Part shown: positions 1 to 64,000 of the stretch, one piece after another | Layout: the number at the start of each line of letters is the position of its first letter | How positions within the stretch are numbered: position 1 is the stretch's first letter | From: an uncultured archaeon | GTDB taxonomy: Archaea > Hadarchaeota > Hadarchaeia > Hadarchaeales > WYZ-LMO6 | DNA length: 64,000 nt | Direction of reading: 5' to 3' | NCBI GenBank assembly: GCA_938074535.1 | Contig: CALJER010000008.1 | Coordinates: forward strand, 32,001-96,000 | Notes under the pieces: generated by a model | Told to the model about the DNA's origin: nothing | What the model saw: only the letters and a program-made list of their open reading frames with translations | Databases searched by the model: none | Program-made: the position numbers and the translations under genes

Positions 1-372
1 GTAAGGGCCCTGCCGGTGATAAACGAAAGCGGGGACCTGGTGGGGATCATCGACGACTCCGATATCATAAAGCTGGCCGAGGTGGAGACCACCTCCAAGA
101 TCAGCCAGATGACGGGAAAGAGCGAGGGGGACAGCTGGAGCTGGGACAGCGAGGCCAGGATCTACATAACCAAGACTGAGCTGAAGCTGCCCCCCACCCC
201 CGTGAAGGAGGTCATGGTGAAGGACCTGATCTGCATCACGAAAAAAACCTCGGTGAGCAGGTGCGCTCAGCTGATGAAGGAGAACCGCATAGAGCAGACG
301 CCCGTCCTCTCAGCCGACAACAAGTTCCTGGGGCTGGTGAGGGACATAGACTTGCTGGGTGCTCTCCTCTGA
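1..372 (+). CDS. CBS domain-containing protein (5' partial)
   Basis: Frame is open from base 1 (VRALPVINESGDLVGII); two CBS-like LPV..G.LVG motifs and PVKEVM. Confidence 0.8.
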   Translation, partial: VRALPVINESGDLVGIIDDSDIIKLAEVETTSKISQMTGKSEGDSWSWDSEARIYITKTELKLPPTPVKEVMVKDLICITKKTSVSRCAQLMKENRIEQTPVLSADNKFLGLVRDIDLLGALL

Positions 373-379
373 CCAGGGG

Positions 380-1939
380 GTGAAACCCTTGTCGTCGGGG
401 GAGGAGCTGATGGAGCTGGCCAAGCGCAGGGGCTTCCTCTGGCCCTCTTTCGAGCTCTACGGAGGGGCCAGCGGCTTCTACGACTTCGGCCCCCTGGGCA
501 GCACCCTGAAGAACAAGATTGTGGAGAAGTGGAGGGAGCACTTCGTGAGGAGGGAGGACTCGCTGGAGATCGACTCCCCCACCCTCACCCCTGAGGAGGT
601 CTTGAGAGCCAGCGGACACCTGGAGCACTTCGTGGACCTCATGAGCGAGTGCGGGAAGTGCGGGCAGTCCTTCAAAATCTCCGAGCTGGTGAAGGAGAGG
701 ACCGGGCTGGATGTGGAGGGGAAGCCGAGGGAGGAGGTGGAGGCCCTGCTGGAGGAGAAGGGGATCACCTGCCCGGACTGCGGCGGGAGGCTGGGGAAGG
801 TCCTCGAGTTCAACACCATGTTCAGAACCACCATAGGGCCTGGGGGGAGGAAGGTGGGATACCTCAGGCCCGAGACGGCGCAGGGGATCTTCGTGGACTT
901 CAGGCGCCTTTGGAGGCACGGAAGGGAGAGGCTCCCCCTCCCCGTGGCGCAGATAGGGAAGGGCTACAGAAACGAGATCTCCCCCAGGCAGGGGATGATA
1001 AGGCTCAGGGAGTTCACCATGGCGGAGCTGGAGGTCTTCTTCGATCCGGAGAACCCCACCCATCCTTCCTTCGGGAAGGTGGCGGGGGAGAGGCTCAGGC
1101 TCTGGAGGGCCGAGGACGAGATGAAGGGGGAGGAGAGGATGGTGGAGGTGAGCGCTCGGGAGGCGGTGGAGAAGGGGATGGTCTGCCACCAGCTGATGGC
1201 CTACTACCTGGCCCTCACCAAGCGCTTCCTGATGGACCTTGGGTTGCCCGAAGAGCGCCTCAGGTTCCGGGAGCAGACACCAGGACAGAGGGCCCACTAC
1301 TCCAGGGAAACCTGGGACGCCGAGGTCAGGACGGAAAGATTCGGCTGGGTGGAGGTGGCGGGAATAGCCTACCGGACGGACTACGACCTTTCCAGGCACG
1401 CCGAAGCCAGCGGGGAGAGCCTCTCCGTGGTCCTGCAGCCGGGAAAGAGAAAGGTGGTGTGCCACGTGGTGGAGCCCTCCTTCGGCATAGACAGGATCTT
1501 CTACTGCGTGCTGGAGACGGCGTACCTGCAGGGAAGGAAGGGGCTGAGGTTCAAGAAAGAGCTCTCCCCCCTGGAGGTGGGTGTCTTCCCCCTCCTCCGC
1601 AGGGACGGTCTGCCGGAGAAGGCCAGGGAGGTGGCGGAGCTGCTGAAGCAGAGGGGGTTCTGGACGGAGTACGACGAGGCGGGGTCCATCGGGAGAAGGT
1701 ACGCCAGGGCGGACGAGGTGGGCATCCCCTACTGCGTCACGGTCGACCACCGCACCCTCTCCGACGGCACCGTGACCATCAGGGAGCGGGAAACCGCCAG
1801 GCAGGTGAGGACGCCCCTGGAAAAGCTCCCCTCCGTTCTTTCCTCCCTCCTGAAGGACGAGCTGAGGTTCGAGGAAGCCGGGACCCCCCTAGAGGAGAAA
1901 GAGGAGGGGGAAGAGGAGGAAGAGGGAGAAGAGGGTTAA
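380..1939 (+). CDS. glyS: Glycine--tRNA ligase (archaeal/eukaryotic alpha2 type)
   Basis: LAKRRGF, YDFGPLG, LRPETAQG, RNEISPRQG..R.REF, EPSFGIDR, SIGRRYAR.DE; GTG at 380 chosen as start. Confidence 0.95.
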   Translation: MKPLSSGEELMELAKRRGFLWPSFELYGGASGFYDFGPLGSTLKNKIVEKWREHFVRREDSLEIDSPTLTPEEVLRASGHLEHFVDLMSECGKCGQSFKISELVKERTGLDVEGKPREEVEALLEEKGITCPDCGGRLGKVLEFNTMFRTTIGPGGRKVGYLRPETAQGIFVDFRRLWRHGRERLPLPVAQIGKGYRNEISPRQGMIRLREFTMAELEVFFDPENPTHPSFGKVAGERLRLWRAEDEMKGEERMVEVSAREAVEKGMVCHQLMAYYLALTKRFLMDLGLPEERLRFREQTPGQRAHYSRETWDAEVRTERFGWVEVAGIAYRTDYDLSRHAEASGESLSVVLQPGKRKVVCHVVEPSFGIDRIFYCVLETAYLQGRKGLRFKKELSPLEVGVFPLLRRDGLPEKAREVAELLKQRGFWTEYDEAGSIGRRYARADEVGIPYCVTVDHRTLSDGTVTIRERETARQVRTPLEKLPSVLSSLLKDELRFEEAGTPLEEKEEGEEEEEGEEG

Positions 1940-2815
1940 GAACATCACCGCCGCCCCGTAGAGACCCTCCTCGCTCCTGTAGGTGTGGGCCAGGATCAGG
2001 TTGAAGGCGGCGGGAGGCATGAGGGAGAGGAGGAGGGAGGGCCTGGGGGAGAGGTCGGAGGCAAAGTTCAGGTCCAGGAGCATCATCGCCAGGATGGTGA
2101 TGGCCGGGGAGAGCAGGAACCTCGCCGCCCCTATCACGACCAGCTCCTCTTTGTACTTCCCCGCTCCAACCACCTCCAAGCAGTAGCCCGCGAAGAGCAG
2201 CATCAGGAAGAAGAAGGGCCCGGCCAGGTAGGTGTCGAAGAAAGCACCCACCTCCTCGGGAAGGGGGGCACCCACCGCCACGAAGACCGAGGCGAAGAGG
2301 AGGGCCAGGAGGGGCGGAAAGCCCGTGAAATAATCGAGGAGGTGCCTCCTCCCCCCCGACAGGGAGGAGAGCAGGAAGACGCCCACCAGCAGGTTGGGGA
2401 CGGCCACGGCCACGGCGTAGAAGCTGGCCGGGAGCAGGTACTCGGTCCCTAGGAGGGCGTACACCAGGGGCAAACCAAGGTGGCCCACGTTCATGAAAGC
2501 CGAGTTCAGGACCACGCCCACCGTCCTCTCCCTCCTCAGCCCCGCCAGGAGGCAGAGCCCGGTGGAAAAGAGGAAGCATCCCCCCACCGCCAGGAGGGCC
2601 ATCCACATGGCCGACAAACCGCCCAGGAGCTCGGAGGAGGAGTACCGGGCCACGGACACCAGCACCGTGAGGGGCAGAACTACGCACATGATCGCCCACT
2701 CCAGCAGGCGGAAGAAGGGAGCGGTGAGGGGCTCCAGCCTCCCCACCCTCCTGAGCCCCACTCCCGCCAGCAGAGGCGCGAGCAGGTAAAGGGCCGTTCC
2801 CAGGTAGCCAGGCAT
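1889..2815 (-). CDS. AEC family (auxin efflux/malate permease-like) transporter
   Basis: About 10 hydrophobic helices, FMNVGHLGLPLV and MPPAAFN motifs; ATG at 2815 follows GAGGAGG. Confidence 0.8.
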   Translation of the reverse strand: MPGYLGTALYLLAPLLAGVGLRRVGRLEPLTAPFFRLLEWAIMCVVLPLTVLVSVARYSSSELLGGLSAMWMALLAVGGCFLFSTGLCLLAGLRRERTVGVVLNSAFMNVGHLGLPLVYALLGTEYLLPASFYAVAVAVPNLLVGVFLLSSLSGGRRHLLDYFTGFPPLLALLFASVFVAVGAPLPEEVGAFFDTYLAGPFFFLMLLFAGYCLEVVGAGKYKEELVVIGAARFLLSPAITILAMMLLDLNFASDLSPRPSLLLSLMPPAAFNLILAHTYRSEEGLYGAAVMFLTLFSLFLLFPLLFLL

Positions 2816-2879
2816 CCATCCCTCCTCTCCCTTCCTCCATAAAGCCAACCCTTATTTTCCCCGAGGGAGAGAAGGAAAG

Positions 2880-3392
2880 ATGGTCAGCCCAAAACCCTCG
2901 ATGGACGAGTACTTCCTGGAGCTGGCCAAGGCGGTGAGCCTGAGGTCCACCTGCCTGAGGAGGAAATTCGGGGCCATCATCGTGAGGGACGGGGTGGTGC
3001 TGAGCTCAGGCTACAACGGAGCGGCGCGGAAGGTAAGGGAGTGCAGGGAGGTGGGCATCTGCCTCAAGGAGCTGGTGAAGGCGCCCCACGGGGAGGGCTA
3101 CGATGTCTGCCCGGCCGTCCATGCCGAGGCCAACGCCCTCGTCAACGCCGCCAGATCAGGCGTGAGCATCCTGGGGGGAACCATGTACCTGCACGGCCAG
3201 GACATGCAGGGGAGGGTGGTGGAGGGGAAGCCCTGCACCTTCTGCCGGAGGCTCCTGATAAACTCCGGCATCGAGAAAATCGTGTTCAGGAGGGAGGACG
3301 GCACGATGGGCTGCTACGACATCAAGGAGTGGGTGAGGGACGAGTCGCTGGACCACCAGAGGAAGGTCCAGCAGTACACGGGTAAGGGGTAG
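2880..3392 (+). CDS. dCMP deaminase (ComEB family)
   Basis: RSTCLRR, GYNG, HAEANA and PCTFC zinc-deaminase motifs. Confidence 0.9.
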   Translation: MVSPKPSMDEYFLELAKAVSLRSTCLRRKFGAIIVRDGVVLSSGYNGAARKVRECREVGICLKELVKAPHGEGYDVCPAVHAEANALVNAARSGVSILGGTMYLHGQDMQGRVVEGKPCTFCRRLLINSGIEKIVFRREDGTMGCYDIKEWVRDESLDHQRKVQQYTGKG

Positions 3393-3393
3393 T

Positions 3394-4086
3394 TCAGAGG
3401 TACCTGCTGTCCTCCGGGTACTTGGAGTAGACGTAGTTCAGCAGGTCCCTGAGCCTCATCTCGTTGAACTTCTTCAGCTCCTCCATCTTCTTCCTGACCT
3501 CCTCCGGCAGGGTGCTGAGGAACTCCTCCGCCAGTTTTTCTCCCCTGGCGGTCAGGGAGCAGGACACCACCTCAGCGCCTTCCCTCTCCACCTCCACCAG
3601 CCCCGCCTTCTCCAGCTCCAGCACGGTGTCGGACACCTCCACGGAGTACGGGCCGTGGAGGTGGGGCAGGAAGCGGAAGGGGAGGGAGTCCACCCCCTGC
3701 TCCCTCTTGAGGAGGAAGAGGAGCTTCTGGAGCCTCACGCTCCCCTCCACTTCCCCCCCCAAGGTGCGGAGGAGAACCGAAACCCACTTCTCCCTTTCCC
3801 CCACCTTCCTCTCCCTCCCCTTCGACGGTCTGGAAACCGCCGACATCTCCTGCTTCAGGAGGATGGCCATCTCCACCCCCTGGGGGGTGAGCCTCAGGAT
3901 CCTCCGGAAGGGCCACACCTTGGACTCCTCCTCCTCGATCAGGCCCTCCTTCATGAGCTCCCTGATGCGCGTCTCCACCGTGAGGGAGCTCCCCTTCACC
4001 TCGGCCTGAAGTTCCCTGACGTGCTTTGGCCCCCGGAGGAGGCTGAGGAGAATCTCTGGGGCCTTGCTTCTCCTCAACCTGTACAT
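3394..4086 (-). CDS. Winged-HTH fused to YwgA/DUF4065 (Panacea)-like domain
   Basis: N-terminal wHTH (ETRIRELMKEGLI...LTPQG); C-terminal GSVRLQKLLFLL...HGPYS...LT.RG. Confidence 0.6.
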   Translation of the reverse strand: MYRLRRSKAPEILLSLLRGPKHVRELQAEVKGSSLTVETRIRELMKEGLIEEEESKVWPFRRILRLTPQGVEMAILLKQEMSAVSRPSKGRERKVGEREKWVSVLLRTLGGEVEGSVRLQKLLFLLKREQGVDSLPFRFLPHLHGPYSVEVSDTVLELEKAGLVEVEREGAEVVSCSLTARGEKLAEEFLSTLPEEVRKKMEELKKFNEMRLRDLLNYVYSKYPEDSRYL

Positions 4087-4095
4087 TCAGAGAAT

Positions 4096-4119
4096 GTTAC
4101 AGGAAATGTAACGTTTATA
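4096..4119 (-). promoter_or_regulatory. TATA box and palindromic operator upstream of the HTH-YwgA gene
   Basis: GTTACA-N5-TGTAAC at 4096-4112; minus-strand TATAAA at 4114-4119, about 30 bp from ATG 4086. Confidence 0.5.
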
Positions 4120-4210
4120 CCTTACCCTGCCGCTCCCAGCTCCTGAGCTGACCTTCTGTGTCCGCTCTGCCCTGTATGGCACACCAATACCATATTCTAC
4201 AACACCACAA

Positions 4211-4254
4211 TAACGTTTTTAAGAAGCGTTACGTGTTTTAAAAATGATAACACG
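4211..4254 (+). promoter_or_regulatory. AT-rich nrdG-nrdD promoter with two inverted repeats
   Basis: TAACG-N11-CGTTA (4211-4231) and CGTGTT-N11-AACACG (4232-4254), each enclosing a TTTTAA TATA-like tract. Confidence 0.45.
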
Positions 4255-4266
4255 GAGGGAGGTTGG

Positions 4267-5013
4267 TTGGGGGTTCTGCTCGAAGAAGTGGTGACCTTCC
4301 CTCCCCCCCTAGAGCCCGTGTGGGGGGGCTTCCAGAAGCTCTCTTTGCTGGACTACCCCGCAAAGGTGGCCTCGGTGCTCTTCGTGAGGGGGTGCAACTT
4401 TCGATGCCCCTTCTGCTACAACACCGAGCTGGTCGGGGGACCGCCCGAAAAGGAGCTCCCCTGGAAGGAGATCCTGGGATACCTGAAGAAGAGGAAGGAG
4501 TGGCTGGACGGAGTGGTCATCACGGGTGGCGAACCCACCCTCTACTCGGGGCTTCCGGGGTACCTGAGGGAGCTGAAGGGGATGGGGCTGAGCGTGAAGC
4601 TCGACACCAACGGCTCCAACCCGGACATGCTGGGGGAGCTCCTGAGGGAGGGCCTGGTGGACTACGTGGCCATGGACGTGAAGGCGCCGCTGAGGGAGGA
4701 GGCGTACGCCAGGGCGGCGGGGGTGAAGGTCCGCCTGGAGGACGTGAGGAGGAGCCTCTCCCTTCTCCTCTCCTCCGGGGTGGAGTACGAGCTCAGGACC
4801 ACCGTGGTGCCTACCCTGCTCGGGGAGAAGGACCTCTTGGAGATAGCGGAGGAGATAAGGGGGGCCAGGAGGTACTACCTGCAGCAGTTCAGGCGCACCT
4901 CCACCCACGTGGACGAGCGCTTCTCCCAGATCCACCCCTACCCCAGGGAGTTCCTGGAGGAGGTCGCGAGGCGGATCTCGGGCTGCTTCGGTAAGTGCGG
5001 GGTGAGGGGATGA
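4267..5013 (+). CDS. nrdG: Anaerobic ribonucleoside-triphosphate reductase activating protein (radical SAM)
   Basis: GCNFRCPFCYN, GVVITGGEPT, KLDTNGS; directly upstream of nrdD. Confidence 0.93.
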   Translation: MGVLLEEVVTFPPPLEPVWGGFQKLSLLDYPAKVASVLFVRGCNFRCPFCYNTELVGGPPEKELPWKEILGYLKKRKEWLDGVVITGGEPTLYSGLPGYLRELKGMGLSVKLDTNGSNPDMLGELLREGLVDYVAMDVKAPLREEAYARAAGVKVRLEDVRRSLSLLLSSGVEYELRTTVVPTLLGEKDLLEIAEEIRGARRYYLQQFRRTSTHVDERFSQIHPYPREFLEEVARRISGCFGKCGVRG

Positions 5014-7082
5014 TCAAGAAGCTCAGGAAGAGGGACGGGACGCTGCAGGAGTTCGAGCCGGACAGGATAGGGGAGGCCATAAGGAAGGCGGCGGAGGCGC
5101 AGGGGCTCTTGGACTTCGAGGGGGAGGCGAGGAGGCTGCAGGGGCTGGTGGTGCGCAGGCTGGAGGAGAAGGGGTACGGGGAGGAGAGGCCCCCGGACGT
5201 GGAGGGGATACAGGACGAGGTGGAGGAAGTGCTGAGGGAGGAGGGCTACGGGACGCTGGCGGAGAGGTACCACGAGTACAGGAGGAGGCACGACGAGCTC
5301 AGGAGGAGCAGGAGCACGGTGTTCGACGTGGGGAAGATGGTGGAGGAGTTCATAGGGTACAGGGACTGGAGGGTGAGGGAGAACGCCAACCTCAGGCCTT
5401 CTATTTCTTCCATGATGTTCAACTCGGCGGGGGCGGTGAACGCCAGGTACCTCCTGGACAAGGTCTACCCGCCGGAGGTCAGCGACGCCCACACGGACGG
5501 GGACCTGCACCTCCACGACCTCTACCAGGGCGTCTGCGGGTACTGCTGCGGGCACTCGATGGAGGACATACTGACGAAGGGGCTGGTGAGCGTGGGGAAC
5601 AACCCCCACTCCAACCCTCCGAAGCACCTGGACGTGGCCCTGATGCAGGCGGTGAACTACATAGGGGTGATGACGCAGGAGTGGGCGGGGGCGCAGGCCT
5701 TCTCCTGGGTGGACGCCTATTTGGCGCCCTTCATCAGGGAGGACGGGCTGAGCTACAGGCAGCTCAAGCAGCTCCTCCAGATGTTCGTGTACAACCTGAA
5801 CGTGACCTCCAGGTGGGGTGGGCAGAGCCCCTTCTCCAACGTGACGCTGGCCTGCGGGGTGCCGGAGCCCCTGAGGGACAGGCCGGCGGTGGTGGGGGGG
5901 AGAACCCTGGACAGGACGTACGAGGAGTACGAGGAGGAAATAGAGATGTTCGACAAAGCCTTCCTCGAGGTGCTGCTCGAGGGGGACGCAGCGGGCAGGC
6001 CCTTCACCTTCCCCATTCCCACCTTCGCCATCACCGGGGACTTCCCCTGGGAGGACGGGCTCAGCAGCCTCCTCTTTGGGGTGGCGGCGAAGTACGGGCT
6101 GCCCTACTTCCAGAACTTCGTGAGGAGCGACCTGAGCCCCTGGCAGGTCTATTCCATGTGCTGCAGGCTCTCCCTGGACCTGAGGGAGCTGCAGAGGAAC
6201 GTGACGGGGGGGCTCTTCGGGTCCAGCCCGAAGACGGGGAGCGTGGGCGTGGTCACCATCAACCTCTCCAGGGCGGGGTACCTGGCGAAGGGGAGCGAGG
6301 AGGAGCTCTTCAGGAGGCTGAGGTACATGTGCATCCTGGCCGGGAGGGCGCTGGAGCACAAGAGGAGGATCGTGGAGAGGAACATCCAGGCGGGCCTCCT
6401 CCCGTACACGAAGGAGTACTTCGGGGACCTGAGCAGGCACTTCTCCACCATAGGGGTGGTGGGGGGGCACGAGATGTGCCTGAACATGGGGATAGAGGGG
6501 GGAATAGCGAGCAGGGAGGGGGCGGAGCTGTGCAGGAGGGTGCTGGAGTTCCTCAGGGGGGAGTGCAGGAGGCTGCAGGAGGAGACCGGGCACCTCTACA
6601 ACCTGGAGGCCACGCCGGCGGAGGGGGTGAGCTACAGGCTGGCAAGGCTGGACAGGAGGAAGTTCGGGGCCTCCATACGCACGAGCGGGGAGAGGGAGCC
6701 CTTCTACACCAACTCCACCCAGCTGCCGGTGGACTCCGACCTGGACCTGGTGGACGCGCTCAGGCACCAGGAGCCCCTCCAGACCCTGTACACGGGGGGA
6801 ACGGTGTTCCACATCTACCTGGGAGAGAGCCTGGAGGAGGGGGAGAGCTGCAGGAGCCTCATGAGGAAGGTCACCTCCAGGACCAGGCTGCCCTACTTCA
6901 CCCTCACGCCCACCTACTCCATATGCGGCGGCCACGGGCTGCTGAGGGGGGAGCAGCCCTCCTGCCCGGTGTGCGGGAGGGAGACGGACGTGTACTCCAG
7001 GGTGGTGGGGTACTACCGACCGGTCAAGAACTGGAACGCAGGGAAGCAGGAGGAGTTCAGGCTGAGGAGGAAATACAGCTGA
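5010..7082 (+). CDS. nrdD: Class III (anaerobic) ribonucleotide reductase with N-terminal ATP cone
   Basis: KRDG ATP cone, HLHDL, SMCCRL, EATPAEG, CxxH/CPVC zinc site, YSRVVGYYRP glycyl-radical loop. Confidence 0.96.
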   Translation: MIKKLRKRDGTLQEFEPDRIGEAIRKAAEAQGLLDFEGEARRLQGLVVRRLEEKGYGEERPPDVEGIQDEVEEVLREEGYGTLAERYHEYRRRHDELRRSRSTVFDVGKMVEEFIGYRDWRVRENANLRPSISSMMFNSAGAVNARYLLDKVYPPEVSDAHTDGDLHLHDLYQGVCGYCCGHSMEDILTKGLVSVGNNPHSNPPKHLDVALMQAVNYIGVMTQEWAGAQAFSWVDAYLAPFIREDGLSYRQLKQLLQMFVYNLNVTSRWGGQSPFSNVTLACGVPEPLRDRPAVVGGRTLDRTYEEYEEEIEMFDKAFLEVLLEGDAAGRPFTFPIPTFAITGDFPWEDGLSSLLFGVAAKYGLPYFQNFVRSDLSPWQVYSMCCRLSLDLRELQRNVTGGLFGSSPKTGSVGVVTINLSRAGYLAKGSEEELFRRLRYMCILAGRALEHKRRIVERNIQAGLLPYTKEYFGDLSRHFSTIGVVGGHEMCLNMGIEGGIASREGAELCRRVLEFLRGECRRLQEETGHLYNLEATPAEGVSYRLARLDRRKFGASIRTSGEREPFYTNSTQLPVDSDLDLVDALRHQEPLQTLYTGGTVFHIYLGESLEEGESCRSLMRKVTSRTRLPYFTLTPTYSICGGHGLLRGEQPSCPVCGRETDVYSRVVGYYRPVKNWNAGKQEEFRLRRKYS

Positions 7083-7113
7083 TCACGATCCCCCCACTGA
7101 CCTCCAAGGGGGT

Positions 7114-7165
7114 AAAAAGGCGGGGGCAACATCCCCCTGCGAGGGGGTAAGGTTGCCCCCTGCCT
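7114..7165. terminator. GC-rich nested hairpin between convergent genes, followed by T5 on the minus strand
   Basis: AGGC-GGGGGCAAC...CCCCCT-GCG-AGGGGG...GTTGCCCCC-T-GCCT; A5 at 7114-7118. Confidence 0.45.
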
Positions 7166-7200
7166 CCCCTCGTGTCGGACGCGCACGCACCCTTACGGCT

Positions 7201-7950
7201 TCAGGGGGGTAGATACCCCAGTCTCCGGAGGAGTTCCCCCACCCCCAGCAGGGCCGGGGCATCCCCGCGCAGCTGGAAGATGGTTCGCCCCTCCCTGTCC
7301 AGCTCCTCCACCTCTTTGTCCTCCGGCACCCTCCCAAGGACTTCCATGCCTACAGGTACCTCCACCTCCTCCCCCCCCTTCATCCTGTTCAGAACCAGCC
7401 CCGCCCTCCTGTACTTCACCGCCCCCCTGTCCGCCACCCCCTTTATGGTGAAAGCCACTCCCAGCGACCTGGGAGAGGGGTCGGAGACCAGCAGTAGGTC
7501 ATCCACCTCCCTCATCACCCTCCGGTTGATCTGCTCCACCCCGGCCTCCCCGTCTATCACCACCACCTCGAAGCTCCTGGAGACCGAGGTGAGGATCTCC
7601 CTCAGCAGCTCGTTGACCCTGCAGTAGCATCCCTCCTCCTCGGGCCTCCCCATCGCCAGCAGCGAGAATCCCCTCCTCTCCTCCATCACCCCCAGCACCC
7701 CGTAGTCCAGGGAGAGGGCGAGCTCCTCCCGGCTCACCTTTCCCAGGGAGGAGATCCATTCCCTCCTCAGGTCCTCCACCGTCCTCCTCACCTCCACCCC
7801 CAGGGCCTGGGAGAGACCCGAGGAGGGATCCGCATCCACCGCGAGCACCCTCCTCCGGCCACCCTCCACCAGCAGCCGCAGGGAGGCTGAGGCCAGGAAG
7901 GTCTTCCCCACGCCCCCCTTCCCGCAGAAAACCATCACCCCTTCCCTCAC
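7201..7950 (-). CDS. cooC: CooC/AcsF-type nickel-insertion ATPase
   Basis: GKGGVGKT, VDADP, MGRPEEEGCYC.VN, IDGEAGVEQINR. Confidence 0.88.
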   Translation of the reverse strand: MREGVMVFCGKGGVGKTFLASASLRLLVEGGRRRVLAVDADPSSGLSQALGVEVRRTVEDLRREWISSLGKVSREELALSLDYGVLGVMEERRGFSLLAMGRPEEEGCYCRVNELLREILTSVSRSFEVVVIDGEAGVEQINRRVMREVDDLLLVSDPSPRSLGVAFTIKGVADRGAVKYRRAGLVLNRMKGGEEVEVPVGMEVLGRVPEDKEVEELDREGRTIFQLRGDAPALLGVGELLRRLGYLPP

Positions 7951-8657
7951 TTCTTCCCCTCCCTCAGCATCCTATCCCTTATCGCCCTGAGCTCCGCCAC
8001 GCTCCCGCACACCTCCCTGTAGTCGCATCTGTCGCAGTCCAGCGAAACCTCCTCCACCATCTTGCCCACGGCCCCCGCTATCTTCCTGGCCTTCTCCCCA
8101 AACCCCCAGAGGGCCCTCACGCCCTCCTCGCAGGTGGAGAAGACCACCTCCGCGGAAGACAAGGGGAAGCCGGAGCGCAGGGCCCTCAGGAGGGCCCCCC
8201 CCACCACGGAGAGGGAGAGGCCCCTCTCCACCGCCTCCCTGCTCACCCTGCTCCAGGCCTTCAGCTGGGAGGGCAGGCCCCTGACCATGTACCCCCTGAG
8301 CCCGATCCTGAGCGGAGCCAGGTTCAGCCTCCGGTACTCCTCATCCCTGACCTCCCTCGATTCCACCAGACAGAGCTGGGCGAAGGGGACCACGCCCCTC
8401 AGCCGCGGCAGGTCCTCCCCCCACAGGCTCACCCTCCCCTCCTCCACCAGCCCGGGAGTCTCGGTGAGGAGAACCGAGGAGAAGGAGGGGAGCTCCGGCG
8501 GACCGAGCTCCACCCACGTATCCTCCTTCAGAACCACGCCGGATTCCCCCAGGAAGCCGTCCGGGTCGAGGGGCGTGAGCCTCCTCACCCTCCCCCCGCT
8601 TTCTCCCCTTTTCAGAAGCTCCCGCAGGGACCTCAGGTCCTCATCGAAGAGCTTCAT
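7947..8657 (-). CDS. Truncated acetyl-CoA synthase beta (AcsB/CdhC middle-domain)-like protein with C-terminal CxxCx5C
   Basis: VLKEDTWVELG...EEGRVSLWGEDL and WSRVSREAVERGLSL resemble the ACS middle domain; ends CDRCDYREVC; only 236 aa. Confidence 0.6.
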   Translation of the reverse strand: MKLFDEDLRSLRELLKRGESGGRVRRLTPLDPDGFLGESGVVLKEDTWVELGPPELPSFSSVLLTETPGLVEEGRVSLWGEDLPRLRGVVPFAQLCLVESREVRDEEYRRLNLAPLRIGLRGYMVRGLPSQLKAWSRVSREAVERGLSLSVVGGALLRALRSGFPLSSAEVVFSTCEEGVRALWGFGEKARKIAGAVGKMVEEVSLDCDRCDYREVCGSVAELRAIRDRMLREGKK

Positions 8658-9426
8658 CCGCCCTCTCCCGCGCGAGCAGGCAGGCCCCGTAGGCCCCCGC
8701 CAGGATGGGGTCCAGCGGGAGCCTCCTCACCTTCCTCCCCAGTTGCTCCTCCAGGGCCCTCACGAAGCTCTCCAGCCTGCTCACCCCTCCGGCCACCACC
8801 ACCTCCCCCCTCATCCCCACCTTCCTCACGATGGAGGAGACCCTCCCCGCGATGGCCCTGGTGACGGCGGCCACGACGTCCTGCACCTCCTCCCCCTCGT
8901 TCAGGAGGGCCACCACCTCGCTCTCGGCGAAAACCGTGCACTGGGAGGTGATGGAGAGTTTCTTGGTGGAGCGAGACACCGCCTCGTCCCACTCCTCCAG
9001 CCCTATGCCCAGGGCTTCCCCCAGAAGCTCCAGGAACCTCCCCGCCCCGGCCGCGCACCTGTCGTTCGTCCCGTAGTCCACCACCCTTCCCCCCTCCATC
9101 ACCGCCACCCTGGTGGTGTTGGCCCCCACCTCCACCACCGTTCCGGCCTCGGGAACCAGGGAGCTGCACGCCCTGGAAAGGCAGAGAAGGACGGGTCTCT
9201 CCTCCCTGACGAAGTCCAGACCCCTCACCCTCTCCCCCGTCCCCACGCAGTAGGCCACCTCCTCCCACCTCCTCCCGGCACCCTCCAGCGCGAGGGCGAA
9301 GGCACGCTCCGCCGTCTCCCTGGCCCTCGGCCCGGTCTCCAGGACGGCGTGGCCCAGAAGGGAACCATCTTCCATGAGGAGGGCCTTCACCCTCCCGCTC
9401 CCCACGTCCAGTCCTCCCACCAGCAT
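8641..9426 (-). CDS. CoA-substrate enzyme activase, degenerate subunit (BcrD/BzdP/HgdC family)
   Basis: GLDVGS, NDRCAAGAGRFLE and CTVFAESE present; TGYGR and DIGGQD motifs degenerate. Confidence 0.82.
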   Translation of the reverse strand: MLVGGLDVGSGRVKALLMEDGSLLGHAVLETGPRARETAERAFALALEGAGRRWEEVAYCVGTGERVRGLDFVREERPVLLCLSRACSSLVPEAGTVVEVGANTTRVAVMEGGRVVDYGTNDRCAAGAGRFLELLGEALGIGLEEWDEAVSRSTKKLSITSQCTVFAESEVVALLNEGEEVQDVVAAVTRAIAGRVSSIVRKVGMRGEVVVAGGVSRLESFVRALEEQLGRKVRRLPLDPILAGAYGACLLARERADEALR

Positions 9427-10058
9427 CAGCTTCCCCCCACCTTCTGCCTGGCGAAGAGGGCCGCCCCGAGGGCCCCCACCAGCTGCGGGTCGAAGTCCAG
9501 CCTGAGGAGGGGGACCCCCAGCATCTCCTCCAGGTACCTCACCACCCCCACGTTCTTCGCCACCCCTCCGGAGAGGACCACCTCCCTCTCCACCCCCATC
9601 CTCGAGGCCAGCGCCTTCACCCTCGCCGCCATGGCCTGATTCACACCCGCCGCCACATCCTCGGCGCTGGCACCCTCAGCCAGCTGGGAGAGGACCTCCG
9701 ACTGGGCGTAGACCGCACACACGTTGGTGATGGGTATGGGCCTCCTGGAGGAAAGGGAGAGCCTTCCCAGCTCCTCCACTCCCACTCCCAGCGTCTTGGC
9801 CATCAGCTCCAGGAACCTCCCCGTTCCCGCCGCGCACTTGTCGTTCATGACGAAGTTCAGCAGCCTTCCCTCCCCGTCCACCCTTATCACCTTGCAGTCC
9901 TGCCCCCCTATGTCTATCACCGTCCTCACGGAGGGAAGGAGCCAGTGGGCACCCTTTCCGTGGCAGGAGATCTCCGACACGTTCTCCCCCGCGAAAGGAA
10001 TCCTCACCCTGCCGTAGCCCGTCCCCACGCAGTAGGCCACCTCCTCCCACCTCCTCCC
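9236..10058. repeat. 41-bp exact direct repeat shared by the two activase genes (9236-9276 and 10018-10058)
   Basis: cccgtccccacgcagtaggccacctcctcccacctcctccc occurs twice and encodes GRRWEEVAYCVGTG. Confidence 0.9.
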
Positions 10059-10208
10059 CGCCTTCCTCAGCGCCTCCTCCATCACCTCCCTGGCCGAGAG
10101 CTCCGGTCTGGGTTTGACCCTCCTCACCTCGTGGGAGAGGATGCGCCCGTCCTCCAGCAGGACGGCCTTGGCGGTGAGGGAGCCCACGTCGCAGCCTGCC
10201 ACCAGCAT
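9426..10208 (-). CDS. CoA-substrate enzyme activase (BcrA/BzdQ/HgdC family)
   Basis: GCDVGS, TGYGR, EISCHGKGA, DIGGQDCK, MNDKCAAGTGRFLE, CAVYAQSE, GGVAKN. Confidence 0.92.
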   Translation of the reverse strand: MLVAGCDVGSLTAKAVLLEDGRILSHEVRRVKPRPELSAREVMEEALRKAGRRWEEVAYCVGTGYGRVRIPFAGENVSEISCHGKGAHWLLPSVRTVIDIGGQDCKVIRVDGEGRLLNFVMNDKCAAGTGRFLELMAKTLGVGVEELGRLSLSSRRPIPITNVCAVYAQSEVLSQLAEGASAEDVAAGVNQAMAARVKALASRMGVEREVVLSGGVAKNVGVVRYLEEMLGVPLLRLDFDPQLVGALGAALFARQKVGGS

Positions 10209-10209
10209 G

Positions 10210-11577
10210 CTAGCCCAGTCCCATCGTTTCGTTGAACTCCAAAATCCTGCGCTTGATCTCCGAAACGGGGCTGACCCTGAAGTCCCAGGAGTCAGCCTCC
10301 AGCCTGAGGCAGGGCAGGCCCGTCTCCCTCTGGAGCGCCCTTATGAAGGCCTGGAAGCCCCCCCAAGTGTTCTTGCAGGCAGGATGGCCGGCGAACACGA
10401 AGCAGTCCCCTCCCCACTGCTCCACGCACCACACGTAGTCCTCCAGCCACTGGTCGGGCAGATCCACAGGCCCCCTCTGCTGCCTGGTCATGGGGTAGCT
10501 CCAGCACCTCTGCGCCAGCCCCTCCAGCATGGTGTCCAGGGAGGAGGTGTCGATGGGTTTCTCCGCGTGGAAGAGGGTGAGGACGTCCACCACGTAGCTC
10601 ATCCCGTTCTCCTCCAGCCAGAACCAGAGGTCCATGCTGGGGGGGTAGAAGCCCGTGTACACCCAGATCTGCCTGATGCGCTCCTCCGGCTTCGCTCCTT
10701 CCCCCTTCCTGAGCCTGTCCTTGGAGGCCTCCAGCACGGCCTCGAAGACCCTGGTCCCCTGCGGGGTCCCCACCGAGCTGAACTTCACGCCCTGGAGGAA
10801 GATGTTGAAGGAGGAGTGGACGGGGTTGGGGCGGGCCCTCTTCAGGTCATTTATCTCCAGGTAATACTTCCTGCACTTCTCGCTCTCCTCCACCACCTCC
10901 CTCAGCCTCTCCTCCTCCAGTTTCTTCCCGGCGAACTCCTCCAGCCTCCTCACCTGGTGCCTGTACTCCTTCGTGTAGTAGTCGAAGGCCCTCTCCCCGT
11001 GGTAGGTGGGACAGTCTATCCCCAAATAGGGAACACCCAGGCGGACCGCCATGTACTCGTAGAGCTTGGAGTTGGCGTCGCAGCTTCCTGGGGCGGCGGT
11101 AACCACCAGATCCGGGCGCAGGCCCAAGCCCTTCAGGATGGCCCCGCAGGCTGCCCTCTGGGAGGTGCACATGGTCTCGAGCAGTCCCTCCTCCACGCTC
11201 CAGTCGAAGTAGACGTGGGGATCCTCGAGGAAAATGGTGGCGAAGGAGGTGAGGACCTCCGGCACCAGCGGGACGAGGTCCAAAGCGTAAAAGACCTCCG
11301 GGGCGGTGTTGAAGCTGGAGAGCACCACCTTCTTTCCCTCCTCCCTCGCCCCCCTCAGCATCCCGAGATACCAGGCCGCCCACCTAGAGACCTCCAGGGC
11401 CACCCTCCGGATGGCGGGGTCGGAGAGGAAGAGATGCCTCAGGACCTCGGCCTGGGAGGGAACGGCCGCCACCAGGTCCTCCATTTCCCTCTCCGTAACG
11501 TCCTCGGGGATGGAGGAAGCCGTGGAAAGAAGGATGAAGAGCCTCTCCTCGAGCGGCAGCTGCCTAGCCTCTTCCAC
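10210..11577 (-). CDS. 2-hydroxyacyl-CoA dehydratase / benzoyl-CoA reductase subunit (HgdA/BcrB-like)
   Basis: APEVFYALDL..PE, MCTSQR, SCD..SK, HPACK, LRLEADSWD..R. Confidence 0.85.
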   Translation of the reverse strand: MEEARQLPLEERLFILLSTASSIPEDVTEREMEDLVAAVPSQAEVLRHLFLSDPAIRRVALEVSRWAAWYLGMLRGAREEGKKVVLSSFNTAPEVFYALDLVPLVPEVLTSFATIFLEDPHVYFDWSVEEGLLETMCTSQRAACGAILKGLGLRPDLVVTAAPGSCDANSKLYEYMAVRLGVPYLGIDCPTYHGERAFDYYTKEYRHQVRRLEEFAGKKLEEERLREVVEESEKCRKYYLEINDLKRARPNPVHSSFNIFLQGVKFSSVGTPQGTRVFEAVLEASKDRLRKGEGAKPEERIRQIWVYTGFYPPSMDLWFWLEENGMSYVVDVLTLFHAEKPIDTSSLDTMLEGLAQRCWSYPMTRQQRGPVDLPDQWLEDYVWCVEQWGGDCFVFAGHPACKNTWGGFQAFIRALQRETGLPCLRLEADSWDFRVSPVSEIKRRILEFNETMGLG

Positions 11578-11899
11578 CAGCCTCCCTCCTCTCGGCCAGC
11601 CTCCTCAGCTCCCTCTCCTCCAGCCTCGGGCGGAGGTAAATCGCGTACCCACCCTGGGTCTTCTCCACCATGAGCTTCCATCCGCCCTTCTCCCCCTCCT
11701 CCCTCTCCGACTGTCCTCTCACCACCCTGTCCAGCATCTCCTCCATCCCCTCCAACAGCTCCCTGGGAAGTCTGGACCTGAAGTCGGGGCAGATCCTGGT
11801 GCTGGCGGGGTTCTCCTCGCTCCCCTTCAGCTGACACCTTATCCTCTCCCACTCCATCCACGCGGCCCAGAAGCAGTCACCGCACCTAACGGGGCTCAT
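11564..11899 (-). CDS. Small hypothetical protein with CxxC-x12-C-x14-C motif
   Basis: ATG at 11899 overlaps the upstream stop (ATGA); 111 aa; overlaps the downstream start. Confidence 0.65.
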   Translation of the reverse strand: MSPVRCGDCFWAAWMEWERIRCQLKGSEENPASTRICPDFRSRLPRELLEGMEEMLDRVVRGQSEREEGEKGGWKLMVEKTQGGYAIYLRPRLEERELRRLAERREAGGRG

Positions 11900-13029
11900 C
11901 TCCCCAGCCTCTCCAGGAAGGCCTGGATTCTGGTCCTGATCCTCCCCACCTCCGCCAGCGGGCCGTACTGCCTCTCCAGGAGCAGAGTGGGCACCCCCTC
12001 CTCCTCCAGCCTCCTGGCGAAGAGGGTGTTGTCTCCTCCATGCGTGTCGCAGAACTTCATGTGCTCCAGGACCACTCCTTCCACCCTCCATTCTTTGATG
12101 AGCCTCCTCAAAAAGTTGAGCTTCCTCTCGAACTCCCCATAGGTCCTGGCGCAGGGTACGTGGTAGTAGTACCTCCTCACCAGGGCCTCAAAGGGGTCCC
12201 CCCCCTCTTCCACCATGTCCACGATGGACCTCATGCCGAAGCAGAGGGAGTCCGTGACCACCAGGCCCCCCTGCCCCTCTATCACCCTCACCAGCTCCGG
12301 ATCGTCGTTCACGCTCCCCACGAGCATCAGCCTGGTTCCGGAGTACTCCTTTCCCCTCTCCTCCACTTCCTCCAGCGCTTCCTCCAGCAGGCGGTTGTAG
12401 ACCTCCCTTCTCACAGCCGTGCTCGCCACGTGGAGGGCCAGGGCCTCCTGCCCGGAAACAGGGGGTCTCTCCCTCTTTCTCCTTTCGTTGAGCTCCAGGA
12501 GGAGCCTCCTCCCCCTGTTGTACTCCCTGATGGCCTCCTCCAGCTTTTCGGGAGAGAGCTCCGTCCCGAAGTGCCCCTCCATGGCCTTCAAAAGGGAGAA
12601 GATCTCGCCCCGGTAGAACTCCAGCCCGTGCTCCGTGAGGGTGTGGGGGATCCCAAAGTAGTAGAAGAAGGGGGGGAGGTTCCCCGCCGCCTTCCAGCAG
12701 TCGTACATCCTCCTCACATGATCGCAGGTGCGGGAGATCACGGCCCCATCCAGGAAGTCGTACCTTCCCTCCAGCACCAGCTGCAGGCAGCAGCGCGTGT
12801 AGCTGCAGTTGACGGGACCGTACCAGGCGTCCGCCAGGGAGGTTCCTGAGCAACCCGTCCCCCTGATCCTGAAGGGAAGCATGCCCAGGGCGTGGACGAG
12901 CTCTTCCGGGAAGTAGCTGCAGGTGTAGCCCACGACCCTCCCTCCTCCCCTCTTCCACTCTTCCAGCAGGGGATTGGAGATCCCCGAGGAGACCCGCTCC
13001 AGGGCTTCTAGACTTCCCACTTCAAACAT
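11896..13029 (-). CDS. 2-hydroxyacyl-CoA dehydratase / benzoyl-CoA reductase subunit (HgdB/BcrC-like)
   Basis: GYTCSYFPEELVHALG, NCSYTR, TCDHVRR, KFCDTHG, RTRIQAFLE. Confidence 0.88.
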   Translation of the reverse strand: MFEVGSLEALERVSSGISNPLLEEWKRGGGRVVGYTCSYFPEELVHALGMLPFRIRGTGCSGTSLADAWYGPVNCSYTRCCLQLVLEGRYDFLDGAVISRTCDHVRRMYDCWKAAGNLPPFFYYFGIPHTLTEHGLEFYRGEIFSLLKAMEGHFGTELSPEKLEEAIREYNRGRRLLLELNERRKRERPPVSGQEALALHVASTAVRREVYNRLLEEALEEVEERGKEYSGTRLMLVGSVNDDPELVRVIEGQGGLVVTDSLCFGMRSIVDMVEEGGDPFEALVRRYYYHVPCARTYGEFERKLNFLRRLIKEWRVEGVVLEHMKFCDTHGGDNTLFARRLEEEGVPTLLLERQYGPLAEVGRIRTRIQAFLERLGR

Positions 13030-13078
13030 GGTTCTTGCGGGCATAAATCTTTTTTTTTGAAGGGGCCAAGAAAAACCG

Positions 13079-14275
13079 ATGGGAGATAAGAAGGTGGTGG
13101 TCCTGGGAGGGGGCGGGGTGGTGGGAAGAACCGCCGTGAAGGACCTGGCCAAGAGCGGGGTCTTCTCGGAGGTGGTGGTGGCCGACAAGGAGGTGGAGAA
13201 GGCGAGGGAGCACCTGGAGGGAGTTCCCCGCCTCTCCTTCGTGAAGGCAGACCTCACGGAGTTGTCCATCCTCAGGGAGGTGATAAAGGGGGCGGACGTG
13301 GTTCTGAACACCGTAGGACCCTTTTACAAGTTCGGCCCCTTGCTCACGAGGGAGGCCATACGGACCGGGGTGAACTACGTGGACATCTGCGACGACTACG
13401 AGGCCACGCTGGAGCAGCTGAAGATGGACGAGGAGGCGAGGAAGAGGGGTGTGACCGTCCTCACGGGCATGGGCTCTTCACCCGGCGTGGCCAACGTGGT
13501 GGCCAAGTTCTGCTCCCAGTTGCTGGACCAGCCGGAGGAGATCCACATCTACCACATCCACGGGGGGGAGCCGGAAGAGGGGCCCGGGGTGATCTACCAC
13601 CGCATCCACTACATGACGGGAAAAATCCCCATGCTGAAGGATGGGAAGATGGTGTACTTCGGGTTCTTCAGTGAGGAAGGGAGAAGGGAAATAGAGGAAG
13701 TGGACTTCTACGAGCCCATAGGGGTGGCGAAGGTTTACCCCTACCCGCACCCGGAGACCATCACCCTCCCCAGGTACATCCCGGGCCTCAGGAAGGTCAC
13801 CAACAAAGGGTCCGTCCTACCCCTGGAATACTACGAACTGCTGCGGGAGGCCGTGAAGATGGGTTTAGCCGATGAGAAGCCCCTGAAGGTGGGAGGGGCC
13901 TCCGTGGCCCCCATCGACTTCCTGGTCTCCTTCGTCCTCTCCAAGAGGAAGGAATATGCGAGCAGGCTGCCTGAACCCGTGGGTTGCCTGAAGATCGTGG
14001 TGAGGGGGAGAAAGGGGGGAAAGAGGATGGAGTACAGGTTCGCCATCCCCTCCAGGGGTGCGGGTATGGGGGAGGGAACGGCCATTCCCGCCTCGGTGGG
14101 CACGCAGATGGTGGCCAGAGGGGAGATCGAGGAGAAAGGGGTCCTCCCCCCGGAGGCCTGCGTGGATCCCATGAAATTCTTCGAGGAGGCGAGGAGCAGG
14201 GAGGGGATGGGCGGCGTCAGGATCATCTTCGAGAGCGTGGACGAGGAGGGGAGGGTGACCAGCATACCCCTTTGA
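13079..14275 (+). CDS. Saccharopine dehydrogenase family oxidoreductase
   Basis: VLGGGGVVG Rossmann motif, NTVGPFY, YVDICDD, GMGSSPG..N, HPETITLP, GVLPPE. Confidence 0.85.
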   Translation: MGDKKVVVLGGGGVVGRTAVKDLAKSGVFSEVVVADKEVEKAREHLEGVPRLSFVKADLTELSILREVIKGADVVLNTVGPFYKFGPLLTREAIRTGVNYVDICDDYEATLEQLKMDEEARKRGVTVLTGMGSSPGVANVVAKFCSQLLDQPEEIHIYHIHGGEPEEGPGVIYHRIHYMTGKIPMLKDGKMVYFGFFSEEGRREIEEVDFYEPIGVAKVYPYPHPETITLPRYIPGLRKVTNKGSVLPLEYYELLREAVKMGLADEKPLKVGGASVAPIDFLVSFVLSKRKEYASRLPEPVGCLKIVVRGRKGGKRMEYRFAIPSRGAGMGEGTAIPASVGTQMVARGEIEEKGVLPPEACVDPMKFFEEARSREGMGGVRIIFESVDEEGRVTSIPL

Positions 14276-14312
14276 CCCAAGCCTTTTTTTCCTCCAGAAA
14301 ACCACTCTTTTG

Positions 14313-15611
14313 ATGTTCAAGTGGAGGGAAAAGGAGTACGAGGAGCTTGAGGCTCAGCCCGAGGCCCTCCCCGAGGGGGTGGATCCCGAGGAATACGTCA
14401 TCGCCACCTACTTCCTCTCCCTCCCCTCCGCCCTGGATCCCTGGGAGGTGGCTAGGGCCCTGGCCATAGAGCAGAGCACGGGAACCTGGGTGCCCGTTCC
14501 CGGGGAGACCCCCGAGGTGAGGAAGAAGCACGTGGCCAAAGTGGTGGGACTGTACGAGGCCCCCTATCCGGAAGTCCTCTCCCCCACGGAGGCCAGGGAG
14601 AGGAACTATGTGGTGCAAATCGCCTTCCCGCAGGTGAATTTCGGGAAACAGATCCCCATGCTCCTCTCCACGGTGGCGGGGAACCTGATGTGCTGGGAGA
14701 AGATCAAGCTCCTGGACCTCCGCTTCCCCAAGAGCTTCGTGGAGGGCTTCGGGGGCCCCAAGTTCGGGATAGAGGGGATAAGGAAGCTGCTGGGAGTGGA
14801 GGAGAGGCCCCTGATCAACAACATGATCAAGCCCTGCACCGGCTTTACACCCGACGTGGGTGCGAGGCTGGCCTACGAAGCGGCGGTAGGGGGAGTGGAC
14901 ATGATCAAGGACGACGAGCTACTGGGCAACCCCTCCTTTAACCCCATAGAGGAGAGGGTGCCGAAGTACATGGAGGCTCTGGACAGGGCGAACAGGGAAA
15001 AGGGGGAAAAGACCCTCTACACGGTCAACATCACGGACGAGGCCTCCAGGGTGATGGAGAACGCGGACAGGGCCATAGAGCTTGGGGCGAACGCCCTCAT
15101 GATCAACTATCTCACCGCCGGAATCTCCCTGCTCAGGGAGCTGGCGGAGGATCCAAGCATCAACGTCCCCATCCTGGCCCACATGGACTTCTCCGGCACC
15201 ATGTACGTCTCCCCCTACTCAGGCCTCTCCTCCTCGCTCCTGCTGGGGAAGCTGCCCAGGCTGGCGGGTGCCGACATCTTGGTCTACCCAGCACCCTACG
15301 GGAAGGCCCCCTTCATGAAGGAGAGATACGTGAGGATAGCCCACCACCTGACCTTTCCCCTCTACCACCTCCGCCCCACCTTCCCCATGCCCAGCGGGGG
15401 GATCACGCCCTCCATGGTGCCCGAGGTGGTGGGGGATCTGGGGAAGGACATCGTGATAGGGACGGGGGGAGGGATCCACGCCCACCCCATGGGTCCCAGG
15501 GCCGGAGCCAGGGCCTTCAGGCTGGCGGTGGAGGCGGTGATGAGGGGGATGAGCCTGCAGGAGATGGCCAAGGAGCACGAGGAGCTGAGGGTGGCCCTGC
15601 AGATGGGCTGA
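14313..15611 (+). CDS. RuBisCO-like protein (form IV)
   Basis: AIEQSTGTW, GPKFG, IKDDE, SGG, GGGIHAHP present; K177-, R295- and H327-equivalent residues replaced (IKPCTG, AHMD, LVYPAPYGK). Confidence 0.9.
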   Translation: MFKWREKEYEELEAQPEALPEGVDPEEYVIATYFLSLPSALDPWEVARALAIEQSTGTWVPVPGETPEVRKKHVAKVVGLYEAPYPEVLSPTEARERNYVVQIAFPQVNFGKQIPMLLSTVAGNLMCWEKIKLLDLRFPKSFVEGFGGPKFGIEGIRKLLGVEERPLINNMIKPCTGFTPDVGARLAYEAAVGGVDMIKDDELLGNPSFNPIEERVPKYMEALDRANREKGEKTLYTVNITDEASRVMENADRAIELGANALMINYLTAGISLLRELAEDPSINVPILAHMDFSGTMYVSPYSGLSSSLLLGKLPRLAGADILVYPAPYGKAPFMKERYVRIAHHLTFPLYHLRPTFPMPSGGITPSMVPEVVGDLGKDIVIGTGGGIHAHPMGPRAGARAFRLAVEAVMRGMSLQEMAKEHEELRVALQMG

Positions 15612-15620
15612 GGGGGTTCC

Positions 15621-17120
15621 TTGGGGTACATCCTGGCCCACGACCTGGGGACGGAGCTCAACAAGGCCGCCCTGGTGGACGAGGAAGGGAGGATAGTCGC
15701 CTACTGTACCCAGGAGTACCCCGTCTCCTATCCCAGGCCGGGGTGGGCGGAGCAGGATCCGGAGCTCTGGTGGGAGGCCGTCAGGGAAACCACGAAAAAG
15801 GTGCTGGAGCTGGCGGGGATCAAACCGGGAGAGGTGGAGGCGCTGGTCTTCGACAGCATGATGTACACGCTGGTGGCGGTGGACCGGGGAGGAAGACCGC
15901 TCAGGCCGGCCATCCTCTGGCTCGACACCAGGGCGAAGGCCCAGGCGGAGGAGCTGATGGGAAGCCTGGACCTGCTGGGGATGCTGGAGAGGGGGGTGAT
16001 CCCGCCCACCTCGGCCAAGGACATCACCCCGAAGATCCTGTGGGTGAAGCAGGAGGAGCCGCACGTTTTCGAGAAGGCCTGCTTCATCGACAGCAAGGAC
16101 TACCTGGTCCACCGGTGCGTGGGGGAGTTCTACACCGACTGGAGCTGCGCCAGCCTCTTCTGCCTCTTCAACTTCAGGGAGAAGAGGTGGGAGGAGGAGC
16201 TGGTGGAGGAAATGGGCCTTTCCCTGGAAAGGCTCTCCAGGCCCGTGAAGAGCACGGAGGTGGTGGGGAACCTCACGGAGGAAGCCTCCAGGGAGCTTGG
16301 ACTGCCCAGGAAGGTGGAGGTGGTGTGCGGGTCCGGGGACGCCACCGCGGTGGCGGTGGGAGCGGGGGGACCCCACCTGTACGTGGGGACCTCGGCCTGG
16401 ATAGGTGCCCACGTGGAGGAGCCCCTCTTCGACCTGACCGGCGTGGGCAGCATCTGCTCCGCCGATCCCTCCAGGTTCTTCCTGATAGGGGAGATGGAGA
16501 ACGCCGGGGCCTGCCTGAAGTGGTTCAGGGAGACCCTGGCCAGGGAGGAGAAGGAAAGGGCGGAGAAGGAGGGAAAAGGCCCCTACCAGCTGCTGGACGA
16601 GCTGGCCTCCGGTGCGGAGGCCGGGTCGGGGAAGCTCCTCTTCCTCCCCTGGATGATGGGGGAGAGGTGCCCCTTCACCCAGTCCACCGCCAGGGGGGCC
16701 TTCCTGAACCTCACCTTCGGGCACACCAAAGGGCACCTGGTGAGGGCGGTGCTGGAAGGGGTGGCCTACCACATGAGGTGGATCCTGGAGGTGGTGGAAG
16801 GGATGGGGCTCTCCCTCCCCTCCATCAGGGCCTGCGGCGGAGGGGCTAAGAGCGGGGTCTGGCTCCAGATCTTCGCCGACGTGATGGGGAGGAAGGTGGA
16901 GAGGGTCTCCTCCCCGCACCACGTGGGCTCGCTGGGAGCCGCCACCCTTGCCAGGGTAGGTCTGGGAAAGACGGACTTTTCCTCGGCGGAGAGGTCCGTG
17001 AAGGTGGAGGGGGAGTTCCTCCCCTCGGAGGAAAACCGGGACATCTACGACAGGATGTACGAGGAGTTCAGGGGGATGCAGGGGAGGCTGTCGGAGGTCT
17101 TCGAGCGCCTCAACACCTAG
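15621..17120 (+). CDS. FGGY-family carbohydrate kinase (xylulokinase-like)
   Basis: AHDLGT, GWAEQDP, ILWLDTRA, FLPWMMGERCP, RAVLEGVA, GGGAKS. Confidence 0.92.
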   Translation: MGYILAHDLGTELNKAALVDEEGRIVAYCTQEYPVSYPRPGWAEQDPELWWEAVRETTKKVLELAGIKPGEVEALVFDSMMYTLVAVDRGGRPLRPAILWLDTRAKAQAEELMGSLDLLGMLERGVIPPTSAKDITPKILWVKQEEPHVFEKACFIDSKDYLVHRCVGEFYTDWSCASLFCLFNFREKRWEEELVEEMGLSLERLSRPVKSTEVVGNLTEEASRELGLPRKVEVVCGSGDATAVAVGAGGPHLYVGTSAWIGAHVEEPLFDLTGVGSICSADPSRFFLIGEMENAGACLKWFRETLAREEKERAEKEGKGPYQLLDELASGAEAGSGKLLFLPWMMGERCPFTQSTARGAFLNLTFGHTKGHLVRAVLEGVAYHMRWILEVVEGMGLSLPSIRACGGGAKSGVWLQIFADVMGRKVERVSSPHHVGSLGAATLARVGLGKTDFSSAERSVKVEGEFLPSEENRDIYDRMYEEFRGMQGRLSEVFERLNT

Positions 17121-17539
17121 ATGTCCACGACCGCCTGGACGACCGTCCTGTCCTTCCCCCTCCTGACCTCCATCAGGTGGTAGGTCACGGCCTTGACCGC
17201 CGTTCTTCCCTCGTGCTTCCTCGGATCGAACCTCTCCCCCCAGGCCCTCCCCCTCAGCTTCCACCTGCCGCCCTCCTCCTCCACCTCCACACGGAAGCGG
17301 GAGAAGAGGAGGCCTTCGGCGTCCCTGAAGTAGAGGAGCCTGTCCAGCCAGTCGTAGAGGAGGGCCTGCTCGTCCTCCGCCTCCAGCTCCACCCCCACCT
17401 CCTCCCGAGCCTCCACCCTGCCCGTGTCCGTCATGACCTCGAAGAGGGCCAGGGCAGCGTTCTCGAAGGCCTCCCCCAGGTCCCTACCGTAGGCCCTGAA
17501 GCCCACGTCCGAGGGATGCTCCACCCACTCGAACTTCAT
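17117..17539 (-). CDS. Archease
   Basis: EHPSDVG..AYG, AFENAALA, VKAVTYH, C-terminal VVDI. Confidence 0.93.
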   Translation of the reverse strand: MKFEWVEHPSDVGFRAYGRDLGEAFENAALALFEVMTDTGRVEAREEVGVELEAEDEQALLYDWLDRLLYFRDAEGLLFSRFRVEVEEEGGRWKLRGRAWGERFDPRKHEGRTAVKAVTYHLMEVRRGKDRTVVQAVVDI

Positions 17540-17570
17540 CTTCCCAGCTTGGAGGATGGGGGGTAAAGGG

Positions 17571-17972
17571 TCATCGGCGGCCCCTCCTCTCCCTCTCCAG
17601 CAGCCTTCCAAGCTTCTCGTCCAGCTCCCTGATCCTTGCCTCCAGCGCCTCCGTCCCGGGAAGGCTGGTGCCGCGGAGGATGAGGCCTGCCAGCAGACCT
17701 ATGAGGCTGGCGTAGAGACAAATCCCGGAGACCATCAGACCCATCGCCAGGACCTTTCCCCCCGTGGTCACCACCACGATGCTCCCGAAGCCCACCGTGC
17801 TCTCGATGGAGAGGGCCAGGAAGAGGGCGTCCAGGAAACCCTTCAGGTTGGGGTTCTCGCCGCGCTCCACCGCATAGAGCACCAGCGCCCCCACCACCGT
17901 CACGAGAAGGAAGACCAGAACCACATAGCCCAGCCTGCTTCTCCTCAGAAAGCCCAGCACCCTTCTCACCAA
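17571..17972 (-). CDS. Potassium channel family protein (2TM, pore only)
   Basis: TM-pore-TM layout with STVGFG filter and a short coiled-coil tail. Confidence 0.8.
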   Translation of the reverse strand: MVRRVLGFLRRSRLGYVVLVFLLVTVVGALVLYAVERGENPNLKGFLDALFLALSIESTVGFGSIVVVTTGGKVLAMGLMVSGICLYASLIGLLAGLILRGTSLPGTEALEARIRELDEKLGRLLERERRGRR

Positions 17973-18017
17973 CCTCCCACATCCTGGATGTTTGGGCCTT
18001 CCTAAATACTCCGGTGA

Positions 18018-19145
18018 TCAGCCCTTGAACTTCACGAACCTCTTCCACACCTCCCTGGCCTTCGGATGGTGGAGATGGTCCAAAGCCGTGCCCCTTGCCT
18101 CCCTTATCCCCATCCAGTCCACCAGCTCCCTGAACCTTCCTCCCGCCAGCCCATCCGCCACCAGGGCGTAGCCCTGCGCCGTTTCCTTGGTGAGCCTCGC
18201 CCCCTCCAGTCCACCCACTTCCCTGATCCCGCCCAGCCTGCGCTCCAGCTCCTCCCTGATCCTCCCTATCCTCGCTAGCCTCCCGGAGACCAGGAGCTCC
18301 CTCGCCCCCCCGACCGAGACCCTCATGGAAGCCACGGCCTTCTCTATTCCCTCCATCATAGCCTCAAAAGCCAGCTCGAACCTCTCCCCCCTTCCCTCCG
18401 CGAACCTCTCGGGGTCCATTTCCCCCGTGATGGTGGCCGCGCCCCCCACGAAGACATCCCCCCTCTCCCACCTCCCCACCAGCTGCACCAGCTCCCCATC
18501 GAAAGAGGAAGCCGTGAGGAAGCCTATTCCGGGAAAGGTGGTTCCCCCTATCCCGTCCACGATCCTCCCTCCCTCCACGCCCAGCACCGCGTTGTAACCG
18601 AACCCCAGCTCTGCCAGGATGAAGGAGACCTCCCCGTAGGGGATGCCGAGCCTGGAGGCCTGGGAGTGGACACCCAGCACCGCCACCGCCATCTTGTCCG
18701 CCGTCCCCATGTCCAGCTTGTTGACCTTCCTGAACTCTGGGACCGTGGGCAGCTCCACCACCGAGGGGATGAAGACCACCGGAAGTCCCTCCCTCCTCAT
18801 CCAGAGGCAGGCCTCCGTCATGTTCTTGTAGAGGACCGCGCCGAAGAGCCCCTGCTCGATGGCCTTCAGGACCTCCTCCTTGGTGGTGAGGAGGATGTAG
18901 TTGTAGTACCACTGCTCGAACCTCTCCTCCGGAACCTCCTCTATCCTCGTCAGCTCCACCCCGTACCCGGAGGGTCCGGCGATGAGGTCCACGGGGAGGG
19001 CCTCCTCAACCGCCTCCCTGAAGAGCTCTGGCCTCCTCACCAGCTCGGCGTTGTCCAGCGATCTCTCGTAGACCACCCTGCCGTCCTCCAGACCGCAGAG
19101 GTCCATGCTCTTGGTCCCGGGGTCTATCCCCAGCACCCTCACCAT
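18018..19145 (-). CDS. DUF1464 family protein (ASKHA/butyrate-kinase-like)
   Basis: GIDPGTKS, GPSGYG, RKVNKLDMGTADK, ELGFGYNA, IVDGIGG. Confidence 0.85.
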   Translation of the reverse strand: MVRVLGIDPGTKSMDLCGLEDGRVVYERSLDNAELVRRPELFREAVEEALPVDLIAGPSGYGVELTRIEEVPEERFEQWYYNYILLTTKEEVLKAIEQGLFGAVLYKNMTEACLWMRREGLPVVFIPSVVELPTVPEFRKVNKLDMGTADKMAVAVLGVHSQASRLGIPYGEVSFILAELGFGYNAVLGVEGGRIVDGIGGTTFPGIGFLTASSFDGELVQLVGRWERGDVFVGGAATITGEMDPERFAEGRGERFELAFEAMMEGIEKAVASMRVSVGGARELLVSGRLARIGRIREELERRLGGIREVGGLEGARLTKETAQGYALVADGLAGGRFRELVDWMGIREARGTALDHLHHPKAREVWKRFVKFKG

Positions 19146-19160
19146 CGAGTCCCCTCCCTC

Positions 19161-19499
19161 CTAGGTCCCCTCCAGCCTTATCCTGTGCCCCACCCTCACC
19201 CCTCCCCTCCTGAGGGTGTCCGGAGGAAACTCCAGCAGGACCTCGGAGCCCCTCGGGGCCAGGCAGAACCTCCAGGGCTTCATCCTCCTCACCACCTTCA
19301 CCGCCCTGCCGTCCTTCAGGAAGAGGAGGTCCAGGGGGAAGCGCATGAGGCAGGTGTGAACGTGCAGACTTCCCCCCCTGAAGAGGAGGGTGGTGGGCTC
19401 CTTCCTGAGCATCTGACCCTTCAGCCTCTTCCAGAAGCCCTCCGCCCTCTCCACCTCCTCCGCCAGCACGCGACCCGTGTCCTCATCCACCACCTTCAT
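19161..19499 (-). CDS. DUF192 domain protein
   Basis: A..FWKRLKGQM, HTCLMRFPLDLLFL, MKPWR, LLE. Confidence 0.82.
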   Translation of the reverse strand: MKVVDEDTGRVLAEEVERAEGFWKRLKGQMLRKEPTTLLFRGGSLHVHTCLMRFPLDLLFLKDGRAVKVVRRMKPWRFCLAPRGSEVLLEFPPDTLRRGGVRVGHRIRLEGT

Positions 19500-19560
19500 C
19501 GATGAACCACCAGATTTTCCCTCACATAACCCTTAAGGAGAGGGGGGTGAAAGGAGAAAG

Positions 19561-20331
19561 ATGGAAACCGAGATCGCCTCCAGGATCATAAAGGAGTTCT
19601 GCCAGGACCTGCTGGAGAGCCTGAAGCTGGACGTGGTGGTGGCCGGGGCGGGTCCAGCTGGGCTCACCGCGGCGAGGTACCTGGCCAGGAGAGGGAGGAA
19701 GGTGGCCGTGTTTGAGAGGAACCTCTGGGTGGGGGGAGGAATGTGGGGCGGAGGGATCCTCTTCCCAAAGCTCGTCGTGGAAAGGGAGGCCGCGCCCCTC
19801 CTCCAGGAGGCGGGAGTGAGGCTGAGGGGGGAGGGTCCCCTCCTGACGGCGGATGCGGTGGAGGTGGTGGCCAAGTGCACCTCCTCAGCCCTGGAAGCCG
19901 GTGCCAGGATCTTCGTGGGGATGGAGGTGGAGGACCTGGTGGTGAGGAACTCCAGGGTCTGTGGGGTGGTCCTGAACTGGAGGGCCGTGAATCTGGCCAG
20001 GATGCATGTGGACCCCATAGGGGTGGAGGCCGGGGTGGTAATCGATGCCACGGGGCACGAGGCCTTCCTGGCGAGGGTCCTGGAGAGGAAGGTACCGGGC
20101 GTGAGGTTCCCCACCCCCACCGGGAAAATCGTGGGGGAGGGACCCATGGACGCTGAAAAAGCTGAGAAGGAAATTGTGGAGAACACGAAGGAGATCTACC
20201 CCGGACTGGTGGTGGCGGGGATGACGGCCGGAGCCGTCTTCGGCTCTCCCAGAATGGGTCCCGTCTTTGGGGGGATGCTGCTCTCGGGGAGGAAAGCCGC
20301 CGAGCTCGCCCTGAAGCTCCTGCGGGCCTGA
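19561..20331 (+). CDS. thi4: Sulfide-dependent adenosine diphosphate thiazole synthase
   Basis: GAGPAGL, GGGMWGGG, MHVDP (His rather than Cys type), DATGH, RMGPVFGGMLLSG. Confidence 0.92.
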   Translation: METEIASRIIKEFCQDLLESLKLDVVVAGAGPAGLTAARYLARRGRKVAVFERNLWVGGGMWGGGILFPKLVVEREAAPLLQEAGVRLRGEGPLLTADAVEVVAKCTSSALEAGARIFVGMEVEDLVVRNSRVCGVVLNWRAVNLARMHVDPIGVEAGVVIDATGHEAFLARVLERKVPGVRFPTPTGKIVGEGPMDAEKAEKEIVENTKEIYPGLVVAGMTAGAVFGSPRMGPVFGGMLLSGRKAAELALKLLRA

Positions 20332-20376
20332 GCCCCTCAGGGCTGCCAGCGGCGACCAAAGCAGGGATGGGGAAGG

Positions 20377-20461
20377 CGCCGGGGGAGGGATTTGAACCCT
20401 CGGGACCCAAAGGGTCACACGCTCTCAAGGCGTGCGCCTTACCTGGCTTGGCTACCCCGGC
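20377..20461 (-). tRNA. tRNA-Ser(TGA)
   Basis: Acceptor GCCGGGG/CCCCGGC-G, anticodon arm CACGC-CTTGAGA-GCGTG, long variable arm, GGTTCAAATCC T-loop. Confidence 0.95.
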
Positions 20462-20534
20462 CCAGAAAAACTTGGAAGGGGAGGGTATAGAGCTGACGAA
20501 AACCTCTTTTAGTCGGGACCGCCCCGGTGGAAGG

Positions 20535-20870
20535 ATGGGAGCCGGGCTGGGGGACATTTCCAGGCTGGCCTGGTATCTGGAGCTGCTGGCCTTTTTCTGC
20601 GTGGGATTGGGGGTGGTCCTGCTGGGCGTGGACGCGTACCTGGCGGGGGCCGCGCAGCAGCTCTCCGAGCTGGGGGCCGAGACGGAAGGGGTGGAGAGCA
20701 CCCTCGACTCCGCCGTGGCGGTGGTCCTGATCCTGGGAACCATCATGCTGGTGTGCGGCGGGGGATGCTGGTACCTGAGCCACAGGATCCAGAAAATCAT
20801 GGAGGAGTCCTCCGAGGACCTGAGAACCATAGAGGTGAGGAGGGCCTCCCGCCAGGCCCCGAGGGAGTAG
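20535..20870 (+). CDS. Hypothetical membrane protein (2 TM)
   Basis: Two hydrophobic segments, host-like codon usage, ATG after GGAAGG. Confidence 0.6.
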   Translation: MGAGLGDISRLAWYLELLAFFCVGLGVVLLGVDAYLAGAAQQLSELGAETEGVESTLDSAVAVVLILGTIMLVCGGGCWYLSHRIQKIMEESSEDLRTIEVRRASRQAPRE

Positions 20871-20884
20871 GTCCTCTCCCAAGG

Positions 20885-20917
20885 TTTATACATCGAAACC
20901 GATATCGAAAGTGATAT
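20885..20917 (+). promoter_or_regulatory. TATA box and tandem palindromic operator of the padR-ABC operon
   Basis: TTTATA at 20885; ACATCG-N4-CGATAT (20890-20905) and ATATCG-N4-TGATAT (20902-20917), the second overlapping the ATG. Confidence 0.6.
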
Positions 20918-21446
20918 GCTCGGGTGGATGCGGGGCAGGGCCGTGCCCAGGGGCCTGCTGCGCTACTACGTGCTGGAGTCCCTGGGCGAGAAACCCATGT
21001 CGGGCTCGGAGCTCATGGACGAGATCGAGGGGAGGAGCGAGGGGTGCTGGAGGCCCAGCCCAGGCTCCATCTATCCCCTGCTGGCCTGGCTCCAGGACAC
21101 GGGTCACGTGGAGGAGATGCCGCGCGACCGGAGCGGAAGGAGGCGCTACAGGCTCACGCCCAAGGGGAAAAAGCTCCTCCGGGAGGAGAGGAGGGTGTGG
21201 ACGAGGGTGGGGGGGACGGACTTCTTTGTCCCCCCCTTCGGCCCCCCCTGGCACAGGCTGCCCCCCGAGAGGGCGGCGGAAATGAGGAGGGCGATGCGCA
21301 AGGTGGTGGTCGCCTTCATGGAAGCCATGGGAACCCTGGCGGAGGAAGCCTCGGAGGAGGCTCTGGAGGGGATGCGCAGGATCCTGGAGGAAACGGCTGA
21401 AAGGTTCGAGGAGGTGAGCCGGAAGCTCAGGGAGGGGAGGAAATGA
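20916..21446 (+). CDS. PadR family transcriptional regulator
   Basis: PMSGSELM, WRPSPGSIYPLL, RRYRLTPKG. Confidence 0.92.
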   Translation: MLGWMRGRAVPRGLLRYYVLESLGEKPMSGSELMDEIEGRSEGCWRPSPGSIYPLLAWLQDTGHVEEMPRDRSGRRRYRLTPKGKKLLREERRVWTRVGGTDFFVPPFGPPWHRLPPERAAEMRRAMRKVVVAFMEAMGTLAEEASEEALEGMRRILEETAERFEEVSRKLREGRK

Positions 21447-22435
21447 GAGAAATGGTGAGAGCGGAGGAACTCACCAGGGTCTTCAACGGCCTCACCGCCG
21501 TGGACCACGTCACCTTCGGGGTGAGGGAGGGGGAAATCTTCGGTTTCCTCGGGCCCAACGGGGCCGGAAAGACCACCACCATCCACATGCTCACCACCGT
21601 CCTGAAGCCCACCGGAGGCAGGGCGGAGGTTTGCGGCTACGATGTGGTGAAAGAACCGGAGAAGGTGCGGAAGTCCATAGGGGTGGTGCCCCAGGAGTAC
21701 ACGGCGGACGAGGACCTGACCGGGTACGAGAACGTGATGCTCTGTGCGGACCTCTACGGCCTCCCCAGGGAAGAGGGCAGGAAGAGGGCCCTGGAGCTCC
21801 TCTCCCTGGTGCAGCTGGAGCCCTTCAAGGACAAGAGGGTGGAGACCTACTCTGGAGGGATGAGGAGGAGGCTGGAGCTGGCCTGCGGACTCATCAACCG
21901 CCCGAAAGTGCTCTTCCTGGACGAGCCCACGCTGGGGCTGGACGTTCAGACCAGGGCCTCCATCTGGGAGCACATCCTCTCCCTGAGGGAGAACTTCGGG
22001 ATGACGGTCTTCCTCACCACCCACTACCTGGAGGAGGCCGACCACCTCTGCGACCGCATCGCCATCATCGACCACGGGAAAATCGTGGAGGAGGGGAGCC
22101 CGTCGGAGCTGAAGGACTCGCTGGGGGGAGACCTCCTCACCCTGGAGTGCGAGGGGGAGGGAGTGGAGGAGATCCTGAGGGCCCTGGAGGGGGTGAGGGA
22201 GGTGAAGGCGGAGGGGAGGGAATACAGGGTGAAGGTTACCAGGGGGGAAACCGTGGCACCCCTCCTCCTGAAGGCCCTGGGCGAGAAGGGCCTGACGGTC
22301 AAACGCCTCTCCCTCGCGAAGCCCACCCTCGACGAGGTCTACCTGGAAAAGACCGGGAAGTCGCTCAGGGACCAGGGGGAGAGCCCGGAGGAGGTTATAA
22401 AACAGAGGGTGACCCTGTGGAGGGCCAGGAGGTAG
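21443..22435 (+). CDS. ABC exporter ATP-binding subunit (DrrA-like)
   Basis: GPNGAGKTT, YSGGMRRRL, LDEPT, TTHYLEEA. Confidence 0.95.
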   Translation: MREMVRAEELTRVFNGLTAVDHVTFGVREGEIFGFLGPNGAGKTTTIHMLTTVLKPTGGRAEVCGYDVVKEPEKVRKSIGVVPQEYTADEDLTGYENVMLCADLYGLPREEGRKRALELLSLVQLEPFKDKRVETYSGGMRRRLELACGLINRPKVLFLDEPTLGLDVQTRASIWEHILSLRENFGMTVFLTTHYLEEADHLCDRIAIIDHGKIVEEGSPSELKDSLGGDLLTLECEGEGVEEILRALEGVREVKAEGREYRVKVTRGETVAPLLLKALGEKGLTVKRLSLAKPTLDEVYLEKTGKSLRDQGESPEEVIKQRVTLWRARR

Positions 22436-23256
22436 GGGGCCGTCCCCTGCAGGGCTTTCTCGCCCTGACCAAAAGGGAGCTGAAAAAGTGGTACAAGGAA
22501 CCCCTCCTCCTGCTCATCACCGTCCTCCAGCCCCTCATCTGGATGGTCTTCCTGGGGAAGGCCATGAACCTGGGGGCAGTTTTCGGGGGAGGGGTACCGC
22601 CCGAGCTGGCCAGGGGACTCATGCTCCGCTCCTTCGGGACCACCGACTACTTCTCCTTCATGGCCACGGGGATGATCGCCGTCACCTGCCTCTTCACCAC
22701 CATGTTCACCGGGTTCTCCATCATCTGGGACCGCAGACTGGGCTTCCTCAACAAGGTCCTGAGCACCCCCGTTTCCAGGGCCTCCGTGATCTTCTCCAAG
22801 GTCGTCTACGCCACCCTTCGCTCTTCCTTCCAGGTCCTCATCATCCTGGTGGCCGCCTTCGCCCTGGGGCTGAAGGTGGGCCCCGGCTTCCATCCCCTCC
22901 ACCTGCTTGGGGTCTTCCTGGTCGCCTTCATGGTGTGCGTGACCTTCTCCTCCCTCTTCCTCATGCTGGCCCTCAGGTCCACCAGGTGGGAGGCCCCCAT
23001 GGCCATGGTGAACCTGATGCTCATGCCCCTGATGTTCGCCTCCAACGTCTTCTTCCCCCTGGAGCTGATGCCAGGCTGGCTGAGGGCCATAGCCAGCGTG
23101 AACCCCCTCTCCTACACCAACGATGCCGTGAGGCAGTTCACCATCTGGAGGCTGGACAGGGGCGCCCTCTTGAGGGACCTGGCCTACCTGGGGCTCTTCA
23201 GCCTGACCATCTCTTCCCTGAGCGTCTACCTGGCCAAGAAGTACCTCTCCCGCTAA
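22417..23256 (+). CDS. ABC-2 type permease (DrrB-like)
   Basis: [33 protein letters not shown]; GTG start at 22417 inferred. Confidence 0.9.
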
Positions 23257-23639
23257 CCCTTGAGCTCTATCTTGATGTGGACTTCCGGCGGGATCTGCAG
23301 GCGCATGAGCTGCCGCATCGCCCTCTCATCCGCCTTCACGTAGATGAGCCTTTTATGTATCCTGAGCTCCCACTTATCCCAGGTGGCCGTTCCCTCCCCA
23401 TCCGGAGCCTTCTTCACGGGCACCACGATGCGCTTGGTGGGAAGGGGGATGGGACCCCAAACCACCCTCTCCCCTCCCTCCTGGGCCTTCTTCGCCTGGG
23501 CCATGATGCGCTTGGGGGGGAGGGGAATGGGTCCGGACATCTCCACTCCGGTGCGCTGGGCTATCTCCTTGATCTGCGCACATATCTCATCCAGCTTCCT
23601 GTGATCCGTACCGGACAGGTGGATCTTGGCCCGCTGCAT
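23253..23639 (-). CDS. rps10: 30S ribosomal protein uS10 with an internal 26-aa duplication
   Basis: [33 protein letters not shown]; position directly after aEF-1A. Confidence 0.93.
23379..23534 (-). repeat. Diverged 2 x 78-bp tandem duplication inside rps10
   Basis: [26 protein letters not shown] followed by [26 protein letters not shown]. Confidence 0.88.
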
Positions 23640-23679
23640 CCAGGCACCCCTCACCTTTTACCGGGAGGGTAAAAAAGGT

Positions 23680-24942
23680 TCACTTGGCCTTCACCACGTC
23701 TATACACACGCCCGCCGCGATGGTCATACCCATGTCGCGGATCGCAAACCTGGCGAGCTGGGGTATGTCCGAAACCTTCTCGATCACGAGGGGCTTCGTA
23801 GGCTTTACCCTGATGGTGGCCATGTCGCCCTTCTTTATGAACTGGGGATGCTCCTCCACCACCTGGCCCGTCCTCGGATCCAGCTTGTTGATAATTTCCG
23901 TGATCTGGCAGGCCACCTGGGCGGTGTGAACGTGGAACACGGGCGTGTAGCCCACCGCTATGGCCGTCGGGTGCTGCAGGACTGCTATCCTGGCCACGAA
24001 CTCGCTCGCCACCGTCGGCGGGGAGCTCGGCAGGCCCGCCACGTCACCCCTCCTGATCTCGTTCTTGGCTATCCCCCTTATGTTGAACCCTATGTTGTCC
24101 CCCGGTTCAGCCTTGGGGATGGACTCGTGGTGCATCTCTATGGACTTCACCTCGCCCGTCTTCCCGGAAGGCTCGAGCACCAGGGTATCACCCACCTTGA
24201 GCACCCCCGTTTCCACCCTGCCCACCGGCACCGTCCCCACACCCGTGATGGAGTACACGTCCTGGATGGGAATCCTCAGGGGCTTGTCTATGGGCTTCGG
24301 AGGTATCACGAAAGAGTCGAGGGCCTGCAGCATGGTGGGGCCGCTGTACCACTTCATCTTCTCGCTGGGCTTCGTCACGTTCTCTCCGTGGAAGGCCGAC
24401 ACGGGAACGAAGGGGAACTTGTCCGCGTTCCTGAACCCCACCACTCTCAGCATCTCCATGATCTCCGACCTCAGCTTCTCGTAAACCTCCTTCTTGTACT
24501 CCACCAAGTCCATCTTGTTGACCGCCACCGCCAGCTGCCCCACCCCCAGCGTGAAAGCAAGGGCGGCGTGCTCCCTCGTCTGGGGCATGATCCCATCGTC
24601 CGCAGCCACCACCAGGATGCCCGCATCCGCCTGACTGGCCCCCGTGATCATGTTCTTGACGAAGTCCCTGTGGCCGGGGGCATCTATGAGGGTGAAGTAA
24701 TACTTGTCGGTCTCGAACTTCCTGTGGGCCAGGTCAATGGTGAGGCCGCGCTCCCTCTCCTCCTTCAAGTCGTCCATCACCCAAGCGAACTTGAAGGCCT
24801 TCCCCTTGTCCCCTAGGGCCTCGAACTTCTTTATCTCCTCCTCCTTCACCACCCCCGTCTCGAAGAGCAGCCTCCCCAGGAGGGTGGACTTGCCGTGGTC
24901 CACGTGCCCCATCGTCACCAGGTTCAGGTGTGGTTTGGCCAT
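23680..24942 (-). CDS. tuf: Translation elongation factor aEF-1A
   Basis: [40 protein letters not shown]. Confidence 0.98.
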
Positions 24943-24993
24943 CTTCTCGACCTTAGTCTCGATTGTCCTCCCGAATTTAAATCTTTTTGTGTT

Positions 24994-25599
24994 TCACCTG
25001 GCCTTCTCGGCTATCCTCTCTATCTCTTCCTTCCTGGCCACCGCATAGCTCTTGGAGTCGTACTGGGAGGCCAGGATGATTTCTTCGGCCAAACACTCCT
25101 CTATGGGTTTTTTGTTCCTGAAGGAAGCGGCGAAGGCCCCTGCCGCCAGATTCATCAGGGCCACGTCGATTCCCCTGGCGGGAGAGGCGTCCACCGCCAG
25201 ATGATAGGTGATGCCTCCGTAGGTAATCCTGGTAGTTTCCTCCCGGGGAGCGGCGTAGTGGATGGCGTCCACCAGCACCTGCAGGGGGTTCTTCTTCGTC
25301 CTTTCCTCTATGATCTCGAAAGCCCTCTTCACGATGTTGTAGGCCTTGTGCTTCTTTCCGCACGCACCCGCTCCCCGAATCACCTTCCCCCCTATCTTCT
25401 TGGCCCCCGGCCCAGACCTCATGACCTTGTTTATGAGGCGCTCCACTATCGGCACTTTTGCCTTGCCCAGACTCTCGTAGACATGCCTCCCGCCCGAAGA
25501 CAGGGCCAGCGTGGGCTGCAACCTCAGGTACCTCTTCATCCCCGGGTCCCTGATCTCCACCCCCTCCGCAGACCACTTCCCGAAGTACTTCATCTCCAA
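24994..25599 (-). CDS. rps7: 30S ribosomal protein uS7
   Basis: PIVERLINKVMR, NPLQVL, APREETTR, KEEIERIA. Confidence 0.96.
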   Translation of the reverse strand: MEMKYFGKWSAEGVEIRDPGMKRYLRLQPTLALSSGGRHVYESLGKAKVPIVERLINKVMRSGPGAKKIGGKVIRGAGACGKKHKAYNIVKRAFEIIEERTKKNPLQVLVDAIHYAAPREETTRITYGGITYHLAVDASPARGIDVALMNLAAGAFAASFRNKKPIEECLAEEIILASQYDSKSYAVARKEEIERIAEKAR

Positions 25600-25603
25600 A
25601 CCA

Positions 25604-26032
25604 TCACCTCGCGGGCTTTTCCTTCCTGCCCTTCACCAGCTCCTTCAGGGAAACTCCGTTCACCTTCACCACCCTGTACCTCACCCCGGGGATGTCTCCC
25701 TTAGGACCCCCCTGGGCACCGCCTATCCCCTCTATGATCACCTCGTCGTGCTCGTCGATGAACCCTATGGCACCGTCACCGGGAGCGAAGGCAGTCACCT
25801 GCCTGCCGTTCTTCACTATCTGGACCCTGACGCACTTCCTTATGGCCGAGTTGGGCTGCTTCGCCTCCATCCCCACCTTCTCCAAAACGATAGCCCTGGC
25901 CTGGGGGGCCCCTTCCAGGGGATCGGCTTTCTTGTCCAGCCCCAGCATCCTCCGCTGGTAAGCCGAGTCCCTCCACCTGAACCTCTGCCTGCTGGACTTC
26001 AGCTTCCTGGCCGCAAATTCTCCCCTTCCCAT
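25604..26032 (-). CDS. rps12: 30S ribosomal protein uS12
   Basis: [24 protein letters not shown]. Confidence 0.97.
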
Positions 26033-26053
26033 CTCATCCCCTCCGGCGCCCCC

Positions 26054-26478
26054 TCATTTTATTATTATGTTGTGGATTCCACAGTTCCTCTGGGCGAGCC
26101 TCTTCGCCCTCTTAATCCTTGCACCGCCCTTCCCTATCGCAAGTCCCTTGTCCTGCTGCCTCACCTCAAGCACCGCCACCTTCTTCCCGTCCTCCTCCGC
26201 GAAGACCAGGGAACCTATCTGGGCGGGGGCAAAGAGCAGTCTGAGGAACTCCTCCGGATCCTCCGAGTACCCCACCACCTCCACCTCCTTCCCGAGCATC
26301 TTCTTGAGCTTCTTTACGTGGCACCCGTTCTTACCCACGCAGAGTCCCACCAGCTCCTTCTGCACCAGAAACACCAGTCTGTTCTCCCCCTCGCTGAGGA
26401 TGCAATCCCTGGCCTTCACCCCGCTTACCATCTCCAGGAGGGAAATATATCTCATCTCTTCCTCGCTGAGGACGATGT

Positions 26479-26482
<4 letters not shown>
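26054..26482 (-). CDS. nusA: Archaeal NusA (two KH domains)
   Basis: VGKNG and AIGKGG KH motifs; canonical position in the operon. Confidence 0.92.
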
Positions 26483-30561
<4,079 letters not shown>

Positions 30562-30572
30562 CTCCCCACCCC

Positions 30573-33500
30573 TCAGGCCTTATCCCGCAGCTTTATGCGG
30601 GCATCCAGGCAGAGCGACCTGAGCTCGTCCAGCATCAGCTTGAAGGCGTAGGGCATCTCCACGGTGTAGATCTCCGACTCCTCCCCGCAGAAGGAGCAGT
30701 AGGTCCTTCCCCTCCTCCTGTCGTAAACCGCAAAGTGCCCGCACTTCCCGCAGACCAGGGCATCGAACTTGTCCGAGCTCTCCAGGAGCCTGTCCCTGAG
30801 GAGCCTGGCCGCACCGTACCCTATCAGGCAGTCCCTCTCCATCTCCCCGAACCTGAGCCCCCCTTCCCTCGCCTTTCCCTCCGTGGGCTGGTGGGTGAGG
30901 ACCTGAACGGGACCCCTGGACCTCACGTGCACCTTGTCCGCCGCCATGTGATGGAGCTTCTGGTAGTAGCAAACCCCTATGAAGATCTCCGCCGGAATCA
31001 TCTCCCCTGTCATCCCGTTGTACATCACCTCCTTTCCCACCGGCTGGAAGCCCCTCTCCTTCAGCATCTCCCTGATTTTCTCCTCGGGCTCGCCTCCGAA
31101 GGTGGTGCCGTCCATCACCCTGCCTGCCAGCGCCCCCGCCTTCCCCGCCACCATCTCCAGGAGCTGCCCTATGGACATCCTGGAAGGTATGGCGTGCGGG
31201 TTGATGATGAGGTCGGGAACGATGCCGCTCTCCGTGAAGGGCATGTCCGCTCCGTCCATCACCAATCCCACCACTCCCTTCTGCCCGTGCCTCGAGGCAA
31301 ACTTGTCCCCCACCTCCGGTATCCTGAGGCTCCTCACCCTCACCCTGGCCGCCCTGTTTCCCTCGGCCGTCATCACCAGGTAAACCATGTCGGCTATTCC
31401 TTCCTCCCCTGGTTTTATCCGGATGGAGCTCTCCCTCCTTCCCACCTCCATCTTCACCCCGAACTCGTCCGTTTCTTCGAAGAACCTCGGGGGGCTGGTC
31501 CTACCTATCACCACGTCCTCCACCCTGAGCCTGGACTCCGGCTCCACTATTCCCTCCTCTCCCAGGTTGGCGTAGCGGGAGATGTCCGAGTACCCTCTTA
31601 CCTCCTCGCTGGGTATCTCGAACTTGTCCCTCTGCCCTCCGGAGTACCTTCCCTCCTCGGCCTCGTAAATGGTGAAGGAGGTGCTCCTCCCCAGCCCACG
31701 GTCTATCGAATCCCTGTTGACGATGAGGGCGTCCTCCATGTTGTAACCTCCGTAGCAGGCGATGGCCACCACCAGATTCTGACCGCAGGGCCTCTCCCCC
31801 AGCCCCAGGAGGTCCACCACCTTGGTCCCCACCAGGGGGCGCTGGGGGTAGTGGAGGAAGTAGGCGTGGGTGTCGGTCCTGATGTGCATGCTCACGGAGA
31901 AAATTCCCAGGGCCTGCTTCGCCATGTTCGCCCCGTAGGTGTTCCTGGGAGACTGGTTGTGCTCGGCGTAGGGGATGAGGGAAGCGCTTCCTCCCAGCAT
32001 GGCCAAGGGGTGAAGCTCCAGGTGGGTGTGCTCGCTCGTGAGCTCCTCGGGGTTGACCGCCACATAGGTGTTCTCCTCCTCGTCCGCGTCCAGGTACTCC
32101 ACCACCCCGCTCCTGACGAGCTCGCTCCAGCTCATCCTGCCGCTCCTGAGCATCTCCAGGTGCTGGTCGGTGACCAGGGGCTTGCCTCCCTCAACCACTA
32201 TCAGGGGCCTCCGCACCCTCCCGGGGTCGCACCAGACCGTTACCTCGTTGGTGTCCCTCTTGAACCTGACGTTCACCTGATCGCTGAGCTCTCCCCTCCT
32301 CCTTCTCTCCCTGATTTCCCTGGCAAGCTTCTCCCCATCCCCCACCGTTCCTATCACCCTTCCGTTGAGGAAGACCGCCACCCTGCCGCTGCGCTCCCCC
32401 CCCTTCCTGATGGGAAACACTCCTATCCCGTAAAGGGCCTTCTCCACCTTCTCCTCATCCTCCCCCGTGGAGATCTCAGCGGTGAGGGCAAGGTTCTTGA
32501 CCAAACCGCAGTTGGGTCCCTCGGGCGTTTCCGACGGACATATCTTCCCCCAGTGGGTGGGGTGGAGGTCCCTGGCCTCGAAGTGCGGCTGACTCCTGCT
32601 CAGGGGGGAGATGATCCTGCGGAGGTGGGAGAGCGCCGAGAGGTAGTTGGTCCTGTCCAGGAGCTGGCTCACCCCCGTCCTCCCGCCGGGCCAGTTGCCC
32701 GTCGCCAGCGTATGCCTGATCTGCTCGGTGAGGAGGTCCGCCCTGGCCGCCGTCCTGAGGTTGAGCTCCCTGCCCCTGGAATGGGAGCGCTCCAGCTGGT
32801 ACTTGATGTCCTTGATGAGGTTGACGAGGGCGACCCTGAAGATGTTCTCCAGCATCTCCCCGCTCAGCTTCAGGCGCTTGTTGCCGTAGTGGTCCTTGTC
32901 GTCCACCCCCCTCCTTCCCAGCGAGAGCTCTATCACCCTCTCCACCATGCTTCCCAGGAAGTACGCCTTGGCCGGCCTGTCCTCGGGGGAGGTGCCTATG
33001 TGGGGGAGGAGGTACTTGTCCAGGACCTCCTGGGCCCTCTGGAGCCTGTAGCTCTTCATCTGCCCTATGGCCACCCTCTTCCCTATGAAGTCGAGCGCGT
33101 CCTTCTCCGTTTTTATCTCCACCCCCTCCGTCAGGTTCTCGAAAAGCTCCCTCACGATCTCGGGGTCGTCGGAGACCGCCTCCACGATGTCCTTGTCCTT
33201 GACCAGGCCCAGGGCCCTCATCACCACCACCAGCGGCAGCTGTCCCGGAACCGAGGGGAAGGAAACCCGTATCAGGCCGTCCTTCTTGCGCTCCACCACC
33301 ACCAGGGCGCGGAAGCCCCTGCGGCTGGAGAAGACCTTGGCCACCTCCACCCCCAGGCGCTCGTCCCTCTCCACCAGGATGGAGTTCGTGGCCAGGTCGT
33401 CCTGGATGACGATGACCCTCTCGGACCCGTTGATGATGAAGTACCCTCCCGGGTCCATGGGGTCCTCCCCCATGGCCACCAGCTCCTCCTCGCTCTTCCC

Positions 33501-33890
33501 GTAGAGAACGCATTTCTTGGACTTCAGCATCACAGGAATTTCCCCTATCATCACCGTCTGGGGTGGAAACTTCTGCCCCCCGGAGACGATGCTCATCTCC
33601 AGGTAGAGGGGGGCCAGATAGCTCATGTTGCGCATCCTGGCGATGTGGGGGGTAACGTTGGGTGGTCTGGAGTAGGACCCATCAGCTTCCCTGAACCAGG
33701 GCTCGCCCACGGTGATCCTGCCGAACTCCACGCGGGTTCCCTCTATGTCGAGGTCTATTCCGCCCACGTCGTCTATCACCCGCTGGAGACCCTTCTCGAT
33801 GAACTCGTTGTAGGAATCCAGGTGCTGCCTGACCAGGCCCCTTTCCCTCAGGAAGGACTCCACCAGGACCCATCTGTCCCTGAGCACCAA
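30573..33890 (-). CDS. rpoB: RNA polymerase subunit B (Rpo2, unsplit)
   Basis: GGYFIINGSERV, ETPEGPNCG, GDKFASRHGQKG, GGLRFGEMERD. Confidence 0.98.
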   Translation of the reverse strand: MVLRDRWVLVESFLRERGLVRQHLDSYNEFIEKGLQRVIDDVGGIDLDIEGTRVEFGRITVGEPWFREADGSYSRPPNVTPHIARMRNMSYLAPLYLEMSIVSGGQKFPPQTVMIGEIPVMLKSKKCVLYGKSEEELVAMGEDPMDPGGYFIINGSERVIVIQDDLATNSILVERDERLGVEVAKVFSSRRGFRALVVVERKKDGLIRVSFPSVPGQLPLVVVMRALGLVKDKDIVEAVSDDPEIVRELFENLTEGVEIKTEKDALDFIGKRVAIGQMKSYRLQRAQEVLDKYLLPHIGTSPEDRPAKAYFLGSMVERVIELSLGRRGVDDKDHYGNKRLKLSGEMLENIFRVALVNLIKDIKYQLERSHSRGRELNLRTAARADLLTEQIRHTLATGNWPGGRTGVSQLLDRTNYLSALSHLRRIISPLSRSQPHFEARDLHPTHWGKICPSETPEGPNCGLVKNLALTAEISTGEDEEKVEKALYGIGVFPIRKGGERSGRVAVFLNGRVIGTVGDGEKLAREIRERRRRGELSDQVNVRFKRDTNEVTVWCDPGRVRRPLIVVEGGKPLVTDQHLEMLRSGRMSWSELVRSGVVEYLDADEEENTYVAVNPEELTSEHTHLELHPLAMLGGSASLIPYAEHNQSPRNTYGANMAKQALGIFSVSMHIRTDTHAYFLHYPQRPLVGTKVVDLLGLGERPCGQNLVVAIACYGGYNMEDALIVNRDSIDRGLGRSTSFTIYEAEEGRYSGGQRDKFEIPSEEVRGYSDISRYANLGEEGIVEPESRLRVEDVVIGRTSPPRFFEETDEFGVKMEVGRRESSIRIKPGEEGIADMVYLVMTAEGNRAARVRVRSLRIPEVGDKFASRHGQKGVVGLVMDGADMPFTESGIVPDLIINPHAIPSRMSIGQLLEMVAGKAGALAGRVMDGTTFGGEPEEKIREMLKERGFQPVGKEVMYNGMTGEMIPAEIFIGVCYYQKLHHMAADKVHVRSRGPVQVLTHQPTEGKAREGGLRFGEMERDCLIGYGAARLLRDRLLESSDKFDALVCGKCGHFAVYDRRRGRTYCSFCGEESEIYTVEMPYAFKLMLDELRSLCLDARIKLRDKA

Positions 33891-33894
33891 CCCC

Positions 33895-34137
33895 CTATCC
33901 CTCCACCACGTACCTGTACGCCAAGGCTCTCCCCGCGGTGAAGCTCTCCCTCTTGATCTCCACGATATCCCCGGGCTTGGCCCCGATGGCCCTGGCCACC
34001 GGGTCTGAGCTCTTTATCAGGGGGAGCTGGTGGGGCTTCACCCTGTATCTCCTTAGAACCTCCTCCCCCTCCTCCTTTGACAGCACCCTGTGTTCGGGCA
34101 CCAGCACGTGCCCCCGGGGATCTAACTCCTCGCTCAT
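33895..34137 (-). CDS. rpoH: RNA polymerase subunit H (Rpo5)
   Basis: [28 protein letters not shown]. Confidence 0.96.
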
Positions 34138-34150
34138 CCTCCCGCCCATA

Positions 34151-34225
34151 CGGGCCTGGTGGGATTCGAACCCACGACTCCCGGCTTAAAAGGCCGGTGC
34201 GCTAGCCAGACTGCGCTACAGGCCC
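34151..34225 (-). tRNA. tRNA-Lys(TTT)
   Basis: Acceptor GGGCCTG/CAGGCCC-G, anticodon arm CCGGC-CTTTTAA-GCCGG, GGTTCGAATCC T-loop. Confidence 0.96.
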
Positions 34226-34313
34226 AACTAAGCAAGGGGTCGAAACTACTTATATTTATCTCTTTCGGATGAAGGGCGGACCCTCCCTCCCGTCTCACCA
34301 TCCCCGCGAAGGC

Positions 34314-35789
34314 CTACTCAACTTCGTATACCCTCCCCCTCTCCACCTCCCCGCTCTCGAACCTCTCCCTCATCTCATCCGCTATCCTCTGCGCCAGAGG
34401 GGTGGGGTACTCCCCGGTGAGGCAGCCGAGACAGAGCTCGTCCCTCCTCATCCCGGTCGCCCTCACGAAGCCCTCCAGGGACTGGTAGTGAACGGAATCC
34501 GCCCCTATCAGGCGCGCTATCTCCTCCTCCCCGTGGGTGGAGCCTATCAGCTCACCGAAGGTGGCCATGTCTATGCCGTAGAAGCAGGGGGAGAGGATGC
34601 GCGGGAAGGTGAAGTACATGTGGATTTCCTTGGCCCCGGCCATCCTGAGCTTCCTTATCACCCTCCTGGAGGTGTCCCCCCTCACTATCGAGTCCTCCAC
34701 CACCGCTATCCTCTTCCCCCGGAGGTTCTCCGTGACATTCAATTTCTTGGAAATGATCTTTTCCCTCTCCTCCGAGCTCGAGATGAAGGCCCGGTCCACC
34801 ACGTACCTGTGTCTCCTCACGGCCCTCTCCCAGGGTATGCCCGTTACCTCGTGCATCCCGTAAGCTGCGTCATCCCCCGTGGAGGGTATGGAGACTATCA
34901 CGTCCACCCTCCTCTCGAGCTCCGGATCCTCTCTGGCGAGGTTCCTCCCGAACTCCTCCCTCACCTTGTACACCGACTTACCGTTGCAGAGCAGGGAGTC
35001 CGGTCTGGCGAAGTAGGCGAACTCGAAGCTGCAGAAAGCCCTTCTCTCCCCCTTCACTATCCTCTCCCTTCTGGCCCCCTCCTCGGACCAGATCAGGAGC
35101 TCCCCCGGCTGAACCTCAGCCTCGTACCTGAACTCGTTTATGTCCAGTCCCACGCTCTCGGAGGACACGGCGAAGGTTTGGTTGTTCGGGCTACAACCGT
35201 AGCACAGGGGCTTTATCCCCAGCGGGTCCCTGAAGGCGAAGAGTTCCCCCCTCTGGGTGATGCCCACCACGGAAAAGGCCCCCTCTATCCCCTTCATGCA
35301 GCCCTCCACCGCTGAGACCAGGTCGGAGCCCTTCAGCCCCTGGAGCAGCTTCCTGGAGAGGAGCTCTATGTCGGAGGAGGAGCGGGGGAGACCCCTCGCC
35401 TTCAGCTCCGCCCTGAGCTCCTTCACGTTCACCAGGTTGCCGTTGAAGGCCAGCACCACCTTCTCCTCCCTCCCCGCCACGAAGGGCTGCATGTCCCTGA
35501 GAAGCCAGTACCTGGTGCTCCTCCCCGAGGTGGCGTACCTCACATGACCTATTCCCACCTTGCCCCTGAAGCTCCGGAAGAGCCTCCTCACCACGGGATG
35601 CCTGACGGGGGGGAGAAGGCCGAGGGAGCGGTGGGCGGCGAAGTCCCCCTCCCTCAGCTCCGCAAAGCCGTACGAATGATGCCCGCGGTGGTTCTGAGAA
35701 ACCAGGCCCCAGTACACGCACGGGAAGACTTCCTTACCCTCGAAGTCGAAGGCACCAAAAACTCCGCATGACTCTCCAGAAACCTCCAA
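34314..35789 (-). CDS. purF: Amidophosphoribosyltransferase
   Basis: CGVFG N-terminal nucleophile, HVRYAT, RDPLGIKPL, YFARPDS, VEDSIVRG, PCFYGIDM. Confidence 0.95.
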   Translation of the reverse strand: MEVSGESCGVFGAFDFEGKEVFPCVYWGLVSQNHRGHHSYGFAELREGDFAAHRSLGLLPPVRHPVVRRLFRSFRGKVGIGHVRYATSGRSTRYWLLRDMQPFVAGREEKVVLAFNGNLVNVKELRAELKARGLPRSSSDIELLSRKLLQGLKGSDLVSAVEGCMKGIEGAFSVVGITQRGELFAFRDPLGIKPLCYGCSPNNQTFAVSSESVGLDINEFRYEAEVQPGELLIWSEEGARRERIVKGERRAFCSFEFAYFARPDSLLCNGKSVYKVREEFGRNLAREDPELERRVDVIVSIPSTGDDAAYGMHEVTGIPWERAVRRHRYVVDRAFISSSEEREKIISKKLNVTENLRGKRIAVVEDSIVRGDTSRRVIRKLRMAGAKEIHMYFTFPRILSPCFYGIDMATFGELIGSTHGEEEIARLIGADSVHYQSLEGFVRATGMRRDELCLGCLTGEYPTPLAQRIADEMRERFESGEVERGRVYEVE

Positions 35790-35820
35790 TCCCCCACCAA
35801 CGGGTTTGGGGAGTCCCTTC

Positions 35821-36663
35821 TTAAAATTTCTTCCCCGTAACCCTTTCGTAACACTCCACGTACCTCCTGGAGGTCTGGAGGACCACCTCGGGAGGGAGGT
35901 GCGGAGCGGGGGGCTTCCTGTTCCATCCTATGCTGGTGAGGTAATCCCTCACGTACTGCTTGTCGAAGCTGGGCGGGTCTCCCCCCTCTTCGTAGCCCTC
36001 CAGGGGCCAAAAGCGGGAGGAGTCGGGGGTGAGGATCTCGTCTATGAGGAGGAGTTCCCCCCGGCTGGAGCCGAACTCGAACTTGGTGTCGGCTATCAGG
36101 ATCCCCCTCTTCTCGGCCATGGAAAGGGCCCTTCCGTAGAGGGAGAGGGAGAGCTCCCCGATCTCCTCCGCCACCTCCTTCCCCAGCTTTTCCACCACCT
36201 CCTCCCATCGCACCTCCCTGTCGTGTCCGCTCTCCTCCTTGGTGGTGGGGGTGAGGATGGGCTCCGGCAGCCTGGAGGCCTTCTTGAGGCCTGGGGGAAG
36301 GCGGATTCCGCACACGCTCCTCCCCTTCGCGTAGCTCTCCCAGGCGGAACCGTAGAGGAAGCCCCTGACGATGAACTCGAAGGGAAGGGGGGAGGCCCTC
36401 CTCACCAGCATGCTCCTCCCGTCCACCGCCTCCAGGAAGTGGTTCGGAACGTCCCTGAAGAGAGTGAACCAGAAAACGGAGAGCCTGTTCAGGGCCTCGC
36501 CCTTGTGGGGAATGCCGTTGGGAAGCACCACATCGAAGGCCGAGATCCTGTCGGTGGAGACCACCAGCAGGCTCTCCCCCAGCTCGTAGATGTCCCTGAC
36601 CTTCCCTCTCTTGAAGAGCCTGAGGGGAAGTTCCGAGTAAAGGAGGGGCTCCTCTACCTCCAT
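35821..36663 (-). CDS. purC: SAICAR synthase
   Basis: GKVRDIY, TDRISAFD, DTKFEFG, DEILTPDSSRFW, FDKQ. Confidence 0.96.
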   Translation of the reverse strand: MEVEEPLLYSELPLRLFKRGKVRDIYELGESLLVVSTDRISAFDVVLPNGIPHKGEALNRLSVFWFTLFRDVPNHFLEAVDGRSMLVRRASPLPFEFIVRGFLYGSAWESYAKGRSVCGIRLPPGLKKASRLPEPILTPTTKEESGHDREVRWEEVVEKLGKEVAEEIGELSLSLYGRALSMAEKRGILIADTKFEFGSSRGELLLIDEILTPDSSRFWPLEGYEEGGDPPSFDKQYVRDYLTSIGWNRKPPAPHLPPEVVLQTSRRYVECYERVTGKKF

Positions 36664-37133
36664 CCTCTCACGGCCGCCTCGTCGGCGGAGAGGACTTCCT
36701 CCCTTCTCTTCCTCTGCCAGGAAGAGAGCTTCTCCGCCAGCCCTCTGTCCACCAAGGAGAGGATCTTGGCGGCTGCCAGGGCTGCCCCCTCAGGATCCGC
36801 CACCACCAGGGGAGCCACTCCCCGGGGCATGCGCAGGGAGGAGAAGATGTCGAAGGGGAAGTTCTCCACCTTCACGGGGCATGAGATCACGGGATGTCTC
36901 ACCTGCGCGTCCACCATGCCGGAGAGGGCATTGGACCTTCCCACCACCGTAAGATAGACCAGCTCCTCCCCGCTGCGCTCGTACTCCTCCAGCATCCGAA
37001 GGAGCCTGTCGGGGGTCTTGTGGGCGGAAGCGACCCTCTCTTCGAACTTCACCCCTAGCTCCTTTAGGAGGACCCTGGCCGGCTCGGCGAATTCCACATC
37101 GGCCTTGGACCCGTAGAGAATCACCACCTTCAT
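36654..37133 (-). CDS. purE: AIR carboxylase (class II-like PurE)
   Basis: GSKAD, SAHKTP, VGRSNALSG, PVISCP, SSLRMP.G. Confidence 0.92.
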   Translation of the reverse strand: MKVVILYGSKADVEFAEPARVLLKELGVKFEERVASAHKTPDRLLRMLEEYERSGEELVYLTVVGRSNALSGMVDAQVRHPVISCPVKVENFPFDIFSSLRMPRGVAPLVVADPEGAALAAAKILSLVDRGLAEKLSSWQRKRREEVLSADEAAVRGWR

Positions 37134-37171
37134 CGCATCCGGGTGAGAATTGGTGGGAGGGACTTTTAGTC

Positions 37172-37511
37172 CTATCGTTTCCCCGGTCGAACCCTGGGGC
37201 CCATCGCCTCCTCCACCGCCTTCCTGAGCATTCCTTCGGGTGGACAGGGGTAGCCCCTCCCCCTGCACAAGTAGATCCTGCACCCGAGCCTGCCTTCCCC
37301 CTTTCTGATCCCCTCTTGAACATCCCTCCCGTTTATCAGCACGGTGGGGGAGCCCTGGAACCCGTGCTTCCTAGCCTTTTCTTCCGTAAAGAGCTTCCAC
37401 CTCCGCCTCCGCGCCCAGCCCCTTCATAACCTCCCTGAGCACCTCCCTGGTCTTCAAGAGGCTAGGGCAATCCGGTATGTACAAAACTTGAACCCCTATC
37501 TTCCCATCCAC
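37172..37511 (-). pseudogene. Frameshifted thioredoxin-fold protein (DUF2703/DF-family-like)
   Basis: First frame gives VLYIPDCPS...EAEVEAL then TAG at 37371-37373; +1 frame continues TEEKARKHGFQGSPTVLINGRDV...GCRIY...PPEGMLRKAV to TAG ending at 37172. Confidence 0.7.
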
Positions 37512-37515
37512 GAAA

Positions 37516-38304
37516 TCACCTCAGCTCTTTCACCAGCGAAGAAAAAATCTTCCTCCCGTCTCCCCACAGAGGGGGGGACTCCCCCTTTGTCCAATCCGGG
37601 AGCTGCCAGCCGAAGACCGCCCTTTCGGGATGGGGCATCATGCCCATGATCCTGCCCGTGGGGTCGCATATGCCGGCGATATCGAAGAAGGAACCATTGG
37701 GGTTCAAGGGATATCTCCCTCCGGCGGGTCTTCCCTTCCCGTCGCAGTACCTGAAGACCAGCTGATCCTTCTCCAGGAGCCTCCTCAGGTACTCCCTCTC
37801 CCTGCCCGCCGGGAAAAGGAACTTCCCCTCCGCATGCGCCACGGGCATCCTCACCACCTCCCCCCTTCCCATCCCCCTCGTGAAAAGACACTTCCCTCCG
37901 TTCTCCACCCTCAGATACGTCCATCTGCACTCGAACCTCGCCGAGTCGTTGAGGGCGAGGGCCGCCTGCACCTCTCCCCACCGGAAGCCGGGCAGGAGCC
38001 CCGCCTCCACCAGCACCTGGAAGCCGTTGCAAATTCCCAGGATGGCTCCACCGTCCTCCACGAAGTCCTTCAGGGCGGAAAGCATCCTGCCGGCCAGCTC
38101 CTTTCCCAGAATGGCGCCGGCCCTCACCCTGTCCCCGAAGGAGAAGCCGCCGGGGATCACCAGCACCTCGCATCCCCTCAGCCCCCTCTCCAGCACCCTC
38201 CTGAAGTGGACCAGCTCCACCTCCGCACCCGCCTCTTCCAGGGCCACCTTGGTTTCGCCGTCGCAGTTGGTTCCTCCCGCCCTCACGATGCAGGCCCTCA
38301 CCAT
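37516..38304 (-). CDS. purQ: FGAM synthase glutaminase subunit
   Basis: GTNCD, PGGFSFGD, GICNGFQ, AHAEG, NPNGS, MMPHPER. Confidence 0.96.
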   Translation of the reverse strand: MVRACIVRAGGTNCDGETKVALEEAGAEVELVHFRRVLERGLRGCEVLVIPGGFSFGDRVRAGAILGKELAGRMLSALKDFVEDGGAILGICNGFQVLVEAGLLPGFRWGEVQAALALNDSARFECRWTYLRVENGGKCLFTRGMGRGEVVRMPVAHAEGKFLFPAGREREYLRRLLEKDQLVFRYCDGKGRPAGGRYPLNPNGSFFDIAGICDPTGRIMGMMPHPERAVFGWQLPDWTKGESPPLWGDGRKIFSSLVKELR

Positions 38305-40652
38305 GCTGGGCTCCTCCACGCCCTCCTCAGCTCCTCCGCCCCCACCTCCCACTTCTTCCCCCCCCTCCCCACCCTTAGGAGGCCTTCCTCCAACACCCGG
38401 CCTATCCTAGAGGCCCTCCTCCCCGCCACCCTCCTGAACTCCTCCTCCTTCTCCTTCTTCACCTCCAGCAGGAACCTGCTGTTGGACTCGGAGAAGAGGA
38501 GGAAGTCCTCCCTCAGCCTGCCCCCGGAGGGCACCAGCGAGAGGTCCACCTCCGCCCCCACCTCCCCGCCCAGCACCATCTCGGCCAGAGCCACTGCCAG
38601 TCCCCCCTCGGAGAGGTCGTGACACGCCCTCACCAGTCCCCTCTGCAGGGCCTCCTCCACCACCCCCAGGTTCCTCCTGGCTTCCCCGAGCCTCACCTTG
38701 GGAACGCTCTTCCCCAGGTATCCCAGCAGGGCATAGTACTCCGAGCCGCCCAGCTCCGGGAAGGTGGTTCCCACGAGGTAAAGGGGATCTCCCTCCCTCT
38801 TCAGCTCCACGGAAACGGCCTTTTTCACCTCGGGTATCACCCCCACCGCTGTGATCAGGAGGGTGGGGGTGACGGGTCCCAAAGGGGACTCGTTGTACAG
38901 GCTGTCCTTTCCCGAGATGAAGGGGGTTCCGAGGCCCCTGGCGAAGCGATAGCATGCCTCGCAGGCCCTGACGAGCGAACCGAGCTGCTCCTCCCTCTCG
39001 GGGCTGCCCCACACGAAGTTGTCCAGCAGGGCTATCCTTCTTCCCCCCACCGCCACGTTGTTCCTCACCGCCTCCTCCAGGCTCGAAGCCGCCATCCAGT
39101 AGGGATCTATCTTTCCGTACCTGGGCTTCAGCCCGCAGGAGAGGACCACCCCCTTCTCCGAAGCGGGGAGGGGCTTCAGCACCACTCCATCGTTGGGCGC
39201 CCCGTGCTCACCCTGCAGGGGCTTGAGGACGGTTCCTCCCTGGACCTCGTGGTCATACGTCCTGATGACCTCCTCCCTGCTGCACAGGTTGGGGGAGGAG
39301 AGGAGCCTGAGAAGGACTTTCCTGGGCTCGGGAGGGGAGAAGCTGGGCTCCTCCAGGGAGGGCGCCCTATACTCCCCCCTCCTCTCCACGAGGGGAGGGG
39401 AAAAGAGAAAGTCCAGATCCAGCTCGGCCACCCTGTGCCCCCTGTAGAAGACCCTGAGCGGACCTTCTTCCATGAACCTCCCGATGGGGGTGGCCTCCAC
39501 CTCCTCCTCCTCGAAAATCCCCACCACCTCCTCCAGGTTCTCGGGCGGGACGCTCAGGGCCATCCTTTCCTGGGATTCCGAGACCCAGATCTCCCAGGGC
39601 CTCATCCCCGAGTACTTGAGCGGAACCTTCTCCAGCCACACCTCCACCCCGCATCCCGCCTCCCTCGCCATCTCCCCGCTGGCGCAGGAAATCCCCCCTC
39701 CCCCAAGGTCGGTGATGGAACTGGCGAGACCCCTGTCCGCTATCTCCAGGATTCCCCTCCTGAGCTTTTCCTCCTCTATGGGATCGGGGATCTGAACGGC
39801 CGGCCTGGAGACCTCCTCAGACTCCTCGGAGAGTTCCAGCGAGGCGAAGGTAACCCCGTGGATGCCATCCCTCCCCGTCCTTCCCCCCGCCAGCACCAGC
39901 AGGTCCCCAGGCTTCGTCCTCTTCACGTAGTTCTTGAGGGGGAGGAGCCCCACACACCCGCAGTACACCACGGGGTTGCCCACGTAGCTCTCGTCGAAGT
40001 AGATGGCCCCGGCCACGGTGGGAATGCCCATGTTGTTTCCGTAGGCCCCTATCCCGGCCACCACACCCCTGTAGACGTAGCGGGGATGCTTGACCCCGGG
40101 GGGGAGTCTGTCGTAGGGGAAGTTGAGGGGACCGAACCCCAGCACATCCAAGCAGGCTATGGGCTTCGCCCACACGCCCAGGATGTCCCTGATCACCCCA
40201 CCCACCCCCGTGGCCGCCCCGCCGAAGGGCTCGATGGCCGAGGGGTGATTGTGTGTCTCCACCTTCACGGCGAGAGCGTGACCGTCCTCGAACTCCACGA
40301 TCCCAGCGTTGTCTCTAAAGGTGGAGACGCACCAGGGGGGGGAAAGCTCCTCCGTGGCCCTGGCTATGAAGTCCCTGAAGAGCCTGACCCTCCTCCTCCC
40401 CACCCTCACCGTCCCCTTGAAGGTCTTGTGGAAGCAGTGCTCGGACCAGGTTTGGGCAATCCCCTGCAGCTCCACGTCGGTGGGGTCCCTGCCCTTCCTG
40501 GAGAAGTACCTGCGGCACTCCTCCATTTCCCTCAGGCTCATGGCCAGGCCCATTTCCCGGCTTATCCGGGAAAGCTCCTCCCTGCCCGCCCCCCGCAAGC
40601 CTATCTCGTACAGCTCGAAGGGGAGCGGAAGCCTCCTGTAGAGCTCGCTCAA
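38298..40652 (-). CDS. purL: FGAM synthase subunit
   Basis: WSEHCFHK, ETHNHPS.IEPFGGAATG, GRDGIHG, SESQERM, HDLSEGG. Confidence 0.97.
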   Translation of the reverse strand: MSELYRRLPLPFELYEIGLRGAGREELSRISREMGLAMSLREMEECRRYFSRKGRDPTDVELQGIAQTWSEHCFHKTFKGTVRVGRRRVRLFRDFIARATEELSPPWCVSTFRDNAGIVEFEDGHALAVKVETHNHPSAIEPFGGAATGVGGVIRDILGVWAKPIACLDVLGFGPLNFPYDRLPPGVKHPRYVYRGVVAGIGAYGNNMGIPTVAGAIYFDESYVGNPVVYCGCVGLLPLKNYVKRTKPGDLLVLAGGRTGRDGIHGVTFASLELSEESEEVSRPAVQIPDPIEEEKLRRGILEIADRGLASSITDLGGGGISCASGEMAREAGCGVEVWLEKVPLKYSGMRPWEIWVSESQERMALSVPPENLEEVVGIFEEEEVEATPIGRFMEEGPLRVFYRGHRVAELDLDFLFSPPLVERRGEYRAPSLEEPSFSPPEPRKVLLRLLSSPNLCSREEVIRTYDHEVQGGTVLKPLQGEHGAPNDGVVLKPLPASEKGVVLSCGLKPRYGKIDPYWMAASSLEEAVRNNVAVGGRRIALLDNFVWGSPEREEQLGSLVRACEACYRFARGLGTPFISGKDSLYNESPLGPVTPTLLITAVGVIPEVKKAVSVELKREGDPLYLVGTTFPELGGSEYYALLGYLGKSVPKVRLGEARRNLGVVEEALQRGLVRACHDLSEGGLAVALAEMVLGGEVGAEVDLSLVPSGGRLREDFLLFSESNSRFLLEVKKEKEEEFRRVAGRRASRIGRVLEEGLLRVGRGGKKWEVGAEELRRAWRSPAW

Positions 40653-40655
40653 CCC

Positions 40656-40910
40656 TCACCTCCCCAGCTTCCTGACCTCAAAGGAGTAGTCGTCCTTCAC
40701 GGGATTGGAGAGGAGCTTTCTGCACATCTCTTCTGTGAGCTTCCTGGCCTCCTGCAGGCTGGAGGCGGTGAGCTCTATCTCGTAAACCTTCGCCACCCCC
40801 ACGCGGCGTACCCTGTACCTAAGGTCCTGCAGGGCCCTCCTGGTGCTCTCCCCCTCCGGGTCCAGGTAGCCTGGTTTCAACCTCACCTCCACCCTGCTCA
40901 GGTACCTCAT
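40656..40910 (-). CDS. purS: FGAM synthase subunit
   Basis: LKPGYLDPEG, KLLSNPV. Confidence 0.93.
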   Translation of the reverse strand: MRYLSRVEVRLKPGYLDPEGESTRRALQDLRYRVRRVGVAKVYEIELTASSLQEARKLTEEMCRKLLSNPVKDDYSFEVRKLGR

Positions 40911-40914
40911 CCCC

Positions 40915-42051
40915 TCACCCGTACTCGAACTTTCCCGCCCCGCTCTTTATGATCACCCGATTCCTCCCCTTTCCCCTTTCGCACCTGCCTATCACCCTCG
41001 CCTCCAGCTTAAACCCCTCTGAAACCCTCACCACCTCCTCGGCATCCCCGGGATCCACCACCAGCTCGAAGCCCACGCCCATGTTGAAGACCTCGTACAT
41101 CTCCCTCCACCCCACCCTTCCCTCCCTCTGCACCAGCAGGAAGATGGGATCCGGCTCGGGAAGCTGGTCCTTCACGTAGACGAGGTTCTTCCCCACCCTG
41201 AGGCTCTTGGTGAGACCCCCGCCCGTGTTGTGCACCATGAGCTTCACCCCTTCCCCCACCCTCCTGAGGACTCTCAGGACCACGGGAGCGAAGAGGCGGG
41301 TGGGGGAGAGGATGGCCTCCCCCACCGTCATGCCAAGCTCGTCCAGGTAATCGTCGAACCTGAACCTTCCACGGTACCTTCCCCGGTCCACCAGCTCCGG
41401 ATACTTCCTGGTGTACTCCCCCCTCATGAGAACGTGCCTGGCTAGGGTGATGCCGTTGCACATCATCCCGCTGTTCTCTCTCTTCTCGTACCTCGTCCTT
41501 CCCCCGCTCCTGAGGCCCACGATGAGGTCGCCTGCCCTTACCCTCTCCCCCCTCCTCACCTCCGACAGCCTCACCCTGGCAGCCAGAACGCCGGCGAGGT
41601 CCAGCGTCCTCACCTGGTCGGGAAGGTCGGCCGTCTCCCCGCCCAGGAAAGGTATCTCCAGCCCCAGGGCCTCGAGCTCCTTGAGGACCCTCCGGAAACC
41701 TGAGACCATGTGGAAGAGGAGCTCGCGCTTGGGGAGAACACGCGGGTTGAGGGTGAGGTAGTCCGCAAAGGCGAGGGGGCGGAAGGGACCCACGCAGACC
41801 ACATCGTCCACATTCATGGCCAGAACATCCTGAGCCAGTCCCTCGAACCAGGACGGGTCACCCGTTTCCCTCCAGTGGAGATAGCTCTGCTGGGGCTTGC
41901 TCCCCGCTCCGTCCGCGTGGAGGACCAGGCCCGTCTCCCTTCCCTCCCTCCCCACCGGGCAGAAGGGCATCAGATCCGCATCCAGGAGGGGGAGGAAGAA
42001 CTCCGTGCCCTCCTTCTTCGCATCCACCCCCAGGGAGCGGTAGAGGCTCAC
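40915..42051 (-). CDS. purM: AIR synthetase
   Basis: ADGAGSK, AMNVDD, GGETADLP, HNTGGG, EMYEVFNMG. Confidence 0.92.
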   Translation of the reverse strand: MSLYRSLGVDAKKEGTEFFLPLLDADLMPFCPVGREGRETGLVLHADGAGSKPQQSYLHWRETGDPSWFEGLAQDVLAMNVDDVVCVGPFRPLAFADYLTLNPRVLPKRELLFHMVSGFRRVLKELEALGLEIPFLGGETADLPDQVRTLDLAGVLAARVRLSEVRRGERVRAGDLIVGLRSGGRTRYEKRENSGMMCNGITLARHVLMRGEYTRKYPELVDRGRYRGRFRFDDYLDELGMTVGEAILSPTRLFAPVVLRVLRRVGEGVKLMVHNTGGGLTKSLRVGKNLVYVKDQLPEPDPIFLLVQREGRVGWREMYEVFNMGVGFELVVDPGDAEEVVRVSEGFKLEARVIGRCERGKGRNRVIIKSGAGKFEYG

Positions 42052-42917
42052 CCCTTCCCCTCCAGCGCCTCCGAAGCTAGGAGGGTGTTATGGAGGAGCA
42101 TCACGCGCGTCATGGGGCCCACCCCGCCCGGCACGGGGGTGAGGTATGAGGCTCTGCGGCTCACGCCCTCGAAGTCCGCGTCCCCCACCAGCTTCCCGCT
42201 CACGTAGTTCATGCCCACATCCACCACCACGGCACCCTCCCCCACCATCTCGGCCGTGAGGACGAAGGAGGGTCTCCTCCCCACCGCCGAAACCAGCAAC
42301 CTGGCCTCCCTGGTCCTCTCCCCCAGGTTCCTCGTCTTGGAGTGGCAGAGAAGGACGCTGGCATCCCTGTCCAAAAGGAGCTTGGCCAGGGGCTTGCCCA
42401 CCAGATCGCTCCTGTTGATGATGACCGCCAGCTCACCCTTCACCTCTATCCCGTACTCATCCAGCAGCCTAAGGATGCCCCTGGGGGTGCAGGGGAGGAG
42501 GCTCCTCTCGGGATCGTACTGTCCCTTCCAGAGCTTCCCCACGTTGTAGGGATGAAGACCGTCCACGTCCTTCTGGGGGGAAATCTCCTCCACCAGGCGC
42601 CTAGGGTCCAGCTGCGGCGGCACGGGAAGCTGCAGGAAAATCCCGTGAACATCCTCTTCCTCGTTCAGGCGGTGGATGAGTTCCCGGAGCTCCCCCTCCT
42701 CCGCCGAGGAGGGGAAAGTGTAAAGCCTGAAGGAAATTCCCACCTCCGCGCAGTCCCTCCTTTTTCCCTCCACGTAGACCCTGGAGGCCGGGTTGTCCCC
42801 GACCAGCAGGGTGGCCAGGGTGGGGGCCACTCCCTTCCTCTTCAGGGCCGAGACCCTCCCGCGCAGCTCCCCCTTGATCTCCTCCGCCAGGGCCTTTCCG
42901 TCCATAAGCACGACCAT
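42048..42917 (-). CDS. folD: Methylene-THF dehydrogenase/cyclohydrolase
   Basis: QLP, KDVDGLHP, PCTP.G, RS.LVGKP, PVPGGVGPMT. Confidence 0.96.
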   Translation of the reverse strand: MVVLMDGKALAEEIKGELRGRVSALKRKGVAPTLATLLVGDNPASRVYVEGKRRDCAEVGISFRLYTFPSSAEEGELRELIHRLNEEEDVHGIFLQLPVPPQLDPRRLVEEISPQKDVDGLHPYNVGKLWKGQYDPERSLLPCTPRGILRLLDEYGIEVKGELAVIINRSDLVGKPLAKLLLDRDASVLLCHSKTRNLGERTREARLLVSAVGRRPSFVLTAEMVGEGAVVVDVGMNYVSGKLVGDADFEGVSRRASYLTPVPGGVGPMTRVMLLHNTLLASEALEGKG

Positions 42918-42925
42918 GGTCTCCC

Positions 42926-44374
42926 TCAGAAGGAGGGGGCAGCCTTCTTCCCCAGCCTCTCCGCGTACCTGGAAAGCACCGGATTCACCTCCCTCTCGAG
43001 GAAGCTGTCACACCTCTCCACCGCGTCGCCCACGTGCCTGGAGGGATCAAGGACCTCTTCCAGCTCCTGGGGGGTCAGAAGGGGTCCCACCACGGGGTCC
43101 TCCCTCAGAAGGGAGGGCAGGGGATTTTCTCCCCCCTCCATGACCCTCTCCCACGCGCGGAGGGAGAGCCTCCTCAGCCTCTCGTGCATCTCCTGCCTGT
43201 TCCCCCCCTTCTTCACCAGGAGCATCAGGAGGGGCTCCAGGGCGGAAAAGGGGGAGAAGAGCTGGAGGTTCCTGGCGATCATGACCCTGTTAACCTTCAT
43301 TCCCTCCACCAGGGTCTGGTACAGGATGAGGATTTCCTCCACCGCCAAAAAGCTCTCCGCCAGGATCACCCTTCGGTTGGCGGAATCGTCCAGGGTGCGC
43401 TCCAGGAGGGTGTGGGAGGCGTTCTCCCAGGCCACCCTGGGAAGGGAGGCCACGTACCTGGCCAGGGAACACATACGCTCCGAGAGCACGGGATTGCGCT
43501 TGAAGGGCATGGCGGAGGACCCCACCTGCGCCTCCCCGAAGGGCTCGGAGAGCTCCCCCCACACGGGGGAATGCAGGTGCCTGAGGTCCGCCCCGAACTT
43601 GTGGGCGCTCTGGGCTATCCCCGCCAGAACGGAGAGGACCATGAAATCCTGCTTCCGGGGGTAGGTCTGCCCGGAGATGGCGAAGTAGGGGAGGCCCAGC
43701 TTTTCCATCACCCTGGCCTCCACCTCCGCGGGCTTCGCCCTCTCTTCCAGCAGCCTCCTGAAGCCCGCGGAGGTCCCCACCGCCCCCTTCACCCCCTTAC
43801 CCTTCAGGAACTCGGAGAGCAGGAGCTCCACCGCCCTCAGGTCCAGGAGGAGGTCCTGGGCGTAGCAGGCCAGCCTGTATCCCAGCGTAGTGGGCTCGGC
43901 AGGCTGCAGGTGGGTCCAGCCCATGCAGACGGTGCTCCGGTGCTCCTTTATCCTGAGGGAAAGGGAGTGGAGGCAGTTGACCAGCCTGGTGAGGAGGAGG
44001 TCGAAGGCCCTCCTCATCCTCAGCACGTCTGCGTTGTCCTCTATGTCCATCGAAGTGGCCCCGAGGTGGAGTTTCCCACCGCCCCTGGGGCACTGCTGGG
44101 AGAAGACCCTCAGTTCCGCCATGAGGTCGTGCCTTATTTCCTTCTCCACCTTCTGAGAGAGCTCCAGGTCCACATGTTCCTTTCCCGCCTTCTCCCTGAT
44201 CTCCCTCAGCTCCTCCTCGGAAATCAGTCCGTACTCCGCCTGGGCCTCCGCCAGGGCCCTCCACACCTTTCTCCAGAGGGCCCTGTACTCCAGCTCCGAG
44301 AAAAGGGAGCGCATCTCCTCGCTCCCGTACCTCCAGGTGAAGGGGGACAGAAAGGTTCGGTGGTCGAAGCCCAT
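42926..44374 (-). CDS. purB: Adenylosuccinate lyase
   Basis: RHDLMA, HLGATS, THLQPAEP, GSSAMPFKRNP, LERTLDDSA; ATG at 44374. Confidence 0.96.
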   Translation of the reverse strand: MGFDHRTFLSPFTWRYGSEEMRSLFSELEYRALWRKVWRALAEAQAEYGLISEEELREIREKAGKEHVDLELSQKVEKEIRHDLMAELRVFSQQCPRGGGKLHLGATSMDIEDNADVLRMRRAFDLLLTRLVNCLHSLSLRIKEHRSTVCMGWTHLQPAEPTTLGYRLACYAQDLLLDLRAVELLLSEFLKGKGVKGAVGTSAGFRRLLEERAKPAEVEARVMEKLGLPYFAISGQTYPRKQDFMVLSVLAGIAQSAHKFGADLRHLHSPVWGELSEPFGEAQVGSSAMPFKRNPVLSERMCSLARYVASLPRVAWENASHTLLERTLDDSANRRVILAESFLAVEEILILYQTLVEGMKVNRVMIARNLQLFSPFSALEPLLMLLVKKGGNRQEMHERLRRLSLRAWERVMEGGENPLPSLLREDPVVGPLLTPQELEEVLDPSRHVGDAVERCDSFLEREVNPVLSRYAERLGKKAAPSF

Positions 44375-44428
44375 TCTCCCTCCCTTTTCTTGGAAGGTTT
44401 TTAACTTTGGGGAGGAGAAAAGGGGAGA

Positions 44429-45961
<1,533 letters not shown>

Positions 45962-46023
45962 CGCCCTCCGGCTCTTACCGGACCCCGGCGACCACGCCTG
46001 AAAGAGGGGAACCCCGCAAGCCT

Positions 46024-46530
46024 TCAGCGGAGGGGCTCCACACCCTCCAAATCGCTCAATTCCCCCCTAGTCTCCTTCGCCCAGACCGCCCTCACCCTCA
46101 TCCCGATGTGCACTTCTTTCGGATCCGCACCTATCAACAGAGTGCCCAAGTTGGAATCGGCGCCGTCGAATTTGACGAAAACGGGAATAATAACCTCATC
46201 CTCCTGGATGAGGCCCTGCTCCACGGGATCCATCCCCAGCACCTTGATCTTCCCCCTTTTGATGGGCGGGCTTATGATGAAGCAGGTGACGGTACCTACG
46301 TCGGAAACCACCACCCTACCCTCCATCTTCCTGTGGCACCTCCCGCACAGGTTCCTGGGAGGCACTATCACCTTCCCGCATCCGAAGCACAGAGAGCCCA
46401 CCAGCTTCCTCTGTTTTAAACCCTCCACGAATTCTTCGAGGAGTCTGTTGGCCTTCCAGGTGTAGGCCCCTATGTTCCACTCCCCCTCCACGCCCAGGGT
46501 TTCCGGTCTTTCCTCTTTGAGGTATGGCAT
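46024..46530 (-). CDS. DUF35 zinc-ribbon/OB-fold protein
   Basis: CFGC..VIVPPR..CGRC; GMRVRAVW. Confidence 0.88.
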   Translation of the reverse strand: MPYLKEERPETLGVEGEWNIGAYTWKANRLLEEFVEGLKQRKLVGSLCFGCGKVIVPPRNLCGRCHRKMEGRVVVSDVGTVTCFIISPPIKRGKIKVLGMDPVEQGLIQEDEVIIPVFVKFDGADSNLGTLLIGADPKEVHIGMRVRAVWAKETRGELSDLEGVEPLR

Positions 46531-46534
46531 CCCC

Positions 46535-47776
46535 TCACCTCGGAGAGTCACCCAGCACCGTCACCGTGGTGTAGTTCGTCACTCCCCCCCATCCGTGGGC
46601 CACGGCGTTCCTGACCTCCTTCGGGACCTGGTGCTCCTCGGCCTTTCCCATCACCTGCAGAGCGGCTTCCAGGATCCTCTGTAAGGCGGAAGACCCTATG
46701 GCGTTCGTGGCGAGAACCCCCCCGGAGGGATCCGTCGGCATTCTGCCGTCGATCTCCATTTCCCCCTCCTCGAGGGCCACCCAGGCCTTTCCCTCGTCAA
46801 AAAGCCCCAGCCTCTCGGCGAAGATGAGCTCCTGACTTGGGAAGGGCTGGTAAATCTCAGCCACATCTATCTCCCTCTTCGGATCCGTTATTCCCGCCAT
46901 CCTGTAGGCCTTCATCGCGGAAACCCTGCACCCCATCTGCTCGGAGGCGTCAAGGATGCCCACTCCCCCGTAGCTCTCGCTCATGAGCTGGTTTTCCTCG
47001 TCGGAGTAGGACGCAAGCCCCTTAACCCAGGCTTTGTCCTCTTTCTTCTTTGCGATATCCTCGGCCGCCACCACAATGGCAGAAGCGCCATCACTCGCGG
47101 GGCAGATGTGTCCGAACCTGAAGGGATACGCCACCATCTCGGTCTTTGCTATGTCCTCCGGGGTGCACCCTGGCCACTGAAGGTGTGCGTACTTGTTCTT
47201 CGCGGCGTTTCTCCTGCTCTTTGCAGCCACCATGTCGAAGTGCTCGATTCTACACCCGGATCTGTGCATGTAGAACATCGCCTGGTAGACGGCGACCCCC
47301 GCAGCGGCCCCCACGACGGTGGTGGCCACCAGACTCTTGAGGTTCATCCCGTAGTTGAAGGCATGGAAGAAATTGGCAAGAGCCACGTGCAGGAGACCGG
47401 TGGTTGCCCCGGGCTCTTTGCTGTCGGAATGCTTCTCCCAGGCCACGGCCAGGACTTTGTCGTACATCCCCGAGGCCACCGCATAGATGGCCCCCTGCCC
47501 CACCGATCCCCCTGTGGTTCCACCCGTGGCTATTCTCATAACGGGCTTTCCCGGGGCGCCTATCCAATCCCCAATCCACTGGTCTGGCTGGGCGACGCCG
47601 CCGAACCCCTGCATGTTCCCCACCACGATGGCGTCAATCTCCTCTGGGGTTACCTGGGCATCCTCCATGGCCCTCCAGGCTGCCTCTTCAATCATTTCAG
47701 GCAGGCTGACATCCCTTCTCTTGCTCGAATGCTTGGTCTGTCCGCATCCTATTATGGCGACATTCCTGAACATCAT
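46535..47776 (-). CDS. SCP2-type thiolase-fold protein, Ltp3-like (no catalytic Cys)
   Basis: GQTKHSSKRRDVS, GKPVMRIATGGTTGGS, VLAVAWEKHS, CPASDGA, DPSGGVLATN. Confidence 0.8.
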   Translation of the reverse strand: MMFRNVAIIGCGQTKHSSKRRDVSLPEMIEEAAWRAMEDAQVTPEEIDAIVVGNMQGFGGVAQPDQWIGDWIGAPGKPVMRIATGGTTGGSVGQGAIYAVASGMYDKVLAVAWEKHSDSKEPGATTGLLHVALANFFHAFNYGMNLKSLVATTVVGAAAGVAVYQAMFYMHRSGCRIEHFDMVAAKSRRNAAKNKYAHLQWPGCTPEDIAKTEMVAYPFRFGHICPASDGASAIVVAAEDIAKKKEDKAWVKGLASYSDEENQLMSESYGGVGILDASEQMGCRVSAMKAYRMAGITDPKREIDVAEIYQPFPSQELIFAERLGLFDEGKAWVALEEGEMEIDGRMPTDPSGGVLATNAIGSSALQRILEAALQVMGKAEEHQVPKEVRNAVAHGWGGVTNYTTVTVLGDSPR

Positions 47777-48918
47777 CCCTCACCCCCAAGAATGAAAACC
47801 CAGTTCTTCTGGGCACACATCCCGAACTGGCCGTGAGCCAGGGCCCTTCGCACACCCGGAATCTGGTACTCACCCGCCTCGCCCCTTATTTGCTTGGCGG
47901 CCTCCACCATCCTCACCAGGCCCGTCGCGCAAACCGGATCGGCCGCGAGAGCCCCACCGCTGGGGTTAACGGGGATTTCACCGCCCTTCTCCGTTGCCCC
48001 CCTCTCCAAGAGGACCTTGCCCTTGCCCCTCCTGCAGAGGCCCAGGGCCTCGTATATCATCAGCTCCTCGTGGGCAAATTTTTCCGAAACTTCGAAGACG
48101 TCAAGCTCCGCGTAGGGATCCCTTATCCCCGCCATCTCATAGGCATCCTTTGCCGCCTTACGCAGGGAATCAAGCTCGAGGAGGTTCCTGTCACGGAGGT
48201 AGAAGTCCTGGCAGACGCCTACCCCCTCTATCCAGACGGGAGTGTCGGTGATCTCCTTTGCCTTTTCTTCCGAGGCCAGAACCAGGGCACAGGCGCCGTC
48301 GCTGATGGGGGACATCATCAACTCCCTTATGGGATGGTAATAAAGTTTGGAGCCGAGCACCTCCTCCACAGTCAGGTCCGGCATCCTCCTCTGGGCAAAG
48401 GGGTTCTTCGCGGCATTCGAGAGATTCTTGACGGAAACCATCGCGATTTCCTCTTCGGAGACTCCGTAGGAGGACATGTACATCCTAGCTTGGATAGCAG
48501 CGGCTGAAACATCGTTGAGAACTCCTATCTGCCTGTCAAAGAGGGGATCCAAAGTGTAGAAGGATACTTGGTGTGGGTTGAAGGTCGACCCCTGAGTGTG
48601 GGCCTCCACCAGAGCTACGTCATGTACACCGGAGAGAATCCTCATGAAAGCGTACCAAGCCGCGGAGGTACCATCTTCCTCTGTTTTCGATTCGTCCTTC
48701 AGGTAGGCCCCCACCGCCATGCTGAGAAAAACGCTTGAAATGGTCCTGCCGTCCAGAAAGTCCGTGGAGGCCGTGACCACGGTATCCACCTCCCCGCGCG
48801 TGATTCCCGCGTGCGAGAGGGCCTCTTTGACAACCTCAAAAACCATGTCCTCCCTGGTCTTTTGCATATCGAACTGATGTTGGGTCTGAGCGTAGCCCAC
48901 TATGGCGACTCTCCTCAA
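47773..48918 (-). CDS. SCP2-type thiolase-fold protein, Ltp4-like (no catalytic Cys)
   Basis: VAIVGYAQ, STDFLDGR.IS, ESKTEEDG, PISDGA, NPSGGALAADP, CAQKN. Confidence 0.8.
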   Translation of the reverse strand: MRRVAIVGYAQTQHQFDMQKTREDMVFEVVKEALSHAGITRGEVDTVVTASTDFLDGRTISSVFLSMAVGAYLKDESKTEEDGTSAAWYAFMRILSGVHDVALVEAHTQGSTFNPHQVSFYTLDPLFDRQIGVLNDVSAAAIQARMYMSSYGVSEEEIAMVSVKNLSNAAKNPFAQRRMPDLTVEEVLGSKLYYHPIRELMMSPISDGACALVLASEEKAKEITDTPVWIEGVGVCQDFYLRDRNLLELDSLRKAAKDAYEMAGIRDPYAELDVFEVSEKFAHEELMIYEALGLCRRGKGKVLLERGATEKGGEIPVNPSGGALAADPVCATGLVRMVEAAKQIRGEAGEYQIPGVRRALAHGQFGMCAQKNWVFILGGEG

Positions 48919-48922
48919 AGGC

Positions 48923-49399
48923 TCACCTCGAGGGTTTGAAGTATTCTATGTCCGCCAGCTCGCCTCTGGTTGCCTCTCTCCATTTCGGCTCCACTTCCAT
49001 TCCCTCCCTCACCCCCTCGGGGTCTATCTCTCCAATCGGCATGAAGATCGTGGAATCGGCTCCTTCCAGCTTTATGGCCCCTATCACCCTTGGTTTTTCC
49101 AGGTCCACAAAATTCCCCTCCCCATCCAGCCCAACATAGGCCGTGGTGTAACCGACCAGAACCCCCCTTCCGGAAAGCTCTACCAAGTTTTTCTCCCCAA
49201 GCTTGGTCAAGCATTTTCCACACCTCGACCTGGGCGGCACGTAGGTGTACCCACAGCTGGGGCACTTCGCCCCCAGAAGTTTCTTTTCGGCGAGTGACTT
49301 TATGAATCTCTCCATCAGAAAGCCCGTGGACCACTTGAACCGTGCAACGAAAGGCAGACCCTTTACTCGAACTATCCCTTCCCTCTCCAAATGCAACAA
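48923..49399 (-). CDS. DUF35 zinc-ribbon/OB-fold protein
   Basis: CPSC..TYVPPR..CGKC; GMEVEPKW. Confidence 0.88.
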   Translation of the reverse strand: MLHLEREGIVRVKGLPFVARFKWSTGFLMERFIKSLAEKKLLGAKCPSCGYTYVPPRSRCGKCLTKLGEKNLVELSGRGVLVGYTTAYVGLDGEGNFVDLEKPRVIGAIKLEGADSTIFMPIGEIDPEGVREGMEVEPKWREATRGELADIEYFKPSR

Positions 49400-49487
49400 A
49401 AAAAGTCGCCTAACCCCTTTAATAAGCCTTTCGGAAGCCGGCGGTCCAAGAGCTATTTAAGCCCCAACACGGAGAGCTGTTTGGGGA

Positions 49488-51497
49488 ATGGTCTCAGATT
49501 CTTTCTCCAGGTACAGACAAAAGTACTCAGACGGCAACAGAAGAAACAACACTTGGGGCGCCAGACTTGAGATGCTCGCCCACGTGATCCCGGACAGGAG
49601 CGCCTTCATCCAAGGAGAGAGGGAAGTGACTTGGGGGCACTTCAACGAGCGAGTTAACATGTTGGCAAACGCGTTTTTGGACCTCGGGATAAAAAAGGAA
49701 GAGAGGGTGGCCATAGTGGGCTTCAACTGCATTGAGTGGATGGAAACTTACTTCGCCGCTTCCAAGATAGGGGCCGTGCCGGTTAATGTGAACCCCAGGT
49801 TCGTTCCGGAGGAGGTCAGGTACATCCTCGAGAACTCGGACTCGGCGGCGGTGGTTCTGGAAGGCGAATTCCTCGAAACCGTAGAAAAGGCCTGCCGGGG
49901 TCTCTCCTCGGTGAGGCACTGCATCGTTTGGGAAGGGAGTCCCCCAGAGGGGATGCTGAGCTATGAAGAACTTCTAAAAAACCGCCCCCCCACCGAACCC
50001 GAGCTTGGGTGGGAGGTGACCAACGAAGATTTCTGCTTTCTCTTTTACACGGGAGGAACGACCGGATATCCTAAGGGAACCGTGTGGGATTATGAAAGCA
50101 GGGTGAGGGGCTTGGATATGCTGCTTTATCACGCCATGACGCCCCTTCTGGAAAATCTGGCCAAGATGCCGGAAGGTTCATACGTTGGAACCATAAACAC
50201 CCTTATCCCGCCCGAAGCAGCTGAATTCTTGCTGCCCACTTTTCAAACACCTCCCGAGTTCGAACCATGGCTGGAGCTAATCAAAACTCTGTACCCTCCC
50301 GGGTTTGAGCCCGAGGCTGAAAAGCTCACGCGATCCCTCGTGGAACTTCTCCGGTCAGTACCGGAGCCGGTAAGGGAAAAAATGATGCGGCTGATGAACA
50401 CGCCGGCAGAAGAACGCGGCACCACGCAGGAAATCTTCCGCGATCCAGCCGTCGTACACTTTTTGAAGGAAACCTTCAGAGTGCTTCTCGGCACACCGCT
50501 CGCTTACCTGCTCAACGGCTCGAGGGTAAGAATTCTGATTGCCGCACCTTTGTTCCACGGTGCAGCCTATGAAGCCAATTTTGCGTACATCGGCACTTCC
50601 GGTGCCACAAGCGTTTACCTCACCTCCCATCGCTTTAACCCGAGAGAACTTTGGGAAACTGCGGAGAGGAGAAAAGTTAATTATATCCTCATAGTGGGGG
50701 ACGCCTTTGCCATTCCCATGGCCGAGGAGCTGGAAAGAAGGAGATACGATCTCGGCTCGCTAGCGGGCATCATCTCATCCGGAGTCACCTGGTCCCCCAA
50801 AATCAAGAAAAAGCTGCTCGCACACATGCCCAGAGGCCTGGCGCTGGACGAACTGGGGACTACGGAGTTCAGCGGTGCCCACTCCCACATCTCCACTCCT
50901 GCGGATGAAGAGATACCTGACCTCAGAATAAAAATCTCTTCGAACGGGGCCTATCCCTGCCGGGTCGTCGATCCGGAAACGTGCGCAGACACCAAGCCTG
51001 GAGAGAGGGGGGAACTCATTTACGGAGGCTATATGGCCCTGGGATACTGGAAGGATCCGGAAAGAACCGCCAAATATTTCAGGTGGATAGACGGCAGACG
51101 CTGGTTCTTCACCGGGGATGAAGGAATTGTCGATGAGGACGGATACTTTCATTTCATAGGGAGGGGTGCTCTCGTGATCAACACCGGCGGAGAAAAAGTC
51201 TATCCTGAAGAAGTTGAAGAAACCATCAAAACACATCCCAAGGTCAGGGATGCTATTGTGACGGGGGTTCCGGATGAAAAGTGGGGTGAGGCTGTCACGG
51301 CCCTCGTGGAGCTGAAGGTTGGAGAAGAGGCAAAAGCGGAAGAAATAGTGGAGTTCTGCAGGGGAAGGCTGGCGGGATACAAAAAACCAAGGCATGTGAT
51401 CTTCGTGGAGAAAATTCCCAGATCCGCCAGCGGAAAAATAGAGAGGGGGGAGATAAAGAAAATGGCGGAAAAAATACTTAAATCTGGGAAGTCCTAA
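49488..51497 (+). CDS. Acyl-CoA synthetase, FadD19-like, with a large insertion
   Basis: PVNVNPRF, YTGGTTGYPKG, APLFHG, IVGDAFA.P, INTGGEKVYPEEVE, LAGYK.PR. Confidence 0.88.
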   Translation: MVSDSFSRYRQKYSDGNRRNNTWGARLEMLAHVIPDRSAFIQGEREVTWGHFNERVNMLANAFLDLGIKKEERVAIVGFNCIEWMETYFAASKIGAVPVNVNPRFVPEEVRYILENSDSAAVVLEGEFLETVEKACRGLSSVRHCIVWEGSPPEGMLSYEELLKNRPPTEPELGWEVTNEDFCFLFYTGGTTGYPKGTVWDYESRVRGLDMLLYHAMTPLLENLAKMPEGSYVGTINTLIPPEAAEFLLPTFQTPPEFEPWLELIKTLYPPGFEPEAEKLTRSLVELLRSVPEPVREKMMRLMNTPAEERGTTQEIFRDPAVVHFLKETFRVLLGTPLAYLLNGSRVRILIAAPLFHGAAYEANFAYIGTSGATSVYLTSHRFNPRELWETAERRKVNYILIVGDAFAIPMAEELERRRYDLGSLAGIISSGVTWSPKIKKKLLAHMPRGLALDELGTTEFSGAHSHISTPADEEIPDLRIKISSNGAYPCRVVDPETCADTKPGERGELIYGGYMALGYWKDPERTAKYFRWIDGRRWFFTGDEGIVDEDGYFHFIGRGALVINTGGEKVYPEEVEETIKTHPKVRDAIVTGVPDEKWGEAVTALVELKVGEEAKAEEIVEFCRGRLAGYKKPRHVIFVEKIPRSASGKIERGEIKKMAEKILKSGKS

Positions 51498-51504
51498 ATA
51501 CTGC

Positions 51505-52728
51505 GTGAACTTTGAACTCACGGAAGAGCAATCGATATTCAGAAAAACCCTTCGGGAGTTTCTGGACAAAGAAATTTCCCCCATCGCGGACAAAAGGGAC
51601 AGAAAGGGGCCCCTCACAAAGGAAGAGGTAATAGGATTTTACAAAAAGTTCAAGGAGATAGGACTGGGCTTCGACCCGGCGACGGCGAGAGTTTGGCTGA
51701 AGGACCCAATGTTCTTTGGGATTGCCGCGGAAGAGATAAGTCGCGTCTGGGCCAGCCTGTTCGCGGTTTGGGCGTACCAGATCTTTGCCTCCCTTGCTCC
51801 CCTAGCTTCTGAGGAAAGCGCGGAAAGGTTGGCTTCTAAACTGGAGAGGGCAGAGCTCGTCGGCTGCATGGCCGTGACCGAGCCAGGAGCCGGCTCCGAC
51901 ACCTCCAAACTCCAGACCACTGCGACCCTGGAAGGAGATCATTATGTCATCCAGGGAAGAAAGTGCTGGATAACCAACGCTCCCATAGCCGACGTGGCTC
52001 TGGTCGCGGCAACCGAAAAGGATACTGGAATGCAGAACTTTTTCTTCATCGATCGGGAAGTTTCCCCCTTCGAAACGACCGAATTACATAAAATAGGTTG
52101 GAGAGCCGCGCCCACGGGCGAGATGTTTTTTGATAACTGCCGGGTACCCAAGGAGAACGCTTTAACGGAGATGCTCTCCAAAGCCTTCACGGAGAGGGAG
52201 GAGATGAGGCCCCCCCTCTTCGACCCAGAATCCGGGATAATGAAGTTGGCCACGAAAATTAAACCCCTGAGCGCCATCTTTTGCTTCATGCGGACGGGGA
52301 TGGCGCTGCAGGCGACAGGGATTTCGCAGGCGGCTCTGGACGCCTCGATGAAATACGCAAAGGAGAGAACTCAGTTCGGCAAACCTATCGGGAAGTTCCA
52401 GCTCGTTCAGGAGCTACTTTATGAAATGACCGCCATAACGGAGTCCTCACGCCTTCTCGCATACCGGGCTTTGGATGTAGCGTGGAGGGGAGACCCCGAG
52501 GCGAGAAAGTGGTCTTCTTTGGCCAAATGTTACGCCTGTGAGGGCTGCATCAAAGTGACTTACAATGCGATACAGCTCCACGGCGGGATAGGTCTCTCGG
52601 AGGAACTTCCGCTGGAGAGATACTTCCGGGATGCCAGGATAATGACCATCGGTGACGGCACCACCGAAATTCAAAAAATGATCGTGGGGCGCGAACTCCT
52701 GGGCAAGGGATTCTCGGCCTACGCCTAG
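51505..52728 (+). CDS. Acyl-CoA dehydrogenase
   Basis: AVTEPGAGSD, KCWITN, R.QFGKPIG.FQ, HGGIG, TIGDGTTEIQ. Confidence 0.93.
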   Translation: MNFELTEEQSIFRKTLREFLDKEISPIADKRDRKGPLTKEEVIGFYKKFKEIGLGFDPATARVWLKDPMFFGIAAEEISRVWASLFAVWAYQIFASLAPLASEESAERLASKLERAELVGCMAVTEPGAGSDTSKLQTTATLEGDHYVIQGRKCWITNAPIADVALVAATEKDTGMQNFFFIDREVSPFETTELHKIGWRAAPTGEMFFDNCRVPKENALTEMLSKAFTEREEMRPPLFDPESGIMKLATKIKPLSAIFCFMRTGMALQATGISQAALDASMKYAKERTQFGKPIGKFQLVQELLYEMTAITESSRLLAYRALDVAWRGDPEARKWSSLAKCYACEGCIKVTYNAIQLHGGIGLSEELPLERYFRDARIMTIGDGTTEIQKMIVGRELLGKGFSAYA

Positions 52729-52741
52729 AAGCATCACCCGT

Positions 52742-53662
52742 TCATTTGCTGGACGGTCGGGGCAGGCTGAAAAAGAAAGTCCCTTCCCTTTTCACCACCT
52801 TTACCCTTCTTTCATTCTGCAGTTTAACGAGGTGGGCCAGGACAGAATTGTATGTAAAATACGGAAATCCCCCCTCCGGATAGACCGAGTTGACGAGCTC
52901 CGAAAGGTCTTTCTCACCCTCCCCCAGAATTTCCAGCAACTTTTGTTCCGTCCTGAATTTTTGCTGAAGGATCCCGTCTATTCTCTTGTGGACCTCCCCC
53001 ACCTCCCCACCATGTGAAAGAAAGGCCTTGTCTATCCTCAGCTTTTTTAGACGCTGGAGCGATTCCAAGAATTCCTCCAGGCTGCCCTGTAGGCACCCTA
53101 CGAAGGGCGTCCCCCTGACCGTGATCATGTCCCCGGCGAATATGGTGCGGCTCTCCCCTTCGTAAAGACAAATGTGCCCCGGTGCATGACCGGGCGTGTG
53201 AAGAACTTTTAGGGAGAGGTCAGCCGCTCCAATGGAGTCTCCTTCCCTCAATCTCATGTCGACCTTTGCCGTCTTCACTTTCTCGTAAATGGAAGCTCGC
53301 ATTCTGGCATGATCCGCGATTATGCCAGGCATCTCGCTCAGCACTTCCTCTGGTGGGAGCTGTTTTTTCATGTCCTCTATCAAAGGCGCGGCTACTTCAT
53401 GCGCCGCTATCTTAACCCCGGCTCTCTCCTTTATGGAGGCGTTCCCACCGAAATGGTCGATATGCTCATGGGTGTTCACGATCATGGAGACGTCGCTCAA
53501 ATCGAACCCTATTTCCTCCAATTGAGAGGAGAGTTCTCCCACCGATTCCTCATATCCGCTGTCTATCAAAACCGGCGTTTCGCTCTCTACTAAGAAGGCA
53601 TTTACCCTCTGCAGACCCGGGAAGCTTGGCTCGAGCGATATCGTGTGTACGCGCAGCCCCAT
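52742..53662 (-). CDS. MBL-fold metallo-hydrolase with C-terminal winged helix
   Basis: THEHIDHFGG, TPGHAPGH, AGD, SHG. Confidence 0.9.
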   Translation of the reverse strand: MGLRVHTISLEPSFPGLQRVNAFLVESETPVLIDSGYEESVGELSSQLEEIGFDLSDVSMIVNTHEHIDHFGGNASIKERAGVKIAAHEVAAPLIEDMKKQLPPEEVLSEMPGIIADHARMRASIYEKVKTAKVDMRLREGDSIGAADLSLKVLHTPGHAPGHICLYEGESRTIFAGDMITVRGTPFVGCLQGSLEEFLESLQRLKKLRIDKAFLSHGGEVGEVHKRIDGILQQKFRTEQKLLEILGEGEKDLSELVNSVYPEGGFPYFTYNSVLAHLVKLQNERRVKVVKREGTFFFSLPRPSSK

Positions 53663-53718
53663 CTCGGACTCACCACTTTTCTTCTCACCGCTACTTAAAT
53701 TTGCGGACAGGATCGGGA

Positions 53719-53734
53719 AGAAAAGCTTTTTATA
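53719..53734 (+). promoter_or_regulatory. BRE-TATA promoter
   Basis: AGAAAAGCTTTTTATA about 21 bp upstream of GTG 53755. Confidence 0.6.
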
Positions 53735-53754
53735 CTGCGGGGCCCGGGAAAAAT

Positions 53755-54831
53755 GTGATAAAAACCAGACTTTGTGACCTCCTGGAAATAAAACACCCCA
53801 TCATCCAAGGGGGCATGGGGCCCTTCCAAACGAACAAGCTAGCAGTTGCGGTTGCAAACGCCGGAGCGCTCGGGGTTATAAGCACCAGCGGAATCGTGCT
53901 CAAGAGCATGGGCGTGGATCTAGGCCCCCTTGCACCCGAAGGGGGTGACCCCTACGAGGTGTTGAGAAGAATCATCCACCAAACCGTGGAAGCCACGGAA
54001 GAGCACGGAAAAATCGGAATAAACGTGATGGTCTCGGCCGAAATGATGGACGCTGCGAGGGAGCTCGTACGGGCCGCCGTCGACGCCAGGGGCGAGAACC
54101 CCTCGGTCCAAAAAAAGCTGAAGGCGATAATCACCTCGGCGGGTGACCCTCTGCCCTGGACCGACGTGATAAAGCCCTCCGGCCTCACATGGCTGCACGT
54201 AGTTCCCTCGGTTCGCGCGGCCAAAAGGTGTGAAAAGGCGGGAGTAGACGTGATAATAGCCTCGGGACAAGAGGGAGGGGGACACACCGCTTGGGAGCCG
54301 GTTCACTCGATGGTTTTGATCCCAGCTGTCGTCGAGGCCGTCAAAACTCCAGTGGTAGGGGCGGGAGGATTCGCGGACGGGGCTTCCCTGGTAGCGGCTT
54401 TGGCCCTGGGGGCTGTGGGAGTCCAGATGGGTACAAGATTCGTAGCGACCAAGGAAGCCGACTTCGTGCAGATGTGGAAGGAAAGAATAGTGAAAAGTGG
54501 GGAAAGAGACACGATCATCGCAAGGGGTTTTGTGGGACCCTTGAGGTATCTGAAGAATAAGGCCTCCGTCGAACTCGCTGAACAGACGCTGGAAAAAATT
54601 CCCAACCTGTTTTTGGGGCGTCCGGACGTCTCCCTGGATCCCGAAATCCTCAGCAAAGAGCTTGAGGGAACCATGGCCCTCCTGGGGGATGATGATGAGA
54701 GGGCCCTGTTTTACGGCGGGGAGGTCGCGGGGAGGATATCCGACATACCCACCGCCAGGGAACTCATTGAGAGGATAGTGAGAGAAGCGGAAGAAATTTT
54801 GAGGGAAATGCCAAAAAAATTCCTGAGATAG
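53755..54831 (+). CDS. Nitronate monooxygenase/FabK-like flavoprotein
   Basis: HPIIQGGM, SGQEGGGH, AGGFADG, GVQMGTRF. Confidence 0.9.
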   Translation: MIKTRLCDLLEIKHPIIQGGMGPFQTNKLAVAVANAGALGVISTSGIVLKSMGVDLGPLAPEGGDPYEVLRRIIHQTVEATEEHGKIGINVMVSAEMMDAARELVRAAVDARGENPSVQKKLKAIITSAGDPLPWTDVIKPSGLTWLHVVPSVRAAKRCEKAGVDVIIASGQEGGGHTAWEPVHSMVLIPAVVEAVKTPVVGAGGFADGASLVAALALGAVGVQMGTRFVATKEADFVQMWKERIVKSGERDTIIARGFVGPLRYLKNKASVELAEQTLEKIPNLFLGRPDVSLDPEILSKELEGTMALLGDDDERALFYGGEVAGRISDIPTARELIERIVREAEEILREMPKKFLR

Positions 54832-54951
54832 ACGGGGCAGGATACTCGGCTACCCACGTCTGGTCCATCCGGCTCGACGCCGATTCGAGAGCGGATGCTG
54901 GCAGGATGGTTCCGTAGAAATGCTTATACGCTTCCCCTGCAGGATTTTTTG

Positions 54952-55875
54952 ATGGAGAAACTGATCATCACCGCGGCAGTGACCGGGGGGGAGTTTGTTT
55001 CCAAGCTGCAAACCGAATATGTTCCCTGCACTGTGGACGAAATAGTTGAGGAAGTTATCAGGTGCAGGAAGGCGGGCGCCTCGGTGGTTCACCTGCATGC
55101 CAAAGATCCCGAAACCGGCAGACCCCATCCGGATCCCAATTCAGTTTTTCCGGAATACATCAGAAGAATAAGGGAAAGCGAGGCTTCGGACATCATAATC
55201 AATGTGACTACGGGTGGGGGAAGGCCCCTTCCTAGAGAGATGGCCGAGCTGTTCGGTATCGAGCAAAAGTACACCCCAGAGGAGTATGAGAGGATGGTGG
55301 ACAAGTGGATGGAGGAGCGAATGAAGTTCGGTCAAGAGATGTCCTCGCTCAACATGGGATCGATAAACATCTGGGAGGACATGGGGCTGGAGCCCCTGAG
55401 GGACTTCGTGTTCAGCAACCCCATCTCCAGAATCGAGCGATGGGCAAAATACATGTACGAGAACAACGTAAAACCAGAACTCGAGATTTACGACACGGGC
55501 ATGATAAACACGGCCAAAGCCTTGGTGAGGGAGGGAAAACTGAAGGAGCCTTTACATGTCCAGTTCGTCCTCGCCGGGGGGATGAGCTGTATGTCGCCAA
55601 CGCCGAAAACTCTGTTGTACTGTGTTGAAAGCATTCCCCAGAACTGGACCTGGTCGGTTTGTGCGACCGGAAGATATGAGATGGAGATGGGAACACTGGC
55701 AGTTATCCTCGGCGGCCACGTGAGGGTCGGGATGGAGGACAACATATACCTGGAGAAAGGAGTCCTCGCAAAAAGCAACGCTGAACTCGTTGCCAAGATC
55801 GCTCGGATAGCCAAGGAACTTGGAAGAGAAACAGCCACTCCCGACGAGGCAAGGAAAATTCTGGGCTTGAGATAA
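54952..55875 (+). CDS. Beta-keto acid cleavage enzyme (Kce/DUF849)
   Basis: IITAAVTG, VHLHA, TTGG, SLNMGS, KPELEIYD, GGHVRVGMED. Confidence 0.93.
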   Translation: MEKLIITAAVTGGEFVSKLQTEYVPCTVDEIVEEVIRCRKAGASVVHLHAKDPETGRPHPDPNSVFPEYIRRIRESEASDIIINVTTGGGRPLPREMAELFGIEQKYTPEEYERMVDKWMEERMKFGQEMSSLNMGSINIWEDMGLEPLRDFVFSNPISRIERWAKYMYENNVKPELEIYDTGMINTAKALVREGKLKEPLHVQFVLAGGMSCMSPTPKTLLYCVESIPQNWTWSVCATGRYEMEMGTLAVILGGHVRVGMEDNIYLEKGVLAKSNAELVAKIARIAKELGRETATPDEARKILGLR

Positions 55876-55968
55876 CTGCCCGGAAAGCAGGCGCGGATCC
55901 CGAAGGACCGTTCAGCGATGGCTCCCCAGCCCCGGGCGGTGCGGACCTGGAAAGAGGTTCAACCTGCT

Positions 55969-57147
55969 CTATGTCCTGTAACTCTTCGGCATGCCCAGAA
56001 CATGCTCCGCGATGAAGTTCAGAGCCATCTGCTGGGTAACCGGGGCCAGGCGAAGCAGGTTGATCTCCCTCCACCACCTCTCCAGATCCATTTCCTTCGC
56101 GTATCCGTAACCCCCAAAAATCTGCATGGCCCAATAAACGGCCTTGATTCCCGCCTCAACGGCGACCGCCTTCGCCATATTTGCCGCGGCACCCACTTCC
56201 AACCTATGAGCCTCCCTGTCAAAAAGCCAAGAGGCCTTGAAATTCATCAGCCTCGCACACTCCAGGGTGGCGAAGGCCTCGGCGAGGGGGAACTGGAGTC
56301 CCTGATAGCTTCCGATCGGATCCTCAAACACCCTCCTCTGCTTTGAGTATTCCACGGCCTTGTTGATCGCAAGCCTGGCCGTACCTATCGCCGCGGCGGT
56401 GAAGCTCATTCTCTCGGCGTTTAGGGTATCGAGCAGGATGTACCATCCACCGTGGAGGGGGGGAATCAGGGCATCCTCCGGGAGCCTGAGGTTGTCTATC
56501 TGTACCTCGCAGGTCTCCGAGTAGTTTATCCCATGCTTGGGTATCGGGCTTATCCTCACCGCCTCGTTCGGAAGGTCTGCCAGGAAGAGACTTATTCCAT
56601 GGGCCTTCTCCCTCTCCCTCGGCGCGGTTCTGGCCACTATGAGCATACCTCCCGCCCGGTCGGCGCCGCTGATGAAAATCTTGCTGCCGTTGATCACCCA
56701 CTCTCCGCCCCCCTTGAGCGCCCTCGTCTTGGTGGCCAGGGTGTTGGTTCCCGCCTCAGGTTCGGTCAGAGCCATGCAAAACTCCATTTCACCCCTCGCC
56801 AGCCTCGGAAGATACTTCCTCTTCTGCCCCTCCGTCCCGTGCCTCACTATCGTCAGGGCCCCGAAGACCTCCGTGAGGATCAGGTACCACGCCCCGCCCA
56901 TGCCGCAGCCATTCGCCGCCAGTTCTTCCATCACTATGAGGAGCTCCGTCATCCCCAGGCCCAGTCCGCCGTACTCCTCTGGGACCACTATTCCCATGAA
57001 GCCTCTCTCGCCTATCTCCCTCAGGAATTCCTCCCCCACTTCCCCCCTCTCCTCCTTCCTCCTCCAGTATTCGGGGGGGAAACGCCTGGCTACCTCCCTG
57101 GCGGCATCTGCGAGCATCTTCTGCTGCTCGGTAAGCTCGAAATTCAC
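55969..57147 (-). CDS. Acyl-CoA dehydrogenase
   Basis: ALTEPEAG, KIFIS, LNAER, FGGYGY, RLAPVTQQM. Confidence 0.93.
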   Translation of the reverse strand: MNFELTEQQKMLADAAREVARRFPPEYWRRKEERGEVGEEFLREIGERGFMGIVVPEEYGGLGLGMTELLIVMEELAANGCGMGGAWYLILTEVFGALTIVRHGTEGQKRKYLPRLARGEMEFCMALTEPEAGTNTLATKTRALKGGGEWVINGSKIFISGADRAGGMLIVARTAPREREKAHGISLFLADLPNEAVRISPIPKHGINYSETCEVQIDNLRLPEDALIPPLHGGWYILLDTLNAERMSFTAAAIGTARLAINKAVEYSKQRRVFEDPIGSYQGLQFPLAEAFATLECARLMNFKASWLFDREAHRLEVGAAANMAKAVAVEAGIKAVYWAMQIFGGYGYAKEMDLERWWREINLLRLAPVTQQMALNFIAEHVLGMPKSYRT

Positions 57148-57148
57148 C

Positions 57149-57886
57149 TCATTCCCCCGGGGCTTCCCACCTCTTCATCACCATCTCCCTCGTTATCCCG
57201 AATCTCTCCTGCAAGAACTCGTAGGTTTTTTCCAGGTCCCTTCTGAGATCCTCCATAGCCTTGGCATCGGCGTGAAGACAAGACCACTTGGGTGGCTCCT
57301 GCCCGGGGACGGGGACGGCGTAGATGTCCATGAGCTCCCCCTTCCTCTCCTCCCTGAACTTTATGCGGACCCTCTGCCCCACCCACACGTGGGTGGGGGA
57401 AGTCAGGATCTGGATGGGCAGAGCTGTGTGGGCACCATCGATCTGAACGTATCCCAGCACGAAGGGAAGATGCTCCAGAAAGGCCTCGGCCGAGAAGAGC
57501 ATGATGGAGAAGGTGTGGACCTTCCCGCTGGGGGGAAGCTCGACCCACTCGGTCGGCTGCGCCTTGCAACTAGGGTTCCAGCAGTGGGCCCGGGCAGGAC
57601 AGTAAACCGTCCCGCAGCGGGGGCATCTGGTGCCGTAAAGCTTCCCCTCTATCAATCCCCTGAAGAACTTTGAGACCTTGCCTAGGCTGTGGTGATAGAG
57701 GACACCGTGGGGGCGGTAAACGACCATGAACTCCTCCTCCCTTTCCTCCCCCACCTTGGTGTTTCCTGCGGGACCCCTTATTATCCGGTATCCCCTGGGC
57801 CTCCAGTTCCCCCTTCTCGCGTACTCCTCCCACTCCCTCAGCACTTCCAAGACCCTGTCCTCCACCACCTTTTCCCTTTCCCCCAC
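57149..57886 (-). CDS. DUF35 zinc-ribbon/OB-fold protein with N- and C-terminal extensions
   Basis: CPRC..VYCPAR.HC...C; GKVHTFS; GQRVRIKF. Confidence 0.85.
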   Translation of the reverse strand: MGEREKVVEDRVLEVLREWEEYARRGNWRPRGYRIIRGPAGNTKVGEEREEEFMVVYRPHGVLYHHSLGKVSKFFRGLIEGKLYGTRCPRCGTVYCPARAHCWNPSCKAQPTEWVELPPSGKVHTFSIMLFSAEAFLEHLPFVLGYVQIDGAHTALPIQILTSPTHVWVGQRVRIKFREERKGELMDIYAVPVPGQEPPKWSCLHADAKAMEDLRRDLEKTYEFLQERFGITREMVMKRWEAPGE

Positions 57887-57890
57887 TCCC

Positions 57891-59171
57891 TCACCTCGAA
57901 AAGACGATAACTCCTCCCTGGCAGCCCGTGCCGCCGTGACCAGTGAGGAGGGCCTTCTCAGCTCCGGAAACCTGCAGCTTCGGATCCCCGAATTTTTCCG
58001 GTATTCTCTCCGCTAGCTCCCAGTAGAGGAAGAGGGTCTGGAGCAGGCTGGTGGCCCCCACCGGATGGGCAAAGGCCGTGAGGCCACCGCTGAGCTGGCA
58101 GGGCAGCTCCCCCCCTCTCATCACCGTTCCCTCCCTAACCATGGTTTTTCCCTCCCCTCTGGGACACCACAGAAGGTCCTCATACAAACAGAGCTCAACC
58201 CCGTCATAGGGCGCGAAGAGTTCGGCGAGGTCGAGTTCCCGCACGGGGTGGGTGATACCGGCCCTCCTGTACGCCTGCCTGGCGGCCTCCCTCGCAAAAC
58301 CGAAATTGGCCATCTCCGGGTAGGGCGTCAAAGGCCTCTCCACGAAGCTGGGGTACCTCTCCTCGTCCTCCGGGTATGCACCCTTGTAGGGCCAGTCCAC
58401 CAGCCTGTCCCCCGGCCTCATGGAATCCGTTCCGAGTCCTACCCCTTCTATCCACATCGGCGCATCCGAATACTTCCTGGCCACCTTTTCCGAAGCCAGG
58501 AGGAGGACCGCGGCCCCCTCGCTTATCAGGGCACAGTTCCATCTCCGGTAAGGCCAGGCGACGATCCTGTCCTTGAAGTAATCATCCAGCGTCACATAGC
58601 TCGTACCGTGCTCGGATCTCCACTGAGAGTACGGATTGTGGACGGCGTTGTTCCTGTTCCTGACCGCCAACCTTCCCAGATCTTCCACGGTTTCGCCGTA
58701 GAGCTGCATGTGCCTCACCTCGAGCGCTGCATAATACCCGTTGTAGTACCCGCCCACGGTGAAATCCCAGTCGGTGTCCGAAGCCGCGGCGATGAACTCG
58801 TTGGTGGTAGCGGTGTCCACCTCGGACATCCACTCCCAACCTACTACCAGAATGAGGTCGTACTCTCCGGATTTTATCAGGAAATACGCATTTATCAGGG
58901 CATCGAGGGGAGTGCTCCCCCCCGCCTCCACCCTGTACCCGGGCTTCCTGTGATGCCCTATATAGTCCTGGACTATCCAGCTCATGCAGAGCTGCTGATT
59001 CAGGTGGTCGCTGAAGTAGGAACACTGAACGAATTCTATGTCCCTGGGATCCAGCTCTGGAACCTCCTCGAGCAACATCCTGTAGGCCTCCGCCACGCCC
59101 TCTTCAGCGACCTCGTAGCGAACCCTATCGGGCCTGAAGAGGCCCCCTCCCACCACCGCCACCTTGGTCAT
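57891..59171 (-). CDS. SCP2-type thiolase-fold protein
   Basis: RVEAGGST (no Cys), NAVHNPY, ISEGAA, SGGLTAFAHPVGAT, GHGG. Confidence 0.85.
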   Translation of the reverse strand: MTKVAVVGGGLFRPDRVRYEVAEEGVAEAYRMLLEEVPELDPRDIEFVQCSYFSDHLNQQLCMSWIVQDYIGHHRKPGYRVEAGGSTPLDALINAYFLIKSGEYDLILVVGWEWMSEVDTATTNEFIAAASDTDWDFTVGGYYNGYYAALEVRHMQLYGETVEDLGRLAVRNRNNAVHNPYSQWRSEHGTSYVTLDDYFKDRIVAWPYRRWNCALISEGAAVLLLASEKVARKYSDAPMWIEGVGLGTDSMRPGDRLVDWPYKGAYPEDEERYPSFVERPLTPYPEMANFGFAREAARQAYRRAGITHPVRELDLAELFAPYDGVELCLYEDLLWCPRGEGKTMVREGTVMRGGELPCQLSGGLTAFAHPVGATSLLQTLFLYWELAERIPEKFGDPKLQVSGAEKALLTGHGGTGCQGGVIVFSR

Positions 59172-59397
59172 CTCGCCCTTTTTCCTTCGGAGTGTATTAA
59201 GCTTTTTGACTCATGCATTAAAACTGGACTTAAAACACCTTGAAGGTGAAATAAAAAGCAGAGGAACTAGCCCTGCATGAGCTAGCCGGATTTCGACCTC
59301 ACGCCCTTGCCTCCACGCTTGGTCAAAGTGGTAGAGAACAAAGCATGGCGAAACAGCTAATAAATACGAGAGCTCAACACCCAAATGGTGGAATACG

Positions 59398-61362
59398 GTG
59401 AGAAAGCCTCTTTGGACACCGTCGCAAGAACGCGTAGAAAGGGCTAACATAACCTCCTTTATAGAATTTGTAGAAAGAAAACACGGTTTAAAAACAGCCT
59501 CCTACCATGAACTGTATAAATGGTCTATAGAAAACATCCCCAGTTTCTGGGAATGTGTGTGGGAATTCGCTCAAATAAAAGCTTCCCACCGATATGAAGT
59601 GATAGTCGACGATCTAAGCAAGTTTCCGGGAGCAAGATGGTTTGTCGGGGCCCGCCTCAACTTTGCAGAAAACCTCCTGAAACACAGAGACGACCATCTT
59701 GCCTTCATATTCAGGAATGAGAGCCAAAAAACAAAAAGGCTAACCTACAGGCAGCTCTACGATTCGGTGGCCCGCTTGGCGAAACGGTTGCGCGAAATCG
59801 GAATTGGTCCAGGAGACCGCATAGCCGCTTACATGCCCAACATCCCCGAAACTCCAATTGCCATGCTTGCGGCGGCAAGTGTTGGCGCCATATGGTCTTC
59901 ATGCGGAACGGAATTGGGTCCCAGCGCCGTCGTAGAGCGCCTGGGCCAAATAAACCCCAAAGTACTGTTTGCTGTCGATGGCTATCCGTACAGGGGAAGA
60001 ACCTTTGATGTTTTGACCAATATTGAAAAGATTGTGAAAGGAGTACCTTCCCTTGAAAAAGTTGTCGTGGTCCCGTACACAGCAGAAAAGCCCAACCTTG
60101 CGAATGTTCCCAAATCGATAAACTATGAGGAGTTTACATCCGCCGAAGAAAAAAGTGGGATCAAATTCGAACAGCTGCCGGCTGAACACCCACTCTACAT
60201 AATGTTTTCCTCAGGGACTACCGGCAAGCCAAAATGCATGGTTCAGAGCGCCGCGGGAGTCCTCATCAACCACCTCAAAGAGCTAGTCCTCCACACGGAC
60301 TTAAAACGTGAGGACAGGATTTTCTATATAACCTCTCCGAGCTGGATGATGTGGAACTGGCTGATGAGCTCCTTGGCCGTTGGCGCCACTATCATATTGT
60401 ATGATGGCAACCCAAATTATCCGGACTGGGGCGCCATGTGGAAGCTTGTCCAGGAGGAGAAAATAACAATTTTCGGATGCAGCGCCAGCTACATAAACCA
60501 TCTAAGGAGTGTGGGCGCCAAACCGGGAAAAGTTTATGACCTATCCTCCCTGCGTGAGATCTCCCAAACTGGGTCGCCACTCTCAGCTGAAGGCTTTGAG
60601 TACGCCTACAGAGAAATCAAGGAGGACCTGCACTTCAACTCCATTTCAGGAGGAACGGACATAAACGGCTGCTTCGCCGCCGGAACACCCATCCAACCAG
60701 TGTACGCTGGAGAACTGCAAGGTCCGGCGTTGGGGATGAAAGTTAAAGCTTATGATGAAAAAGGCAACGAGGTGGTCGATCGCGAAGGAGAGCTTGTCTG
60801 CGAAGCCCCTGCACCGTCCATGCCGCTTTATTTCTGGAACGATCCAGACGGCAAAAAATACAAGGAAGCCTACTTTAGCTTCTACCCAAACGTTTGGCGG
60901 CACGGTGACTTGATTCTGATCCACAGCGACACGGGGGGAATAACCTTCCTCGGACGCTCAGACTTTACGCTGAAACCCTCAGGCGTGCGCATAGGGCCGG
61001 CAGAAATCTACAGCGTGGTAGAAAAAATTGAGGGAATTGCCGACTGCATCGCTGTTGGACAGGACTGGAAAGGTGACCAACGCATAATTCTATTCGTAAA
61101 GCTTGCTCCACAGTTTAAGTTAACCGAGGAGTTGAAAAACAAGATTAAAAAGGTCCTAAGGGAGGAAGCTTCTCCAAGACACGTTCCGGCGTTGATCATC
61201 GAAGTGCCGGACATTCCATATACTTTCAACATGAAAAAAGTCGAAAGTGCAGTTTCAAACATAATAAACGGTAGGGCAGTTACGAATAGGGATGCCTTAA
61301 TCAATCCGGAGTCGCTTGACTTCTTTGAAAAAATTCTCCCGGAGCTTCAAAAAGAACAGTGA
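59398..61362 (+). CDS. Acetoacetate--CoA ligase
   Basis: PLWTPS, WF.GARLNFAEN, FSSGTTGKPKC, WMMWNWL, SISGGTD, WRHGD, KKVE.AV. Confidence 0.93.
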   Translation: MRKPLWTPSQERVERANITSFIEFVERKHGLKTASYHELYKWSIENIPSFWECVWEFAQIKASHRYEVIVDDLSKFPGARWFVGARLNFAENLLKHRDDHLAFIFRNESQKTKRLTYRQLYDSVARLAKRLREIGIGPGDRIAAYMPNIPETPIAMLAAASVGAIWSSCGTELGPSAVVERLGQINPKVLFAVDGYPYRGRTFDVLTNIEKIVKGVPSLEKVVVVPYTAEKPNLANVPKSINYEEFTSAEEKSGIKFEQLPAEHPLYIMFSSGTTGKPKCMVQSAAGVLINHLKELVLHTDLKREDRIFYITSPSWMMWNWLMSSLAVGATIILYDGNPNYPDWGAMWKLVQEEKITIFGCSASYINHLRSVGAKPGKVYDLSSLREISQTGSPLSAEGFEYAYREIKEDLHFNSISGGTDINGCFAAGTPIQPVYAGELQGPALGMKVKAYDEKGNEVVDREGELVCEAPAPSMPLYFWNDPDGKKYKEAYFSFYPNVWRHGDLILIHSDTGGITFLGRSDFTLKPSGVRIGPAEIYSVVEKIEGIADCIAVGQDWKGDQRIILFVKLAPQFKLTEELKNKIKKVLREEASPRHVPALIIEVPDIPYTFNMKKVESAVSNIINGRAVTNRDALINPESLDFFEKILPELQKEQ

Positions 61363-61720
61363 GCTGAAATAGCTTCCCTTAAATCCGTCTGGCTTGAAAA
61401 ACCCCGGCAATATCCCTTAGGGAACTAATCCCGCGCCCGCCCTCATGCCAAGTATGGGCTTCCAAATCCTCAAATCTCAGATCCTGCACTTTCAAAATCC
61501 TCTTGATGAAGCGCGAGATACCCGCGAAAAGCTGGACTTTGACGGAGGGGGGCCTACCCAAAAGGCACTCACCGCAAAGGATGGTCAAGCGACCGGGCAC
61601 ACGAATTCGGGAGAAATTTCGGGCTTTGGGGGCCCCTCCGGGGGATGAAGGAAGCCCGACCCCAAGAAAACCTCAGAACCCCGGACGGGCTGGACAGCAA
61701 GGGGTAGTGGGGGGAAGCGA

Positions 61721-63178
61721 CTAAGCGCCCCTCTCCGACTCCGAAGGAAGCAGAACGTCGTGGGGTCTGGTCTCCTGGGCCCCCAGCGGGGAGAGAACGG
61801 CGAACCTCGCCTTTTCCCAGAGCTCCCTGATGTTCCTGGCCCCCGCGTACCCCATGGAGGCCTTCAGGCCCAGCACCAGCTCCCTCACGGCGGTGCTCAC
61901 CTCACCCTTGTAGGGCACCCATCCTTCCACCCCCTCCGCTATCCCCTTGGAGGGGATGGAGTACCTGTCCAGGGAGTACCTCTTGGCCATGGCCGAGGGA
62001 CTCCCCATTCCCCTGTACTGCTTGTAGTATCTTCCCCCTATGCTCACCAGCGTACCCGGGGCCTCCCTGCACCTGGCGAGGAGATTCCCGGCCATCACGG
62101 CGGAGGCCCCTGCGGCGAGCGCCAGCGCTATGTCCCCCGGACCTCTGACCCCCCCGTCGGCTATCACGGGGAGCTCCAGCCCGTAGTCCCTCAGGGCATC
62201 GGCCACGCTTGCGGTGGCGTAGAGGGTGGGGGAGCCTGCTTTGGTGACCTCGGTGGTCACGCATATCGAGCCAGAGCCCACTCCCACCCTGAAGCCGGCC
62301 ACTCCCTCCACCTTGGTGATCACGTCCTCCGCGGCCTGATAGGTTCCCACGTTCCCCACCACCAGGTCCGCCTCCACCTCCTCCACCATCTTCTTCGCGG
62401 CCTCCAGCACGGCGGAGTTGTGGAAGTGGGCCACGTCCGTTACCAGCACGTTGACGTACCTGTCCAGCTTCTTCGCCCTCTCCAGGTCGAAGGGGGAAAC
62501 CGCGGCAGCGCACAGGAGCTGTCCCTCCTCGTCCCTTGCCGCCTCCGGGTACTTCCCCCTGAGCATGATGTCCTTGAAGGTGATGAGGCCCTTGAGGTTC
62601 CCGTTTTCGTCCACGATGGGCAGCTTCTCGATCTTGTGCTGGTGGAGCAGGTCCTGCGCCTCCTCCAGGCTTATTCCCTCCCTGGCCGTGACCACCTCCT
62701 TCGTCATCACGTTCTCCACCCTGAACTCGGGATTGGCGAAGCGCACATCCCTGCCCGTCAGAATGCCCACCAGCTTTCCCCCCTTCACCACCGGAAGGCC
62801 CGAGATGTGGTGGGTTTCCATGAGCTTCATGGCCTCCCCCACCGTCTGGTCAGGAGCCACGGTCACCACCTCCCTTATCACCAGGGACTCCGCCCGCTTC
62901 ACCTTCTTGGCCATCTCCACCTGCTCCTCCACGCTGCAGTTCCTGTGGAGCACGCCCACCCCTCCCTCCCTGGCCATCGCTATCGCCATCTCGGTCTCCG
63001 TCACGGTGTCCATCGGGGAGGAGACGAGGGGGATGTTCATGGAGTAGTTCTTGGTGAACCTGGTCCTGATATCGATCTCGGAGGGCTCCACAGCCAGTCC
63101 CGGGAGGAGGATGAGGTCGTGGAAGGTCAGGGCCAGTTCGGCCCCCATCACCTTCTTCCTGAAGCCTCCCTCGGGCAC
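61721..63178 (-). CDS. guaB: IMP dehydrogenase
   Basis: SPMDTVT, CBS pair, GSGSICVT, IADGG, YRGMGS, AEGVEG. Confidence 0.96.
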   Translation of the reverse strand: MPEGGFRKKVMGAELALTFHDLILLPGLAVEPSEIDIRTRFTKNYSMNIPLVSSPMDTVTETEMAIAMAREGGVGVLHRNCSVEEQVEMAKKVKRAESLVIREVVTVAPDQTVGEAMKLMETHHISGLPVVKGGKLVGILTGRDVRFANPEFRVENVMTKEVVTAREGISLEEAQDLLHQHKIEKLPIVDENGNLKGLITFKDIMLRGKYPEAARDEEGQLLCAAAVSPFDLERAKKLDRYVNVLVTDVAHFHNSAVLEAAKKMVEEVEADLVVGNVGTYQAAEDVITKVEGVAGFRVGVGSGSICVTTEVTKAGSPTLYATASVADALRDYGLELPVIADGGVRGPGDIALALAAGASAVMAGNLLARCREAPGTLVSIGGRYYKQYRGMGSPSAMAKRYSLDRYSIPSKGIAEGVEGWVPYKGEVSTAVRELVLGLKASMGYAGARNIRELWEKARFAVLSPLGAQETRPHDVLLPSESERGA

Positions 63179-63216
63179 CCTTCCACCTTTTATACAGGGG
63201 AGGGGGGAGTTTAATC

Positions 63217-63726
63217 CTATCGGAGGACCGTGGAGTTACCCTCGAACTCCCTCAGCAGCTCCTCCACCTCCCTCCTGGCCTTCCCCACCTCCACCACCAC
63301 CACCCCCTCCCCCGGCTGCCCGTAGAGGACCACCGCACCCGGAGGTGACTTGACCACGGCAGCCAGCGTGGCCAGATCCTCCTCACCCTCCACCACTATC
63401 TTCAGGGGAGGAGGGAGATCGAAGGCCTCCCACAGTTCCCTGGAGAGGGTGGCCGGAGGGTTCGCCACCCTCCTCTCCGGAAGATCCAGCTCCTCCACCC
63501 TCCTCCTCTCCTCCCCGGTCAGGGGGGAGCGAAGGCTCTTGAAGTCCACCACGCAGACATCGGGCCTCACCCCCTCCTCCAGCAGGGTGGCGGTCACCCT
63601 GTCGCCCACCGCTACTATCCTCGCCGGTCTCAGGGACCTCGCGTACTTGAGGGCCTCCCCCATGCTGGGAAAGACCTTCCCCAGAGGTTTCTTCAGCCTG
63701 CCCCTCAGGTGCTCGGGGAGCCTCAT
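63217..63726 (-). CDS. GTP-dependent dephospho-CoA kinase (DUF359)
   Basis: LKKPLG, VGD.VT, NPPA, VEGEEDL, YGQPGEG. Confidence 0.9.
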   Translation of the reverse strand: MRLPEHLRGRLKKPLGKVFPSMGEALKYARSLRPARIVAVGDRVTATLLEEGVRPDVCVVDFKSLRSPLTGEERRRVEELDLPERRVANPPATLSRELWEAFDLPPPLKIVVEGEEDLATLAAVVKSPPGAVVLYGQPGEGVVVVEVGKARREVEELLREFEGNSTVLR

Positions 63727-63727
63727 C

Positions 63728-64000
63728 CTACACCCCCAGCCTCCCCAGCAAAAAAGCCAGCAGGCCCAGGAGCATCCAGAGGAGGGAGAGACGCTTCAGC
63801 TCCAGGGCCTCACCGGGGGAGGGATTTCTCACGGAGAGGACCCCCGTGAGGAGGAAGCCGGCGTCCGCCAGCACCACCGCAGGCAGATACCACACCGATA
63901 CTTCCCCCAGCAGGAGGGGGAAGGGGCTGAGGGCCACCGCCAGGAGGTAGAAGAGGAGGACGAAGGGGGCCGCACCCGCCGGGCCCCTGGAAACGGCCAG
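63728..64000 (-). CDS. UbiA-family prenyltransferase, probably DGGGP synthase (5' partial)
   Basis: Frame is open from the window end; C-terminal TM helices AVALSPFP...YL..V..AD...K..M..GLLAF. Confidence 0.6.
   Translation of the reverse strand: MAVSRGPAGAAPFVLLFYLLAVALSPFPLLLGEVSVWYLPAVVLADAGFLLTGVLSVRNPSPGEALELKRLSLLWMLLGLLAFLLGRLGV

Follow-up and report, generated by a model that had tools for sequence, protein, structure and literature searches.

A Hadarchaeales operon combining a predicted benzoyl-CoA-reductase-like enzyme with an ACS-domain protein and a CooC-type ATPase

Seven translationally coupled genes on the minus strand of a Hadarchaeales MAG (7201-13029 of the 64,000-nucleotide stretch analysed here, hereafter the window) probably encode a widespread variant of the class I benzoyl-CoA reductases (BCRs) and double-cubane reductases that carries its own accessory pair, a CooC-type ATPase and a short ACS-domain protein (mini-ACS). 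We regard a BCR-like, ATP-driven redox core as very likely. Whether the accessory pair delivers a metal or cluster, as opposed to taking part in catalysis, is an evenly balanced call, and nickel as the metal is doubtful. No description of a reductase with a mini-ACS/CooC system was found in the literature, and the conserved pair hints at an unrecognised metal-delivery step in ATP-driven enzymes of the benzoyl-CoA-reductase type.

The order of seven genes given by the initial annotation was borne out, as all the open reading frames were recovered at its coordinates (Table 1) and their Pfam domains and composition agreed with it; GC3 was 0.84-0.90 and GC2 0.42-0.50, the coding pattern of the genome. 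The ATG of the Cys4 gene and the preceding stop codon overlap as ATGA, and the remaining junctions in the operon overlap or abut. An A/T-rich box, 14 nt upstream of the ATG at 13029, may serve the operon as an archaeal TATA element. The BzdN-like gene has an alternative start, an in-frame ATG at 13044. Within the window, the operon is surrounded by genes for a saccharopine-dehydrogenase-like protein, RuBisCO, an FGGY kinase and NrdD, which have no link to acyl-CoA metabolism.

Table 1 Operon genes and the putative upstream element, in window coordinates
Feature	Position	Strand	Evidence
BzdN-like electron-transfer subunit, 377 aa, predicted [8Fe-9S] double-cubane cluster	11896..13029	-	Pfam HGD-D 2.5e-91
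Small Cys4 protein, 111 aa; C6, C9, C22, C37	11564..11899	-	
Divergent BzdO/HadB-like catalytic subunit, 455 aa, predicted three-Cys [4Fe-4S]	10210..11577	-	Pfam HGD-D 1.3e-53
BcrAD/BzdQ-type ATPase 1, 260 aa, canonical motifs	9426..10208	-	BcrAD_BadFG PF01869 2.5e-62
BcrAD-type ATPase 2, 261 aa, divergent	8641..9426	-	BcrAD_BadFG PF01869 1.2e-40
Mini-ACS, 236 aa	7947..8657	-	CdhC PF03598 1.2e-5, 25.6 bits, cut-off 24
CooC/AcsF-type P-loop ATPase, 249 aa	7201..7950	-	Pfam CbiA P-loop 9.6e-14
A/T-rich box AAAAAAAAAGATTTAT, putative	13043..13058	-	direct reading of sequence

The two HGD-D genes of the operon are the only ones in the genome. The best solved relative of the BzdN-like subunit was BzdN (8s02_B, E 1.5e-51, residues 23-376 colinear with 21-374), with HadC in second place. 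Its C37, C75, C102, C263, C293 and C327 aligned to BzdN Cys36/73/100/263/293/327, which are described as the [8Fe-9S] ligands in PMC11971306, and over 27 members of the BzdN-like family five of these cysteines were 100% conserved and C37 78%. In the catalytic subunit, E107, C137, C166, N169 and C401 aligned to BzdO Glu65, Cys95, Cys128, His131 and Cys380, and these residues together with D167 were invariant in 42 sequences. The three cluster cysteines and the catalytic Glu are retained, and Asn takes the place of His131, a residue that adjoins the cluster-bound water in BzdO according to PMC11971306. From the alignment, the subunit is predicted to carry a [4Fe-4S] cluster that is bound by three Cys and leaves one iron site open.

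No operon subunit reached the curated cut-off of a BCR, dehydratase or DCCP model. For the HGD-D subunits, the BzdN model gave 172 bits (cut-off 454) and the BcrC model 121 (cut-off 421); the NCBIfam double-cubane model NF040772 was the top match for both, with 177 and 50 bits (cut-off 350); and the HadC and HadB models gave 149 and 43 bits (cut-offs 700 and 750). The catalytic subunit did not exceed 50 bits on any model and scored 25-31 bits on the Bzd/Bcr models (cut-offs 449-487). Its family profile matched DCCP (1.3e-22), HadB (2.3e-21) and BzdO (1e-20) in the PDB, so that it appears about equally distant from all three. These scores are in line with the initial proposal of an uncharacterised reductase or dehydratase outside the characterised BCR- and Hgd-type families. 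The operon could instead encode a true reductase of benzoyl-CoA or of a substituted aryl-CoA that serves anaerobic aromatic degradation, with mini-ACS and CooC as merely co-transcribed helpers, which would fit BzdN as the best solved match, the complete set of [8Fe-9S] ligands, the retained equivalents of BzdO Cys95/128/380 and Glu65, and a heterodimeric ATPase. However, with all Bzd/Bcr equivalog scores far under their cut-offs, an invariant Asn at the His131 position, no dienoyl-CoA hydratase or ring-cleavage genes in the operon (Pfam on window ORFs), and two to three tandem catalytic paralogues in some metagenome loci, we consider this unlikely.

ATPase 1 scored 270 bits on TIGR00241, above the cut-off of 125, and 221 bits on the bzdQ model, below the cut-off of 380; it has the DIGGQD motif and the cluster cysteines C125 and C164. 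ATPase 2, which is 45% identical to it, had been called a degenerate activase, and this is correct for the phosphate-2 motif, where EVGANTT stands in place of DIGGQD, but not for the cluster cysteines, both of which are kept, as are NDRCAAG and SQCTVF. Two distinct ATPase genes, not one activator gene, argue against a 2-hydroxyacyl-CoA dehydratase of the Had/Hgd/Fld type in which both ATPases would be purely catalytic activators. The assignment of both large subunits to Pfam HGD-D, the rank of HadC (second) and HadB (third) among their solved matches, and the prevalence of Bacillota in the mini-ACS family (few members with known taxon, one of them in a Tepidibacter isolate) are consistent with a dehydratase. 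Such an enzyme is nevertheless improbable, since in the printed alignment HadC lacks a Cys at the C263 position, whereas the six-ligand double-cubane set is conserved here, and since the HadB and HadC models scored so low.

The 236-aa protein, initially described as ACS-beta-like, proved to consist of the ACS/CdhC middle (A2) domain and a C-terminal CxxCx5C, the first three Cys of the A-cluster motif. In addition to the CdhC match in Pfam, its AF2 model (pLDDT 94) matched ACS in VIA-align (Z 19.9 and 19.6, both ACS; next match Z 3.8) and in Foldseek (E 5e-12), and the profile alignment covered residues 330-498 of Moorella ACS. Over 158 residues it shares 28% identity with the CdhC encoded in the same genome, and its cysteine motif aligns to the first three cysteines that follow the CdhC domain in that protein. 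The family comprises 363 cluster representatives (E<=1e-10) of about 240 aa each with identity down to 23%, and C208, C211 and C217 were invariant across 66 sequences. The C-terminal ACS_CODH_B_C domain (PF19436), present in the genome's CdhC, is missing from mini-ACS, so the rest of the A-cluster site is absent, and an A-cluster cannot be rebuilt from the three invariant cysteines. The middle domain of ACS binds CoA.

The identification of the last gene as CooC also held, with CooC1 (3kje, E 2.2e-16) as its best solved relative and its CYC motif aligned to that of CooC1. GKGGVGKT and C108-x-C110 were invariant in 60 sequences; in CooC1, according to PMC6006190, the deviant Walker A is the nucleotide site and CxC the Ni/Zn site. 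Complex modelling, which had been suggested with the initial annotation, was run on CooC and mini-ACS and gave a score of 0.62, the best of three controls reaching 0.00; 116 of 157 solved complexes attain that mark, as do 2 of 215 mismatched pairs. At least 65% of contacts were common to the runs, with partner pLDDT of at least 81. Confident contacts involved CooC residues 33-34, 68-96 and 122-127 and mini-ACS residues 40-45, 54 and 109-135, and the cysteines of CxC and of CxxCx5C both lay outside them. CooC is predicted by the model to bind mini-ACS through the middle domain.

The reported lack of CODH and full ACS applies to the window but not to the genome, where contig C14 carries a complete cdhABCDE set, RACo and a second CooC that is 40% identical to the operon CooC. 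Because this separate cdh operon has its own CooC, the operon CooC is not needed for CODH/ACS. The co-occurrence of mini-ACS and CooC with the reductase genes recurred in 80 metagenome loci (40-68% GC), each count being limited to loci with enough sequence: CooC lay within 500 bp downstream of mini-ACS in 69 of 70 testable loci, and 55 of 69 had an ATPase gene no more than 400 bp upstream of it. Among the 30 loci with at least 4.8 kb upstream, 28 had an HgdA-like gene, 27 an HgdB-like gene and 27 both; of the three incomplete sets, two had no upstream HGD-D gene and one lacked the HgdB-like gene only. No CODH was found next to mini-ACS in the metagenome loci examined. Mini-ACS and CooC might be a decayed cdhC/cooC duplicate that serves, or formerly served, CODH/ACS and is unrelated to the reductase, as their identities to the genome's CdhC and cdh-linked CooC and the three loci with the pair but no nearby HGD-D genes might suggest. 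We judge this very improbable for such an ancient and diverse family with an invariant Cys3 motif, whose genes are nearly always on the same strand directly behind the ATPase and HGD-D genes, are translationally coupled in the operon, and are found in a genome whose cdh operon has its own CooC.

Flanking genes in the 80 loci, namely acyl-CoA dehydrogenase (6), AMP-ligase (7) and enoyl-CoA hydratase (2), and the presence of at least 7 AMP-ligase, about 8 acyl-CoA dehydrogenase and 3 enoyl-CoA hydratase genes in the 1.2-Mb genome hint at a link to acyl-CoA. Alternatively, the operon may encode a reductase that resembles DCCP and acts on a small molecule other than a CoA ester. In it, the ACS-derived protein, whose middle domain is kept whole, would be a permanent fifth subunit that handles the substrate, for example by providing a site for CoA or a C1 ligand, and CooC would keep the metal site of that subunit loaded. 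The marginally best match of the catalytic-subunit profile to DCCP, the double-cubane model at the top of the list for both HGD-D subunits and the window neighbours would all agree with this. It remains unlikely, however, as several loci have acyl-CoA dehydrogenase or CoA ligase genes beside the module, mini-ACS is without the Ni-binding part of ACS, and the operon has two unlike HGD-D and two unlike ATPase genes, whereas DCCP and its reductase are each described as a homodimer from a single gene (PMC7317905).

The Cys4 protein has no Pfam or NCBIfam match. It is kept in three other genomes of the genus (70-85% identity, all four Cys present), and a search of 5.8 billion proteins returned four clusters (67-100% identical), the one named match being a Hadarchaeales MAG. 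Its place in the operon stands for this genus, where the overlapping ORF is present; beyond the genus it was detected neither in the protein clusters nor in any of the 80 metagenome loci, and by these searches it is confined to a single genus.

In the explanation that we favour, the operon would encode a low-potential reductase of four subunits that is driven by ATP and follows the plan of class I (Bzd-type) BCR. A heterodimer of one canonical and one nucleotide-motif-degenerate BcrAD-type ATPase would hold a bridging [4Fe-4S] cluster and, upon ATP hydrolysis, drive electrons into the [8Fe-9S] double-cubane cluster of the BzdN-like subunit. From there, electrons would pass to the three-Cys [4Fe-4S] cluster of the strongly divergent BzdO-like subunit, where a substrate, most likely a CoA thioester, would be reduced. 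Mini-ACS and CooC may form a nucleotide-driven device for metal or cluster delivery, in maturation or repair, that is dedicated to the reductase. Heterologous expression of BzdNO in E. coli yielded protein that crystallised with the [8Fe-9S] cluster in place (PMC11971306), so that the double cubane itself does not require a dedicated maturase.

Comparisons with known systems showed that the four-part plan is shared with Bzd-type class I BCR (BzdNOPQ; 8S02/8S1T/8S2R): the small HGD-D subunit has the six [8Fe-9S] cysteines, the larger, catalytic one has three cluster Cys and an equivalent of Glu65, and the bridging-cluster cysteines are kept in both of two unlike BcrAD ATPases. The operon differs in its remote catalytic subunit (profile E 1e-20, equivalog models <=31 bits), the change of His131 to Asn, the lack of downstream benzoyl-CoA pathway genes, the addition of mini-ACS and CooC and, in the genus, a Cys4 protein between the two HGD-D genes. 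DCCP/DCCP-R (6ENO) has the same HGD-D fold, a multi-Cys set fit for [8Fe-9S] and an ATP-dependent BcrAD-type reductase (PMC7317905); its substrates in that account are small molecules, and in the operon family no conserved residue corresponds to the second Cys of the published 7-Cys motif. HadBC with HadI (3O3M) is likewise a heterodimer of two HGD-D subunits, with a three-Cys [4Fe-4S] cluster in the catalytic subunit (PMC11971306) as predicted here, but it has one activator gene, and in the printed alignment HadC is without the Cys263 equivalent needed for a second cubane. Mini-ACS shares its middle-domain fold and CxxC...C motif with AcsB and archaeal CdhC and lacks, besides PF19436, the bacterial N-terminal domain. 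The operon CooC resembles CooC1/AcsF in its deviant Walker A and its CxC motif, but the genes conserved beside it encode a BCR-like reductase and an ACS domain that is cluster-poor, instead of CODH/ACS.

All seven genes proposed in the initial annotation to form a single operon were recovered as open reading frames on one strand, which fill the operon interval and follow the coding GC pattern of the genome. Pfam searches identified two HGD-D domains (2.5e-91 and 1.3e-53), two BcrAD_BadFG domains (2.5e-62 and 1.2e-40) and one CbiA P-loop domain, while the CdhC match of the mini-ACS protein (1.2e-5) was barely over the cut-off. The genes abut or overlap at their junctions, such as ATGA between the HgdB-like and Cys4 genes, TGATG between the two ATPase genes and GTGA between the mini-ACS and CooC genes. 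A AAAAAAAAAGATTTAT run located 14 nt 5' of the first ATG of the operon may, from its sequence, be a candidate archaeal TATA box. The window spans C8:32001-96000 of the host genome. This genome is 1.2 Mb and 93.6% complete, its close relatives carry the label Candidatus Hadarchaeales, and the genes around the operon form an archaeal set that includes archease, aEF-1alpha, Thi4, a form III-like RuBisCO and the anaerobic NrdD. Two loci of other genomes in the genus, L009 and L010, contain the identical seven genes in the same order, flanked by RuBisCO, saccharopine-dehydrogenase-like and NrdD genes. The seven-gene arrangement is also consistent with shorter loci from three genomes of the genus besides that of the window, among which are the two sources of L009 and L010.

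Several features of the surroundings were also observed. A divergent group consisting of a saccharopine-dehydrogenase-like gene, a form III-type RuBisCO large subunit and an FGGY sugar kinase begins 49 bp off the operon start, and the first two of these genes are kept beside the operon across the genus. The NrdD of the relative represented by L009 aligns to the NrdD of the window as three segments (residues 1-184, 182-389 and 389-695), each about 1.2-1.3 kb from the next; gaps of this size would be expected of two inteins. The NrdD is continuous in the window and in L010. Another region of the window, which may have been acquired separately as an island, has a G+C content of 0.52-0.55, compared with 0.60-0.68 elsewhere, and contains two acyl-CoA dehydrogenase genes along with two for AMP-dependent ligases.

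Positions of the operon genes and of the other features discussed
Feature	Location	Coordinates	Strand
Seven-gene operon	window	7201-13029	minus
CooC	window	7201-7950	minus
Mini-ACS	window	7947-8657	minus
ATPase 2	window	8641-9426	minus
ATPase 1	window	9426-10208	minus
Catalytic (HgdA-like, BzdO-like) subunit	window	10210-11577	minus
Cys4	window	11564-11899	minus
Small (HgdB-like, BzdN-like) subunit	window	11896-13029	minus
NrdD	window	4995-7082	
Saccharopine-dehydrogenase-like, RuBisCO and FGGY kinase genes	window	13079-17120	plus
Region of lower G+C	window	48000-62000	
NrdD of a genus relative	L009	9568-14184	
CODH/ACS operon of the host genome	G000:C14	L103:2997-13211	
Third BcrAD_BadFG domain of the host genome	G000:C4	3235-3996	
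Helical-repeat protein gene, example	L084	3602-4888	
Short C-terminal mini-ACS match	L011	3110-3214	
Short C-terminal mini-ACS match	L012	179-289	

The mini-ACS protein belongs to a large family. A word-based search returned seven near-identical clusters only, and 1.84 billion representatives searched with a profile yielded 562 proteins at E<=1e-3, with 363 at <=1e-10 and 67 at <=1e-30. The best 150 matches were mostly 220-280 aa in length, and about 14 were shorter and fragment-like. The CxxCx5C motif was present in 155 of the 160 proteins examined, the five without it being short fragments, and invariance in 66 sequences was confined to C208, C211 and C217. The AlphaFold model built from the alignment of these 66 diverse sequences had a pLDDT of 94 and a pTM of 0.90 (pLDDT 31.6 with seven close homologues alone). 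This model gave 23 Foldseek matches at E<=0.001, of which all those shown were ACS/CdhC chains (best 5e-12), and the next match had an E of 0.49. Comparison with 48,161 chains by VIA-align likewise placed it on 3git_A (Z 19.9, residues 318-504, 177 aligned, rmsd 4.0) and 7nyp_A (Z 19.6, residues 321-531), with the next match at Z 3.8, and the profile aligned to Moorella ACS residues 330-498 (E 5e-18). The protein thus has the fold of the ACS middle (A2) domain. Its three cysteines align to a CxxCx8C motif that follows the CdhC domain of the genome's own 488-aa CdhC, and it ends 19 residues beyond C217. The A-cluster domain PF19436, which we take to include the fourth cubane cysteine and the Cys-Gly-Cys nickel site, was found at 9.6e-80 in that CdhC and was not found in mini-ACS, which lacks a complete A-cluster domain. 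Because of the fold match, the cysteine alignment, the position of the C-terminus and the absence of PF19436, we conclude that mini-ACS is an ACS middle domain with a three-cysteine stump of the A-cluster site.

The pairing of mini-ACS with CooC was found to be general. We scanned metagenomes with a motif-chosen subset of 20 mini-ACS sequences, which gave 172 relatives and 80 retained loci, and scored the neighbours by tblastn with the proteins of the window. Of the 70 loci having at least 600 bp of downstream sequence, all but one (69; the exception is L072) had CooC on the same strand no further than 500 bp downstream. Of the 69 loci with 600 bp or more on the upstream side, 55 had an ATPase gene no further than 400 bp upstream; in most of the other 14, mini-ACS directly followed either an HGD-D gene or one that had been inserted. 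Where at least 4.8 kb of upstream sequence was available (30 loci), HgdA-like genes were present in 28 and HgdB-like genes in 27, the misses being L027, L029 and L075. Mini-ACS and CooC therefore co-occur with the reductase genes elsewhere, which supports the initial annotation. The genes usually run in the order HgdB-like, HgdA-like (one to three tandem copies), ATPase, ATPase, mini-ACS and CooC, in loci whose GC content ranges from 40 to 68%. Five loci (L049, L051, L052, L054 and L067) have two or three tandem HgdA-like catalytic copies downstream of one BzdN-like gene, which suggests that the copies are exchangeable substrate-specific subunits.

The Cys4 gene is not part of this general arrangement. 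It is a real gene because it is translationally coupled and all four cysteines are kept in three other genomes of the genus. It had no Pfam match, only four close clusters in the protein database, and no counterpart among the 80 metagenome loci by tblastn with the window proteins. A role as a general component of the system was therefore rejected; Cys4 is genus-specific, a lineage-specific add-on outside the general system.

Labelled members of the mini-ACS family come from Hadarchaeales, an Actinomycetota MAG and the cultured isolate Tepidibacter sp. Z1-5, and the Atlas clusters are given as 'commonest Bacillota' from few records; this taxonomic range rests on sparse labels, as the word-based homologue search gave 11 proteins and the cluster look-ups few names. 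A narrow mini-ACS profile run against genome contigs returned two close relatives and two short C-terminal matches. The short matches (in L011 and L012) lie on bacterial contigs, one labelled Bacteroidetes, and cover the helix of the C-terminal cysteine motif only, with about 40% identity over 32-35 residues. Among 65 Hadarchaeales genomes, an HgdA-like gene was found in five, namely four of the five genomes of the genus and another genome of the order, G045, whose contig stops directly after two HGD-D genes. Such a patchy distribution of sequences is compatible with horizontal acquisition.

By sequence, the operon CooC carries both the Walker A motif and the CxC metal site of the CooC/AcsF proteins. 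Its best solved relative is CooC1 (3kje, 2.2e-16), with the CYC motifs aligned, and neither GKGGVGKT nor C108-x-C110 varies across 60 CooC sequences. In CooC1 the former, a deviant Walker A, is the nucleotide site, and the CxC, at the dimer interface, is the Zn/Ni site (PMC6006190). On another contig, the host genome also has a complete archaeal CODH/ACS operon, cdhA-B-C-D-E (D and E being two CdhD-family genes). This operon is accompanied by an activator of the RACo type and by its own CooC, which is 40% identical to that of the reductase operon. Since the cdh operon has its own CooC, the reductase-operon CooC is an extra copy. We modelled two CooC chains with one mini-ACS using custom alignments and three controls. 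The complex scored 0.62 (runs 0.56-0.67) versus 0.00 for the best control; 116 of the 157 solved complexes attained this mark, as did 2 of the 215 mismatched pairs, in a calibration made on single-chain pairs with other alignments. At least 65% of contacts were common to the runs, with a partner pLDDT of at least 81. In the confident interface, CooC residues 33-34, 68-96 and 122-127 contact residues 40-45, 54 and 109-135 of mini-ACS. It takes in the invariant CooC D82 and mini-ACS W135; W135 is invariant in alignments of 14 and 20 sequences but does not appear among the positions conserved at >=90% in 66 sequences. The CooC CxC and the mini-ACS cysteine motif are both missing from the confident modelled contacts. 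The model supports that CooC binds mini-ACS.

The enzyme itself follows the plan of BzdNOPQ. The best solved relative of the small subunit (377 aa) is BzdN (8s02_B, E 1.5e-51, colinear), followed by HadC (1.4e-36), MbdN (5.7e-30) and DCCP (about 7e-29). BzdN is reported to carry an [8Fe-9S] double cubane with Cys36/73/100/263/293/327 as ligands (PMC11971306). In the alignment to 8s02_B these positions are occupied by C37, C75, C102, C263, C293 and C327, giving a six-cysteine BzdN-type subunit. Across 27 family members from the metagenome loci, C37 is conserved in 78% and the other five cysteines in 100%, and a seventh cysteine occurs at position 80 or 81. The catalytic subunit (455 aa) is much more divergent, with single-sequence E-values of 9e-9 for DCCP, 3e-7 for HadB and 1e-4 for BzdO. 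A 42-sequence profile gave 1.3e-22, 2.3e-21 and 1e-20, respectively, and the subunit is therefore roughly equidistant from the three. In the profile alignment, BzdO Glu65, Cys95, Cys128 and Cys380 correspond to invariant E107, C137, C166 and C401; the BzdNO study assigns Glu65 as the catalytic acid and the three cysteines as ligands of an aqua-[4Fe-4S] cluster (PMC11971306). At the position of BzdO His131 the family has Asn169, which is invariant, as is Asp167 beside it.

The two PF01869 ATPases share 45% identity and both have the NDxCAAG and xQC/NVC cluster cysteines, so that the operon encodes two different BcrAD-type ATPases with bridging-cluster cysteines, as in the Bzd plan. ATPase 1 keeps DIGGQD and ATPase 2 has EVGANTT in the host genome; across the family, conservation is lower in the second ATPase copy. 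The operon's two HGD-D genes are the only ones in the host genome. A third BcrAD_BadFG domain (210.9 bits) was observed on another contig in a 572-aa open frame, without an HGD-D partner elsewhere in the genome.

The operon's neighbours in the window were uninformative on the substrate. In 19 metagenome loci, a protein of about 430-495 aa with internal helical repeats is encoded directly upstream of the BzdN-like gene, often with a GMC oxidoreductase or two acyl-CoA dehydrogenases further upstream; it had no Pfam match at 1e-5 and is absent from the Hadarchaeales operon. Other recurrent neighbours among the 80 loci were a 4Fe-4S protein (10), GMC oxidoreductase (8), AMP-dependent ligase (7), paired acyl-CoA dehydrogenases (6) and enoyl-CoA hydratase (2). 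A CoA thioester is favoured as substrate, because acyl-CoA genes flank several of the metagenome loci and abound in the host genome, which is rich in AMP-ligases, acyl-CoA dehydrogenases and enoyl-CoA hydratases.

Class I benzoyl-CoA reductases (BCRs) and double-cubane proteins catalyze some of the lowest-potential reductions in biology, and only a handful have been characterized; none is known to require a dedicated metallochaperone. In the most likely mechanism, a BzdNOPQ-like ATP-driven pump would pass electrons to the double cubane and from there to a [4Fe-4S] cluster with an open site, housed in a catalytic subunit of a new kind, and the CooC/ACS-domain pair would act as a dedicated delivery unit for a metal or cluster. 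The role of this accessory pair is the main weakness, because BzdNO assembles its clusters in E. coli without CooC/ACS-type helpers (PMC11971306), which also weakens the idea that the [8Fe-9S] cluster itself has a dedicated maturase. A bolder reading, which we consider rather unlikely, is that the catalytic or electron-transfer site of the family depends on a metal, for which nickel is the obvious candidate, or on a special cluster beyond the reach of the general Fe-S machinery, delivered by CooC that is recruited via the free-standing ACS middle domain. If true, this enzyme would be the first in the BCR/dehydratase radical-enzyme superfamily to depend on nickel or CooC, and the genuine ACS middle domain would be a docking platform for AcsF/CooC. 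A full-text literature search, with subscription journals and supplements outside its scope, did not turn up any publication that describes this arrangement or connects CooC/AcsF or a CdhC-like protein with BCR, dehydratase or DCCP genes, and the terms benzoyl-CoA, dehydratase, activase, BcrAD and HgdC are all absent from a preprint on CODH gene context (10.1101/2025.09.14.676152). Two questions are made experimental, namely the role of CooC-type ATPases outside CODH/ACS and client recognition by CooC/AcsF, and the member in the cultured Tepidibacter sp. Z1-5 makes genetics and biochemistry feasible. The inferred metabolism of Hadarchaeales also gains an ATP-driven reductase.

Placement relative to the BCR, dehydratase and DCCP families rests on HMM cut-offs and PDB E-values. 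No subunit of the operon attains any curated equivalog cut-off, which supports the uncharacterised reductase proposed in the initial annotation. With the Bzd models (TIGR03190, TIGR03191 and TIGR03192), bzdN scored 172 bits versus a cut-off of 454, bzdO 25.5 versus 449, and bzdQ 221 and 111 versus 380. The 2-hydroxyacyl-CoA dehydratases (Had/Hgd/Fld) have a single activator gene, whereas two ATPase genes are present here; the scores were 43 bits versus 750 for HadB and 149 versus 700 for HadC, and HadC has no cysteine in its alignment at the position of C263, which the small subunit retains. DCCP is a one-gene homodimer, whereas the operon has two unlike HGD-D genes, and the NF040772 score was 177 bits versus a cut-off of 350. 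The spacing of the small subunit, C37-x37-C75-x26-C102-x160-C263-x29-C293-x33-C327, also differs from the published seven-cysteine DCCP motif, CX19CX18-19CX29CX166-170CX32-34CX32C (PMC7317905), the second cysteine of which has no conserved counterpart. These comparisons define a large, taxonomically wide and unstudied branch, with a mini-ACS family of hundreds of cluster representatives in bacteria and one Hadarchaeales lineage, and a catalytic subunit that has a distinct, Asn-for-His active site and is accompanied by the CooC/ACS-domain pair. Because the small-subunit ligand matches and the ATPase matches agree with Bzd and all equivalog scores are below the cut-offs, the enzyme plan is, as judged from sequence, BzdNOPQ-like, yet outside every characterized family.

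Follow-up and report, generated by a model that had tools for sequence, protein, structure and literature searches.

A gene module pairing a RuBisCO-like protein with an FGGY kinase in a hot-spring archaeon: candidate for an undescribed small-molecule route

Introduction

Among described RuBisCO-like proteins (RLPs), the MtnW enzymes of methionine salvage come closest to the protein considered here: they share its fold, its K175/K201/D203/E204/H294 core and the lack of a second phosphate site, and their substrate is a monophosphate made upstream, as is proposed below for the archaeal protein. MtnW is partnered by MtnK, MtnA, MtnB, MtnX and MtnD, and Lys98 of the G. kaustophilus enzyme is said to be the catalytic base. 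The RLP of Rhodospirillum rubrum, likened here by description only, is reportedly a 5-methylthioribulose-1-phosphate 1,3-isomerase that operates by proton shifts in an MTA-isoprenoid shunt; its substrate comes from MtnP and MtnA, not from an FGGY kinase, and it has no amine enzyme as partner. The kinase of the apionate pathway belongs to the DUF1537 family and not to FGGY. The RLPs of that pathway, OiaC and OiaX, follow a similar logic, in which an oxidoreductase and a kinase precede an RLP acting on a keto-phosphate, and decarboxylation or transcarboxylation of 3-oxo-isoapionate-4-phosphate by RLPs is described in the part of PMC6302742 that quotes Carter 2018. Its oxidoreductase is not saccharopine-dehydrogenase-like, and the pathway is not known to involve amine chemistry.

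Carboxy(nor)spermidine dehydrogenase (B. fragilis 8deb, H. pylori 8h52) has the same two-domain architecture as the saccharopine-dehydrogenase-like (SDH-like) protein of this study, at 18-19% identity. In cyanobacterial biotin synthesis BioU reportedly replaces the class-III aminotransferase BioA, a swap between a saccharopine-dehydrogenase fold and a class-III aminotransferase for one amination step that resembles the exchange described below; BioU is a single-turnover enzyme with a fatty-acid-like substrate, and the biotin pathway contains neither kinase nor RLP.

This article describes a cluster of three genes in a 64,000-nucleotide stretch of DNA (the window) from a hot-spring archaeon. 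A first-pass annotation had read it as an undescribed archaeal route in which the kinase makes a phosphorylated substrate for the RLP, with a hint of an amine-linked precursor; this overall interpretation is partly supported.

Organization of the Locus

The cluster occupies positions 13079-17120 of the window and consists, as first annotated, of three closely spaced co-directional genes on the plus strand, each of them a real gene by its match to Pfam families. The first (13079..14275, P0001) encodes a saccharopine-DH-like NAD(P) oxidoreductase of 398 aa with Sacchrp_dh_NADP and Sacchrp_dh_C domains, the second (14313..15611) a form IV RLP of 432 aa counted from its ATG (RuBisCO_large and RuBisCO_large_N), and the third (15621..17120, P0003) an FGGY-family carbohydrate kinase of 499 aa (FGGY_N and FGGY_C). 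The SDH-like stop lies 37 nt before the RLP ATG at 14313, the RLP frame opening already at a TTG at 14310, and 9 nt separate the RLP stop from the TTG start of the kinase, which is preceded by the Shine-Dalgarno-like GAGGGGG. Third-position GC of the three frames (0.88-0.92) is like that of the remaining genome.

Upstream, a short, AT-rich divergent intergenic spacer (ataaatcttttttttt, 13047..13078, no strand assigned) separates the SDH-like gene from a minus-strand HGD-D-like gene, for which Met candidates occur at about 13031 and 13046. The spacer probably houses one or more promoters, and transcripts starting from it are predicted to be leaderless or almost so. The 3' end of the cluster is convergent with an archease gene. 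The reading we prefer, at about even odds, is that the three genes form one operon serving an undescribed small-molecule route around the kinase-RLP pair.

The RuBisCO-Like Protein Forms a Clade of its Own

The second protein is a member of the RuBisCO superfamily (PF00016, 172.9 against a Pfam gathering score of 30.1; PF02788, 46.7 against 20.7), and a database record holds a 432-aa protein 100% identical to it. Its best NCBIfam model is MtnW, and its nearest solved structures are the MtnW enzymes of B. subtilis (2zvi) and G. kaustophilus (2oek), at about 295 bits and 40% identity; matches ranking below MtnW, Chlorobium-type RLP, form III RuBisCO and R. palustris RLP2 groups, reach at most about 150 bits. 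The protein nevertheless scores below all NCBIfam equivalog cut-offs, which rejects MtnW (NF007095, 378.8 < 409; TIGR03332, 337.4 < 513.6), form III RuBisCO (TIGR03326, 279.7 < 497.45) and the 3-oxo-isoapionate-4-phosphate decarboxylase OiaX (NF042437, 194 < 700). The MtnW cut-offs were likewise missed by all seven clade members scanned, the window RLP included (361-392 against 409), while the control loci L021 and L032 pass the MtnW models.

In the phylogenetic tree the protein falls in a separate clade of 30 rows (SH-aLRT 96), apart from the MtnW pair, which forms a distinct branch with a support of 100; the tree comes from a quick search in which the order of branches is not settled (fork at 86). 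This RLP lies outside every characterised isofunctional model it was compared with and, judged by sequence, belongs to an uncharacterised FGGY-linked clade. The clade is widespread among anaerobic archaea and bacteria, many of them uncultured. Its members come from Chloroflexota, Caldisericia, Acidimicrobiales, Theionarchaea, Bathyarchaeota and Asgard groups, and the qualification of the route as archaeal has to be dropped. Within Hadarchaeota the clade is limited to one genus, and this genome holds no second RLP. The literature searched contained no published function for the clade, and the searches returned no biochemical, expression or genetic data on any member. JGI annotates members as DK-MTP-1-P enolase, and some are named ribulose 1,5-bisphosphate carboxylase in NCBI records.

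Active Site Residues

The residues were compared across 35 clade members and four form III RuBisCOs that pass TIGR03326. Columns are given in spinach numbering, presumably placed correctly through motifs familiar from RuBisCO, and this mapping is supported by the form III rows, which carry the canonical residues in the mapped columns. E60, T65, N123, K175, K201, D203, E204, H294 and K334 are invariant in the window RLP and in all 35 members, and the P1-site glycines G380/G381 and G403/G404 are kept in 35/35. In 34 of the 35, Cys replaces K177, Met replaces R295 and Val replaces H327. The pattern first annotated for the window protein (E60, N123, K175, KDDE, H294 and K334 retained; Cys177, Met295 and no H327) is therefore seen in the alignment. 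C177, M295, S/A298 and V327, where the form III rows have K, R, H and H, rule out a bona fide RuBisCO. The second phosphate site is lost in the clade (R295M, H327V, H298A/S), which fits a monophosphate supplied by a single kinase, and an Asp at 296, in the former P2 region, is invariant (35/35).

These residues bear on a variant of methionine or 5-deoxyribose (SAM by-product) salvage. In such a scheme the substrate of the RLP would be 5-methylthio- or 5-deoxy-ribulose-1-phosphate or the corresponding dehydrated diketone, as for MtnW or the R. rubrum RLP, and the last amination would fall to the amine enzyme, transamination being the last step of classical methionine salvage. We regard it as quite unlikely. 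The kinship to MtnW and the enolase label given by JGI speak for it. The N123 column, however, holds Asn in the window RLP and in all 35 members and Lys in both rows that pass the MtnW models, and this MtnW Lys we take to be the catalytic base; E60, T65 and K334, invariant here, are lost in MtnW, and Cys177, Met295 and Asp296 of the window RLP correspond to Val, Pro and Ala. The missed cut-offs and the separate branch of the MtnW pair argue in the same direction.

The genomic inventory is divided on the same question. The window had been described as devoid of mtn genes, which holds for its 59 ORFs scanned but not for the genome, where MTAP (MtnP; 292 > 274.85) and MtnA (352.4 > 279) are encoded on contig C5 (NCBIfam models). 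A class II aldolase on contig C46, also in favor of salvage, lies below every equivalog cut-off (MtnB, 77 against 137) and is more like ribulose-1-P/fuculose-P aldolase; in this genome, which is 93.6% complete, no match to MtnK, MtnX or ARD reached its cut-off. Across the clade, the module aminotransferase gene has a class II aldolase/MtnB-family gene as fusion partner or neighbour at 4/84 loci, which together with MtnP and MtnA in the genome keeps a link to SAM by-products in play. Against this, MtnA or MTAP homologues flank 0/84 clade loci, unlike the Bacillus MtnW locus L021, which has mtnA, and a kinase is unnecessary where MtnP is present, yet the FGGY kinase is the most constant partner.

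In RuBisCO, E60, T65, N123 and K334 work after enolisation on the CO2-derived carboxylate. Their retention in 35/35 members could mean carboxylation or decarboxylation rather than simple isomerisation, so that the RLP might be a carboxylase, decarboxylase or hydrolytic cleaver of a monophosphorylated keto-sugar, for which the apionate-type enzymes described in that part of PMC6302742 offer a precedent. This reading is very unlikely in our judgment, as kept residues alone do not establish chemistry, the OiaX model is far from its cut-off and no conserved partner gene handles a two-product cleavage. Its more specific form, such a reaction on an ammonium-bearing ketose-1-phosphate, is suggested by the same four residues together with a P2 site turned into a hydrophobic pocket with the invariant Asp, and is a long shot; if true, RuBisCO-type chemistry on an amino-sugar phosphate would be common among subsurface anaerobes.

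The SDH-Like Enzyme and the FGGY Kinase

The SDH-like protein belongs to the saccharopine/carboxyspermidine dehydrogenase fold family, with 65.7 bits (6.6e-18; threshold 25.1) for Sacchrp_dh_NADP (PF03435) and 40.3 bits (5.4e-10; threshold 31) for Sacchrp_dh_C (PF16653). Its AF2 model (pLDDT 91.4) matches carboxyspermidine dehydrogenase best (8deb; TM 0.79, E 2.7e-27), followed by L-lysine dehydrogenase, saccharopine dehydrogenase/reductase, BioU (ranks 26-31, TM 0.56-0.57) and homospermidine synthase. Down to rank 42 of the listing, the structural matches all act by oxidising or reducing C-N bonds; the protein is 18-21% identical to its structural neighbours. Carboxynorspermidine synthase was rejected (NF043000, 31.2 < 800), and no carboxyspermidine decarboxylase or polyamine gene adjoins the SDH-like gene. 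On its modelled fold the protein is a putative amine/imine dehydrogenase; it could instead be a polyol dehydrogenase.

Both domains of the FGGY family are found in the kinase (PF00370, FGGY_N, 172.8 bits; PF02782, FGGY_C, 116.5 bits). Xylulokinase XylB, its best model, was rejected (TIGR01312, 326.8 < 380.25; NF011601, 217.7 < 912); gntK_FGGY ranks second among NCBIfam models (266.9), and E. coli xylulokinase 2itm is the best PDB match. These closest models, xylulokinase and gluconokinase, say little on the substrate. The genome has no second FGGY kinase, tblastn with P0003 recovering just P0003 at E<=1e-5.

A Conserved Module With Interchangeable Amine Enzymes

The neighborhood was surveyed at 84 loci of the clade (RLP identity 59-100%). 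FGGY relatives, 35-47% identical, flank the RLP at 57 of them, class-III aminotransferases at 26, and SDH-like relatives, 47-53% identical, adjoin it at 23. In a stricter set, dereplicated at 95% and with at least 3 kb of flank on both sides (n=24), the FGGY kinase is present at 18 loci, the aminotransferase at nine, the SDH-like gene at nine and both amine enzymes at none; one or the other thus occurs at 18/24, and together with FGGY at 16/24. The recurring gene orders are AT3>FGGY>RLP, FGGY>RLP>SDH and SDH>RLP>FGGY, and on the RLP tree, where 20 rows were labelled, the state switches between SDH and aminotransferase at least four times. The association expected for the trio extends, then, far beyond this genome, but the core of the module is FGGY + RLP, and the SDH-containing trio is one of two main variants. 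The amine-linked hint is strengthened, since in other lineages the SDH-like gene is swapped, mutually exclusively, for the aminotransferase; the repeated switches and the amine/imine dehydrogenase folds support it as well.

That the genes are chance neighbours, for instance a housekeeping xylulokinase beside an orphan RLP with no common pathway, is scarcely credible. XylB is the best model of the kinase, and partners are missing at some loci, which weighs against the proposed route as well, with none within four ORFs at 4/24 well-flanked loci and no FGGY within 6 kb at the near-identical, TetR-linked L138, L145 and L147. The adjacency is nonetheless kept across phyla at RLP identities of 59-66% and in several orders, RLP and kinase are separated here by 9 nt, and the kinase misses the XylB cut-off.

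Racemases, dialkylglycine decarboxylase and phospho-lyases are as close to the module aminotransferase as transaminases are, so that "transamination" is an insecure assignment; this genome has no ortholog of the module aminotransferase, the best match being 35% identical.

The direction of the route is a further point of discussion. In a biosynthetic sense, the kinase would first phosphorylate a sugar, which the RLP would turn into a keto or aldehyde phosphate. Reductive amination, by the SDH-like enzyme or the aminotransferase, would then yield an amino-polyol phosphate from which a cofactor, solute, lipid head group or iminosugar could be made. Most fold neighbours of the SDH-like protein (carboxyspermidine dehydrogenase, saccharopine reductase, BioU, homospermidine synthase) are amine-forming; GabT1, a class-III aminotransferase of 1-deoxynojirimycin synthesis, aminates a ketose phosphate and sets a precedent; no transporter or regulator adjoins the trio in this 1.2 Mb genome; and the invariant Asp296 would suit a substrate already bearing an ammonium group. 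Biosynthesis is still unlikely, if to be taken seriously: at a minority of clade loci, MFS, DUF401 and APC permease transporters and TetR/GntR-type regulators beside the module resemble catabolism, though MFS may export; a phosphatase or later tailoring gene is not a regular neighbour of the module across the clade loci; and no candidate end product is known across such different organisms.

Proposed Route

Beside the observed family memberships, residue pattern, gene association and SDH/aminotransferase exchange, we infer the chemistry, substrate class and direction of a three-step route comprising amine/carbonyl interconversion, monophosphorylation by the kinase and enolisation by the RLP, a proposal to which we give about an even chance. 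The SDH-like enzyme would interconvert amine and carbonyl on a hydroxylated sugar-like substrate with NAD(P), a role that a specific class-III aminotransferase would take in other lineages. The FGGY kinase would then phosphorylate a primary hydroxyl, giving a keto-sugar-like monophosphate that would sit in the retained P1 phosphate site of the RLP, where the carbamylated Lys201-Mg2+ center (K201/D203/E204/H294/K175) would abstract a proton beside the carbonyl. The enediol(ate) may be reprotonated (isomerisation) or cleaved, and the product would enter central metabolism. Isomerisation of a ketose-1-phosphate by proton shifts, the type of reaction attributed to the R. rubrum RLP, seems the most likely. 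We lean towards catabolism or salvage, in which the amine would be lost at the outset, but the proposal is at its weakest on where step 1 falls in the sequence and which way it runs.

Concluding Remarks

The majority of RLP clades still lack an assigned function, and the one described here is large and occupies groups that dominate anoxic sediments and the hot subsurface (Chloroflexota, Bathyarchaeia, Theionarchaea, Asgard archaea and Hadarchaeales). The labels methionine-salvage enolase (JGI) and ribulose 1,5-bisphosphate carboxylase (NCBI) can distort metabolic reconstructions of these organisms. A conserved kinase and an interchangeable amine enzyme provide a cheap and concrete experimental entry, as three soluble enzymes are involved. 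Once solved, the pathway would place the RuBisCO superfamily in a new reaction context and might uncover a new amino-sugar or amino-polyol route.

An RLP-Encoding Operon in a Hadarchaeales Genome

The source genome (G000; 1.2 Mb, 93.6% complete) carries three plus-strand ORFs between positions 13079 and 17120, separated by gaps of 37 nt and then 9 nt, which bears out the closely spaced, co-directional trio described in the first-pass annotation. The first gene (13079-14275) encodes a saccharopine-dehydrogenase-like (SDH-like) protein with the Pfam domains Sacchrp_dh_NADP and Sacchrp_dh_C; the second (14313-15611) encodes the form IV RuBisCO-like protein (RLP), a homolog of the RuBisCO large chain whose ORF opens with TTG at 14310 and which has a 100% identical database counterpart of 432 aa; and the third (15621-17120) encodes an FGGY kinase, assigned by Pfam, with GAGGGGG preceding its TTG start. 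Third-position GC is 0.88-0.92 in all three ORFs, the codon signature of this genome. Downstream, a convergent archease gene overlaps the kinase stop. Upstream of the SDH-like gene, a spacer of 33-48 bp, partly AT-rich (ataaatcttttttttt), is the putative promoter region common to this gene and to a divergent minus-strand cluster (7201-13046) containing two HGD-D genes (2-hydroxyacyl-CoA dehydratase/benzoyl-CoA reductase-like), two BcrAD/BadFG ATPase genes, one ORF without assignment and a CbiA/CooC-like ATPase gene. The small gaps, the convergent gene downstream and the divergent cluster upstream together predict a three-gene operon. The HGD-D/BcrAD genes were rejected as pathway members, as they lie on the opposite strand and recur in same-genus loci only.

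Two other observations concern the window at large. GC drops to 0.52-0.55, against about 0.63, over positions 46000-61400, where genes of acyl-CoA metabolism are found (thiolase-like/DUF35 pairs, acyl-CoA dehydrogenases, AMP-binding ligases, BKACE and an NMO-like protein). The adenylosuccinate-lyase ORF (42926-45151, minus strand) spans 741 aa with the Lyase_1 domain from residue 295 only, so that either its start was mis-set by the ORF rule or the protein has an N-terminal extension without assignment.

Active Site and Relation to Methionine Salvage

The RLP reached no NCBIfam equivalog cut-off, scoring 378.8 (cut-off 409) and 337.4 (cut-off 513.6) with the MtnW models NF007095 and TIGR03332, 279.7 (cut-off 497.45) with form III RuBisCO and 194 (cut-off 700) with OiaX, the RLP of the apionate pathway. 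Six more members of its FGGY-linked clade were likewise under all cut-offs, with NF007095 scores of 361-392; among the controls, a Bacillus nakamurai protein and one Bacillota protein passed MtnW and four Hadarchaeota proteins passed form III. The closest solved structures are the MtnW proteins of B. subtilis and G. kaustophilus (about 295 bits). On these comparisons, the RLP is predicted to be none of the characterized enzymes that could be compared.

Active-site residues were read from an alignment of 35 clade members, picked among the 120 relatives listed, with MtnW and form III anchors; spinach RuBisCO numbering was placed on it through motifs that we take to mark the equivalent positions. 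All 35 members have E60, T65, N123, K175, K201, D203, E204, H294, K334, G380, G381, G403 and G404, and the substitutions C177 (34/35), M295 (34/35), D296 (35/35) and V327 (34/35) are nearly or fully constant, in agreement with the pattern initially proposed for the RLP (E60, N123, K175, H294 and K334 kept, Cys at 177, Met at 295 and no H327). In the same columns the MtnW rows read G60, S65, K123, V177, P295, A296, L327 and S334, and the form III rows are canonical, with K177, R295, H298 and H327. Lys98 of MtnW reportedly acts as the base. The clade has thus retained RuBisCO's enolization machinery and P1 phosphate site, together with residues lost in MtnW, and no longer has the second phosphate site (P2).

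Methionine salvage has to be weighed as an alternative role. The window has no mtn genes, as the first reading held, yet MTAP (score 292, cut-off 274.85) and MtnA (352.4, cut-off 279) are encoded 1.7 kb apart on contig C5 of the same genome. The cell therefore probably produces 5-methylthio- and 5-deoxy-ribulose-1-phosphate, and the RLP could in principle meet them. A class II aldolase gene on contig C46 encodes a protein nearer to ribulose-1-phosphate/fuculose-phosphate aldolases than to MtnB, and MtnK, MtnX and ARD gave no match over cut-off in this 93.6% complete assembly. Against this role, the presence of MtnP would make a kinase unneeded, yet the kinase is the most constant partner of the RLP; an MtnA or MTAP homolog occurs at none of the 84 clade loci, whereas the Bacillus MtnW locus has one; and the RLP active site is unlike that of MtnW at the decisive positions.

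Distribution and Phylogeny of the RLP Clade

Some RuBisCO-family match is present in 52 of the 66 Hadarchaeota genomes, and a protein at least 90% identical to the window RLP occurs within this phylum only in the source genome and in three of the four further genomes in that genus, the remaining one being 88% complete. The next best Hadarchaeota match has 46% identity, and the protein encoded in most other genomes of the phylum is at about 38%; four of these were scanned and pass form III. The RLP is the only RuBisCO-family match in the source genome; a single match is also found in two of the three other RLP-bearing genomes of the genus, the third (G064) having a second, very weak one. Given its confinement to one genus and the different protein in most other Hadarchaeota, it is probable that this genus acquired the RLP gene. 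Relatives at 59-81% identity, among the matches listed, belong to Bathyarchaeota, Theionarchaea, Methanofastidiosa, Thorarchaeota, Jordarchaeales, Chloroflexota, Caldisericia and Acidimicrobiales, the last three of which make the term "archaeal", first applied to the route, too narrow. An alignment query of the metagenome collection returned at least 516 stretches encoding a relative; the genome-contig search with the single RLP query gave only 4 close loci, and the wider clade was drawn from the metagenome search.

A quick IQ-TREE phylogeny (LG+C20, 67 rows, SH-aLRT support only) included 25 of the 80 metagenome loci, chosen for flank length and spread, the other 55 being omitted along with proteins below 390 aa, near-duplicates (L040-43, L051, L061, L062, L064 and L066) and genome-search loci with a minus-strand match. 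The window RLP and two more Hadarchaeales proteins are sister to Bathyarchaeota (SH-aLRT 97) and nest with them in a 30-row clade (96). This clade stands apart from the MtnW pair (100), from isolated long branches and from a clade in which 13 rows represent Bacillota, Chloroflexota and Actinomycetota; the branching order of these groups is an open fork (86). The phylogenetic check proposed at the outset thus places the RLP in a clade of its own outside the MtnW pair.

Conserved Gene Partners

Eighty-four loci (80 metagenome, of the at least 516 stretches, and 4 genome) were pooled, and neighboring ORFs were clustered from all-against-all BLASTP comparisons, with Pfam annotation of the cluster representatives. 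An FGGY kinase (35-47% identical to that of the window) is encoded at 57 of the 84 loci, a class-III aminotransferase at 26 and an SDH-like protein (46-53% identity outside the genus) at 23. Dereplication at 95% RLP identity left 67 groups, many on short contigs: 44 with FGGY, 19 with the aminotransferase, 19 with SDH, 2 with both amine enzymes and 18 with none. When at least 3 kb was available on each side (n = 24), FGGY was found in 18, the aminotransferase in 9, SDH in 9, both in 0, FGGY plus an amine enzyme in 16 and none in 4. The gene association seen in the window therefore recurs beyond the source genome. Among the four partnerless loci, L076 and L098 have an FGGY gene farther off, L113 a class I/II aminotransferase and L145 TetR and SDR genes. 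Both groups with the two amine enzymes are Bathyarchaeota-type loci, whose aminotransferase has just 29% identity to the main type; two main-type proteins, one from each half of the RLP clade, share 52% identity. Among 20 labeled rows of the RLP tree (10 of either kind), there are at least 4 switches between the aminotransferase and SDH states.

Minor neighbors encode MFS, DUF401 or APC transporters, SCP2 and FMN-reductase proteins and TetR regulators. At 4 of the 84 loci, the module aminotransferase carries a class II aldolase/adducin-family domain in fusion or has one encoded alongside: as a 757-aa fusion in L128 (2109-4382, minus strand), directly upstream in L106 (2168-4333), and in L110 (385-1200) and L105 (about 11020-11523); these domains reached no NCBIfam equivalog cut-off, MtnB included.

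The SDH-Like Enzyme

An AlphaFold2 model of the SDH-like protein, built from 16 sequences (pLDDT 91.4), had carboxyspermidine dehydrogenase as its best Foldseek match in the PDB (TM 0.79), followed by two structural-genomics proteins, Pyrococcus horikoshii L-lysine dehydrogenase, saccharopine dehydrogenases/reductases, BioU and homospermidine synthase. The listed matches are all C-N redox enzymes; identities are just 12-21%, so the case is made at the level of the fold. Because the SDH-like gene and a PLP enzyme swap with each other and are mutually exclusive, a putative amine/carbonyl step is the best reading of this enzyme. BioU and BioA are a published precedent for exchange between an SDH fold and a PLP enzyme.

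Contig C9 of the source genome (30674-35238; L152:4674-9239) encodes an SDH-like paralog with 36-39% identity to the module enzymes, convergent with genes for a xylose-isomerase-like TIM barrel and two MFS transporters. This locus could provide uptake and isomerase steps, as one half of the pathway discussed here or of one parallel to it.

Neighboring RLP Clades and Significance

In neighboring RLP clades, an FGGY gene adjoins the RLP in L006, L010, L015, L017 and L044 and lies about 2 kb off in L014, and these loci add xylose-isomerase-like TIM barrels, GFO/IDH/MocA dehydrogenases, class II FBP aldolase or ComB-like phosphatase. L044 (G051:C5:54865-59097), from another Hadarchaeota family, encodes an RLP 46% identical to that of the window with E60, N123, C177, D296 and K334, in the order FGGY, ComB-like 2-phosphosulfolactate phosphatase family gene, RLP. 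A further clade lacks E60 and K334; there a UPF0261 gene adjoins the RLP in L024 and L031 and lies about 3 kb upstream in L005, with RpiB-like, TIM-like, class II aldolase-like and GntR genes in between. GntR is also present in L024, and tblastn gave just an aldolase-like stretch in L008. A tetrose-phosphate scheme with TIM/RpiB paralogs was rejected, since such genes flank this neighboring clade (L005) and not that of the window.

No publication on the window's clade was found among the listed titles and abstracts on RLPs and their links to FGGY, Hadarchaeota, aminotransferase plus kinase clusters and YkrW, and passages of PMC6302742 mention neither FGGY nor xylulokinase. The initial interpretation, in which the kinase makes a phosphorylated substrate for the RLP, stands in outline for a clade that spans bacteria as well as archaea, its chemistry being a proposal. 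Since kinase linkage extends to the neighboring clades, production of the RLP substrate by a kinase seems to be a common principle in this part of the superfamily, and the amine enzyme is the feature special to the window's clade.
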